A DNA stretch of 64,000 nucleotides, counting the filler, from Stramenopiles sp. TOSAG23-2 (taxonomy: Eukaryota): assembly GCA_900128395.1 (NCBI GenBank). It is 9 parts of 9 records of this genome, joined end to end, with 100 filler letters (N's around TTAATTAATTAA, not from the genome) between each part and the next. Parts side by side here need not be neighbours in the genome. Positions count along the whole stretch, not along the records: positions 17,484 to 26,107 come from LT650180.1; 8 more parts are not named here. One strand, written 5' to 3'. Below are positions 1 to 64,000 of this stretch, piece after piece. How positions within the stretch are numbered: the stretch's first letter is position 1; every line of letters begins with the position of its first letter. The notes below the pieces were generated by a model. The model had not been told where the DNA came from, searched no databases, and saw only the letters and a list, made by a program, of their open reading frames with translations. The translations under genes were made by a program, and so were the position numbers.

Positions 1-120
1 TCCAAAAATTCATGATTTTCGTAGAATATAGGAATTATAATGCACGAGGTTTGATGGTAAAATATGTGTTATTTATACTTATTAGTATACTAAAAATTTA
101 TTTGTCCCTTGGAATCTCTC

Positions 121-348
121 AGTAAAGCTCTAATGCACCTCTGCAAACGAATACGATCGTACTCTACAAGCATGAGTAGGTTTCTATTCTTCCGCGCGTA
201 CTCGTTGAACGCGCTGGACGTCGGGTTCATTCGAAAACGGTGAGGTTGTCGAAGTGAAAGATCCTGTTGTGAACAACAACGGTAACTATCCGGATAAAGA
301 TCTTGAAGTGCACGGTTGTGGCAAAAAGCCGCGGTTTTGATCACTTTA
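121..348. repeat. ~230-bp GC-richer dispersed repeat, copy 1
   Basis: Near-identical to 7984-8227 (AGTAAAGCTCTAATGCACCTCTGCAAAC ... GCCGCGGTTTTGATCACTTTA), same orientation. Confidence 0.9.
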
Positions 349-526
349 GCTTGTAGATTTCTACAAGTTTCATTGACCCATTGTGCTTTATGCCAGTCTA
401 ATTTTCGCTAATTAATATATGATATATGCATACATGATATTTTATACAAGCCAAAAAATTTTATAGTGTGTGCGTGTATTTTTCTTTATCTTTCATTTCG
501 TGGGTGTCTCTTTCTTAAACTCCCTC

Positions 527-2875
527 TCACTTTAAATATCTATACAACATTTCTTTAGACGGTAAATCTTCTGATAGTATAACATCATTACCACGTAATA
601 AAAATGGTAGTGGCCGAATAAATTTTCCGGCAAATGATGATCGAATGATTCGCACGGGGTGATAATGTTTGTACCAAGCTGATATGTACGAAAAAAATTT
701 TTCTAATAGTACACTAAAACGAACTGGTACCCCTTTCAAACGTAAATGCGTCACATCTGCATATCGATTAATAACTTCATTGTTATGGTTGTTGGCGTTA
801 TTTTGAGGCGTAAAAAAAGCACTATTGAATGTTAACACATTGCCTGGAGGTGTGTACGCATAATCGTGCGCTTCCTTTTCTGTTTGAACGACGCTATCAG
901 TTGGTGTATTGGCGTTTTGTAAGTGTGGCGTTTTGGGTGGTTGGATTATTGGTTGACACAAGGATAGACGTATTGCACCTGGTAAACATTGACTTGACGG
1001 ATTCCCTCTCGTATGAATATAAATAGCATAAAATGGTACGGTCGTCATAATTGTTAGCAACAACCATATTACAGCTTGGGATAATAATATCGTCATCCAT
1101 ACAGTCAAAAAGAAGACATAATATACAGCAAAAGTTGGAAATAAGAATACTAATATAGTAAACAGAATTGTTCCTAATAGCAATTGTTCCATGGAGAAGT
1201 CCAACGTATCAACACGATTGCGCAATATATTACGTTTCCTTCCACGAAATAAATGCCATAATGAATTAATGACACTTAACATGAAAGCATGGACACTGGC
1301 AAAAACTGAGTAAATTAATAATATATGCACAGTAAAGCAATGCACCATATCTACCAATACAGCCAACACAATTGAAATTCCCATTACACCACAAGCACCT
1401 ATTAGTAAAACAATCGTTGGTTCTAGCGCAGCTACTTGAGTTGTAACTAAATTCCACAGGTCTAATACGGCCAGCACAATCGTTCCGATCCATTCCGTCA
1501 ATGCCGTATTTAATTTCATACCAGCTGGTACGCCCATTAACCATTTAGTAGAATCAGTCAGCACGTCCATATGCAAGACATGGCCACCATAATGCAACAA
1601 TTCTAAAACAAAATCACTACGTTTACTAAATTGAAATAAAATAAAACCAATAACAAGTCCTACTAAAATATCTATGCCGATAGCAAATATTTCGCTAAAG
1701 GCTTTGAAATGAAGTTCATTTCGAAGTTCTATATTTAAATATTTTGTTTTTTTCGTTGATGCACTATGAAACAAAAATGGTAAGTGGCATATGGTGCGTA
1801 AACGTAAATCTAAAACATGTGCAAGGACAGATGATTCTCTAAGCGATTTACCACCAAAATATGGCAAAGTTGATGGTAGTCTTGTTGACAAAATTGTTAT
1901 TGCAAATTCAAAAAATAAAAGAAACAATATATAAATTGCTGCAAATGGTTTGATTATTATCCGATGGCAACATGAAGACCTCTCTTTGTTGTTTGCCATA
2001 TCATCATTCTTATGGTATTCATTGCTTTGTGTTTTGCTCTGTATTTTATTTCGTTTTTTTAAACGTAACGACTTATACATCATGTTCTTGTAACTTTGCA
2101 TAGAATTTATTTGGTGTAATGCAAAGTCTAATTCTGATAATTGCTTCGCATCGTCATTTTTACTTATTCCAATACTTTTTGTATTTTTTCTACGTTTTTT
2201 TGAATCTTTATTTTCTTTTTCATCACGTTTATTATCCAAAGTGTTTGTTCCACCACTATTATTATCTTCATTTTTTTTATTGTCGTTATTATGACCTGAT
2301 AAAGAGGAAGATCGACGTCTGATAAGCATAGATGGATTTCGCTTTTGTTTCATGAAACCACTATGATTCCTAGATAAGTAATGCAGTTGGTTTGAATCAA
2401 CATCATCAAATAGAACTATTTGCGTTGAAGTCGCGTGGCGACAGCCGCAGCAATATATTGACTTTAAAAGTGGTGCAGCGTGTAATTTTCCATCGATTTC
2501 TAAAGCTGCTGATAACTCCATAGACATGGTTATCCATATACTATTTGTTTGTTTTTGTATTTCTAAATTTGGTATTTTTGTAAATTTTTGCGGTTCCAAA
2601 TAACCAATTACAACTGGTGAACCACCGCAATATTCACGTAAATTTGTTGTAACATTATTATAAAGTATTTGCTCTAAAACCTCTGTTAGTTCTTGATAAG
2701 AATATTCTTCCGGACGTATCAAACACATTATGCAAGCAGTAAAATCGTTGATATTCCATCCAATCATATAACCACCTTGTATTTCATGCAATAAACGAGT
2801 TGGAAAAAAAATTCTAGTAACCAATGATGGTGTTGGTGGAGACGGTGAAGGCATATACAAAGAAGAAGTTGACAT
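527..2875 (-). CDS. PIGQ: GPI-GlcNAc transferase subunit Q (Gpi1)
   Basis: 782-aa ORF. Gpi1 signature segments WLMGVPAGMKLN and SLWHLFRGRKRNILRNRVDTLDFSMEQLLLGTILFTILVFLFPT; multiple TM helices. Confidence 0.93.
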   Translation of the reverse strand: MSTSSLYMPSPSPPTPSLVTRIFFPTRLLHEIQGGYMIGWNINDFTACIMCLIRPEEYSYQELTEVLEQILYNNVTTNLREYCGGSPVVIGYLEPQKFTKIPNLEIQKQTNSIWITMSMELSAALEIDGKLHAAPLLKSIYCCGCRHATSTQIVLFDDVDSNQLHYLSRNHSGFMKQKRNPSMLIRRRSSSLSGHNNDNKKNEDNNSGGTNTLDNKRDEKENKDSKKRRKNTKSIGISKNDDAKQLSELDFALHQINSMQSYKNMMYKSLRLKKRNKIQSKTQSNEYHKNDDMANNKERSSCCHRIIIKPFAAIYILFLLFFEFAITILSTRLPSTLPYFGGKSLRESSVLAHVLDLRLRTICHLPFLFHSASTKKTKYLNIELRNELHFKAFSEIFAIGIDILVGLVIGFILFQFSKRSDFVLELLHYGGHVLHMDVLTDSTKWLMGVPAGMKLNTALTEWIGTIVLAVLDLWNLVTTQVAALEPTIVLLIGACGVMGISIVLAVLVDMVHCFTVHILLIYSVFASVHAFMLSVINSLWHLFRGRKRNILRNRVDTLDFSMEQLLLGTILFTILVFLFPTFAVYYVFFLTVWMTILLSQAVIWLLLTIMTTVPFYAIYIHTRGNPSSQCLPGAIRLSLCQPIIQPPKTPHLQNANTPTDSVVQTEKEAHDYAYTPPGNVLTFNSAFFTPQNNANNHNNEVINRYADVTHLRLKGVPVRFSVLLEKFFSYISAWYKHYHPVRIIRSSFAGKFIRPLPFLLRGNDVILSEDLPSKEMLYRYLK

Positions 2876-3596
2876 ATTTTAACGATTGGTAAAATAATAT
2901 AAAAATTAAAATGGCAAATTAAAAAACAAAAAAGAGATCTAAATTTGTTGTGGGTTCACATGGATTGATTTATATATATAAAAGTAATTTCGTTTATTTT
3001 TCGGCACCACTACTACAAGTATAAAGTATTAGTTCTGTGTGATGTATTATATTTTAGTTGGTGGTGATTATTATTGAAATTATTAATATTTTGAATTATT
3101 TGTATTATTAAATTATTATGATGCCGTATTAGTATTAGACTAGGAGCAACCAGGATATACCTCGGAATATATTGATGCTGGTGGGCCATTCTTCTGCACA
3201 GATGACGACAAAAGTATCACATCCTTAATAAATTTAAAATATTCATAGGAATAGTATATGAATACGTATTTAAATAAGTGCATTAAAAATTAAAAATAGT
3301 ATTAGTCTATCGTCTTGGTCCGTGGACTACTATTTCTATTGTTTTTTATTATTATTATTATTATATATTATTTCATTATTAATGTGCTAAATTCCTCTTC
3401 TATTATTATTATTTTACTATTATTATTATTGTGCTATTTCATATTATTACTATTATTATTATTATTATTATATTATTTATATATAGATCTGTATGTATTA
3501 TATAATAAATATATATATAGATGTATAACATAAATGCATAGATAATGTAGGAATCGAAATTAAATTACTTCAAAATAGGGTACTCTTGTCATACAA

Positions 3597-6500
3597 ATGT
3601 ATCTTAGTGGTGGTAGTACAGCTCCGCCTTCTCCGGCGACCATAGAGCGGAAAAATCAAACAAAATCACGCTTGGCTACACTAACAAAACAACGCATACA
3701 TAATATATTTGTTCCAAAGGTTTTATGCCTAACATCTTCGAAAGTTGAGGAACAATGTCAAAAAAATCATTTAACATTTTTGCAGCTATTGGCACCTTTT
3801 TGTATCATGCAGAATGGTGCTGTGCCTGTACGAACGCCATCTCAGTCGTACAGCGTTGAAGACTTTCGTGTCAAACTGTTATCTTCAACATATTTTCAAC
3901 CTGTTGTACCTGAAACGGCGGAGAAGGAACTTAAAATTATAGCAAATGAAATGCGGCCATCAACATCGCCAGATAAACGCCTGCTTGAACAACAAATTTA
4001 TAGTGTTCGTGACATTAAGCGGTATTTAAAACGCGCATCAGAAGCTGAAGATTCCTTGAGTAGCGATCCAACTCCATGGTATACTGAAATTATCGACACT
4101 ATTTCCAAGTCAATGAATTTTCAACCGCATGAACAATTTGATCAACCTTTGTCGCAAATGTTAGTAATTAGTTCCGCTGAACCTGATCCAGTAGCAACGC
4201 TTAAAAATTTACAACTGGGGAAGGGTTTTCCAAAAGTTTTAAAAAATGGTCAATTTTCCGCTCAAATTCCCAAATTTGTTGTTGTTGTTCATGATACGTG
4301 TGAATCACATTTAATTGATCCAAGAAGCATTTTACGAATTTTACATGGATATTTTAGGCCGGAACAATGTAAATTAATAACTATTAATAGTTTGCCACCC
4401 ACCTCACCCAATCTATCGCAACCAGATATGTGGACGAAAGAAATGGGATGGATGGAGCGCCGAAAAACAAATGCATATAGAGAAAATGTGAAAGCCGGCA
4501 AGAATAAGAAAGGTGATGGAGGCGAAAAAAGCGCTGTGCTTCCATTAGGGTCACATTTGTCTCCAGAAGATATGATGGGACTGCAAAAATTAATGACAGA
4601 TGTAATCACAAAAGGTGTAATCGTAGAAATGGAACGTCGAATGTTTACCATCAACCAAGAGGTTAATTCGAGTAGAAAAGGTTTAAAAAATACGTTCAAA
4701 TCGTGGTTTAAATCGAAAGAGACGAAACGTAGGCGAAGTACAGAAGATCCTGTCTATGATAACCAGTCAATTGAGTGTCAAATACGATTATTGGGTGATC
4801 TTGCGTTTATGGTGCGAGATTATGAATTAGCGTTAAGTATGTACCGTATGGTGAAAGATGATTTCAGGAATGATCGTGCATGGCACCATTTTGCATCTGC
4901 GTGTGAGATGATTGGAATCTGCATTTTTTTATCTAATGGACCATACAAGGAAATGATATATGCATTTGATGGGGCAACAGGTTTCCATTTGCAACCCGGT
5001 GGCATTGATGAATTGCCAGAACGGTGGACGAGGGTCCGTTGTAGAACACGGGCTGCAATACTGGCGGGTGAAATTTTATCAATTTACGGGGAAAATGAAG
5101 ATTTCAAATCTAGATGTAAGTTTTTAGAAAAAGCTGCGATTGTAGAAAAAGAAAACCGGCATGGAGGGGAACATTTAGTTCCAGCATTGTTGCATGAACA
5201 AATAGCCTTGTCAAAATTGAAAGTTAGTATTACCAAAAATACGGAAGGGTTGGTAATTCCATGTTTAAGAACAAGTGGACGACATTTTTTATTGGCTGGA
5301 TTTCATTATGCATATAGTTTCAACATGCATCATAGTTTTCATTCATATGGTCTATTTGCTAAGTATTATACTGATTTCGAGTTAGGATGGCCAAACCTTG
5401 CAAATCATATACATCATTGGTTAGGTAGACAATTAAGCGCTCTGGGATCCAATAAGCTTGCAGCAGATTCGTTGACAGAGTTAATAAATAGTGGAAATAT
5501 TGATCTCATGCCAATTCAACACCAAGGGAATGTTCTAAGCGATTATTTTAGAGTTGTTGCTTGCACAACGAAGGCAAAAGATGGTGACGGTTATAAAATG
5601 AAATTGCCAATATTTTATGATAACGAGCTAACAGTCTTGATATTGGAAAATGCTATTGAAGACAAGAAATTTTTAGAAGAACCTTGGTCATTTAGTGCAC
5701 AACCCAGACGGGGCTATAGCAACACTACATACAATGTGAATACTCTAGATGAGGCTTGGGAAGATTGCGAAGATGCCATTGAAAGGCTTGATGGTGGTTG
5801 GAAAGCTTTACAAAAGCCAAAATTGCCTAAATTAAAGAAGAAGAGTATAAATCAGGAAGGGAAAGCACCACAATGGTGCTCGATTGCTGAAACTGTTACT
5901 GTCATTGTATATTGCAGAAACCCCTTAGAACATGATTTAAAAATTGTTAATATGTCTTTGAATGTAAAATACGACGGCCAAAATGACCAGAATCAGAATG
6001 AAAATATTGAATTATTTCCAATACCAACAATCTTGATACGTCCAATGGACAAGATCAGTGTGGAGCTGAAGTTTCGTCCATTGAAAGAGGGTTTAATTAG
6101 AGTATTAGGGTTGAAATATGAATTAGAGGGTCTCACGGTAAATGCTGAGCGAATAAAATGTCAGCATATGTTTGACATAAAAGGTCGCTTACTAAATAAC
6201 AATCGACACAATGCTTCTACTGGTGCTCGTGAGGTAGATGTGCGCAATTTGATCGATGTAGTAGGTTTTCGTCCCTACCTAGCTGCAACGATTGACTTAA
6301 AAATCAACACAGATAAAACACGTAGTGGTGAAATATCCAGTGGTAGTTTCAATTTTAAGAATATAGGAAAGGTGCCTATAAATACTTTGAGTATATTTTG
6401 TAATGAATCATCGTTTTTGATGTTGGATAATCATGCCATTCAAGGTACAAATGATGACGGGGTGTTGTATAAACTTCCATTGCTTGAATTGAGTGGAGAT

Positions 6501-7832
6501 GGTGGTATGTTAGTTGTGCCTTTCTATACGTGTACTCCCAAAACGAAGAAACCACTTGAAAAGGAGATATACATAATTATAAAATATGCAAACGTCACCT
6601 CAGATGGAGATATTAAGTATAAGAATCAGAAATTCATAACCAGACAAGTACGGATGAAAATCAAGTTGAATATTGTACCATCGATAACACTTCTGGGCAG
6701 TTTTAGGTCGGTACCAGGAACACCAACTTCATTGCTTCTGTCATTAAATGTTCAAAATGATTGTGATGTAAATAATGTGGTATCGGGAAAGAACGACGAA
6801 GTTTTGAAAGTAGATGCTGTCTACATGCTCTCGCCGAATTGGGACTTTAAATCGTTGGAGGGTAATATTCAGAAACATATGGAAGAACAGTTTGAGTTAA
6901 CTTCTGGAGAATCTTGGAACTCCATATACAAAATAGACTTCATCAGACCGGATGATAATCGCCGGCTTGTTATAAGTACCTTATATGGGAAGGACAATGA
7001 TATCAATGCAAATAACATACTAAATGATGACACAATTTTCAATGTGGAAGGAGAAGGCAAAAAAATTAAGACGAATAATCCAATAGGTAAAAAAATTATA
7101 ATTGATCATGCAGAAGCATACCAAACTTACGTCGCAGCTATATTGCTGGAAGATAATGAAGACACCGAGGATACAGGGCCAAAAACAATTCAAGAAATCC
7201 GGGAGCGTGCAGATCAACGGCGTGCAACAATTGCAGTGGGAAATTCAGAGGACGGTGAGGGAACGTTGCCAGTGCCGTGGAGTGAGGAAGCCTTTTTATG
7301 GGGACCAGACCCTGGTATAAATTTGTTTTGCTTATGGAGGTCTTACAACAATAATGATAAATCTGTTTTCAAGTTTGGACTTAGCTCATCGTTCAAACTA
7401 CCGTCCATACCAATTACTTCATCCTCCAGTAACGGCTGTCCTTTGCGTTTAAGCTGCGAATATACCAATAAATTACATCATGATTTTGAAACAGATGGCG
7501 CTTGCAGTATGGATATACAAGTTCAAATATGTCATGAGAGACTCACAGATAAATCACAAACAAATATTGGATTTGTCTTTGAAGCAAATGATACGAGTGA
7601 CAACAATACGGCTATCGATTATAAATGGTTGGGGGATAAAAAGAAGAGTTTTGTTGGGCCTCGGGATAGTTTAAAAGTTGGTGGCGTGATATCTATAAAC
7701 CTGAAAGTTTTGTTTTTAAGAAAAGGGCTGCATGATTTAAATAATTTTACCTTGACTGTCCTTAATGAAAATGAAAAAGGGCAAGGAAAGTATAGATTTG
7801 AAAATTTACAATTTATAGTGGAAGTAGTATAA
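3597..7832 (+). CDS. TRAPPC8: TRAPP III subunit 8 (Trs85)
   Basis: 1411-aa ORF. Trs85 motif ECQIRLLGDLAFMVRDYELALSMYRMVKDDFRNDRAWHHFASACEM, N-terminal LTFLQLLAPF, and C-terminal beta-sandwich region; size fits. Confidence 0.92.
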   Translation: MYLSGGSTAPPSPATIERKNQTKSRLATLTKQRIHNIFVPKVLCLTSSKVEEQCQKNHLTFLQLLAPFCIMQNGAVPVRTPSQSYSVEDFRVKLLSSTYFQPVVPETAEKELKIIANEMRPSTSPDKRLLEQQIYSVRDIKRYLKRASEAEDSLSSDPTPWYTEIIDTISKSMNFQPHEQFDQPLSQMLVISSAEPDPVATLKNLQLGKGFPKVLKNGQFSAQIPKFVVVVHDTCESHLIDPRSILRILHGYFRPEQCKLITINSLPPTSPNLSQPDMWTKEMGWMERRKTNAYRENVKAGKNKKGDGGEKSAVLPLGSHLSPEDMMGLQKLMTDVITKGVIVEMERRMFTINQEVNSSRKGLKNTFKSWFKSKETKRRRSTEDPVYDNQSIECQIRLLGDLAFMVRDYELALSMYRMVKDDFRNDRAWHHFASACEMIGICIFLSNGPYKEMIYAFDGATGFHLQPGGIDELPERWTRVRCRTRAAILAGEILSIYGENEDFKSRCKFLEKAAIVEKENRHGGEHLVPALLHEQIALSKLKVSITKNTEGLVIPCLRTSGRHFLLAGFHYAYSFNMHHSFHSYGLFAKYYTDFELGWPNLANHIHHWLGRQLSALGSNKLAADSLTELINSGNIDLMPIQHQGNVLSDYFRVVACTTKAKDGDGYKMKLPIFYDNELTVLILENAIEDKKFLEEPWSFSAQPRRGYSNTTYNVNTLDEAWEDCEDAIERLDGGWKALQKPKLPKLKKKSINQEGKAPQWCSIAETVTVIVYCRNPLEHDLKIVNMSLNVKYDGQNDQNQNENIELFPIPTILIRPMDKISVELKFRPLKEGLIRVLGLKYELEGLTVNAERIKCQHMFDIKGRLLNNNRHNASTGAREVDVRNLIDVVGFRPYLAATIDLKINTDKTRSGEISSGSFNFKNIGKVPINTLSIFCNESSFLMLDNHAIQGTNDDGVLYKLPLLELSGDGGMLVVPFYTCTPKTKKPLEKEIYIIIKYANVTSDGDIKYKNQKFITRQVRMKIKLNIVPSITLLGSFRSVPGTPTSLLLSLNVQNDCDVNNVVSGKNDEVLKVDAVYMLSPNWDFKSLEGNIQKHMEEQFELTSGESWNSIYKIDFIRPDDNRRLVISTLYGKDNDINANNILNDDTIFNVEGEGKKIKTNNPIGKKIIIDHAEAYQTYVAAILLEDNEDTEDTGPKTIQEIRERADQRRATIAVGNSEDGEGTLPVPWSEEAFLWGPDPGINLFCLWRSYNNNDKSVFKFGLSSSFKLPSIPITSSSSNGCPLRLSCEYTNKLHHDFETDGACSMDIQVQICHERLTDKSQTNIGFVFEANDTSDNNTAIDYKWLGDKKKSFVGPRDSLKVGGVISINLKVLFLRKGLHDLNNFTLTVLNENEKGQGKYRFENLQFIVEVV

Positions 7833-7983
7833 ACAAGGAGCGTGAAGGGACTCTCGTTTAAAAGTTTATGTATCTCATGATACACATTGTGACGAGAACG
7901 TACGACTTGTCAATTTTTAACGTATGATATATATATGGTTAAAATCTAATAACCTATATGCTATCCTACGAAGTTCGTACTAT

Positions 7984-8227
7984 AGTAAAGCTCTAATGCA
8001 CCTCTGCAAACTAATACTCCACAAGCACGAGTAGGTTTCTACAAGCACGAGTAGGTTTCTATCCTTCCAACATGTTCTTACGTTGAATGCGCTGGACGTC
8101 AGGTTCATTCGATAGCGGTGAGGCTGTCAAAGTGAAAGATCCTGTTGTGGACAACAACCGATAACTATTTGGATAAAGATCTTGAAGTGCACGGTTGTGG
8201 CAGAAAGCCGCGGTTTTGATCACTTTA
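7984..8227. repeat. ~230-bp dispersed repeat, copy 2 (more degenerate)
   Basis: Aligns with 121-348; carries an internal tandem duplication of ACAAGCACGAGTAGGTTTCT. Confidence 0.9.
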
Positions 8228-8544
8228 TCATAATAATGATGATTAAAATCTAAGTTATAATAATTTTACTTCCCTTTATCATATAAATAAAAAAAATATT
8301 ATTACGCGTTGTATTTTAATTTTTCCTATTTCTACGAGTACACTACCAGGACTACCCATGACAATTGCTACTCTCTCAAAAGAATACGGTGACTTAGACT
8401 GAGCCAATATCAAGATACGATTTTATACTTTTAATATATGATATTATATACGTTCGTATGATATTATCATATATATATATATATGTAAGTAAAAGAACTT
8501 TATATAAATTATGAGTAAGAGAAAATTTATATATATATAAAATA

Positions 8545-8656
8545 TAAAATATAATTTATTTTTAATGTACTCATGATAATTCCTACTCTTAAAAAGAATA
8601 CAATAACTGAAATAATCTATCTCACACAAGTGTGTTGATATTCTCATAATCGAAAA
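8545..8656 (-). repeat. AT-rich dispersed repeat family (GAGTAGGAATTATCATGAGTA core)
   Basis: Reverse complement is near-identical to 24502-24610. Confidence 0.85.
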
Positions 8657-8756
8657 NNNNNNNNNNNNNNNNNNNNNNNNNNNNNNNNNNNNNNNNNNNN
8701 TTAATTAATTAANNNNNNNNNNNNNNNNNNNNNNNNNNNNNNNNNNNNNNNNNNNN
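8657..8756. other. Artificial contig linker (also 17384-17483, 26108-26207, 34815-34914, 43521-43620, 52209-52308, 60895-60994, 62460-62559)
   Basis: 100-nt N run with central TTAATTAATTAA (stops in all six frames), repeated identically eight times. Confidence 0.98.
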
Positions 8757-9274
8757 CTAGTATAGAGTCTAATTTATACTTATTACTATACGTAATTTCA
8801 GGGAGAAGATAATTTATGGAGTTATATATACTATTAAGTATAAATGCTAAAACGCTCCTATAAGAACTGGATTTAGCACTTAATTACAGTAGGCTTGATT
8901 ATTTTTTCAATAGTAAACAGTTCTAGCATCAACGGGGACTTTCACGAAAATGTGATCGTTTCACCTATAAAATCTATTTTGGGCGTTTTGATACGGCTGC
9001 TGTGTCTATGGCGAGTATTAATATTGTATGATTTTACTATAAGTTTTAGTTTACGTCGCTGTCATCTGGTCATCAAAAAGATATGATGATCACTTCCACT
9101 GATGGAAAAAAATAGAATAATATAATTGCAACTTCTTGCAATCCCGTAGCATCAAAAAGATATGTTCATAACTGTAACTACCTTTTTTGTTGTATTAATA
9201 GACTAGTATATATAATATGTATGTACAACGTATGAATAAAATATTATCATCTTGTACCGACAAATTATTATATC

Positions 9275-10099
9275 ATGAAATACATTATATTCATAACAAT
9301 AATATTGATACAAATAGTACTATCAATATCTTCTTTTTGTGAGGAGGAAAATTGGAAAATTCAACATGAAGATCTATTCAATACTGGTAGTCTTAATTTA
9401 AGCAAATGGACCGTATCTTTAGGAAATCAATATACACAAAGTCAATTTCGTGAAGCGTTTGGGACGAGCGAAAATGTATATATCGACAATGATAATTTAG
9501 TATTGCGATCAAAACGTGAGCAAATGAATGGTTTTAATTTTACAAGTGGTGCAATAACAAGTAAAAATAAAATATTGGTTACTTCGCCTTCACGTGTTTG
9601 TATTAATGCAAAGTTACCGGGCGTTCCAGGCAATTCGGTTGGTATGTGGCCAGCACATTGGATGATGCCTAATGATTCTAGTTGTTGGCCTGATCATGGT
9701 GAAATTGATATTATGGAAATGATTAATGGTGATGGGTCATCACATGCTACATATCATTGGAATAAAAAATTTCCAAAAAAAAATTGTTCAGGTAATGACT
9801 ATAATACTCAATTATCATCATCAAAACAGGTTCAGAATTGGAATACTTTTCATGAATATGCAGTAGAACGTGGTGAAACATTTATTGCATTTTATATTGA
9901 TAACGAATTGTTAATAAATATTACATCAAAACGAAGTATTAAACATTTATCAAAAAAAGCAGAAATATTTCCAAATGTAGATTATTATATAATATTAAAT
10001 ACTGCTATTGGAAAGCCATGGGCAAAGCAACCTGTCAATTCAACCATTTTTCCAGTGTATCATATTATTGATTATGTTAAAGTTGCTGTTCCAAAATAA
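9275..10099 (+). CDS. Secreted glycoside hydrolase family 16 (laminarinase/beta-1,3-glucanase-like)
   Basis: Hydrophobic signal peptide; GMWPAHWMMP and catalytic WPDHGEIDIME (ExDxxE); FHEYAVE, YIILNTAIG, IDYVKV. Confidence 0.92.
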   Translation: MKYIIFITIILIQIVLSISSFCEEENWKIQHEDLFNTGSLNLSKWTVSLGNQYTQSQFREAFGTSENVYIDNDNLVLRSKREQMNGFNFTSGAITSKNKILVTSPSRVCINAKLPGVPGNSVGMWPAHWMMPNDSSCWPDHGEIDIMEMINGDGSSHATYHWNKKFPKKNCSGNDYNTQLSSSKQVQNWNTFHEYAVERGETFIAFYIDNELLINITSKRSIKHLSKKAEIFPNVDYYIILNTAIGKPWAKQPVNSTIFPVYHIIDYVKVAVPK

Positions 10100-10359
10100 A
10101 TAAAAAAAATTTGGAGTGTAATGTGTTAATTTGTCTAAAAAAATTTTCTCGTTTTATCTGGGTAATATTTTGATACACGAAATATAAAATATAATATGGT
10201 TAAAATTTACAAACCGTTCGTAAGGATTTTTATTTCATTTACAAAGTTTGTGTACAATACTAAAGTACGAAGCTTCCCGTACATTTTTTATCATACAAAT
10301 TCGTACTATACCCACATTCACATACTATACCCACATTCACAATCGGGCAAAACCTCTTT

Positions 10360-11047
10360 TTAGCTAACTGGGAGGTCTCGACACTTGCGTTGCCACTTCT
10401 CAGTATTTTGATCATTTCTATAATATAATGTTGGCCAGCTGTTACACCATATATACTCGCTGAATTTTAATTTATCGGTCAGCAATTCTTCTTTTCCTTT
10501 TACAGGCCTCCATCCAATACGTTCTCGATACGGTATATTATCATCACATAGATCATCACATTTCCACTCAGGCGATAGCACTCCATTATTGTGAAGGTCG
10601 ACGTAATCCACATTGACTTTGCATTTACACGTTTGGCATTTCATATCATTGTTGTTATATTTTAATATATTTTGCCTTATAAGACTAATATTAAAACCAG
10701 AAGCTGGCAAAAACAATTCGCCCTTTAGTAACTGTAAATAACTTGGAGGTAATGGAGAATGTATACCAGTATCACGTATAGGATATCTCATTATCATGCA
10801 AAGTCAAATTTTTCAACCATATACATTCTTTAATTACAAGTGGAATGTTCATCACTTTCATATTTGGTGCATTGATAACCTCTATAAATTTATATCCGCA
10901 ATTTGGAGATCCCCATATTCCATTTGGAAACATAACTCTTGGCTCCGATCGATCCCATAATTGTGGTGTAAAATTACTTCTACATTGATTGAATGTAATT
11001 CCAAATGCTGTTATACTATTTATTGTTTCCTTTGTTGTTTTATCCAT
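10360..11047 (-). pseudogene. Frameshifted LRR-containing gene with Cys-rich C-terminus
   Basis: ORF 11047-10772 ends in LRR-like LKNLTLHDNEISY; overlapping ORF 10797-10360 continues in another frame with IRDTGIHSPLPPSYLQL. Confidence 0.5.
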
Positions 11048-11454
11048 ATCCTTTAATTGATATTTATATGGTGTTATTTGTACAATGTTTGAATAATATT
11101 TATATTTGTAATATGTTGTGTGTGCGTGTGTGGATAAGAAATTTATTACTGATTGTATATTAATATATGTCTAATATATATTATATAATACATAAAGATT
11201 TTAATATATATATATATTTATAATTATGTACACATGTGTGTTGAAAAAATATAAGAATATTATTCTAATTATTAGTGCAATAAAAAATGAAATATTATAT
11301 TAATAATAATTGCAATTTATAAAAGAAGTGCATAAGGTTTTTTAATATAATAATAAAATATATCTGGCATTTAGGAAGTTACCCAGAGAAGTGGAAGTTA
11401 TCATGAGTAAATTTTAAAACAATAAATTATGCGTAAATTAAATAATAAAATATT

Positions 11455-12468
11455 TTACATAATACTGCATGAATCGCTCGTTTTACCTGCTTTTTTTACA
11501 TTCTCTGGTGCATCCAATGTACTTGATACTAAACCAGATCCTTTTGTTCTATCAATTTTTCCATCGGAGCGTAATAAATAAGATGCATGGTTCCCTGCAC
11601 ATACGTTGATATATTTTTGACTTGGTGGTGGATTCATTGTTTGTCCAACTTTAACACCTTTTGTAATTCGATCAACTGCGCCATCACTGCGAAGTAAATA
11701 GGTAGCATGTTGACAAGTAGAACCAGATACATATTTAACACCATTCATAGCGCAGTTCACGGTTCCAGCTAGTCCTGTTTTTTGATCACCAAAAGTTATC
11801 ATATATTTATCTGCTGCACCATCTGAACGAATAAAATAAATTTGATTTGGGTTTGTATCCACTTTGTCCGTAGTTATTCCCATTGAAAATTTTGTCATTT
11901 TTACATATTTAATGCTATCATCATTGCAATTTAATGATCCATTAATTTTGCCTTTACCTGATGAATAATCTACAACACCATCATCTCGTAAAAAAAATGA
12001 ACGACTACGTCCTGCCACGACTTGGGTATATCTTGCCTTTGGTGGTGAATCCATCGTTAATTCAACTTTACCTCCTCCTGTTGTTCGATCTACTTTGCCA
12101 TCATCACGCAAAAAATATGATGCAAATTGTCCTGAGGACATTTGCGTATATTTCACTTTTGGTGGGGGAGCAATTTCAGAGTGGATGCCTTTATTGACAG
12201 CTCTTACAATTACACCATCATCTCTTAACAAATAACTTGCATAATTACCTGCAGATGCATCAATGTATTGTGTCTTTGGAGCAGGTTCGTATTGTACAAC
12301 GAATTCGTTAGATCTTCCATGATCAACAGCACCGTTGGAATTAAGTGCAAGTATATGATATTCACATGAGTCTATAAAAGTATAAAATGTATCTTTTACT
12401 AGAATAGCTTCTACAACTATTGCGTCTGGTGCATCATTATTATCATTTGTTGTTACTAAGCTTGCCAT
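11455..12468 (-). CDS. RCC1/BLIP-II-like repeat protein with C-terminal CaaX
   Basis: ~43-aa repeats of the form YxxxSxGxxASYxLRxDGxVDR; ends in CSIM. Confidence 0.78.
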   Translation of the reverse strand: MASLVTTNDNNDAPDAIVVEAILVKDTFYTFIDSCEYHILALNSNGAVDHGRSNEFVVQYEPAPKTQYIDASAGNYASYLLRDDGVIVRAVNKGIHSEIAPPPKVKYTQMSSGQFASYFLRDDGKVDRTTGGGKVELTMDSPPKARYTQVVAGRSRSFFLRDDGVVDYSSGKGKINGSLNCNDDSIKYVKMTKFSMGITTDKVDTNPNQIYFIRSDGAADKYMITFGDQKTGLAGTVNCAMNGVKYVSGSTCQHATYLLRSDGAVDRITKGVKVGQTMNPPPSQKYINVCAGNHASYLLRSDGKIDRTKGSGLVSSTLDAPENVKKAGKTSDSCSIM

Positions 12469-13049
12469 TTATATTAGTTTTCTCTTGTTTTCTTTTTGTT
12501 TGTTGCTTTGTTTTCTTTTTGTTTTGTTGTTTTTTGTCTTGTTTTCTTCTTTTTCTGTGTTAGATTTTTCTGTGCATCTATATTCCGGACTAGCAACATG
12601 CAACATACTGTATATGCATATATTTCTATTAACTTTTGATGATGTGCGATGTGCATCATAATAAAAGTCCACCATCAGTAGTGGTACAGCCCAATACTAT
12701 TGCATGTTGTTTTAGTATTCTATTGTTCAATTAGGCGCATATTCAATATTTTTTTGATCAATCAATTGCACAATTCAGCTGCGCCGCGGCTTTTTTTTGC
12801 GGTGAGATGAACGACAAAGTCTAATAAGTCGGATATTTTTACTTTTTTTGGTATTATGTGAAATGGATAAAATGGGAAACATCAGTCTTCACACAAATCT
12901 ATACGTTATTATATTATATATCATAAAAATATATCAATAATATAATAATACAATATGATGTGTTATATATCATACTCAATATATTTTAATTTCACAAAAG
13001 TCTTGTATTATAAATTATTCTAGAACATAATAGAGTCAATATAGAATCA

Positions 13050-13724
13050 ATGAATAAATTAACACATGAAGAGGAAAAAATTCTGAAATATGGAAAGATA
13101 ACAAATACAATAGCAAAAGATATTGGGGAATTAATTGAAACTAGATTGGAAGAGGAAGAAATAACAATAGCCGTAGTAGTTGCACCACACTTAAAACATG
13201 AAGGTCCAGATATTGATAAATTGAAACAAAATTTAAAAGATCGTAAAAAGAATGTAAATAATAATTTAAAACACAACATGGCCATTAATTTAAACTCGTT
13301 AAATCCATTGGAACGACGAAAAATATTATCAAATATAAACCATAGAGTAAAAGGTATGAAAAAAAAAGTAGATAATGATTTAATGGAGTTACGACTAAAA
13401 GAAAGAGTCTGTGGTGTATGTAAAAAAGTTCGACTTGATTGTCGTTGTCAACATGAAATTGTTGAGGATGCCAAGCGTTCCGATCAATGTTTAATATGTT
13501 TTAATTTCAGTTCACGTGGTATTTTGCCGTTGCATCCATGTGGACATCGTGTAATATGTGATAAGTGTCTACATGATAGACCATTGTTGAGAAAATGTCC
13601 ATTAGATTATTGCAGAAGAGATATAATTAAAAAAGGTGCAAGATTATTACAAGAAGATTATCGTTCAAGGCATGAAATTAAAGGCAATAATAAATATTTG
13701 AATTTATTAGATGATTGGAAGTAG
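13050..13724 (+). CDS. C3HC4 RING finger protein (putative E3 ligase)
   Basis: CLIC...PCGHRVICDKC...CPLDYCR near the C-terminus. Confidence 0.75.
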   Translation: MNKLTHEEEKILKYGKITNTIAKDIGELIETRLEEEEITIAVVVAPHLKHEGPDIDKLKQNLKDRKKNVNNNLKHNMAINLNSLNPLERRKILSNINHRVKGMKKKVDNDLMELRLKERVCGVCKKVRLDCRCQHEIVEDAKRSDQCLICFNFSSRGILPLHPCGHRVICDKCLHDRPLLRKCPLDYCRRDIIKKGARLLQEDYRSRHEIKGNNKYLNLLDDWK

Positions 13725-14046
13725 CAAAATAGAATTGTACGTACTACGAACCTGTAATTATGTTTTTGTCTTTCAAGTAAGCCATGTGTGTAGACGAAAA
13801 TGTACACAGTAAAATATTATTTATTTTTACCAGTTTTAAGAATCTTAAAATAAAAAAAATATAAAAACACTACGCGTGTGTGAGTCGTATTTTTTTGTAC
13901 CTCTGTCCTGATGTGTGTGTCTGTGAAAAAAACATAAGAGATTTCTGATCACTATCATACCAAAGTTTATTATATCCCACATCACACAAATAATACGTAC
14001 TATACTAGATGACGTTCGGCGTCCCGGCCATAAATCTGTTTTTTGC

Positions 14047-15531
14047 TTATTTTTTTGCATCATCAACTTTGATTTCTTTCGTACTATTACTACTACTACT
14101 ACTACTATTTTTCTTTTTTTTGTCATCATCAACAGGTATATAACGTCCAATATTTTTCAACACTTCATTGACACTTTTCTCCATATTTAATGTATAAAAA
14201 TGCAATGCAGGGACACCATATTCAAGTAATTCTTTACACATATTGGTTGCTAATTCTATGCCATATTCCTGCACTCCAGCAGCATCTTTCTTCAACCGTT
14301 CCATTTTTTCAACAACTTCATCGGGTACACGACAACGACTAAAATCTTGAATTCGTTTGAATGAACCATAGGCAAGGATAATCATGATTCCAGGAACAAT
14401 TGGCACATCAATACCTGCTTCCCTGCATTTTTCTACAAAAGAAATGTACACGGAAACATCAAAGAAAAACTGAGTAATAATAACATTAGCACCTGCATCT
14501 ACTTTTTCTCTTAAATATTCAATTTCATGCTGATATTCCTCTTCGTGGCATACATAATCAGCATCTGGACGATGTATAATTCGTTTCTTTTCATCTTCCG
14601 TAAGCATTTTTGGATTGTCAATTTTCAAGATTTTACTTGGATGCCCTTCTGGATAACCTGACGTTTGTATAGAAAATTCCCAATCATTGTAATTTTCTCT
14701 CATATATTTGATTAAATCAATTGCAGATTTTAATCCTCCTTCCTCATCCTCCGTTGGATCTTTCGCTTCATTCCCACGCAATGCCAAGACATTATTGATT
14801 TTCAACAGTACACAATCATCAAGTGTCTCTTTTATGATATATTTATCCATATTAGTACATGTTAAATGTAAATTTGGAATCAATTTCCTTATTTTCATCA
14901 TTTTTGCTACATCAAATGAAACTTTTGCCGTCGAACCTCCAGCACCCCATGTAATAGAAGTATACAATGGTTTTTGTTTTTTCATACGTTCTAGTTTTTC
15001 GTACAGATTTTTTAAACTTTCAGTAGTTCGAGGGGGGTAATATTCAAAAGAAATTGCACATTTCGTTTCTGGTTTCGTCTCGTCATAATTGCTATCATAA
15101 TTTGTCAAAATATGATCAAGACGGGTATTCACATGGCCAGTAGTTGTTTGTTCATCTGTGTTTTCACCATCACCATTTCCTCCTTCTTCGTTATTATTAC
15201 TATTATTATTATTATTATTATTATCATCATTGTTCTCATTTTTCTCGCTTATATCGCCTTCTTGAACAACATATGCTGAACTGGTATTTTCATTCTTCTC
15301 ATCATTATTATTATTATCAGTGGTTGCATTTTCTTCCACATCCATATCATCTTTTGTTTCATTAATAACATTCTCACTTTCTCCATTTTTATCCCCGTCC
15401 GACTTTTCAACATTATCGTTATTACTATCATCTTTTTTTCCTTCATCATTATTATCATCATTTGCTACTACTACTACATCAATTTTTGTTTCTTCCTCCT
15501 CTTTCGTCGTCGCTTCTTCCGTGGATGACAT
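14047..15531 (-). CDS. MTHFR: Methylenetetrahydrofolate reductase, catalytic domain only, with acidic/Asn-rich N-terminal extension
   Basis: SFEYYPPRT, SITWGAGGST, HLTCTN, LALRG, GYPEGHP, KVDAGANVIITQFFFD, LHFYTLN. Confidence 0.92.
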   Translation of the reverse strand: MSSTEEATTKEEEETKIDVVVVANDDNNDEGKKDDSNNDNVEKSDGDKNGESENVINETKDDMDVEENATTDNNNNDEKNENTSSAYVVQEGDISEKNENNDDNNNNNNNSNNNEEGGNGDGENTDEQTTTGHVNTRLDHILTNYDSNYDETKPETKCAISFEYYPPRTTESLKNLYEKLERMKKQKPLYTSITWGAGGSTAKVSFDVAKMMKIRKLIPNLHLTCTNMDKYIIKETLDDCVLLKINNVLALRGNEAKDPTEDEEGGLKSAIDLIKYMRENYNDWEFSIQTSGYPEGHPSKILKIDNPKMLTEDEKKRIIHRPDADYVCHEEEYQHEIEYLREKVDAGANVIITQFFFDVSVYISFVEKCREAGIDVPIVPGIMIILAYGSFKRIQDFSRCRVPDEVVEKMERLKKDAAGVQEYGIELATNMCKELLEYGVPALHFYTLNMEKSVNEVLKNIGRYIPVDDDKKKKNSSSSSSNSTKEIKVDDAKK

Positions 15532-16001
15532 ATTTTTGTAGTAAATATATATACTATTATATTACTGCAAGTGATGTAGGTAATTATGTATATAAGTATA
15601 TATATATATATAGAGAGAGAGAGAGACAACTATTACAAACAAAAATGAACAATTATTATTTATACTAGTTTATTTCTTTTTGCCTGGTTTGCATCTCATT
15701 TTTTTGCACTATTCCTCTTGGCTAAGTAACTAAGGGATCTTGGTTATGTTTAAGTATTTTAGTCCGATATTTTATCAATACGTATAATGGAACAAAGCTA
15801 CAATGTTATACCTTAATAGTACAAATTTTGAACATTTTGCGGATAACAACAAAAATTGTACACACACATTAAAACATGATGTACACATCTTAAATATATT
15901 TTGACTATAAATACGTCATGATGTATTTACATAGAGTTAGATCCTAATCATATATTCATCTTGATTGAAATTTCACAAGTTAACACGTATTATTTCACAA
16001 A

Positions 16002-16558
16002 ATGGTTCGTGTATATGGAAAAGAAAATCGTAGGAAAACAGTGGATGAAATTTATTGTGAACAATATGCATTACATGCTGCTGTTCAAGATGGAAACCTA
16101 ATGTTAGTGAAATCTTTGTGTGAACAAGATGGGAACTTTTATCCATTAGATGATTCAAATAAAAATGCAAGAACTGGAACAGTCAATTGGAGTAACATNN
16201 NNNNNNNNNNNNNNNNNNNNNNNNNNNNNNNNNNNNNNNNNNNNNNNNNNNNNNNNNNNNNNNNNNNNNNNNNNNNNNNNNNNNNNNNNNNNNNNNNNNN
16301 NNNNNNNNNNNNNNNNNNNNNNNGGATGGGACAATCATTAATGTTAAAGACAAGGTTGCCGGGTATAGTGCACTACATTATGCAGCAAGAGATGGACATA
16401 TAAAAATTGCTCAATATTTAGCACAAAAAGAAAATATTTGGATAAATGCTCGAACAAGATTTGGCAATACTGCAGTTGATTTAGCAATGAATAATCACCA
16501 TTATAGATTAGCTAGAATGTTACAAAATAATGGTGGGCGCAATGGATCGAGAAAGTGA
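16002..16558 (+). CDS. Ankyrin-repeat protein interrupted by a sequencing gap (16199-16323)
   Basis: ALHAAVQDGNLMLVKSL before the gap. After it, my translation of another frame gives GYSALHYAARDGHIKIAQYL...GNTAVDLA, ending at TGA 16556-16558. Confidence 0.8.
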
Positions 16559-16825
16559 AGAATTATTAGTATATTAAAACGCAATGATTGTGTAAAGTGG
16601 GGGGTTTTTTAAAGAAAAATATTTTAAACATTTTAACATAAATATGTTTGGAGAGATTGGTGTTTTGAGTTTGTTAAATAAAAAATACAACCAGAAAGAT
16701 TGTTTTTATTTAAAATATAATTGTTTTTGAAAATTATAATATATTACAAAAATATTTTTAACTCACACGACAAACAAGATTTTAAATTTTTACACACACA
16801 CACACATGTAACCTATTTCCTCTCT

Positions 16826-17383
16826 TTAAACCTCTATTGCACGACTTAATTGTGAATATTTCAAATTAATTGTTTCTGTTCCATCTTCCCATTCTACAGT
16901 GTATTTCTTTTGTTTATGTTTACTAACATCAGTGACTTCTCCAAAATAAGTTTTTTTATCGGGCCAAACCATATATATACGTGTACCTATTTCGTATGAT
17001 GACTCATTGACTTTCGCAACACGTTGTCGTTTTGTATTATTCGTTAGTGTGGGCAATACTGCCACTTTGTTTGTTCTTTTTTTGTTTGTCTTTGGTGTTT
17101 GCTTCTGATTCTTTCCGTTTGATTTTGCCTTCTTTTTTTCTAATGTAGTAATAATAGAAAGATTTTTTGTCTCTGGAGACGTTGTTGTTGTTGTCGTGGT
17201 AATAGTATTATCTTTTCCTTCTTGTTCATTATCCCACATCAATTGACTTTGATAAAGCCATAGCTTTTTTAAAGGATGACGTAATAACCATCCATGGCCA
17301 TAATCTTCCCCATACGTATTTTCGAAATCCCATGCATCTTCAATTAATTGTCCAAAATTGCATCCTAGGTGTACAGGTTCATT
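16826..17383 (-). CDS. 5'-truncated protein with C-terminal Tudor-like domain
   Basis: Frame stays open to the contig end. C-terminus YEIGTRIYMVWPDKKTYFGEVTDV...YTVEWEDGT is Tudor-like. Confidence 0.6.
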   Translation of the reverse strand, partial: NEPVHLGCNFGQLIEDAWDFENTYGEDYGHGWLLRHPLKKLWLYQSQLMWDNEQEGKDNTITTTTTTTSPETKNLSIITTLEKKKAKSNGKNQKQTPKTNKKRTNKVAVLPTLTNNTKRQRVAKVNESSYEIGTRIYMVWPDKKTYFGEVTDVSKHKQKKYTVEWEDGTETINLKYSQLSRAIEV

Positions 17384-18190
17384 NNNNNNNNNNNNNNNNN
17401 NNNNNNNNNNNNNNNNNNNNNNNNNNNTTAATTAATTAANNNNNNNNNNNNNNNNNNNNNNNNNNNNNNNNNNNNNNNNNNNNTTGCACATAATATTAAT
17501 GTTGCAAAAAATGAGTGGAGATATTAAAATTGTACCTAACATGTACGTACAATATTCGTAGATTAATATATGTATTGTGCACGCGTATGTAATGAAATAA
17601 GATGAGATACATACGGCGGTACCACATTATTTTATTGTTTTTTTATTTAAATTTTTGTTTTATACGCGTATATAGATATGCATAAAAAATTATTTGTTGT
17701 TTCAATAAAGGATTTGCACATTTCGTGTATAAAAATTACTGTATGTTGATGGATGTCTATAATTTTATTAATACCACCATAACCTCACATCATTATTTAC
17801 TTTAAATATACTGTAACATCATAGATCAATATTAACTACAATATACGAAGTATTTATTATAATATTAATACTTCAATACACACTAACACTTCTGTGTGGT
17901 ATTAAAATTAAAATACAACAACGACACAACAAGCACACAACGACTCGACTGTATTTTTTTACGACACATTATTTATAATATTAATATTATTAATACCTGC
18001 TGTTTAGCTACTAATCATAACACACCAGTCACTAGATCGGTTTTCCGTTAAGGAAATTGCCTGACAACACAACATATTTTTGAAAATTCGTTATTTGTTA
18101 GCATTAAAGCCCTATTTTACAATACATAAAAAATATACTTAACCTAGGCACCTAGGTATCAGGTATCAACGAGAAATGAAACCGAGGTGT

Positions 18191-18697
18191 CCAAAATGTG
18201 CATTTACCAGCAGTCGTCCAGCAGTCTTTTTTTTAAGATCCAAAATAATAATAATTAATAATTGCACAATTCATATATATTATTATTATTGTGTAGTCTA
18301 TTTGTAATATTTAGATATACTGTATATCTATATATCTAAATATCACACCAAAATGTGCATTTACCAGCAGTCGTCCAGCAGTCTTTTTTTTAAGATCCAA
18401 AAAAAAATAATAATAATTAATAATTGCACAATAATTCATATATATTATATTATTATTATTGTGTAGTCTATTTGTAATATTTAGATATACTGTATATCTA
18501 TATATCTAAATATCACATGTCCTCGTATATGTATTTCAACACTTTAGTATATTTAATATGATAGTATACTGCATCAAAATGTAGTCTATTTGTAATATTT
18601 AGATATACTGTATATCTATATATCTAAATATCACATGTCCTCGTATATGTATTTCAACACTTTAGTATATTTAATATGATAGTATACTGCATCAAAA
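18191..18697. repeat. Overlapping tandem duplications (~160-bp unit x2, ~118-bp unit x2)
   Basis: CCAAAATGTGCATTTACCAGCAGTCG at 18191 and 18348; TGTAGTCTATTTGTAATATTTAGATATAC three times. Confidence 0.9.
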
Positions 18698-18703
18698 GTT
18701 ATA

Positions 18704-19969
18704 ATGTTATACAATGATAGCAATGCAACATCCATCAATGATAGAAGTATATCTAGATGCCCAGACCAAAACAGTATGACAATTTGTCCAGGCGCTAATA
18801 TAAATGAAACAGTACATGAAAACTTAATGGCAACGATACCTGAAGCTTATATGTGTTGGAAATATTTATTATTGGCAATATTTATGATTTTGGCTATTAT
18901 TTGTGTTAAATACATCGTAATATTTATCGGCGTTACCTATAGGAAGTATATGAAGCAGCAAAAAGGTAATCGTAATAGAAGGGGTGGATCAAAAAATTAT
19001 TCATTATTACATTTTATTTTTACTAAAACGTTCTTCAAATTGGCAATGATATTTGTAATAACTATCTTAAGATTTATATGGCTTTTAGATCCACATGCAA
19101 ATTCAAAAACGACTATACCAGGAGCGTTGTTTGGCAGAAAAGCACAAATACACGAACCAACGACCATGCCTTTGCTAACTGTGCCACAGTTGAGCTTCAT
19201 TTTGGTATTAATACTAGAAATAAATTCTTGGAAGCAAGTAGTAGATGCAAGCAAAAATTTACGACGAATGGAAAATACTTTTTGTAACATAAATAATTTA
19301 AAAATTGCTTTGTTTATATTTCCATTATTTGTTGTCATTGTCATCATTTTGGGTTGTAGTTTTGTAGGGCATACTGTATGGCAAAATCCAAATAGCGTTT
19401 GCCATTCAATCTGGAGTGTGTACTTTTTGATATTTCTTCTTTATATTATATGTTTAACGATTGGGGGATTTTATTATGCGCATAAGCTATTTCATATGAT
19501 AAAATTTATGGTAATATCATTTAAGCATCAACGAAAACAAAATCAAAATATACATGATAAAAGTGATGGCATCACAAGGAAAAAAGACAAATATTTAAAT
19601 AAAACTCGACGAATTTTCAAAGCCGTGGTCGTTCTTAGTCTTCTTGGAACATTGCTTATTTCTATGTTTATATTCCGCCAATTTGTTAATGTTTGTTGTG
19701 ACAAAGATCAAATAGATTCCAATATTCGTTATTTAATCTATATCACCGTGATACATTTTTCTGAATTTGGATTATTATGTGCTATTTTAAATTCAGTAAA
19801 AGTGATTGATTACGAGTCGAAAAGTCATCAAAGTGGAACGCATATACAGCTTTTTTCGAAAACAACTGGAATTGCTAGTAGCAATAGCGAAGAAGTTGTA
19901 TCAATAACAAACCCATTAAATAACAAAAGAAATAAAAATATGGCGAATAATCATGTAATGAGAATGTAG
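18704..19969 (+). CDS. Seven-TM membrane protein (GPCR-like, possibly TOM1/GPR137-type)
   Basis: About seven hydrophobic helices, N-terminal N-glycosylation sequons, basic loops; family assignment uncertain. Confidence 0.6.
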   Translation: MLYNDSNATSINDRSISRCPDQNSMTICPGANINETVHENLMATIPEAYMCWKYLLLAIFMILAIICVKYIVIFIGVTYRKYMKQQKGNRNRRGGSKNYSLLHFIFTKTFFKLAMIFVITILRFIWLLDPHANSKTTIPGALFGRKAQIHEPTTMPLLTVPQLSFILVLILEINSWKQVVDASKNLRRMENTFCNINNLKIALFIFPLFVVIVIILGCSFVGHTVWQNPNSVCHSIWSVYFLIFLLYIICLTIGGFYYAHKLFHMIKFMVISFKHQRKQNQNIHDKSDGITRKKDKYLNKTRRIFKAVVVLSLLGTLLISMFIFRQFVNVCCDKDQIDSNIRYLIYITVIHFSEFGLLCAILNSVKVIDYESKSHQSGTHIQLFSKTTGIASSNSEEVVSITNPLNNKRNKNMANNHVMRM

Positions 19970-20345
19970 TTGTTGCTTTTGACAGAAGATTATAAAATCA
20001 CTAGAAAAGAAGAAAAGTGCGTAAAAATTTAATATTTTAGCCCTCGTAAATAATACGTTCTCGTATATAATTTGTTTTTATTATATTATGATACGGAAAG
20101 TATGATATGATACCTGTGGTATTATCTGGTATATTTTATAAAGTAAAAAAAACTTTTTTCCTCTCTCTGAAAAGAACATCTCTACAGCATTTTCTGTATT
20201 TGAAAGATTTAAAACTTTATGTGAAAATCTAATTCATTAACTTTCATCGCATCTCCATTACAATTTAATCGTGTCTCTCTAAACAAACTGTTTACACTCA
20301 GCTGTTCTCAGGTTTTTGATATATATAGTATTGATACATGCAATT

Positions 20346-21866
20346 TTATAGATTAGAGACTGCAGCTTGATACGTCTCGAGCAATTTGGCAACGTAACCA
20401 TCAACTGTTTCTCTTGTTGTTGATGCGTCACTTCCCTCCATAAATTTAACAAAGTTTTCAATTGCAGCTTTTACTACTGGTTCATCACGATTTGCAGTTG
20501 CTGCAAGAAATAATTGTCTTGGGGTCGTTGTTGCAAACCCACGTCCTGGTGTAAACATTCCTGATGGATTTCCACTTCGCAAAAAGGTGAACATTCCACC
20601 AACCATATCATAGACTGTAGCTATCGAGCCAGGGGATGTATCTGTTTTGTAACAATCACGGTAATAATTTAATTTGCTACCTAGAAGTCCAGGAGTGGAA
20701 TAAAAGTAAACTAAAAAGTTAAAGCATGCGGCAGACCATTCAACAGACCCAGCATCTGAAACGTTCATATCAAGCATGGTCCATAAATTCCATTTCCAAA
20801 ACCATACGCGTGGTACATTTTTGACTGAATTCAAAGCTGGTATCATGTCTGCAAATTTGTTGTCCAATTGACTTTTCCAACTACTATTTGGATTATCTGC
20901 AACCTCGCACATTGCATGGTAATAAAACATTACAAGTTTTGCCGTACTTTGATTTGGAAGTGTTTGTTGCTGATTGGTTGCTAATCTTCTCAAAGCAACG
21001 CGTGCAGATAGATGTTCTCTTTGCATCAATCGACCAGCAATTTGATTGAAAATGTATACTGCTTGTCTTGCTGGGTCATCATTGCCAATCCATCCAGGCC
21101 CAAAATTGATACCAAGAACAGCATTTGTCTTTTTCATCCAATAAAGTACTTGTGGATAATCACGGAAACGATAAAAATACTTAATGATTGTATCTTGATT
21201 ACCACCATGTAATTGTGAAAGCGATGAATACGCAAAACCTGCATTGGCGCCTTCAAAAAAAGGTGCAAATGCCGCTCTTGCAGCATCTATACCTTCTTTA
21301 GAACGATAAGCTGCACCTGCTTTTTTAGCGATATCTTTATTTTGGGAATAAAAATTAAACATCGATCTTGCTAAGATTCCAAGTGTATCTGGATTGTCAT
21401 ACGTGGCATTCCAACGAATACCGGTCAATTGAAACCATTTAATAAATACCATACGAATGTCATAACTATAATTAGCATATTTCATTGCGTATTCCGTAAA
21501 TTTTGCAGGGTTATGAGCAAAACGACCAATAGCTGTGTTTCTGTCGAACGAGTCAATAGTTGTCCTCCAATAATTTAAAATGTTGTCTTGGGTAGCAAAA
21601 CCAAAACCATCTGGATTCAGAATCATCCTGGCCATAGCAAGATTACCAGGCTTTTTGGCATATCGATTGTTCAGCATATGAATAAACGCACCCCAAAATT
21701 GAGGCGAATCAATACTTGTATCAGGACTCAATGGTACATCAATACCATCCACATATGGAGATGGTGGTGGACCAGTAGTGGAAGGGTTTGATTGGTATAA
21801 GAATTCAGCAATACTTCTTGCTCTTGCATGCTGATCAGCGGGTTGTCCATCTGCTCTTGTTGCCAT
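20346..21866 (-). CDS. Uncharacterised 506-aa helical-repeat protein, paralogue A, ends SNL
   Basis: Long ORF with full-length colinear similarity to 22533-24068. Confidence 0.9.
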   Translation of the reverse strand: MATRADGQPADQHARARSIAEFLYQSNPSTTGPPPSPYVDGIDVPLSPDTSIDSPQFWGAFIHMLNNRYAKKPGNLAMARMILNPDGFGFATQDNILNYWRTTIDSFDRNTAIGRFAHNPAKFTEYAMKYANYSYDIRMVFIKWFQLTGIRWNATYDNPDTLGILARSMFNFYSQNKDIAKKAGAAYRSKEGIDAARAAFAPFFEGANAGFAYSSLSQLHGGNQDTIIKYFYRFRDYPQVLYWMKKTNAVLGINFGPGWIGNDDPARQAVYIFNQIAGRLMQREHLSARVALRRLATNQQQTLPNQSTAKLVMFYYHAMCEVADNPNSSWKSQLDNKFADMIPALNSVKNVPRVWFWKWNLWTMLDMNVSDAGSVEWSAACFNFLVYFYSTPGLLGSKLNYYRDCYKTDTSPGSIATVYDMVGGMFTFLRSGNPSGMFTPGRGFATTTPRQLFLAATANRDEPVVKAAIENFVKFMEGSDASTTRETVDGYVAKLLETYQAAVSNL

Positions 21867-22532
21867 CTTTTCTTACTCTTTCTTTTTTTGACTTATACTT
21901 TTGTTAGCCTTAAATTTTGAATTTATTCTTTGAAGTTGATTTTGAAATGTTTCTTTTTCTTATCTTTCTTTTTCTATATAATACTTGATTTTCTTTGGAT
22001 ATTCTGCATTCTTTTTTTCGTGCTCTTTTGTGGATGAGTTATATAGTGTGTATTAGTCTATATGTATTATTGTATTATAATTTTTTAAATTATAGCAACT
22101 TCTTGCTATATTGCTGCATTACAAAATTACAAAATATCTTTCACCAATTTTTTGTAATTCGTAGTTATAGTCTACCTGGTATGATATGTATTAATACCGG
22201 ATTTAGCCAAGCCTTGGGCAAGCCCTGGGCAAGCTCTTGGTTTGATCACCACACATCAGTCTTACACCCGGATTGGCTTTGGTATAGCATGCAAATACCA
22301 TTATGGTTTGTTAATGTGAATCAAAATTCACAACAACAACATCATTAGCAGTTGCATTATAATAATTAATAATTGAACCAACAAAATTAAAATCTATATA
22401 TATATATATCTGTATATATACTTTGTTGGGTAAAACAAAAGATAATACATTTTGTACAACAAATATCGGCAAAAAAAAACCAACAAGATTCAAAACATAC
22501 AAAAACACGAAAAATTAAGAAACAAAACAAAA
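21867..22532. promoter_or_regulatory. Putative bidirectional promoter of the paralogue pair
   Basis: 666 bp between divergent ATGs; central GC-rich core 22197-22280 with repeated CAAGCC(T/C)TGGG. Confidence 0.55.
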
Positions 22533-24068
22533 ATGGCGACAAGAGAAGACGGTGCACCAATGGACCAACATGAAAGAGCAAAAGGCATTGCACAATCTAT
22601 TTTCGAAGGTACACGTTACCGACAACCTGCTGCATCTCCATATGTCGCTGGGCAACCAATATCGGGAATTTCCAAGATGACTGTCGATTCGCCTGAATTT
22701 TTCGGGGCTTATATTCACAATTTAAATTGTTTATATGAGCAAAGTCCAGGCAATATTCAATTAGCACGAGTAATCTTGCAACCTGATGGGTTTGGATATG
22801 TTAGCCAGGACCGTGTTATGGAATATTGGAGGACGAGTCTTGACATATCTCCAGCGGACTCCAATACAGGGCGTTTTGCTCATAATCCAGCAAAATTTGT
22901 TGAATACTTATACAAATATATGAATTACAATTATGATAATCGCATGGTCTTTATTAAATTTTGTCAATTACTGGGCATTCGATGGAACACGGTATACAAC
23001 ACACCAGAACAGATTGAAAATTTGTGGCGTAGTATGTGTGGCTTCTACAGCACCGGGCCTGGGAAAGATATTGCAAAAGAAGTCGGTGCTAAATATAACA
23101 AGCTAAATAAAGGGGATACTGGGCTTCAAGCCGTTGAAGCAGTATTCCGTCCCTTTCTTGATGCAATAAACGTTGGTTTTGCATATTCAAGCTTAAGTCA
23201 ACTTCATGGTGAAAATTTTAGTGTTATATTTAAGTACATGTACGCTTTCCGTGACTATCCAGGTGTACTATATTGGTCAAGAAAATTAAACAGTATTCTC
23301 GGAACGGCTTTTGGTCCTGGTTGGATTGGGGATGATCCAGCGAGAAATGCTGTATACATTTTCAACCAAATGTTGGGCAGGCTAAGCCAGCGTGAAAACT
23401 TGCCAGCAGCTGTCGCGTTAAAACGATTGGCTTTGAATCCTAATTTGACACAACCGAATCAAAGCACGCCAAAGCTTGTGTTGTTTTATTACCATGCTAT
23501 GTGTGAATGCGCGGAGCATCCAAATTCTGGTTGGCAACAATTGATGGATACAAAATTTGAAGGCATGTTTGAAGCTCTCAACGAGGTACAATGGAATCCA
23601 CGTGTTTTCTTTTGGAAATTTTTCTTGTATCAAATGCTTGATTTAAGAATGACTGGTACTGGCACATCTCCTGAATGGGCTGCATTGCAATTTGACTTTA
23701 TGGTATATTGCTATTCCAAACCAGGAATTTGTGGTGCCAACCTTGAATATTACAAAGATTGCATTAAAGTGGATCCATCGCCGGGACAATTGGCAACATT
23801 TTATGATATGTATTCAGGCGTCATGGCTTACATGAGAAAATTGTCTCCAAATTCATTATTTACACCTGGTAAAGGATTAGCAAGTGTTACACCACGGCCA
23901 ATGATTATTTTAGCCGCTTCAATGCGAGACAATCCAATAGTTCAAGCTGCTATGGATAGATACCAAAAGTTTATGGGTGTAGAAGGAGACAATACTAGCA
24001 AACAAGACGTTGATAAATATGTTGCCAAAATACAAGAAAATTATCTTGCTTCAATGTCAAATCTTTAA
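22533..24068 (+). CDS. Uncharacterised 511-aa helical-repeat protein, paralogue B, ends SNL
   Basis: ATG at 22533 (MATREDG) aligns with MATRADG of paralogue A, so it is preferred over the TTG at 22452. Confidence 0.9.
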   Translation: MATREDGAPMDQHERAKGIAQSIFEGTRYRQPAASPYVAGQPISGISKMTVDSPEFFGAYIHNLNCLYEQSPGNIQLARVILQPDGFGYVSQDRVMEYWRTSLDISPADSNTGRFAHNPAKFVEYLYKYMNYNYDNRMVFIKFCQLLGIRWNTVYNTPEQIENLWRSMCGFYSTGPGKDIAKEVGAKYNKLNKGDTGLQAVEAVFRPFLDAINVGFAYSSLSQLHGENFSVIFKYMYAFRDYPGVLYWSRKLNSILGTAFGPGWIGDDPARNAVYIFNQMLGRLSQRENLPAAVALKRLALNPNLTQPNQSTPKLVLFYYHAMCECAEHPNSGWQQLMDTKFEGMFEALNEVQWNPRVFFWKFFLYQMLDLRMTGTGTSPEWAALQFDFMVYCYSKPGICGANLEYYKDCIKVDPSPGQLATFYDMYSGVMAYMRKLSPNSLFTPGKGLASVTPRPMIILAASMRDNPIVQAAMDRYQKFMGVEGDNTSKQDVDKYVAKIQENYLASMSNL

Positions 24069-24111
24069 AACAAAAGAGAACAAAAACGTTTATGGAGAAT
24101 ATTATATATTG

Positions 24112-24622
24112 TATCAACACCCTACTAGTGGTGTGAGATAGATATTTAAAACTGCCTCTCAGTCATTGTATTCTTTTGAAAAGAGTAGGAATTATCATGA
24201 ATAAAATTAAAAGATATGAATAATTGCGTAAATTAAATTTTATTGAAGGGAAGAGAGAAGATAAAAGAAAAGCTCTAAACACAAATAAGAATAAATTTTT
24301 CAATATGATATTTATAAGAGAGAGTGTTTTTTTTATTATATTAATAAAAAAATATATAAAAAATATTTTCACACTCGCGCTTTATTTTTTATTTAAACAT
24401 ATCTTTTCTATGGATTAATCATATTTGATTATATGCTAACATATATATATAATATATGAGTAAGAGAATATTTTTTATATTATATTTTACCTTCATTGGT
24501 ATTTTCGATTATGAGAATATCAACACACTTGTGTGAGATAGATTATTTCAGTTATTTTATTCTTTTGAAGAGTAGGAATTATCATGAGTACTTTAAAAAT
24601 AAATTATGCGTAAATTAAATTA
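24112..24622 (+). repeat. Two copies of the AT-rich dispersed repeat (24112-24240, 24502-24622)
   Basis: Both contain TATCAACAC..GTGTGAGATAGAT, ATTCTTTTGAA(AA)GAGTAGGAATTATCATGA and TGCGTAAATTAAATT. Confidence 0.85.
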
Positions 24623-24658
24623 TATATTTAATATATATAATATATATATGATATGATA

Positions 24659-25042
24659 TTATATTTCATTTTGTTTGATCAATGTGTACAAGCGAAGAGA
24701 TTGATTACCATCATCTAAAGAAGCTGGAGTTGTGTACGTACAATTATGTGAGTGATTGAAAAAAGTATCAAACATTTCGTCGCGACAAACTGTCAAACAT
24801 TCCCTCATATATTCATCTGGTGAAACTTTTGTTATTTCAAAGGCAGCAACATTCATAGCCATCACACACCCCAACGTAAAGATAAAGAACAAAGCCGATA
24901 CACATATGATTATTTTTATTTTTTTAACATGCCCTTCTGCTTTTTCCGCCCTTTCCTCTGCTTCTATTTGTAGTGATAAAATTTCGAGTAGCGATATTGT
25001 TCCAGAACCGCTCCTTAGATCAAAATTATTAAGATCATGCAT
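24659..25042 (-). CDS. Small protein or gene remnant with degenerate EF-hand-like motif and one TM helix
   Basis: DLRSGSGTISLLEI followed by hydrophobic IIIICVSALFFIFTLGCVMAM; may be a pseudogene. Confidence 0.4.
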   Translation of the reverse strand: MHDLNNFDLRSGSGTISLLEILSLQIEAEERAEKAEGHVKKIKIIICVSALFFIFTLGCVMAMNVAAFEITKVSPDEYMRECLTVCRDEMFDTFFNHSHNCTYTTPASLDDGNQSLRLYTLIKQNEI

Positions 25043-25764
25043 GACCCTTTTGATATGACGAGAAATTTAATTTAACAACTGTGTTTTCTCCCCTCAATTC
25101 AATATGTTTAATATTCACGTCCATTTTTCAATATTTAATTTGGACGGAGACTTCGCAAGTTACATTCAATGCAATCTAAACAGTACAAATTTTTATTGAA
25201 AGTAAAAACGACACATGTATATATACTTGATGGTATTAAAATATTTTGAAAAATGTATAATTGTATTAATTCAAATTTAATCTGGTAATATAGATAAATA
25301 TATACAGAATATAATAGAATTAGAATATACTATACATATAATATATATATGTGACAATAATAATAATAGACTATAGCTATATTTTATATTATAATTTTTT
25401 TTATTTTATTATTTATTTATTATTCCATATATTTTTCTTTCATTTAAAAAATATCCCCAATTTATCTTTTTGTCCTTAAAATAGCAGGTGATTACAATTA
25501 CATATGTACTTAGTACACGACGAAAAAGAACAAAATAAATATCTTTTTTTTCATGCATCACCATCATTTATATTATTATCAGAGATGTGTGTGTACAAGA
25601 TTACGCAGAACAGTATGTACAATTTAACGCGTAACTCTATTTACATTACATGTTACATGTATTATATAAAATGTTCTCTTACTCATATATTATATAAATT
25701 TCTTTTACTCCCGTTCATTAACATCTCAAACCAAAAATGATATTTATAAAGTTTAGTAAATTAT

Positions 25765-26107
25765 TTAATATTCAAAAGATTCTTCCTCTGTCTGTGATTT
25801 ACAGTTAGGTGAAGAAGCTACTCCTTCATAAAGTTGTAAATCACCTTCTTTAATCAATCTAAATGTTTTTGTATCGTCGTTATCCAACTTAACTTTTAAT
25901 TTTCCATCCTTACGTGAGGTCGCCTCAATAACTGTCCCTCTACTTCCTTGTTTAAATGTTGCATTACCTGTTGTATAGTCCTTCGTTAATTGTATTTCGC
26001 GCCCAACAATGCTCATGACATCCTGAGTCTCTTCAATATTCAGAGAGTACATGACAATACACTATTGTATGGTTCTACAACTGCGGTTGCTACTTGTGGG
26101 GATGGGT
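25765..26107 (-). pseudogene. Alpha-tubulin-like fragment out of frame with a 95-aa SH3-barrel-like ORF
   Basis: 26105-26040 translates as [21 protein letters not shown]; ORF 26052-25765 is in another frame. Confidence 0.55.
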
Positions 26108-26207
26108 NNNNNNNNNNNNNNNNNNNNNNNNNNNNNNNNNNNNNNNNNNNNTTAATTAATTAANNNNNNNNNNNNNNNNNNNNNNNNNNNNNNNNNNNNN
26201 NNNNNNN

Positions 26208-26290
26208 AGTTATTGTATTCTTTTGAAGAGTAGGAATTATCATGAGAGTAAATTAAAACAATTAAATTATGAGTAAAATTAAAAATTATA
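26208..26290 (+). repeat. AT-rich dispersed repeat family copy at contig start
   Basis: AGTTATTGTATTCTTTTGAAGAGTAGGAATTATCATGAG. Confidence 0.85.
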
Positions 26291-26487
26291 TATACGAGCA
26301 GTATATTACGTACGTATCATTATTATTATACGCACTGATTGAGTATTGAGCATATTACTTAGCACGGGAAGTAAAATTATCGTAAAACTTCGTAGATTAA
26401 CATCACAGCGCTCTCAAAATTAAGATATTGGCATTGTTTTTTTACCATTTTTTATTGCAAAGTGTGAAAGAATAATTTCCGTGTTTT

Positions 26488-28299
26488 CTATGTGGGAACA
26501 ATCAATGATGATGAAGAAGAAGATACTTTTGGTGGCCATATTAGACTTGCTCGACACGGTAAAATGGTTGTGGGAGCATTCAACCATTCATCAATTGCAT
26601 TAAATGCAGCATCATTACCAGCATAATCCCACGATTCTGTCCAACGTAATGACTTATCATGAATTTCAGTTTTCCAATCCGTTTGATTTGAAATCCACCA
26701 CTTGAAACTTTCCATATTATATTTTGCAACTTCCATCGCAATTTGTTCATAGTTAACAACACTTTTTAAATTTGCATCCAAGTCTGGTATGAGGGCTTGA
26801 AAATTAACATCTTCAATTAAATTTTTCGTTTCATCAGGATCATTTGTCAAATCAAATAATTGATCTTTCACTTGTTTACCAGTTCCCCATCTAATATATT
26901 TCATGAGACATGATGACGATTTTCCATCATTATTGCATGGTACTGGCTGGACAATGAAAAACCATGACATTGCAATATTACATCCATGGAATTGCGAGAT
27001 GACAAAATTAGGTCTATTACCATTGGTTTTATCCTGTTCCATATCCTTATCGTGACCCCCATCATCATCTAACGCTTTCATCATTGGTACTAAAGAATAC
27101 CCGTCAATTTTTGGTATATGTTCCTTTTCCACATTTGCATATTCCATTACAGTTGGAAATATATCAATTAATTGTGTAGGCGCAGTAATAATTTTGTTAC
27201 TTCGTTTATTGATACCATTTCGACCATCATATATAACCATAGGCACAGATGCACTAGCATCATATGGTACCATTTTGTAATGTTGTTGATGTTCCATTTG
27301 TTGATCACCATGATCCGATGTCACTATAAAGACCGTATTATCCCATTGGCCAGCATCTTCCACAGCTTTCATATATTCCCCAACCATTGCATCAAATTCA
27401 CTTATCATAGCATAATATATTCTTCTTATCCTTCGCCTTCGTTCTATTGAATAAAAGGCATCTTTTTCCTCATCGGATGGAATACATCCTTTTAACATGG
27501 AACTTTGTAAATCACATGGATGCAAATCTTCAATTGCAGGCCATTTTGGAACATCAATTTTCAATGGATCTATTTTATCAAAATACTTTTCATTTGTTAC
27601 ATATGGTGGATGAACAATGTTCATACCAGAATATACAAAAAATGGTTTAGTATTTTTTTTCGTATAATCCCGTTCACGTATCCACTCTGTTGTTTTGTGT
27701 GTTACTTCCCAGTCTCCTTTGTGTAATGAAATATTCCCCGGGCCAACAATCCCTTGCGAGCGACATTCATCTGTTTCGTCTCTCCAACCCCCAGTTTTGT
27801 TCATATCATATGGGAATCGAGTATACATGGTCCAACTATTTAATCTGACATTTAACGAATGGCTCCCTGATTTCCAATCATATTTTCCAGATAATAAGGT
27901 ATCATATCCACTTCTATTTAATACTTGATCCATGCGGTTGTTATAGTTGACTGGAAGACCTTCGTAATTGTTCCAACTCCCACCAACTTTGATATTATTA
28001 TGCATATGTGGTATGTGATGAGCATGTCTCCCACTCCAAAATGATGCCCTTGATGGACAACATACAGGAACATTTGAATAATGTGCATGGAATGATGTAC
28101 CACCGATTTTCTCTAACCGTTTAATATTTGGCATAGCTGTTGAATTCAATACACCATTTTGATATCCATCCCTCCAGGTTCTGCCATCTGTTGATTCCAC
28201 TACAAGGAAAATAATATTCGGTCTCTTCTCAGCAGTACAAGAAAAAGCAATACCTAAAAAGACAACGACAATTAGAAATAAATTTGCGATGCTACTCAT
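26488..28299 (-). CDS. ARSK: Secreted/lysosomal sulfatase, arylsulfatase K-like
   Basis: Signal peptide, RPNIIFLVVESTDGR, formylglycine motif CCPSRASFWSG, WNNYEGL, SGSHSLNVRLNSWT, TSDHGD. Confidence 0.85.
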   Translation of the reverse strand: MSSIANLFLIVVVFLGIAFSCTAEKRPNIIFLVVESTDGRTWRDGYQNGVLNSTAMPNIKRLEKIGGTSFHAHYSNVPVCCPSRASFWSGRHAHHIPHMHNNIKVGGSWNNYEGLPVNYNNRMDQVLNRSGYDTLLSGKYDWKSGSHSLNVRLNSWTMYTRFPYDMNKTGGWRDETDECRSQGIVGPGNISLHKGDWEVTHKTTEWIRERDYTKKNTKPFFVYSGMNIVHPPYVTNEKYFDKIDPLKIDVPKWPAIEDLHPCDLQSSMLKGCIPSDEEKDAFYSIERRRRIRRIYYAMISEFDAMVGEYMKAVEDAGQWDNTVFIVTSDHGDQQMEHQQHYKMVPYDASASVPMVIYDGRNGINKRSNKIITAPTQLIDIFPTVMEYANVEKEHIPKIDGYSLVPMMKALDDDGGHDKDMEQDKTNGNRPNFVISQFHGCNIAMSWFFIVQPVPCNNDGKSSSCLMKYIRWGTGKQVKDQLFDLTNDPDETKNLIEDVNFQALIPDLDANLKSVVNYEQIAMEVAKYNMESFKWWISNQTDWKTEIHDKSLRWTESWDYAGNDAAFNAIDEWLNAPTTILPCRASLIWPPKVSSSSSSLIVPT

Positions 28300-28897
28300 T
28301 TTTTACTTTTCTTTTTCTTTCCAAACTTTGTACATGCTTTTGTCTATACATATGTGTATATTTTTTGGTGTTGTAATATTTTTGTATATTAATAAATATA
28401 CCAGATATATATTATATATCTGGTATAATAGCAATACGAGGTATGCCGCTATAATACTAATACGTGTAAATAATAATTTCAGCACAGTACCTGTAACAGG
28501 GAGAGCAACAAATATAAAGTTCGTTATACTTACATGTAATCTAAACAACTGATATCTGCTATCTGGCTAGCTAATCCCATACGCTCCTCGTAATCTCGTA
28601 ATAATACCATAAGGAATAACCACACGACGGCCACAGCAGCTGGACAGTAACAGCTCTTCGTGTGGTAAGAAAAGTGCATTAAGTTCCGGTAGGGGCCGCC
28701 CGGTATAACTATTTGCATATGTGAGAGTGTCTTCGAAAATTTAAAGACGGGATAATATCATATATTCGTAGTGTATTCTAATTTACATTTTACATTATGC
28801 ACGGTAAAAAATATACCGCACGTTCTCTCTCTCTCTCTCACACACACACATATATAATAATGTCGAAAGAAAAAATATTTATACCCCCGTGCCGTGT

Positions 28898-29827
28898 TTA
28901 GTTGATAGAATTTAAAACACTACGACATTTAACTTCATGCTCAAATAATGTTTTAAAAATAGAATCTTCATCCCGTAATTGGACAATACGTTTTGGCACA
29001 ATTCCCGATGCAGGAAATGGTTTGATTGGACTTCCACTTATGGTATCACTATCTTCCTCATCTGCTTGATAACTCATAATATTAATACTGTTATTATCAG
29101 TTGCACAGTGGTTATTATTATTATTATTATTATTATGATTCATTTTAATATATCTATTATTAATATGGTTATAATTATTATTCTTTTGTTGTTTCATTTC
29201 ATTTCTATTATGGTTTTGTTGACGATTAAATAATTTACGATTTACAATTGCACCTGGTACTAAGGCATTATTTGAGGTATTTGGTGCGACATGTCGTAAT
29301 TGCAATATTTGCTTACGATTACTATTCATAGCAGCACCATTATTACCGTTATTATTATCGTTGTTGTTGTTATAATATTGATTCATCCAATTTTTTTCCA
29401 AGTGTGGACTAGGTGGTGGTGGAGATCTGACTTTAATAGCCATTTTGTCCAAACCATTGGCGATGTCACGTATAAATCGTTTATTTTCTAGACGACCACC
29501 GGCTTCTGACCTTGATTTTCGTTTATGACTATTATTACTATTCCTAGTAAGTATAGGCGATGCGGAGGAAAACGATGCACGTATACCATGGCTTGGAAAA
29601 GTTTTGCTAGGTGTAGGATAGTTTGGGAACATGGTTGCTTCAGAGTCATCCATAATAATAGATGATTGGTGACCATAAATATCACTATCATCATTTTTTT
29701 CTTGTTGCATAAAAGAAACCCTTTCCATTTTATTTGGACTTGAACGTGGAGTCGAATTTGATTTTACCATATATTGCCGCCCACTATTACTATTACTATT
29801 ATTATTATTGTTGTATACAAAATTCAT
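28898..29827 (-). CDS. Asn/Ser-rich low-complexity hypothetical protein
   Basis: 309-aa ORF, no recognisable domain. Confidence 0.6.
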   Translation of the reverse strand: MNFVYNNNNNSNSNSGRQYMVKSNSTPRSSPNKMERVSFMQQEKNDDSDIYGHQSSIIMDDSEATMFPNYPTPSKTFPSHGIRASFSSASPILTRNSNNSHKRKSRSEAGGRLENKRFIRDIANGLDKMAIKVRSPPPPSPHLEKNWMNQYYNNNNDNNNGNNGAAMNSNRKQILQLRHVAPNTSNNALVPGAIVNRKLFNRQQNHNRNEMKQQKNNNYNHINNRYIKMNHNNNNNNNNHCATDNNSINIMSYQADEEDSDTISGSPIKPFPASGIVPKRIVQLRDEDSIFKTLFEHEVKCRSVLNSIN

Positions 29828-30585
29828 TTTTGAGACGCAATAATAATAAACTATGACAAACTAAGTTATATAGCCCAAAAACGAAATATTTATATATATA
29901 TATATATATGATTTATTAATATATATGATAATATTATTGAAACAAAAAAAACTCAATAATATCTATAATCTCTCTCTATATATCTCTCTATCTATATATA
30001 TGTGTGTGTATGTATGTATTAAAAGTAAAAATTAATAAATCAAAATCTACTATTATAGTAGTTTATTATAGATAGGCCACCAGTTTCCGAGTGAAATGTC
30101 TTTTACATAATAAAAATGTATATGTTTTGTTGCTTTTCCTTGTAAACTGTGGTTTATTTTATTGTTGAGTGTTTCCTTGTACTAATGCTATGGCATGCTA
30201 ATACCCCCTGGGCAACTTTCTTCAATTTCTGTTGTGCACCTTGTCCGATAAACAAAAAGAATTCTTTTTTTTTTTGGTATAATAATAGTAAATAGTCGCA
30301 TATACTGGAGAGTTATGTATACTACCAAGTATATGTATAAATATTCAGCCATAATAAATATATTAATATATGATATTTTATAATTAGCTAAAATGTTTAT
30401 CAGATAAATTGTGTATTTTCAAAAGTAAAAAAATATTGTATTTTTAAAACAACGATCGTACACCAGATCTACTTTATAAAAGTAACATACCTCTCATACG
30501 AACAAAAATACAACCACAAGAATAAATACCCGTGTCTTATTTTTGATCGTATATATATATATATTATAGAGACTACACATACATG

Positions 30586-32256
30586 CTACATTAAAGTGCA
30601 ACAACCATTATTAAATCCTTGTGTAGGTGCTTTACTACTTTCAAGGTTTTTCCATTCTATCTCAATTTCACAAGATAAACGACTTTCTAATACTTTACCA
30701 TATAATACTATAGGAGCGTTATCAATTTTAATAGTTTGTTTCTTCCCTGTTTGCAAATCTTTCACATATTCCTTTAAATGTAAACAAACACCTCCTAATT
30801 CATCATCCGCATCCAAACTGTCATAATCCCAAAATCCCATAAACAAGACAACATTACTTAGTTCCTCAACAGTTTTGCATCTTGTACTTAACGTCGGTAA
30901 ATCGTGATCATTAAAAGTTGGATTTAGATTGGCAGTTTTGTATGAGCTATTTAACTTTTTCAATTTGTTTTTTGGCATAACTAAAGTGTTTCCTGGATAC
31001 ATCCTAAATTGTAAATATGGATCAGAACTACCACCAATATCAGATGCAGTTAATTTAATTCCATCTACTTTTTTAATATTTAAATGTGCAACGTTTTTTG
31101 TAGTATCCATCTCATACGACGGTGTTTTAACAAAATTTATCTTATAAACACCTCGTATAGGTTTATGGTCACTAGTTGAAACATTTATCAGCGGCTGTAC
31201 TTGTTCTGGCACGACCGTATCATTACCAAAACATGCTTGACTTCGCCAAAGTATACGATCACAATATGATGGGGCACGTTGTTCTTTGTAATCAATCCCT
31301 TTCACACGTTGCACTTTGAACGTTGGCGTATATGTTATAGGCGCTTCCGTAAAGTTATGAAATATTTTCCCAGCCTTTTGTTCCCTTTTCAATTGGTCTG
31401 CTTTAAGCAATTCACCATATTTTTTCCCATCAACTAACTTTTTCACTTCCTCCCAGTGTTTCTTATGACCGTCACCTTTCTTTGGTGGCATCGGTTCGCC
31501 ACGTGCAGTATTTAAATCAACGCGATAATTTAAATCACCCATCCAAAATACATAATCATGTTGAACAAATGCATCCATATCTTTATCTCCTGTGCGTGCC
31601 TCGGCTAATATTTCCCAAATGTTTTCATTTCTTTTACTAAAATGTTTTAAATGAGCAGCAAGGTGAGATGAAATAAAGGCCAATGAATATCCTTTGTAAA
31701 TAAATGAGGTTAAAATACCACCTTTATTTGCCATGATATGTCCAAGACCAGTACATGATGTTGCACTTTCAACATTTGTAATATCTTTTGCAATCGCTTC
31801 TTTTGCAAATACGAACAATCTCATTTCTCCTAAATCGGTACATGCTATTGCTTTAAATCCACATTTTTTTGTATGATTTTCGTACAAATTTTGGAAGTGC
31901 ACCAGGGATTTATTTTCAAATAAGTTGCTAACCTTCGTGCCTATTCCAACTTCTTTAGATTTTTGCTTTTTATATTCCTTCATTTGTTCTGCCTGTTTCT
32001 CTTCAGACAGCGATTCATTTTTAAGCTCAGGCTCTTCTGTCACGTCTTTTAACTCCTCATCTGGTACTGGAGCATACACCGCCTCTTGTGAGCCACACAC
32101 TATTAAATCAACATTTTCTAGCTCTTTTTCTGTTCCAAGTAACATCGGTATTTCAGCAAGTTTTGGCTGTGCATTACCAACATTCCAAGTTAATATTGCT
32201 ACTCTTAAACTTTCACCACCATTAACTGTCACATTAATATTTTCCGTAGAAGTCAT
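30586..32256 (-). CDS. Inositol polyphosphate 5-phosphatase with C2 domain and CaaX box
   Basis: TWNVGN, GSQE, NKGG, FWMGDLNYRV, PSYCDRILW, SDHKPI; C2 motifs SDIGGSSDPY and WDYDSLDADDELG; ends CCTLM. Confidence 0.92.
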   Translation of the reverse strand: MTSTENINVTVNGGESLRVAILTWNVGNAQPKLAEIPMLLGTEKELENVDLIVCGSQEAVYAPVPDEELKDVTEEPELKNESLSEEKQAEQMKEYKKQKSKEVGIGTKVSNLFENKSLVHFQNLYENHTKKCGFKAIACTDLGEMRLFVFAKEAIAKDITNVESATSCTGLGHIMANKGGILTSFIYKGYSLAFISSHLAAHLKHFSKRNENIWEILAEARTGDKDMDAFVQHDYVFWMGDLNYRVDLNTARGEPMPPKKGDGHKKHWEEVKKLVDGKKYGELLKADQLKREQKAGKIFHNFTEAPITYTPTFKVQRVKGIDYKEQRAPSYCDRILWRSQACFGNDTVVPEQVQPLINVSTSDHKPIRGVYKINFVKTPSYEMDTTKNVAHLNIKKVDGIKLTASDIGGSSDPYLQFRMYPGNTLVMPKNKLKKLNSSYKTANLNPTFNDHDLPTLSTRCKTVEELSNVVLFMGFWDYDSLDADDELGGVCLHLKEYVKDLQTGKKQTIKIDNAPIVLYGKVLESRLSCEIEIEWKNLESSKAPTQGFNNGCCTLM

Positions 32257-32867
32257 CCTTTTATTATATGTATATATATATAGATATAATTTTAATTCTT
32301 CTTATGTATCTTTGATGAAAAATTGCTGTATAATATATATCTTAGTTTCTCTATATTGATTGACAATCTTGTACAAAGTACCATATATAGATAAACATAC
32401 CGACATATACACATTAGTTCATGTATTAGTTTATACTATAATACATTAAATATCTATCTATATTATTTTTTTTTTTTTTTTTTTTTTTATAACAACCCGA
32501 TTTTACCTGGTATATATTCATCATTTCATCATAAAACCTCTGCATGTGGTGCGTGGTGCCTGCTGGCCTGCCCAGCCTGCTGCCTGCTGGCCTGTTTAGT
32601 GCTAAAAAAAAAAGTTTACTATTTGCTCTAACTTAGACTATTGTACAGTGGAATTAGTATATAGCATTTTAGTATTTATATTGGATTTTGTGATTTTGTA
32701 TCTATTCCAATAACATGTAAATAGCATTGATACTTTTTATCATATCTCCGAAATTTTAAAATCCGTGTAGAATATGATATATATATGATATAGATCTATG
32801 ATATACTTCGTATCTAATATTATTATACATAGCATACTGAATATTTTAAAAAATACTTTTTATATTT

Positions 32868-34814
32868 TCAAAATGCTTTTTGTTGATGTGCACTTCTTAA
32901 TTGTTCTAATTTTAATGGATCCCCAACACCCCATAAACTTAATAATACATGAACTTTAGATGCTTCCGTTGGATATAGTGATTTAAATGTTTTTTTTGAC
33001 AATGCAACGACAGCAGTAATTCGCAATGCGTCAATAAACCCAGTAAATACAAGAGTATCATGCCCTCTAGCTGCTTCTACGAAACATTTTTTTAACTCTG
33101 ATTTATTTAAAAACGTTGGATACAAATCGTAATCTTGTCCTAATCTCATATACTGCTCTAATGTTAATGCACCCCCGCTTGAACCGGCATAATATTTAAA
33201 AACTAAATGCAACGGCTGTGCAAATTTTGCAAATAATGCCCCACTTTCATCTGTCCCACCTGACATCATAGTTGTTTGGCTGATCATATTGCTGCTATCG
33301 TTATTTTGATTATTATTCATTCTTGGAGTACCAAGTGGTGAATTCATTGATCCACCTACACCAACGGCGTTGTTTACCTCTGCTCCTATACGTTGAATTC
33401 GATTCATTTGGTTGTTCATACGGGCCTTTTGCTCTTCTACTTGGCGTGCTTGATTTCGTATCATCTCCTCTTGTTGACGTAATTTCATTTCCCGCTCTTG
33501 CAACGCCGCTTCTCTTTGCGCATGTGCTGCATTAGTAAATTTATTATTACCTTCTGCTAAACGAGCTAAATTTACATCCCCTCCATTTGCAACTTCATAG
33601 GAAGCTTTTGGGCTACCTTCGAATCTTGAACCGACGGCGTGAAGCAATGCATTGCTATTACTTTGCTGCGCTGCGTACATTGCTTCAAATTGCGCTTTCC
33701 GTATAGGCGATGTTTCACTATATGATGTTTGTTTGGATGGGCTATTATTTCTAAAATTTTTCAGCATGGGAGAGTTCATTAACCCGCCCGGAGCACCACC
33801 AAGTGGAAATGCTTCATCATATGAATTTGCTATAGGAATTTGAAATGGACTGCCTTTAATATGCACATGCCATGCAGGCCGTTCTATAGTTTTTTGTGGC
33901 TTCTCTACAACATTTCCCTCTTCATCGTAATGATCATCGTACTCATCATCCACCCCAGTACCATCTTCGTACATGTTGCTCATTACACGGAAACGATCAA
34001 GACTTCCTTGTGAAAAATGAGAACCATCATCAATACGTACATTTATTGTCACAAATGGGCGTACCATTTTTCTAGCAGCTTCTACATCAACATTGTATTT
34101 GCATGTATATGTACCGTCGCCATTATCAATAGGCAATATAAATCCTTCTTCATTTTTAGTACCATTGGCAATAGCCGCTCCTTCGTATTGAACGAAAAAT
34201 TGGTCTCCACCCGTATCTTTGCGATTGCCCATTTTATCACGTGCCTCAATTGTAAATGTATTAATATTTCGTGGATTAGCAAATGCTATCCCATTTCCAG
34301 TTGCTCCGCACATTTTTGCATATATGCTACCTGGCAAAGCAACTACGTGAAATGGACTACCATATATGTGGTGTTGATCGCGTAGAATTTTCAAGCGATA
34401 ACTTGCAACGCGCGAAACGGTATATCTAACTACGAAATGGCCTTCGTCAGGGTCGTACTCAGGATGCAAATCATAATGTAAATGGTCTTTACCAAGTTTA
34501 GACATGTCCAACTCTTGATCATGTCGTTTTTGAATATTTTTCTCCACGTCTTCTTCTTCCTCGTCTTCATCTTCTTCTTCCAAATCTTCTGGATCAACCG
34601 TCATTAACGTTACATATAAATTTGGCTGCAACATCGTGGCATCTGTTTCTCCTAAACGCTCTTGTGTCAACGGATCAACCGCTTCGATAATAAAAGTAGC
34701 CTCTTCTCCAACAATAGCATCAAACAAACCGTTTCCTCTTGCATGGATAGCTTGTGCTTTATCTTTCTCTTCTTGCAACATTTCTCTGTTATACTCGTCA
34801 TCCTCCACATCTTC
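32868..34814 (-). CDS. Filamin-repeat protein with coiled coil and C-terminal EF-hand-like region (5'-truncated)
   Basis: ARGNGL..AIVGEEATFIIEA, HIYGSPF, TFTIEARDKMGN, DNGDGTYTCKY, HIKGSPF; frame open to the contig end. Confidence 0.8.
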   Translation of the reverse strand, partial: EDVEDDEYNREMLQEEKDKAQAIHARGNGLFDAIVGEEATFIIEAVDPLTQERLGETDATMLQPNLYVTLMTVDPEDLEEEDEDEEEEDVEKNIQKRHDQELDMSKLGKDHLHYDLHPEYDPDEGHFVVRYTVSRVASYRLKILRDQHHIYGSPFHVVALPGSIYAKMCGATGNGIAFANPRNINTFTIEARDKMGNRKDTGGDQFFVQYEGAAIANGTKNEEGFILPIDNGDGTYTCKYNVDVEAARKMVRPFVTINVRIDDGSHFSQGSLDRFRVMSNMYEDGTGVDDEYDDHYDEEGNVVEKPQKTIERPAWHVHIKGSPFQIPIANSYDEAFPLGGAPGGLMNSPMLKNFRNNSPSKQTSYSETSPIRKAQFEAMYAAQQSNSNALLHAVGSRFEGSPKASYEVANGGDVNLARLAEGNNKFTNAAHAQREAALQEREMKLRQQEEMIRNQARQVEEQKARMNNQMNRIQRIGAEVNNAVGVGGSMNSPLGTPRMNNNQNNDSSNMISQTTMMSGGTDESGALFAKFAQPLHLVFKYYAGSSGGALTLEQYMRLGQDYDLYPTFLNKSELKKCFVEAARGHDTLVFTGFIDALRITAVVALSKKTFKSLYPTEASKVHVLLSLWGVGDPLKLEQLRSAHQQKAF

Positions 34815-35205
34815 NNNNNNNNNNNNNNNNNNNNNNNNNNNNNNNNNNNNNNNNNNNNTTAATTAATTAANNNNNNNNNNNNNNNNNNNNNNNNNNNNNN
34901 NNNNNNNNNNNNNNCCTATTTTGGGTGTTTTTTTTTGACGAGAAAAACCATTCGAAATTTGGAGTTAAGGAGGTTCTGGGAGTGCGGAGAAGAATTGCCA
35001 GAGGTAATGATAATATTAATATGTCGGTGGATGGTGCTGGCTAAGGCTCTGGGCAACCTGGTGGTTTTTTTTAATTTTTAATAAGAATAAATAAATAATA
35101 TATTATTATTATAATTTTATAAATAATAACGTCTAGATTATTTGATGAATAAAGAATAAAAATATTATATTGAAATAATAAACATGGAAACAAAACAGAT
35201 ACAAT

Positions 35206-38200
35206 CTAGGTACAATTGCACATCATCATGCGACAAGAAGAACATGATGAATGCACGTTTGACCTTCTGTAACGTTTAATTGGTCTAGGATTTGGTAGAT
35301 TTACGTTGTTGTTATTGGCATTCGTATCAATAATCATTGGCACTTGTATTCCGGTAGTATCACGTGGTAATTGCACCAGGTTTGGTGCAGTTGGGTTAGT
35401 GGATTGTGTAGACGCTTTGTTACTTGTTGTTGCTGTACCAGAATCATGGGTATTACTTTGTGTTTGGACTTGGTTTGGTGCAGTTGGATTAGTCGATTGC
35501 GTAGATGATCCGTTAGGTGTTGTTGTGTTAGCAGAATCATGGGCAAATTGAAACCACGGAAGAAGCATCTTCATTAAATCAGATCGTTGTAAACCATACA
35601 CAGCTTCACCTAACATTTTACCAATGTCTTTCAACTCCTCGGTTTCGAGTTCACCTAGCGATTCCAACGACTGGAGCCTTTGCACAATGTCATCGACATC
35701 CACCATACCATCTTTCCACGTACCATGTTCATCGTAATTGTTTTTCCATTTGGTAACAGTTGGTGGATAGGAAAGCTTCGTTAAATATTCAAACTGTTCG
35801 TCAGTGCCGGGTAATTTTGCAAGGTACCTACCTGCAATAACACGGGATAAAGCTACGTACAGATGTGCAAGACGGATTATCGACAAGTGGAACCCAGGAA
35901 CATTTGCAATGGAAAGGATAACACAGGGCAGTGTCATGCCTTGGCACTTATTCATCGTGAACGAAAACCCCAAGCATACTTCCATTCGGCGGACGGGGTC
36001 GTTCTTTTTGTATTTTTTGGAATAAGTAGCGCAATATATAAAGCCTTGTTTGTTTATTTTTGTAATTTTTGCTTTCTTATATCCTTTCCACTTTTGGAGT
36101 GTGCTGTGATTCTTTAAAAAAAGGTCGCTCCACAAGACATACACAATATCGTTTACATGATGGTTTGGGTTCATTTGTCGTTCCAGGTTGGAATTGGTCA
36201 CGGTCAATTTGGACTTGCCAATTTGTACTTCAAGCTCACCATCGATAAAAACATGGATGTACCTTGGCTGTGGGAGTGTGAGGACATGAAAGCCGTCTGT
36301 TGGTGCTTCATCGTATATTTTGTCAACCAAGGCATCAAATTCCGGAGGAAAAGTTAGACTGTAATAACGACATGGTTGTCCATTTGCTAAAACGGTGGAT
36401 TTGCTCTTTTTGGATTTAACATTTCCCGTTAGAATTCCAGGCGCACCGTGTACGAAGTAAGATGAAAAGCCTTTACGCTTGTTGTCTATTTCCTGGTTTC
36501 TCGAGGTTGGCGGAATCCCGGCTTTGTTGATCTCTTCGTACCCCCCACTAGCCAGGCGATGCGGGTTGTAAAATTTGATCACTCTGATGCCGGCTTTCTT
36601 CCCCATTTGCAACGCACGTTTTTCATTCCAGAAATGCCTTTCATTGTTGGTACTGACCAATACAGGTGCAAGCTCGAAGGCAGGATTATCCTGTACCAAC
36701 TGTTCGGTATAATCTTGAATGCCGCGAATACGTTGCATAGTAATTGGGTTTTGTACGGTGGAAAACGATTCAATGAAAGCTGTGTGCTCTGGATCAGAAC
36801 TTGAACGAACTTGCTGAGTCAAGAACTTTGCAGTAAACTGCTTAAAGAGTATAGCTCCAGCAAGCGACGACAGCTTTAATTCTGCACTACGTTGAGCACT
36901 TAACTTTTGAGACACGCATAATTGCACCATGGCAGTGTTCAAGCTTGCGGCACCGATAGGAGGTATTTGATTGAAGTCCCCAAGGACAATAAAATGTTTC
37001 CCCAAAAACGGTTTATCAACGTCCAGGTGGGGTAGGGAATTGTTGCTATTTTCAACTCGGTACATGTTCAAAGCTTCTTTTAGGTGGTCATGAATCTGAG
37101 CAAAATGACGAGCACTAGTCATGCTAACTTCATCCATTATTAATAGATCTACTGTCTCCAATATTGGGTACAGCACCTTGAGATGATTGGCGTTTTTTCT
37201 TTTGTGAGGCAAATCGATGGAAAATGTTGTATGCATAGTTTCACCAGATTTGTCTCCTATATGCATCAATACTGCAGCACTCCCTTGCAACGCGCATCCT
37301 TTAACACCCATGTTCAATCGCTTTAAAACCCGATCGACAATTTTGCGTTGCAAATACGTTTTTCCAGTACCAGGCCCACCATTGATTAGACACAATAGTT
37401 GTTCCCCGCTGCTTAATGTCTTCAGGCAATATTTGAACGTGACACATTGATCATGGAAATTATCCAACTCGGGTGGTGGTTTTTCCACAGGATCTGAGAA
37501 CTCAGAGCTATCGCGATCAATGCGTGGCAATGCAATGTTGCCATCCGCCTTCTCCATCAATTCAGTTAACATATTTTCCGCCAGTTTAACGGAAATGCGA
37601 TTTTTATAATTAACTTTGCGAGAGTGTTTGGAACAAGATTTCGGAAGTGGTGGGGTTTTAACAACATTTAAAAAATCAGTGATATCATTCAGACGTTTGT
37701 GGTATAAGTACTGCTTCCGATACTTTCTCTGGTTCGTCGGATCAATTGCATCCTGGGTCATGTTTTGTTCATGCTGTGCCTTCAATTGAGCATTGGTATA
37801 GTCATCGTTTGATGTTCGTTTTTTCAACTTAACAGGAACTTCATCCGGGTCCATTTCCTTCCATGGAACTGTGGCGCGGGAACGGTATTTCAATTGAATT
37901 TTTCGTTGGATTGGCCGGGTACACATTCCACGAGTCATATTGTTGTACACGTGCCATCGGCCAATGTTGTGTATTTTATGCACAGTTAAACAGTGTGTGC
38001 AAGGACCAGTTTCTGCGGCGGATGGGCAGTCGGCAATTTTATGTAGCTCCTGGTTCATGTTTGCAACGTAATCGTTTTTCCAGCCTTCAACTATGGCACA
38101 AAACCCGTTCCAACTATGGCCAAGTTCCCATTGCGCCTCAATGAAAGGATCTCTCTCTCCTTCCCCCACTACTCCGCATGGTAGTAAGATAGCAGAAAAA

Positions 38201-41200
38201 TATTGAGCGAATACTAAGCGGCGATTTTCAAAGGCAGTTTTGGTTTCAGAGGCTTTTTTAATTGGATATGGAGGACGGTGCCGCCCGATTCGAAGTGGGG
38301 CTACAAACTTTGAGCGAACTTGCTGTATTTTCATTTTATGTTCCTTGTACGATGGACGGAAATAAAACACGGGGTTTTTTTTGCGCCCGCTGGTATTTGC
38401 TGGTGGTACAATATCATCGTCGGTCACTGGTTTTTCATTTTTGTACATGTTGCGTACCAAGATCGTTCCACAGTACGTGTACAAATCCAAATGCTGCAAA
38501 GCATCTCCTCGGTATAACCAATGTTCATATTGGGATGACGTAATAACTGTGTTATTTTCATTGATCCCAATTGATCGCAGACCCCGTGTTGTTCTTTGCG
38601 ATGCACGGACGTAGTCATCATGTTCAACACGGTCAATGTCAACGTCTTCGTCCTCATCGTTATCAACGGTTGCAGGTTTATTAAGCGATGCATGGTTATC
38701 GCTGGATCCAACGTCATTCTCGTCACTTGAATTCGTTGCAGGAAAATCAATTGGATCAAATGCACATGCTACTGGTACTCCTTCTTCGTCGGGAGGTACA
38801 TTTTTTCCTACATCATCGTGGAGGTTGTAATGATACTGATTGTCTGTCCGTGTTATTATCTTGTGCTTGGGGAAATGGGCCCATTCCTTTTGCTGGCGAA
38901 TTTGATCGACGGCTTGCCAAGCAAACAAATAAAACGGCTCGATTGTTAGGTAATGTGCATCCATACCAAGTACTGAGGCGGCCATTTGCTCTGCAGACAT
39001 TTCCGTTGCATTCACCATAGAATTGGTTAACTTTTGCAGAAGGTACAGTGCATTTCGTTTCTCCTCTCCAGCATCTTTTGCTGTGCTTTGCTTAATATCC
39101 ATGCTTTGACGCGCAGACAGGCACATATTCAGCGTATGTGGTGTATCTTGCTTCTTGGAGCTTTTGGTGGTGCTGTAGTTGGTTAGATACATCATTACTG
39201 CTTTGGCTTGCGTCTCGTCGCCCAAACATGTTGCATCAATATTATCACCCAATAACCCATGTGCAATTTTATTGTGGGAGACTACTTTTTGGTCCTTCTC
39301 TGTTGGACGACATGTATCCAATACCAGAGCTGTTGTATCCTTGGGTGGTAATGCCTCGTCTGGTTTAAAATCTAAATTTAGCTCTGATATACTGGGAGAA
39401 TGGAAAGCCAAATTGCTATCGACGTCACAAATAATTTCATCGCCAGTGGTACTAACAAAGATAAGGGACCCATCCTTTTTCAATTTCAATTCCACTTCTT
39501 TAAAACCAGTCTTTGCTGCTACAGCTCTGAGATAGGCCATGCGACATTGATAGTGTCCCATTTTGCCGTGTAAACATGTATGTGTATGTCGATGCATGAT
39601 TTTTTGGGCACATTGATCGCCTCTACGTTTGACACACAAGAGCAGCAGCTTGGTTTTTAGCGCATCAATTTTTTGTACATGTTCTTGTACATCGTTTCTT
39701 TTTTGTTTAATTTCACGTTTGAAGCGTTGCTTGGAATTGTTAATCTTATTGCGCATGGTTTGGCGGTCATCTTGTGGACGATGGGTTTGCACATTCATTG
39801 GATGATGCACCTGCGTAGCAATAAATAGAGCACGTCCATTGGTAGTATCTTCGTGATCTTCATGTGTTTGGGTTGGGTTTTGTTGGTAATCGCTGGTATC
39901 AAAATCTTCAGTATCAGGTACTAAAAAATCGTTGTATTGGTAACTATCTTGAGTTGGATTCGGTTGGTAATCGCTGGTAGCGGAATCTTCTAATGATACG
40001 GTTGATTCCTTACTCGCCCCAGCATGCGCTTTAGCAAGTGCAAAGTCATTGCCTGTGTTATTATTCGTGTCGTGTTCTTCAGTTTCATCTTCATCCGAAC
40101 TTGAAATAATCATATTATAATCATTTGACCGAAACAATCCTTCCATATCAGAATAATCACTATCATCGCTGTCCATTTCAGCACAATCAGCCATTGTTGA
40201 TTTAAGACGAGTATTTACAGCAGAGATGAAGTCATTGACTGTATTATCATTTGGATTGCCATCACCTTGATGAACTAGCATTGTTCTTGCCCGATCTTCG
40301 TCAATTGTAAATAGTTCAAATAGTTCATCTACAACAAATGCATTTTTTATACGTGAAATTTCCTGGGCAGCTGTGTTAATTAAGCTTGAAATCTCGTGGT
40401 CATTACATTGCACCATATAAAATGGATCCGGTACAAAAGTTTCTGTACTTCCAGGTTGCAGCATAGTAGCAGCAGCAGCAGGAGTAGTAGTAGTTGTTGT
40501 TGTCGTCGTTGTGGCTGGTGTATCACTATCTACATCCATTGATACTGATGGCAGCTCAAAATGATGAGTGCAAGGTCCTTTGCCAGCAATATACCCAGGG
40601 CAATTTCCAGCACGATTTACATCTCGAGCGACCAACGCACTATAAATACAGGTTGGGCAATAGTAATAATTGCACTCAGGGCAACAAAGTACATCTGAGT
40701 TTGTGGATAAGCAGTGTCGACACTCTTGGTATTCATTTACAAAAGTTAACAACATTTCCCGGTCGGATTCACCTAACTCACCAGCAAATGATTTTAGTTT
40801 GTCGAAATCTGTAACAACAAACGAATCAACAAACGAATCGCGGCAGACACGAAATCCACAGGTATCGATGTTCACCAGATACCAGTTTTCCAATCGCACC
40901 AATTGCATTTCACGTATACCTGGATCAAACAATTCAGCACGGACCATATGGTTGTTATCAATATGTAGCGATTCGAAGTTGGACTTAACAAAATTCAAAG
41001 CATGCATGAACGTGGACGATGTTGCATATCGTTGATTGGGATTATCAAAATGGCCGCGAAGCTGATCGTTGCGATTCATATCGCTAGGCGGCCGTAAGTG
41101 TGTGGGATTAAATGCTTTCTGTTTCTTCGGGTGCGATGCATCCACCTTTTTTAGCTTCTTCTCAATCTCATCTTGCTCTGATTGCAGTTGCGATTGTTTT

Positions 41201-41258
41201 TCCTTCAATTCAACTAGTCGTTTGGCTGGATCAAATGCCTCAGATTCAGGTTCGGTAA

Positions 41259-41289
<31 letters not shown>

Positions 41290-41754
41290 GTCATGAATTC
41301 CAGCTGTAACATTTGCAATCTCATCTTCTACTTCCACAATCTTTGCCTTTGTCCCTTGGAAACCATGAATCTTCCCATTCAATTGCCTCTTCTCTGCTTT
41401 GATCTCTTTTGTCTTTTTCCCATATTGTTCATACTTGGCATGCACAAGGTGGTCAAACTTTGCAGAGACAGTTTTGTCAATGAATGCGGTGATTTCATTA
41501 CGTTTTGCTTCATCTGCCAGCATTTTCCGTATCAAAGCGACATGTAAGAACGACCATAACAGCACATGAGCGTGGAGAAGACCAGTACCAGTTGCTTCAA
41601 TGACTGCAACATACGCACGTGCATTTCCCCATAATCCTTTTGTTGCTTTAAAATCCATAGTTGTCTTTGATATTGTTGAATATGGCATGCCAAATAAATG
41701 AATAAGTATTGCATCAATGATGATTCGAAACGTCTCTGCGCGTGCAGCGGAATC
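35206..41754 (-). CDS. Helitron Rep/PIF1-family helicase (N-terminally incomplete)
   Basis: HUH motif GLLHAHVLLW, HRHTHTC..CR, Y2-like MMYLTNYSTTK. SF1B helicase motifs GGPGTGKT, MDEVSM, GDFNQIPPI, QQVRS, TMNKCQGMTL, YVALSRV. Frame is open 22 codons upstream of ATG 41688 (DSAARAETFRIIIDAILIHLFG). Confidence 0.92.
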
Positions 41755-42185
41755 TCATGATGCGAGAATTCGTTTATTATGGTTTTTGTTTCTTCTTCAC
41801 TTGGTGGAGGTGGAACTTCATTTTCAATTGCACCAGTGTTTCTATAAAATCGTTCCACTGTCTCACCAATGATACCATATTCATGTATCTTTTCAACGCT
41901 TTCTAATTGTTTTTTGATTTGGCGCAATTTTCTCTGCCGTTCTCTATCTAATTCACGTATATGTTCTTCTTGCTCCTCTATCATTTTCTCTTTCATATCT
42001 TTATCCTTTCTGGCACGTTCTGCTATTTTATTCTTTGTTTTGCGAGTGCGTTGTTTTTGTGGTGTACGTCTCTTCTTGTTATGTTTTGCATGTTGTACAC
42101 GCCGTTTGTCTTTTTCTGCTTTCTCTTTATTTCTTTTCTTCCGTAATGCTTTCTGTGATAAACGTTGTTGTTCCTTTTTATCCAT
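41532..42185 (-). CDS. Basic coiled-coil ORF, probable original N-terminus of the RepHel protein
   Basis: K/R/E-rich helix then VPPPPSEEETKTIINEF; overlaps the RepHel frame out of phase. Confidence 0.55.
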   Translation of the reverse strand: MDKKEQQRLSQKALRKKRNKEKAEKDKRRVQHAKHNKKRRTPQKQRTRKTKNKIAERARKDKDMKEKMIEEQEEHIRELDRERQRKLRQIKKQLESVEKIHEYGIIGETVERFYRNTGAIENEVPPPPSEEETKTIINEFSHHEIPLHAQRRFESSLMQYLFIYLACHIQQYQRQLWILKQQKDYGEMHVRMLQSLKQLVLVFSTLMCCYGRSYMSL

Positions 42186-42862
42186 GTTATCTTCTAGCTT
42201 TTATGGAAATTATAGATTATAGTAAACAATAAAATGCTGATGTTAGCGAAATGCAGTTGCCAATTATACAGAATCTTTATATTCCTCCGATTTAATCATT
42301 TAATTTACTTACACTTTCCGTCGCGCTTTTCCTCCTGTTGATTTTCTCACAGTTTCCTTTGTACGTGCAATTAATGTAATCCTTTTTTTACTTTTAACAA
42401 TATGATGTTTACCTTGTGTATTCTAAACTTTTTCTTTCTTTCATTCGTAACAACTGTATTTTCTTTCTTGTACTCTTTTATAAATTAAGCTGTGTATATA
42501 ATTGTGCCAAGTTTTTGTCGTCATATGAATTTGCAACAAAACTTGTACCATGTACATAGCAAGGCATAGCAGGGAAATCAATAAAAGTCACTTTTGATTT
42601 TTAATTTACACGAGAAGGTATATTGGTAAAAAACTTTTATTCGTGTAAATGGAGTTTTAGTGTAGCTGGAAGTGCAGTATAGCATAGAGATAAGGCTTAT
42701 TGGAGTATCCAAAAGGCGGAAGTTTTAATTTTGTGATGTGAGAATCGGTTGTTACGGTGGAAGTAGTATAAATTGATGTTGGTGAAAATCAAAAAATTAT
42801 CCAGGTGTCAGTTAATAAAAAAGTTTTGACAGGATGGGCATAGCAGGGGAAACCAATAAAAA

Positions 42863-42950
42863 TAATTTTCATTAACACAGAGATCTCTGTGTTAATCAAT
42901 TTTCATTGTCACCGAAGGCTCCGCACCCCTTCGGTGACAATCAATTTTCA
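42863..42950. other. Twin perfect hairpins punctuated by three YAATTTTCA motifs
   Basis: 26-bp palindrome at 42871-42896; 14-bp stem 42905-42918/42928-42941. Confidence 0.9.
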
Positions 42951-43080
42951 GCGTGTAATAGCATCCACTAATTTTTTTCCAAAATCTTCCACTACAACAG
43001 AACAACTATCGGAAGATTTACGCCCAAAAAGGCAACGTTTCTATACTTCTTACAATACCAGTACCATCCAATGTACATGG

Positions 43081-43408
43081 TATAAAAATCATCTTTGCGA
43101 AAGAAGGAACACAAGCATAATGTACATGTAGCTTAATAACAGCAATACACCATTAGTGTCCACAAGCCAATACAACATAGCATTACAGTGGGGGACGATT
43201 GTGCTGTGTACCTATTATTATTATAAAAATCATCTTTGCGAAAGAAGGAACACAAGCATAATGTACATGTAGCTTAATAACAGCAATACACCATTAGTGT
43301 CCACAAGCCAATACAACATAGCATTACAGTGGGGGACGATTGTGCTGTGTACCTGTTATTAAGCTATTTATTGGAGGACGATTGTGCTGTGTACCTGTTA
43401 TTAAGCTA
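43081..43408. repeat. 141-bp tandem duplication plus partial third copy
   Basis: TATAAAAATCATCTTTGCGAAAG starts at 43081 and 43222; GGACGATTGTGCTGTGTACCT occurs three times. Confidence 0.92.
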
Positions 43409-43716
43409 GATACATGCTGTGTCGCTGTACCTTTTTCCCTTTACTATGTCTATGGTGACGCTCTATTAGGCCGTCACAGCACTATTTTGACGACAATTTA
43501 CCTGCTATTGCGGCCTAATTNNNNNNNNNNNNNNNNNNNNNNNNNNNNNNNNNNNNNNNNNNNNTTAATTAATTAANNNNNNNNNNNNNNNNNNNNNNNN
43601 NNNNNNNNNNNNNNNNNNNNCATCTCCCAAGAATTAGAAAAGAGAGAGAAAGAAGGAACGAGGAACAGATCAAGAAGAGTATCTATTTATATAAATATAA
43701 TATATATATATATATA

Positions 43717-43750
<34 letters not shown>

Positions 43751-43843
43751 CACAGAGTAAGGTAGTGTGAATATAATATAATTAATATACATACATACAT
43801 ACATACATATATACATACATACATACATATAAACAATATAATC

Positions 43844-45118
43844 ATGGTTGCATCTGCTGTAATTGTGACGGATTTAAAAGGCAAAGTATTGATATCCCGT
43901 AACTATCGTGGAGATATACCGATGAATTCATCTGAAAAGTTTAGTCAAAGAATACAAAATTTAGATGAATGTGATATCAAACCTGTCTTTACCGAAAATG
44001 GCGTGACATACGCTAGTGTGAAGCAAAACAATGTTTACATATTGGCGTTAACGAAAAGAAACGTAAATATTACATTGACACTATTGTATTTATATCGTAT
44101 ATGCGATGTCTTCAAAGAATATTTTGGTGATATAACTGAAGAGTCCATTCGCGATAATTTTGTTATTATATATGAGTTAATGGACGAGATGATGGATTTT
44201 GGCTACCCGCAAACTACTGAACATAAAATTTTAAAAGAATTTATTATGCAAACAGGTTTGAAAAGCGCAACTGAACAAGTAAAACCACCAATATCGTTGA
44301 CAAATGCTGTCTCGTGGAGAAGCGAAGGTATCAAGCACAGGAAAAATGAAATTTTTCTGGATGTAATAGAAAAATTAAATTTATTAGTATCTAGCAATGG
44401 AACGGTTTTGAATTCGGAAATTAATGGTGTTGTTCGAATGAAATCATTTTTGAGTGGCATGCCAGAATTGAAGTTAGGCTTAAATGATAAATTAATGTTT
44501 GAAATGACAGGAAGAAATTATTCACGTGGGAAAGCGGTGATGATGGAAGATATTAAATTTCATCAATGCGTACGTTTGGCAAGGTTTGAGAATGATCGTA
44601 CCATTTCATTTATCCCACCGGATGGTGAATTTGATTTATTGACATACCGCTTGAATACGCATGTGAAACCATTAGTATGGGTTGAAACCAGCGTGGAACC
44701 AGTCGGGAGTAGGATTGAATATATGGTAAAGGCAAAATCACAATTCAAATCGAGATCGATTGCTAATAATGTTGAAATATTTATACCAGTGCCAAGTGAT
44801 GTGGACAGTCCAAGCTTCAAAGCAAGTATTGGTACAGTCACATATATACCAGATAAAGATTGTATCATGTGGAGCATTAAACAATTTTATGGATCAAGGG
44901 AGTATTTGATGAGAGCACATTTTGGTTTACCATCAACAACAGATCGTGAAAATACTGATTGGAAAAAGCCAATTGCAGTGAATTTTGAAATTCCATATTT
45001 CACTGTCTCTGGAATACAAGTACGATATTTAAAAATCATTGAAAAAAGTGGTTATGCAGCATTACCATGGGTTAGATATATAACACAAAATGGTGAATAT
45101 CAATTGAGAATGGCGTAG
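43844..45118 (+). CDS. AP1M1: AP-1 adaptor complex mu subunit
   Basis: 424 aa; DLKGKVLISRNYRGD, EESIRDNFVIIYELMDEMMDFGYPQ, VSWRSEGIKHRKNEIFLDVIE, EKSGYAALPWVRYITQNG. Confidence 0.97.
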   Translation: MVASAVIVTDLKGKVLISRNYRGDIPMNSSEKFSQRIQNLDECDIKPVFTENGVTYASVKQNNVYILALTKRNVNITLTLLYLYRICDVFKEYFGDITEESIRDNFVIIYELMDEMMDFGYPQTTEHKILKEFIMQTGLKSATEQVKPPISLTNAVSWRSEGIKHRKNEIFLDVIEKLNLLVSSNGTVLNSEINGVVRMKSFLSGMPELKLGLNDKLMFEMTGRNYSRGKAVMMEDIKFHQCVRLARFENDRTISFIPPDGEFDLLTYRLNTHVKPLVWVETSVEPVGSRIEYMVKAKSQFKSRSIANNVEIFIPVPSDVDSPSFKASIGTVTYIPDKDCIMWSIKQFYGSREYLMRAHFGLPSTTDRENTDWKKPIAVNFEIPYFTVSGIQVRYLKIIEKSGYAALPWVRYITQNGEYQLRMA

Positions 45119-45174
45119 TAAAATAAAAAGAGAGAGAGAGAGAGAGAGACGCGGTGCGGTGACGTGCTGCAACG

Positions 45175-48100
45175 TTACATTAAATTTGGACGGCTGATAT
45201 ACATATGTATATTTAACTCATCGGTACTTTCTGTTACAGGAGTTATTGACGGCATATTTTGTGAGATAGATATTAATTTATCATACAATCTACAAATCTT
45301 GATTACCAAACGAATTGATTTACACCACTTTGAAACACTTTCTACTCCATTTTTTTCCGTTTTTAAAGCGATGTCGTATCTCACGCCATCACTCGTTTTA
45401 CTTTTCCTTCTCATTGTGGCTATATTCCTACGTACATGGAATTCCATACTTCTTTGATCTGCTATACGCATAACTACACTGTGTTTATCGATTCTTACTG
45501 AACCAAGTAAATCCTTCCCTTGGTGATAGTTTAATTCAGCATACGGTTGAATAGTTTCAAACTTATCTAAGTGGCTTGGGAAATCCATCGGTAAAAAAAG
45601 ACTTAAAGTAATATATCTCCTTTTCCATTTTAATGAGAAAAAACCTGTCTTGCTATATTTCATATACAAAGTTCCGTCTCTAACCAACCTGGAATGTGTT
45701 GTTTCATCGCAATCTAAAGGTATGGCACCTTCAGTACTCCTGATAAATTCCGAAATATGTTTTTCACGTAAAACTTTTGTTACATCTTTATCAACTCCAA
45801 GAGCTTTTATAAATGTCTTCGATATAGACGATTTTTGAATTCGAGATGCACGTCGCATCCTTGATTTTACCCTTGCCCATAACATTTTCCCTTGTGAATC
45901 TACTATTTCTTCGTTCGCATCACTTCCAAATCGACCCCGCTTTTTATTAATTAAGTGGCGAAAACCGCTTATCCAGTTGTTCCACGACTGCAAATTTTCA
46001 GCTTGCAACACTGCTGTTTTAATTTTACCAGTAGTATAATCAGATGTTTTAACATGAAAACAAAGCCATGGGCTTATGCTAGATGTAGTGCTGATTTTAA
46101 TCTGGTCCATTTCTATTGGTAAACCCTGCGATATTTTCTCAATCGTTGAAATAGAAAAGTAAAATTTTCGTTTACCACCATGATTACCTGAAACGAGTGG
46201 GCGTCGAAATATCTTCGCTTCATCCGATGACAAAGTTAATTGTATATGATTTGATTTAATTTCTGATACCCCATCGCTGTTAGAGGATATCCACAGTACG
46301 TAAAATGTAGAGCCACGCCTTAAGTATTCAATCAGCTGAGATTTATCACTGATTTTGGAAGAACTGCCTCTTCGAGTTTTCGTATTGTTGCTCCTACTTC
46401 CTCTTTGAAAGTCATCTACAACTGCAGGAATTGCTTCCATCTGTTCGAATTTGTTTATAAGGGAGTCAAAGGTTAACGATTTTTCTGTATTGGTCGATAA
46501 GACTAGCAACGCTAATATTAATTTCGACAAAATTGGGGTCGAAACTTCAGTTAACAATGCTAGACGTTTAAATATTTGACGAAGAAGCATTTCCCTTCCC
46601 GAATAAACTACGTCTCCATTTTCTCCAGCATTGGATAATTTTTGTATTTGATGTGACAAATTTCTTTTTAAATCTATTTTCTCCTTTTCTAATACTATGC
46701 CGTTCATAAGAAACAAATCTAATGTCACCACTGCATTATCATAATCATGCTCAGCATCTGTATTTTCTGATATTTGAAATAGACTTTCCTGATTCTTAAT
46801 ACGAAAAATTGCTTGCAATTCCTCGTTTACGAACAATTGTCGAATAATTTCGCATATATTGACATTGTTATGTATATCAGTTGCTTTAATAATATTGAAT
46901 ACATCCAATAGTTCTTGGCGAGATATGAGTGGCACTGGAAATTTCACACTAACTAACTCTTCTTCATCTAATGAATCAATAGTTTTTTCATTAATCATGC
47001 TGCTGATACTATCTTGTCGGGTAACTATGTCGTTTTTTTCGTCATCGTTTACACAATCCGAAAATTTTAATTCATCATCAGCTGAGTCTAAATCAAGAAC
47101 TGGCTCTGCCATTTCATCACCAACGTCAAACGCTTTTGATTCTTTCACATCATAATGCGTTCTTTCCTTTCTTTGTGATAGTGATTTTCTCCTAGTCGGC
47201 GATAACGATTTTCTCCTAGTCGGTGTTGGCGGGGAAGGCGTCAGTTTCGATGATGGTGATATGATTCTATTCTCCTGTTTCTCCCCATTCAGCAGCTTTC
47301 TGTTTTGCTTTGAGAAGCTTTGACTTTTACCTGTAGAAAAACTTGAATAGACTGGGCTACTCTTCTTTTTAGCATAAGACGTCTTTGGAGACGATGATTC
47401 TTTCCTCTTCAAACTGTTTCCCCACACTCTCGTTGGGAATAACTCGGGATCAATTCCTAGTTTTTCATGCTGTTCCCTACGAACTTTTTCGGTATTTGGT
47501 TGAAATGTGCATTCTGCTTTTATCATTTGTTCCTTCTCAGTTCTCAGACGTTCTATTTTATTTTTTGCTTTTTCATCTTTCCAGTGAGCGGTTCGTTCAA
47601 ATGTCGATACCCTCCTTCTTTTTTGGTGTTGCCTTTGGCTTTTCTTTCGTAACTTGATACCACTACCACTACTCATTTTCAAATCATTGATAGACATGTG
47701 ATTATTCAAGAAAGATGTCGCTTCTTCGTCACGTTGCGTTTGCTTTTTTAGAAAAGAACTGTCGCGGGTAAAATCAAAAGCTTGGGGAGAGGATGGTAAT
47801 GGAAAACTTAAATTGTTCAAGTGTAGACTCAAAGTTTGCCGTCTCTCTTTTCTTGATATATAACATACATCCTCCATATCGTTTTTTCTCAACTTAGCTT
47901 TGAATCTTAAAAGATGATCGCATTCTGCGCAAGCTGCCTCAAAATTCTTATTTAAGATTTGCTCGTTATCACGCAATATACGATGATATGTTTCAACATT
48001 GTCTATGTGCGGCAGAAAATAATGGATTTCTTTGAAAACATGCCGTAACTCTTCATCGGCACCTGCATCGTGATCGTTGATTAAATAATAAAGTCTGTTA

Positions 48101-49734
48101 AATAGTTTCATAACATTCAAATGCTTCGTTTTAAATTCTATTTCGTCTTTTGCTTTAACATTCTTTAAAGTGATCAACGGGCGTATAATATTTTTTTCTT
48201 CGTGATTATAATATCGTTTGTTTTGTCTATATTTAGCTATCGTTGACTTCAAGCTATAATTATATTCATCTGCTTCTAAAATTCTTTTAAACTCTTCAAT
48301 TTCTCCGACTGTTGTTACATTTAAATCAAACGAGCTGTCCAAGATGAACGAGTCGTTTTTTTCTACATCAATCCACTGCACCTGTTTACCTATTACCGAT
48401 AAATCATGGATAAAAAGTTTCTCATATTCTCTCAAATCGGGACGAATGCGGTTTACGAAATCAGCCACAATATTAATTCCATTTTCGTTACCATATTCAT
48501 TGCCATAAATATTGCCTAATTGCATTATTTCTTTTCCACGTAAGTCTAATGGCCCAATTGTTGTAAATAATTTCAACAATTTTCCACAGCATTCTACGTT
48601 TAATTTCATTTTTTTATCTAACGCTGTGAGCTTTCTTCGTTTTCCAGAAATATTTTTTTTACATGAAAACCATACATAACCACGAGTTACACGCTTTATC
48701 AAGTATGGATAAACGTATCTGTTGACAAGAACATCGACAATATCACCATCCGTAAATACACTATTATTTTTCATGCAATAGACGATAAAAGTGATTACAC
48801 TTGGGTACATATTAGTACTTTTTCTATTGATAATCACTTTGTAAATGGACAAAGAAATTCTTATTAGTTTTTCTATACTAATGACATCGTTGCCGCTTGA
48901 CAACTGATTATGTTTTTCTTTGACCATCTTGTAAAGATTATTAAATGGCATATCCAACAATGACTTTAAATACTTTAAATTTTCCGGCATAAGATATAAT
49001 TTAGTCATAATGCATTTCTCTATTTTGTGTTTGCTAGGTGACTCAATTTCAAACAAGAGCCTTTGAAAGAAGACTTTCGTAAGTGAGGATGCGTTTATGA
49101 TACACGGGTGATATAAACGAAATAATATAAAATCAGCCAAAGTATTTGCATCTTCTACACTTATATTTGGATTCAATAATGCCTGTGCTAAAATCATCGG
49201 TTGTCTACTAATATCATTTAAAAATAAACTTTCCCCTAAAATACCAATATCGTACATGTATTTTTCCATGTTCTTGACGAAATTCTCTTCAAGTGATATG
49301 GGCTCCCATGCTTCAACGTCATGTTCATTTTCAATTTGTGCAACCATAGTCCAGTTTTTTAGTATAGTTTGTTGAGTACGTAATTTTAGGTTTGTGTTTC
49401 TATTCCGCGCATTTAAAAGTTCACTTGGCGAAGTGATTGGTAACCAGGATGAAAAACTTGTGTTGTTGGTACCCACCGTAGTTCTATAATTTTTATTAAA
49501 TTGCCTCGACACATGAAAATCAGCCTGCTCAAACATACTTTTGGTTTCTAGATAAGGCACCACTGGTATTGTTTTATGTTTATTACTTTTTACTCTTAAC
49601 TTGTTCAAAAATTCTTTAATATTTTGACGCAATAATATTTGTTCTGGCAATGGTCCTTCCGGTGGTGTAAAAATATCTAACTTAATAGATACCTTTGCCG
49701 GGGTATTGTCGAGGGTACTAGGATTGTTATACAT
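45175..49734 (-). CDS. Large signalling protein: degenerate RasGAP-like region and two C-terminal PH domains
   Basis: PH motifs LRRGSTF..LQAENLQSWNNWISGFRHL and DGTLYMK..WKRRYITL..KWCKSI; N-terminal helical region resembles IQGAP-type RasGAP (less certain). Confidence 0.6.
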   Translation of the reverse strand: MYNNPSTLDNTPAKVSIKLDIFTPPEGPLPEQILLRQNIKEFLNKLRVKSNKHKTIPVVPYLETKSMFEQADFHVSRQFNKNYRTTVGTNNTSFSSWLPITSPSELLNARNRNTNLKLRTQQTILKNWTMVAQIENEHDVEAWEPISLEENFVKNMEKYMYDIGILGESLFLNDISRQPMILAQALLNPNISVEDANTLADFILFRLYHPCIINASSLTKVFFQRLLFEIESPSKHKIEKCIMTKLYLMPENLKYLKSLLDMPFNNLYKMVKEKHNQLSSGNDVISIEKLIRISLSIYKVIINRKSTNMYPSVITFIVYCMKNNSVFTDGDIVDVLVNRYVYPYLIKRVTRGYVWFSCKKNISGKRRKLTALDKKMKLNVECCGKLLKLFTTIGPLDLRGKEIMQLGNIYGNEYGNENGINIVADFVNRIRPDLREYEKLFIHDLSVIGKQVQWIDVEKNDSFILDSSFDLNVTTVGEIEEFKRILEADEYNYSLKSTIAKYRQNKRYYNHEEKNIIRPLITLKNVKAKDEIEFKTKHLNVMKLFNRLYYLINDHDAGADEELRHVFKEIHYFLPHIDNVETYHRILRDNEQILNKNFEAACAECDHLLRFKAKLRKNDMEDVCYISRKERRQTLSLHLNNLSFPLPSSPQAFDFTRDSSFLKKQTQRDEEATSFLNNHMSINDLKMSSGSGIKLRKKSQRQHQKRRRVSTFERTAHWKDEKAKNKIERLRTEKEQMIKAECTFQPNTEKVRREQHEKLGIDPELFPTRVWGNSLKRKESSSPKTSYAKKKSSPVYSSFSTGKSQSFSKQNRKLLNGEKQENRIISPSSKLTPSPPTPTRRKSLSPTRRKSLSQRKERTHYDVKESKAFDVGDEMAEPVLDLDSADDELKFSDCVNDDEKNDIVTRQDSISSMINEKTIDSLDEEELVSVKFPVPLISRQELLDVFNIIKATDIHNNVNICEIIRQLFVNEELQAIFRIKNQESLFQISENTDAEHDYDNAVVTLDLFLMNGIVLEKEKIDLKRNLSHQIQKLSNAGENGDVVYSGREMLLRQIFKRLALLTEVSTPILSKLILALLVLSTNTEKSLTFDSLINKFEQMEAIPAVVDDFQRGSRSNNTKTRRGSSSKISDKSQLIEYLRRGSTFYVLWISSNSDGVSEIKSNHIQLTLSSDEAKIFRRPLVSGNHGGKRKFYFSISTIEKISQGLPIEMDQIKISTTSSISPWLCFHVKTSDYTTGKIKTAVLQAENLQSWNNWISGFRHLINKKRGRFGSDANEEIVDSQGKMLWARVKSRMRRASRIQKSSISKTFIKALGVDKDVTKVLREKHISEFIRSTEGAIPLDCDETTHSRLVRDGTLYMKYSKTGFFSLKWKRRYITLSLFLPMDFPSHLDKFETIQPYAELNYHQGKDLLGSVRIDKHSVVMRIADQRSMEFHVRRNIATMRRKSKTSDGVRYDIALKTEKNGVESVSKWCKSIRLVIKICRLYDKLISISQNMPSITPVTESTDELNIHMYISRPNLM

Positions 49735-50417
49735 ATTCGGAGTTGGGTTAGTGTCTGCGATTGTTAATGTTTCTTACAGTAAAGTTAGAAGAAAACTATT
49801 GCAGTATTATTTAAATCCTGCCCTTCTACTATATTTTGCTTTTAATTGTATTTAGATTATTTATTATAATTTATTATAATATTAATAAAAAAAAAAGACC
49901 TGGTGTGCAACCTGAGGGTATTAGAGTTGCTGGCAAGGAAAATCTATGGGGTCCAGAGTAAAGCCATACTAATACAGTAACACTCTAGGTATAGCCTTAC
50001 ACATTGATGCAATATTAATACTGTGTCTATGCTGTGCTGCTATTCCTCTTTAGTTAGTATAATATTAATACTATAGCTCTATTCCTCTCTACGCGGTGCT
50101 CTAAGTTTCTTTTTTTTTGCAATTTTGCTTTTCTGCCTTTGTTGTGCAACTTTTGTGTGTGAGGTTAAGGTTGGTGGAAGTAATAATTTATTTCAAATTA
50201 TTACTAGCAACTGCACTACAGTATAATACCTATAGTAATGTATAATCTGACAATAACTAAAAAAGTCAACAGTAATTCTTTTTTACACTTCTTATTCATA
50301 TACAAGAGCATTTCCGCAAATATTTGTATGAATATCCAATCGTTCTTATAGAATTAATGGCAAAGGTATACTTGTATATATTTATATATTCTATGCCATT
50401 TATGAAGGAAAATCGAT

Positions 50418-51497
50418 ATGGAATCTATTACCATACATTTTGGACCGAAAAAAGTCAGTTCTGAGGATGACGAAGCAAGTACCAAAAAACAAGATGACGA
50501 AGAAGAGACATTTAAAGGGCCTAAAGGTAGAACGAATGTTTGGTGGAAGGATGTAAAATATACACCACCAAAAAAAACAGGTCCTGCAAAACGAGTTAAT
50601 TTATTTTGGAAACGTGATTTAAAGAAAAAAGTCTTTTCTCATGAAAAGCATGGACATTGGAGTGGACAATGGAAAACTTGCGACATTTGCACGTTACCCT
50701 ATCCTTGCAATCATATGTCTGAGCATGATCTTAAAAAAAAACTGAAAGAACGTTACGAAAAATTTCCAGTTAACGATCAGGAAGAAACCATCCAACCATC
50801 TCATTATCTATGGGTACAACCAAGAGGCAAACTTATTTGTGAAGAGTTTTTTAAATACCAATCATGTAGGAGTTTTGAAAAGAATGGAAAATGCAAATTT
50901 TGGCATCCCACGGAAGATTTGATAAATAAACCAATACCTCTTCCACGTTGTGATGTATGTACAAAATTAATTTTTGATAAGTATTGCTATAAGCATAGAC
51001 CTCCGTTCGGTAAGGAATTGTGTGATGAAGATAAAAACATTATGAAACTTGGAGGCGAAGTATCGGAAATGTTTAAGTTAGGCGAAATGATTGGATACAA
51101 TAGTGCCTTGGAAAGAAAAATAATTTATGGTTTTGTAGTTACAAGTAAACAGAAAAATCGAGCATATGAAATTAGTGTAACGAAAACGGCAAAAAGGGTT
51201 TTAGAAGTTACACATGGTAAGCTGTATCGTATTCGTGGGTATGTCAGTCGTGGTTGGGATCAAATAAAAAACGTGAAGAAATTGTATAAAAGAAGAGGTG
51301 TTGGATTAGAAGAAGAGCTAAAATCTGAAAAAGTAAATGAAGGTGAAGGTGAGGAAAATGAAGGTGAAAAAGAAGTCAATTGGGGACGTGTGTTTAATGT
51401 GAAATACGAAAAGAGCTTGCCAAATGTCCATCCAGACGAATATTTAGATCGACCTGATACTGGCGGTCCAATAGTTTTTGAACTAGAAGAGGATTGA
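50418..51497 (+). CDS. Zinc-finger protein (CCCH-like plus CxxC motifs)
   Basis: CEEFFKYQSCRSFEKNGKCKFWHP; CDICTLPYPCNH; CDVCT..CYKH. Confidence 0.65.
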   Translation: MESITIHFGPKKVSSEDDEASTKKQDDEEETFKGPKGRTNVWWKDVKYTPPKKTGPAKRVNLFWKRDLKKKVFSHEKHGHWSGQWKTCDICTLPYPCNHMSEHDLKKKLKERYEKFPVNDQEETIQPSHYLWVQPRGKLICEEFFKYQSCRSFEKNGKCKFWHPTEDLINKPIPLPRCDVCTKLIFDKYCYKHRPPFGKELCDEDKNIMKLGGEVSEMFKLGEMIGYNSALERKIIYGFVVTSKQKNRAYEISVTKTAKRVLEVTHGKLYRIRGYVSRGWDQIKNVKKLYKRRGVGLEEELKSEKVNEGEGEENEGEKEVNWGRVFNVKYEKSLPNVHPDEYLDRPDTGGPIVFELEED

Positions 51498-52673
51498 GAA
51501 AAGATATTTTGTATTGAAATATATATATATATATATTATATACATATCACCAGTATACATGTCTAGGTATATATATATACAAAGTATCGTTATGTCCGCG
51601 TGAAATAACTGCAAAGGTCCACATTTGATTATTTAACCTTCCCGTGTTTTATTTAATTATCGTCTATTCCTTATATTATTATCATCATACGATATTTTAT
51701 ATCATAGTTTATAGAAGGATAGCTCCCACAGTACCAGTATATAGCAGGTATTAGCATCCGGACCAGTATCAGGATTACTGAAAAAAAAACCCTTGAAAAT
51801 TAAAATTTAAGGGTTTCCTTTCTTCCCTGTAGCAGCTTTTACGTTAATGTGTTGTATTTTAATTTGATAAATCTACTATTTCTTATTCCTTGAATAGACC
51901 AATAATATGTGTGCACATCATGCCCTATCATCGCCATATAATATCATCGGCCATCGGCCATAAAAAAATCATCATCTCTCATCAACAAACAACAAATGTT
52001 GCAAATGCTTGTTGTTGCTAACCTGGCTAAGGCTTGCAAATAAATAATAATAATATAATCAGATCATTTTTATTATGGGTAGTCTGGAGGATCTATTAGT
52101 GAAATTAGTATGTAAGCAAAATATAATAGTCTAATATAAATAAACCTGTGTATATATATTTATATATTATTTCGTACAACGATAGAAATAAATCAATAAC
52201 CAATTGTANNNNNNNNNNNNNNNNNNNNNNNNNNNNNNNNNNNNNNNNNNNNTTAATTAATTAANNNNNNNNNNNNNNNNNNNNNNNNNNNNNNNNNNNN
52301 NNNNNNNNGGCTATCCTGGCTATAATAATCCAGCTATTTTTTTAGATTTTTTTAGGAGAGTTTTTTTTTCTCAACAACAAGCAACTGCACAACTTGCACC
52401 TTTTGCACCTCTTCTTGCTTGCAACTCTTCTTCTATACTACCTTTAATAACCTCTATACTAATAATATTGTTTACAGATTGTATTGCACTAACTTATAAA
52501 TTATTCAACCCTCCTTTGCAAAAGAAATAAATCGCTTGATGTTTTGAATAATTGAACAAGTCTAATTAAAATATAATACTGAATAATTTCTATCTAAAGA
52601 TACTCAACAATATAGAATACGAATATGATATGTTGTCGCATGCCATAGACTGAAAAAAAACACAAAAATTAAA

Positions 52674-55600
52674 ATGAGTAACAATTACAATAATTTTACC
52701 AATGTAACCAATGTAACTATAATTGAGGACCCAGCGGAATTAAGTTTTGCAAAGCCTTTAGCACACCTATGTCAAGTTCCCGTTGAGGAGATTAATGTAC
52801 GAGATTTTCTTACTATCGAGGAATTCTTGCACACTGCATTCACAGTTGTCGTATTTTTAGCGGTTGCACCTGCAATCGGTTCGACATTCTTACTATTTAA
52901 ACATAGTGTATATAAAAATATCATTCGTCCAGTGAAAGCTAAGGTCAAGTCAATAACGAACAAGACCAAAGAAAAAGTTAAAGACAAAATAAATACAATA
53001 GTTCCTGAAGGTGAGAAGGAAATAGCTGCTACAAAAATTGAGCCCAGCTTGCCTATTAATAAGAAGGAAGTAATTCAACGAAGAAAAACTTTGGATTCGG
53101 CAATGGTGAAGTTTCGTAAAAGTGCTCATTTTGCTGCAAGATCTTCATCGTTTTCAGGCGTAAAAACGTCTCCTTTATCTTCTCCTAAATTAAAAAGGAC
53201 AAACAGTTTCTCTGGCTTTTCCAACATGATAAAATCTAAATCATTAAGTATCACTGATTCCATTTTTAGCATCGGTGAGGATGACGCGGAGGAGATAGAG
53301 GAGGAAGATAAACTGGAGGAAATACAGCAAGAGAAGGAAGATCCAGAAGAAAGTGAAAAGTCAAAAGTCCAGGCAATGTGGTTAAGTATCTTACATGCAT
53401 TACTAGCTTTCTTTACCGGTTCGTATTACTTTTACACACGTTTGTCTTTAAGCAAACCTATTTTGTGTCTCTGCGGCCATATGGTTATATTGCCTTTATT
53501 TAAGCCGTTTTCATTGTCTATGTGGCCCGCATTGATGCCTCTCGTTCAATATGTCCATTGGAAGTCTTACCACAAACATAAATTAAAGGATTATAACAAC
53601 CATATATTACCAGGTTACATGCCTTTTCGAAGAATGATTATAAGTGTTGTCTATGCCTGGTTAGTTGGTATTTTATGGACATTGTACGTATTTGCTACCA
53701 TGCCTTTTTGGCCCTTATTAATAATAGGATCACTTGTCGTTTTTCCCGTGATGATTAGCATATCTTTTGTACTACTTCATTTACCTGTACAAATATTCAA
53801 AGGCCGCGGGATGTGCTGTCGATGTTATATTTGTTGCTACCGAAAACATGATCTTGCAAAATTGGATGATGAGAAAGAGGAATACCTAGAAGCTTTTGCG
53901 AAGATTCATGGTGTGTATGAAGAAAACCTAACCGATGATAGTAAAAAGAAAAAGAAAAAAATAGCAAAAACAGATTGGAAAGAATTTTTAGATGAGAAAG
54001 TATTCGATGGACATCTACTAGCTGCTAAAACATTTAAGATTGAACAAGAGGAAAAGGCGGAGGAAGAGGCAGAAGCGGAAAAAAAAGCTGCAGAGGAAAA
54101 AGAAAAAAATACTATTCATGTTCCAAGTGATATTGCAGCTCTTGAAAATGATACAGTTGAGGAAGAGGAGGATGAAGAAGAAGAGGATGAAGAAGAGGAG
54201 GATGAAGAAGAGGATGAAGATGGTGAAGAAGATGGTGAAGAGGAGGAAGATGGGATAGAAAACGAAGATGCTGCATCTGAACAGTTGGATATATTAACCC
54301 TAAAAGCATTGATGGTTATGTTCGTTGCATGCAATGCATCGGCATTATACTTTGTAGAACTATATTCGGGCGATCTTTCGACAGTAGATGGCATGTATGG
54401 CAAATACTCTGAATTACTAGCAAAATTCCCTTTAAAATTTGTCGACATCAATATCGCTTTAAATTTTTTTGTCCCACTGATATCATTTAAATGGTTAACA
54501 ACTTTTCAAGTCTTATTTACTTTACCGAAGGAAATTGGCTTTCAAATCCCAATGATTGGCGCATTTGGTTTACTGTTCATTGAAGCATCTACAATGGCTG
54601 TGTGGAAATTGCATTTAGTATGTAAGAAACAAAGGATACATTATAGGCTATTGCTGATCCCATTGTTTTTTTTGAAGATCCCTTTTACTTTTTCCACCTA
54701 TTTCTTTATGATATTTGAAATGCTTTGGGAGATAATAGTTGCTTTGTATGGATTGCCTACATTAGGAATGTTGATAATTTATCAATGGATTAAAAGGAAA
54801 CTATCAGAGTTAGATGAAAAAGCTTCATGTTGCTTCAAAAATTGCAAGTGTTGTTACAATAAAAAGGACGAACATTGTTGTTATAGATTTTGTGGACGAT
54901 GTTGCAAAAGAAAGGAAGAGAATGTATATCGTTACAGAGATAAATTTTCAACTGATGATAAAGAGGACGAAGAAATCAATTTGTTGGAATTACAAATTAA
55001 ATCTTATCAATATTCGTTGTTGGGGTCAGTAGGCAAATCAGGTTTTTTTACAATATTTCAATGGAGATATAAAAAGAAAGAAAAAGCGATTGAAGACACA
55101 AAAAAAAAGAGAAGAGAAGTTATGGTAGCCAAAAATTTAATTAGGGTACGAGAAGAGGAAATGCTAGAAAGTATACAGAGTCTCTGTACTTCTTGCAAGA
55201 AACTTGTAGAAGCGAGAGAAGAAGAAAAGAAGCAACAAAGTTATAGGTTTAATAATAGATCATACGATGAAGAAGGAGATGAAGGAATACAAACAAACAA
55301 TGAAAACGAGGTAGTCAAAGCTCATGAGAATGTTTCTAGCAAAGAGCAAAAAAATGAAATGAATTTATTACTAGAGAGAGAGAAAGCTTTGAACGACTCC
55401 ATTGCACCATATAATAAAATCAAAAAGCAATATGATGAAGAAAGAAAAGAAAAAAAAAAGAGAAGGTTAACAAGATTCCGTAGTATGAATAAGGAAAATG
55501 GGTTAAAAGATGAATATTTCTTACATAAACAATCAAGAGCTAAAGCAGCAAAAAATTTCGAAGAAGAACTTCAACGTATTAAAAGTGAAATAAAAAAAGA

Positions 55601-64000: not shown

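Follow-up and report, generated by a model that had tools for sequence, protein, structure and literature searches.

Genes A and B, which lie head to head in the DNA of Stramenopiles sp. TOSAG23-2 (assembly GCA_900128395.1), are paralogues in inverted tandem arrangement; the family they belong to is small and lineage-restricted and consists of soluble ~57-kDa proteins from marine microbial eukaryotes. They are genuine genes: intact, conserved, under purifying selection and represented in RNA libraries. A family-wide C-terminus of the form [SA][NS][LM], which resembles a type-1 peroxisomal targeting signal (PTS1), is absent from the initial annotation of the locus and is newly observed here. 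On the sequence comparisons reported below, the family may represent a lineage-restricted peroxisomal matrix protein, a reading to which we give a probability of roughly 0.4. The window referred to throughout is the whole stretch of 64,000 nucleotides that was analysed. The two genes and the region between them are as follows:

20346-21866, minus strand: coding sequence of gene A, 506 amino acids (P0001), no intron; from the open reading frame (ORF), its translation, full-length alignment with homologues and RNA contigs
22533-24068, plus strand: coding sequence of gene B, 511 amino acids (P0002), no intron, ATG start; from the ORF, the shared N-terminus and RNA contigs
21867-22532, no strand: AT-rich spacer of 666 bp that separates the start codons of A and B; from the sequence and motif positions

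ORFs and translations agree with the initial annotation that the two genes are intact, intronless and divergent, with a spacer of 666 bp. For gene B, a TTG at 22452 (538 amino acids, as given by the ORF lister) was rejected as the start in favor of the ATG at 22533, because the N-terminus MATR... that results from the latter recurs in A, P0004 and P0011 (P0005 starts with MANR...). The identity of about one half estimated previously was confirmed by BLASTP, which aligned A and B with 273 identities in 513 columns (53%), 69% positives and E = 0; the four blocks named as invariant, among them GRFAHNPAKF, FGPGWIG and FYYHAMCE, are identical in the alignment of A and B. At the DNA level the two genes share inverted repeats that are 62-140 nt long and match at 70-72%. 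No third copy of the family was found within the window. The reported richness in aromatic residues is real, F+W+Y amounting to 14.2% (A) and 13.9% (B), the top two values among the 20 window ORFs (3.1-11.6% in the others). The highest 19-residue Kyte-Doolittle means are only 1.02 (A) and 0.96 (B), so that neither protein has a membrane segment, and the N-termini of both are charged; the earlier statement that signal peptides and transmembrane segments are absent thus stands.

Counts for RNA runs cover X15, X16, X17 and X18 (three studies), with X19 and X20 (small shares) set aside. Contigs from all four runs cover A and/or B without joints, and both genes are present in three of the four. The cover comprises:

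20180-21909, minus strand: contig cover of gene A by overlapping contigs of runs X15 and X18, with margins of at least 43 nt before the ATG and ~166 nt after the stop codon
22460-24119, plus strand: contig cover of gene B in runs X15, X16 and X17, with margins of at least 73 nt before the ATG and 51 nt after the stop codon; the listed pieces leave 22692-22767 open

Strand and true transcript ends are not given by contigs from RNA libraries. Contig cover is absent from the middle of the spacer and, in run X18, from gene B in its entirety, which carries no inference. Since the contigs are jointless at the locus and the proteins align end to end with their homologues, no intron is evident in A or B.

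The proposal of an old duplication kept under purifying selection holds, with dN of 0.42, dS of ~1.96 (near saturation) and a ratio of ~0.21 between A and B. Their nucleotide identity is 60%, and no gene-conversion tract was detected between them, the longest exact common run being 16 nt. Among the 19 variants in the RNA-run contigs, 12 were synonymous and seven nonsynonymous (11:3 in A, 1:4 in B). Codon use and GC3 of both genes agree with those of their neighbors in the window, which marks A and B as native.

The rarity of the family was judged from an exhaustive scan that covered 1.84 billion representative proteins, not from word-index searches. Of the 13 matches that the scan yielded, 12 are true relatives, for the most part fragments; the remaining one, P0014, is a repeat artefact (a translated tandem repeat) and was rejected as a relative. 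The word-index homologue searches returned close relatives only; because P0005, P0006 and P0009 went unretrieved although that collection contains them, the small counts of these searches are no evidence of rarity. In total the family comprises ~9 sequence types, which span several divergent cellular lineages and include two EukProt gene models. ENA contigs with homologues are mostly 1.8-2.4 kb long, about the size of one gene. A metagenome scan with the closer alignment (A3) yielded a sole locus, L001, in which pieces that match A, B and their neighbors at 99% identity stand in scrambled order; it was rejected as a second locus and is read as a chimeric assembly from the same species. Prokaryotic genome contigs contained no relatives.

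The tiny, patchy distribution, the lack of cellular relatives and of introns, and a Helitron-like ORF elsewhere in the window would fit a descent of A and B from a captured gene of a virus or mobile element (e.g., a capsid or nucleoprotein gene) that was later duplicated. We consider such an origin very improbable: two scans of viral contigs with different patterns confirmed no locus with relatives, PHROGs gave no match, codon use is native, the genes are under purifying selection, the relatives fall into several divergent cellular lineages including the two EukProt models, and no repeats flank the pair beyond the coding similarity itself.

The C-terminus is complete in seven family types, and in all of them the last three residues have the form [SA][NS][LM]: SNL in A, B and P0004, SSL in P0005, ANL in P0006/P0008, SNM in P0009 and ANM in P0017. 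The positions in the two genes are:

20349-20357, minus strand: SNL codons of A, PTS1-like, family-wide motif
24057-24065, plus strand: SNL codons of B, PTS1-like, family-wide motif

The tail is kept even though the 25 residues preceding it show a mean identity of just 0.26 and extra residues are inserted just upstream of it (seven in P0006, three in P0009/P0017), which indicates that the motif is tied to the end of the chain and not to the fold. The substitutions observed (S/A and L/M) are ones tolerated by PTS1, and none of the 17 other window ORFs examined carries such an ending. The canonical consensus, given as (S/A/C)-(K/R/H)-(L/M) in PMC3178647, is matched by none of the seven tails, position -2 being N or S and never K, R or H. 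Regarding non-canonical signals, four of the five tripeptides (SNL, SNM, SSL and ANL) are validated in plants, and SSL also in one diatom, i.e., in organisms other than this one, and the four appear in the plant PTS1 lists of PMC3427985 (Table A1) and PMC9542071 (Table 1); ANM is on neither of these two lists, and PMC3487989 mentions none of the five. In Phaeodactylum tricornutum, SSL directs thiolase to peroxisomes, and the protein becomes cytosolic upon deletion of the tripeptide (PMC3178647); in mammalian catalase the signal is the atypical KANL, and the enzyme forms a tetramer before it is imported (PMC7498260). The strongest enhancer of weak tripeptides in plants is described as the order basic-nonpolar-basic over residues -6 to -4 (PMC9542071, section 12), which fits none of the seven C-termini, their contexts at these positions being AAV, ASM, NAI, KFT, PSL, TRL and ARI; an acidic residue occurs there in none of the seven. 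By eye, no PTS2-like nonapeptide was found at the N-terminus.

If the family is peroxisomal, the [SA][NS][LM] tail would serve as a weak, non-canonical PTS1: the proteins would fold in the cytosol, possibly oligomerising there, and binding of the tail by PEX5 would lead to their import into the peroxisome matrix. The two copies would then be ordinary subfunctionalised duplicates and not necessarily partners. More speculatively, the family might act in the matrix as an enzyme rather than as a scaffold, as suggested by the 19 polar or charged residues, four Tyr and one Trp that are invariant across the family down to 27% identity; this idea comes only from the types of residue that are invariant, and none of the catalytic motifs already known was recognised. 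The distribution of conservation along the proteins is as follows:

21792-21866, minus strand: conserved N-terminal segment, residues 1-25 of A, mean pairwise column identity 0.48
20892-21041, minus strand: most conserved stretch of the family, residues 276-325 of A, column identity 0.54-0.58
23370-23519, plus strand: counterpart of that stretch in B, residues 280-329, from the alignments (R294 of A corresponds to R298 of B)

Between the N-terminal segment and the core lies a variable Pro/Ser-rich linker (residues 26-50 of A), with a mean pairwise column identity of 0.25. Within residues 276-325 of A, the invariant positions are G278, R279, Q282, R294, K310, Y315, H317 and E321.

Invariant polar residues in such number suggest an active site and would also suit a very divergent member of a known fold or enzyme superfamily, placed beyond the reach of sequence methods and acting at any location in the cell. 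No relative was found in Pfam, NCBIfam, PHROGs, PDB sequences or the ESM Atlas, in line with the earlier remark that no enzyme motif or domain is recognisable; a confident full-length match to a characterised family, named in the initial annotation as one of the results that would overturn its reading, was looked for and not found. Specifically, Pfam searches with whole proteins, with nine members and domain by domain (E up to 10) gave noise only, and the matches to Lipocalin_10 (E 0.041) and Reov_VP3_MTase1 (E 0.07) were dismissed as such; NCBIfam gave no match and PHROGs nothing better than E 0.082. Against PDB sequences, searched with the A2 profile and four single members, P0001, A2 and P0005 had no match, and the matches of P0009 and P0006 (interferon-gamma, E 0.61, and SLITRK1, E 0.41, the best value) are ascribed to chance. 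No internal duplication or repeat was found in the protein (best hhalign probability 26%). These searches were sequence-based or relied on language models, and ~9 types are too few for sensitive profiles. The ESM Atlas returned no feature matches; its model of a B variant is unreliable (pLDDT 0.37, pTM 0.20), so that the lack of fold matches to it (best TM-score 0.32) is uninformative. By a rough estimate from periodicity and propensity, 41% of the windows are helix-like and 10% strand-like, which is too unreliable to indicate a fold class. Membership in a known superfamily is in our view a substantial possibility, if short of an even chance. The family is accordingly new only in the sense that no sequence method retrieved a relative, and fold comparison could still place it in a known superfamily. 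The description of the locus as the best candidate for an undescribed system was too strong, as seven of the 20 window ORFs lack a Pfam match.

The initial annotation had further proposed that A and B are expressed from one promoter and form an obligate heterodimer or co-polymer. The spacer contains the following features:

near 22170-22300: G+C-richer island
upstream of the start codons, by 179 nt for A and by 120-138 nt for B: TATA-like motifs

A and B thus have separate TATA-like motifs, each on the side of the spacer next to the gene concerned, which is weak evidence in AT-rich DNA. Of the six divergent gene pairs in the window, four have spacers of 581-721 bp, so that 666 bp is ordinary spacing here. 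With ordinary spacing and a TATA-like motif at each end, a single shared promoter is not borne out. Rfam and tRNA searches gave no match in the spacer, the G+C-richer island showed no folding signal (z -0.37 and +0.27), and a doubled octamer was rejected as a signal, 11 of 100 shuffles matching it.

Nor did the comparison of the two copies bear out an obligate heterodimer or co-polymer. Private deviations from family-conserved columns number four in A and three in B, and with so few neither copy looks degenerate; tree branch lengths are 0.47 and 0.40 and the pI values 9.1 and 7.95, and by none of these measures did A and B diverge in a complementary or asymmetric manner. A and B could still act in the cytosol as subunits of an obligate hetero-oligomer or co-polymer, being co-expressed from the spacer and having conserved termini that serve assembly. 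The head-to-head layout, the joint presence in RNA runs noted above and the similar constraint on both copies favor this reading, as does the conserved N-terminal segment followed by a variable linker before the core, an arrangement found in arm-exchanging assemblies. The deeper branches of the family are also paired, the types P0005/P0011, P0006/P0013 and P0009/P0017 being 45-58% identical, although these could be either paralogue pairs or merely sister species. We nevertheless regard such an oligomer as unlikely. Spacing and orientation are ordinary for the window, the charges are not complementary, and no asymmetric degeneration is seen; the identity of P0004 to A and B (51-52%) is roughly equal to that between A and B in the same comparison (54%), so that the members do not form a simple set of two; and codon bias does not exceed that of the neighboring genes, which gives no sign of bulk structural expression. 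A conserved tail could, as an alternative to targeting, pack into an oligomer interface; assembly leaves unexplained that its variation is confined to residues tolerated by PTS1.

In its most specific form, the peroxisomal reading would make A, B and perhaps the P0004 type subunits of an enzyme or matrix assembly of the peroxisome (microbody) that is as yet undescribed and has a new fold, confined to a few uncultured marine protists and imported pre-assembled via a deliberately weak PTS1; this full combination we hold to be improbable.

To our knowledge, the peroxisome content of uncultured ocean protists is known only via homology to model species. Should the tail be a working PTS1, the peroxisomes of these abundant protists would gain a lineage-specific component. 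Should it have no signal function, A and B represent one more conserved orphan family. If it does work as a PTS1, conserved non-canonical tails could serve to flag organelle proteins among the approximately one half of marine eukaryotic genes that lack annotation (PMC5785536).

According to the Tara Oceans gene atlas, 51.2% of the unigenes are without a match in databases, and groups of novel families number 11,431 (PMC5785536). Like these 'nGF' families of marine eukaryotic plankton, the A/B family is expressed, is conserved over a narrow species range and matches no public domain library; unlike them, it is documented by a genomic locus that holds two paralogues, by a measure of selection and by a candidate targeting signal.

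As in the divergent histone gene pairs H2A-H2B and H3-H4, A and B are arranged head to head with a few hundred bases between them. The products of the histone pairs are known partners and their pairing is conserved across species, whereas the spacing of A and B equals that of unrelated divergent neighbors in the window.

The closest resemblance in likely targeting is to matrix proteins with a weak PTS1, such as catalase (-KANL), P. tricornutum's 3-ketoacyl-CoA thiolase (-SSL) and the plant proteins ending in SNL>, SNM>, ANL> and SSL>. The tails likewise have S or A at -3, a small polar residue at -2 and L or M at -1, and A and B are likewise soluble, lack an N-terminal signal and keep the tail across divergent homologues. 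In contrast to these matrix proteins, position -2 is never basic in the A/B family and the strong upstream enhancer is absent. A and B also have no sequence relation to the enzymes named, so that the likeness lies in the probable targeting and not in membership.

The paralogous genes A and B diverge from a common spacer and encode proteins that end in a candidate peroxisomal targeting signal:

20346-21866, minus strand: gene A, 506 aa (protein P0001)
22533-24068, plus strand: gene B, 511 aa (protein P0002)

The ORF lister began B at a TTG at 22452, upstream of the ATG at 22533; the ATG was preferred because the N-terminus MATR... is common to A and the database homologues P0004 and P0011 (P0005 has MANR...). 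Counted from this ATG, the spacer between the start codons is 666 bp, and the two divergent genes are present as the initial annotation described them. A and B are identical in 273 of 513 columns (53%, BLASTP) from end to end, in agreement with its estimate of roughly one half, and the four conserved blocks it quoted are the same in both. The aromatic richness it reported also holds, with F+W+Y contents of 14.2% (A) and 13.9% (B), the highest of 20 window ORFs; likewise, no signal peptide or transmembrane segment is apparent, as the N-termini are charged and no stretch of either protein is hydrophobic (hydropathy over 19 residues peaks at about 1.0). A third copy was not found within the window, which is AT-rich and eukaryotic (Gpi1, TRAPPC8, MTHFR, AP mu subunit, sulfatase, filamin- and WD40-repeat proteins) and whose genes appear as long uninterrupted ORFs.

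The locus was found in marine metagenomes and metatranscriptomes (part of it in 20 of the 24 runs listed, from 13 studies, two of them possibly the origin of the window DNA), and six further DNA studies contained at least 0.46 of its sampled words. RNA cover was assessed with contigs of four marine RNA-library runs (X15-X18) from three studies. A was covered by contigs of X15, X17 and X18 and a 205-nt piece of X16, and B by contigs of X15, X16 and X17, and no joints were seen over either gene. Since DNA may be present in RNA libraries and the depth of contigs is no guide to the ranking of genes, this cover supports transcription and the absence of introns, as annotated initially, and not an expression level. 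In a related public contig (JACLAC010001812.1, 1-3583), pieces 87-99% identical to window 17484-25269 are scrambled: parts of B run straight into the middle of A, and a neighbouring piece of 418 nt occurs twice. Beyond these pieces lies an unrelated ORF of 1198 aa that carries a PCIF1_WW domain. The contig appears to be a chimeric assembly from the same species and not a second locus.

The contigs of all four RNA runs also contain, at very high word depth and with diverse flanks, the 30-40-nt core of a dispersed intergenic repeat of about 90-110 nt, whose four copies share an exact 18-nt core (0 chance matches expected):

24113-24243, plus strand: repeat copy
24518-24625, plus strand: repeat copy
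about 26208-26290, plus strand: repeat copy
about 8526-8630, minus strand: repeat copy

Word depth reaches about 1000 in X16, a non-poly(A) library. Two copies adjoin runs of N. Rfam gave only a sub-threshold C/D snoRNA match (E 0.38), and no significant fold was found, the one invariant 9-pair hairpin being without covariation. The repeat could represent either a gene family for an abundant small RNA or a mobile element that is transcribed.

Database searches bear out the earlier statement that no family or domain is recognisable. Pfam gave no match for A or B, for nine members at E up to 10, or domain by domain; NCBIfam and PHROGs gave none for the family, nor did PDB sequences with single sequences or a profile. 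Both proteins are present in the ESM Atlas without feature neighbours, and its B-variant model, at pLDDT 0.37, is unreliable. When 1.84 billion representative proteins were scanned exhaustively with HMMER, 13 matches were obtained, namely 12 family members and one artefact, a translated tandem repeat that was dropped. Near full-length among the members are P0005 (45% identity), P0006 (38%) and P0009 (29%), the remainder being fragments. With P0004 added to these, about nine sequence types result (A, B, P0004; P0005, P0011; P0006, P0013; P0009, P0017), two sources being EukProt gene models and the others ENA assemblies, where contigs with full-length members are mostly 1.8-2.4 kb. No relatives were found in viral contigs (two scans) or prokaryotic genomes, and no internal repeat in the proteins. 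The family would thus be new only in having no sequence relatives; a new fold and a diverged known fold are both possible. Several fragments (P0008, P0012, P0018, P0020 and others) depart from the conserved sequence at differing points or have an N-terminal part unrelated to it; in P0008, 98 unrelated residues give way to 98% identity with P0006 from residue 217 on. For other lineages this points to introns or to breaks in the assemblies, in contrast to A and B, which have no introns.

An old duplication under purifying selection, as proposed initially, agrees with the codon alignment of A and B (nucleotide identity 60%, dN 0.42, dS 1.96, which is near saturation, ratio about 0.21). Nucleotide identity is at most 0.73 in any 30-codon window, and exact shared runs reach 16 nt at most; gene conversion has therefore not homogenised the copies. 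The RNA-run contigs contain 19 variants, 12 of them synonymous (11 of 14 in A, one of five in B, where three of the four replacements come from low-depth contigs). GC3 and effective codon number are like those of the neighbours, and the genes are therefore native and without special codon bias. The maximum-likelihood tree joins A and B as sisters, moderately supported (83/87), followed outward by P0004 (84/89), P0005 (96/98), and then P0006 and P0009. Since P0004 shares 51-52% identity with A and B, against 54% between these two in the same comparison, the duplication is almost as old as the P0004 split; P0004 may be a third paralogue, or else come from a related species as an orthologue.

The data neither favour nor contradict the idea that A and B are heteromer partners expressed from a shared promoter. 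Pairs of types at 45-58% identity recur in deeper branches, which fits this idea and equally sister species. The head-to-head layout carries little weight here, as four of six divergent window pairs have spacers of 581-721 bp, three of them between unrelated genes. Each gene moreover has a TATA-like motif of its own (179 nt from the start codon of A, 120-138 nt from that of B), although such motifs are weak evidence in AT-rich DNA, and searches of the spacer for Rfam families, tRNAs and stable folds were negative. Family-conserved residues are kept equally (four private deviations in A, three in B), and the two proteins do not complement each other in charge (pI 9.1 and 7.95).

A C-terminal tripeptide, [SA][NS][LM], which the initial annotation did not mention, is present in all seven family types with a complete C-terminus:

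SNL: A, B, P0004
SSL: P0005
ANL: P0006/P0008
SNM: P0009
ANM: P0017

The 25 residues ahead of it are among the least conserved of the protein (mean identity 0.26), and extra residues directly precede it in P0006 (seven) and P0009/P0017 (three); the motif is therefore tied to the chain end and not to a position in the fold, as would be expected of a C-terminal signal.

Other features of the window are as follows:

35206-41688, minus strand: 2160-aa ORF, PIF1-like helicase (E 4e-17) and Viral_helicase1 matches
41532-42185: ORF upstream of and overlapping the former, no Pfam match
30586-32256, minus strand: endonuclease/exonuclease/phosphatase and C2 protein, C-terminus CTLM
11455-12468, minus strand: RCC1-repeat protein, C-terminus CSIM
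62508-63986, minus strand: ORF broken by an N run, no match in Pfam or PDB sequences
18704-19969, plus strand: ORF, no Pfam match
28898-29827, minus strand: ORF, no Pfam match
45175-49734, minus strand: ORF, no Pfam match
50418-51497, plus strand: ORF, no Pfam match

Over its first 44 residues the 2160-aa ORF weakly matches the Helitron_like_N domain, at the domain's end (E 0.021), and it may be a Rep/helicase of Helitron type with the Rep part cut off or split. The ends CTLM and CSIM are CaaX-like and would suggest prenylation. ORF 62508-63986, whose G+C of 46.5% is clearly above that of its neighbours (GC3 0.52 vs 0.18-0.38 in other window ORFs), may be foreign or mobile DNA. Of the last four ORFs, one encodes a multi-pass membrane protein (421 aa) and is convergent with A, and another (1519 aa) also has no PDB-sequence match.

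Altogether, seven of 20 sizeable window ORFs have no Pfam match, and in the Tara Oceans gene atlas 51.2% of eukaryotic unigenes lack a database match and novel families number in the thousands (PMC5785536). Conserved families that cannot be assigned are therefore commonplace in organisms of this kind. The A/B family stands out by having very few members in so large a database, by its strong constraint and by the candidate targeting signal, which makes a concrete localisation experiment possible.

Compared with known type-1 peroxisomal targeting signals (PTS1), S/A at -3 and L/M at -1 are classic alternatives (consensus in PMC3178647), and SNL>, SNM>, SSL> and ANL> (> marking the chain end) are experimentally validated in plants (PMC3427985 Table A1; PMC9542071 Table 1); ANM> is absent from both lists. 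A basic residue at -2 occurs in none of the seven C-termini, nor does the 'basic-nonpolar-basic' context at -6 to -4, in plants the strongest rescue of weak tripeptides (PMC9542071 section 12). We put the probability that the family is peroxisomal by way of its PTS1-like tail at roughly 0.4. Mammalian catalase has an atypical KANL tail and is tetrameric already in the cytosol (PMC7498260), and in a diatom thiolase SSL>, the tripeptide of P0005, is required for peroxisomal targeting (PMC3178647).
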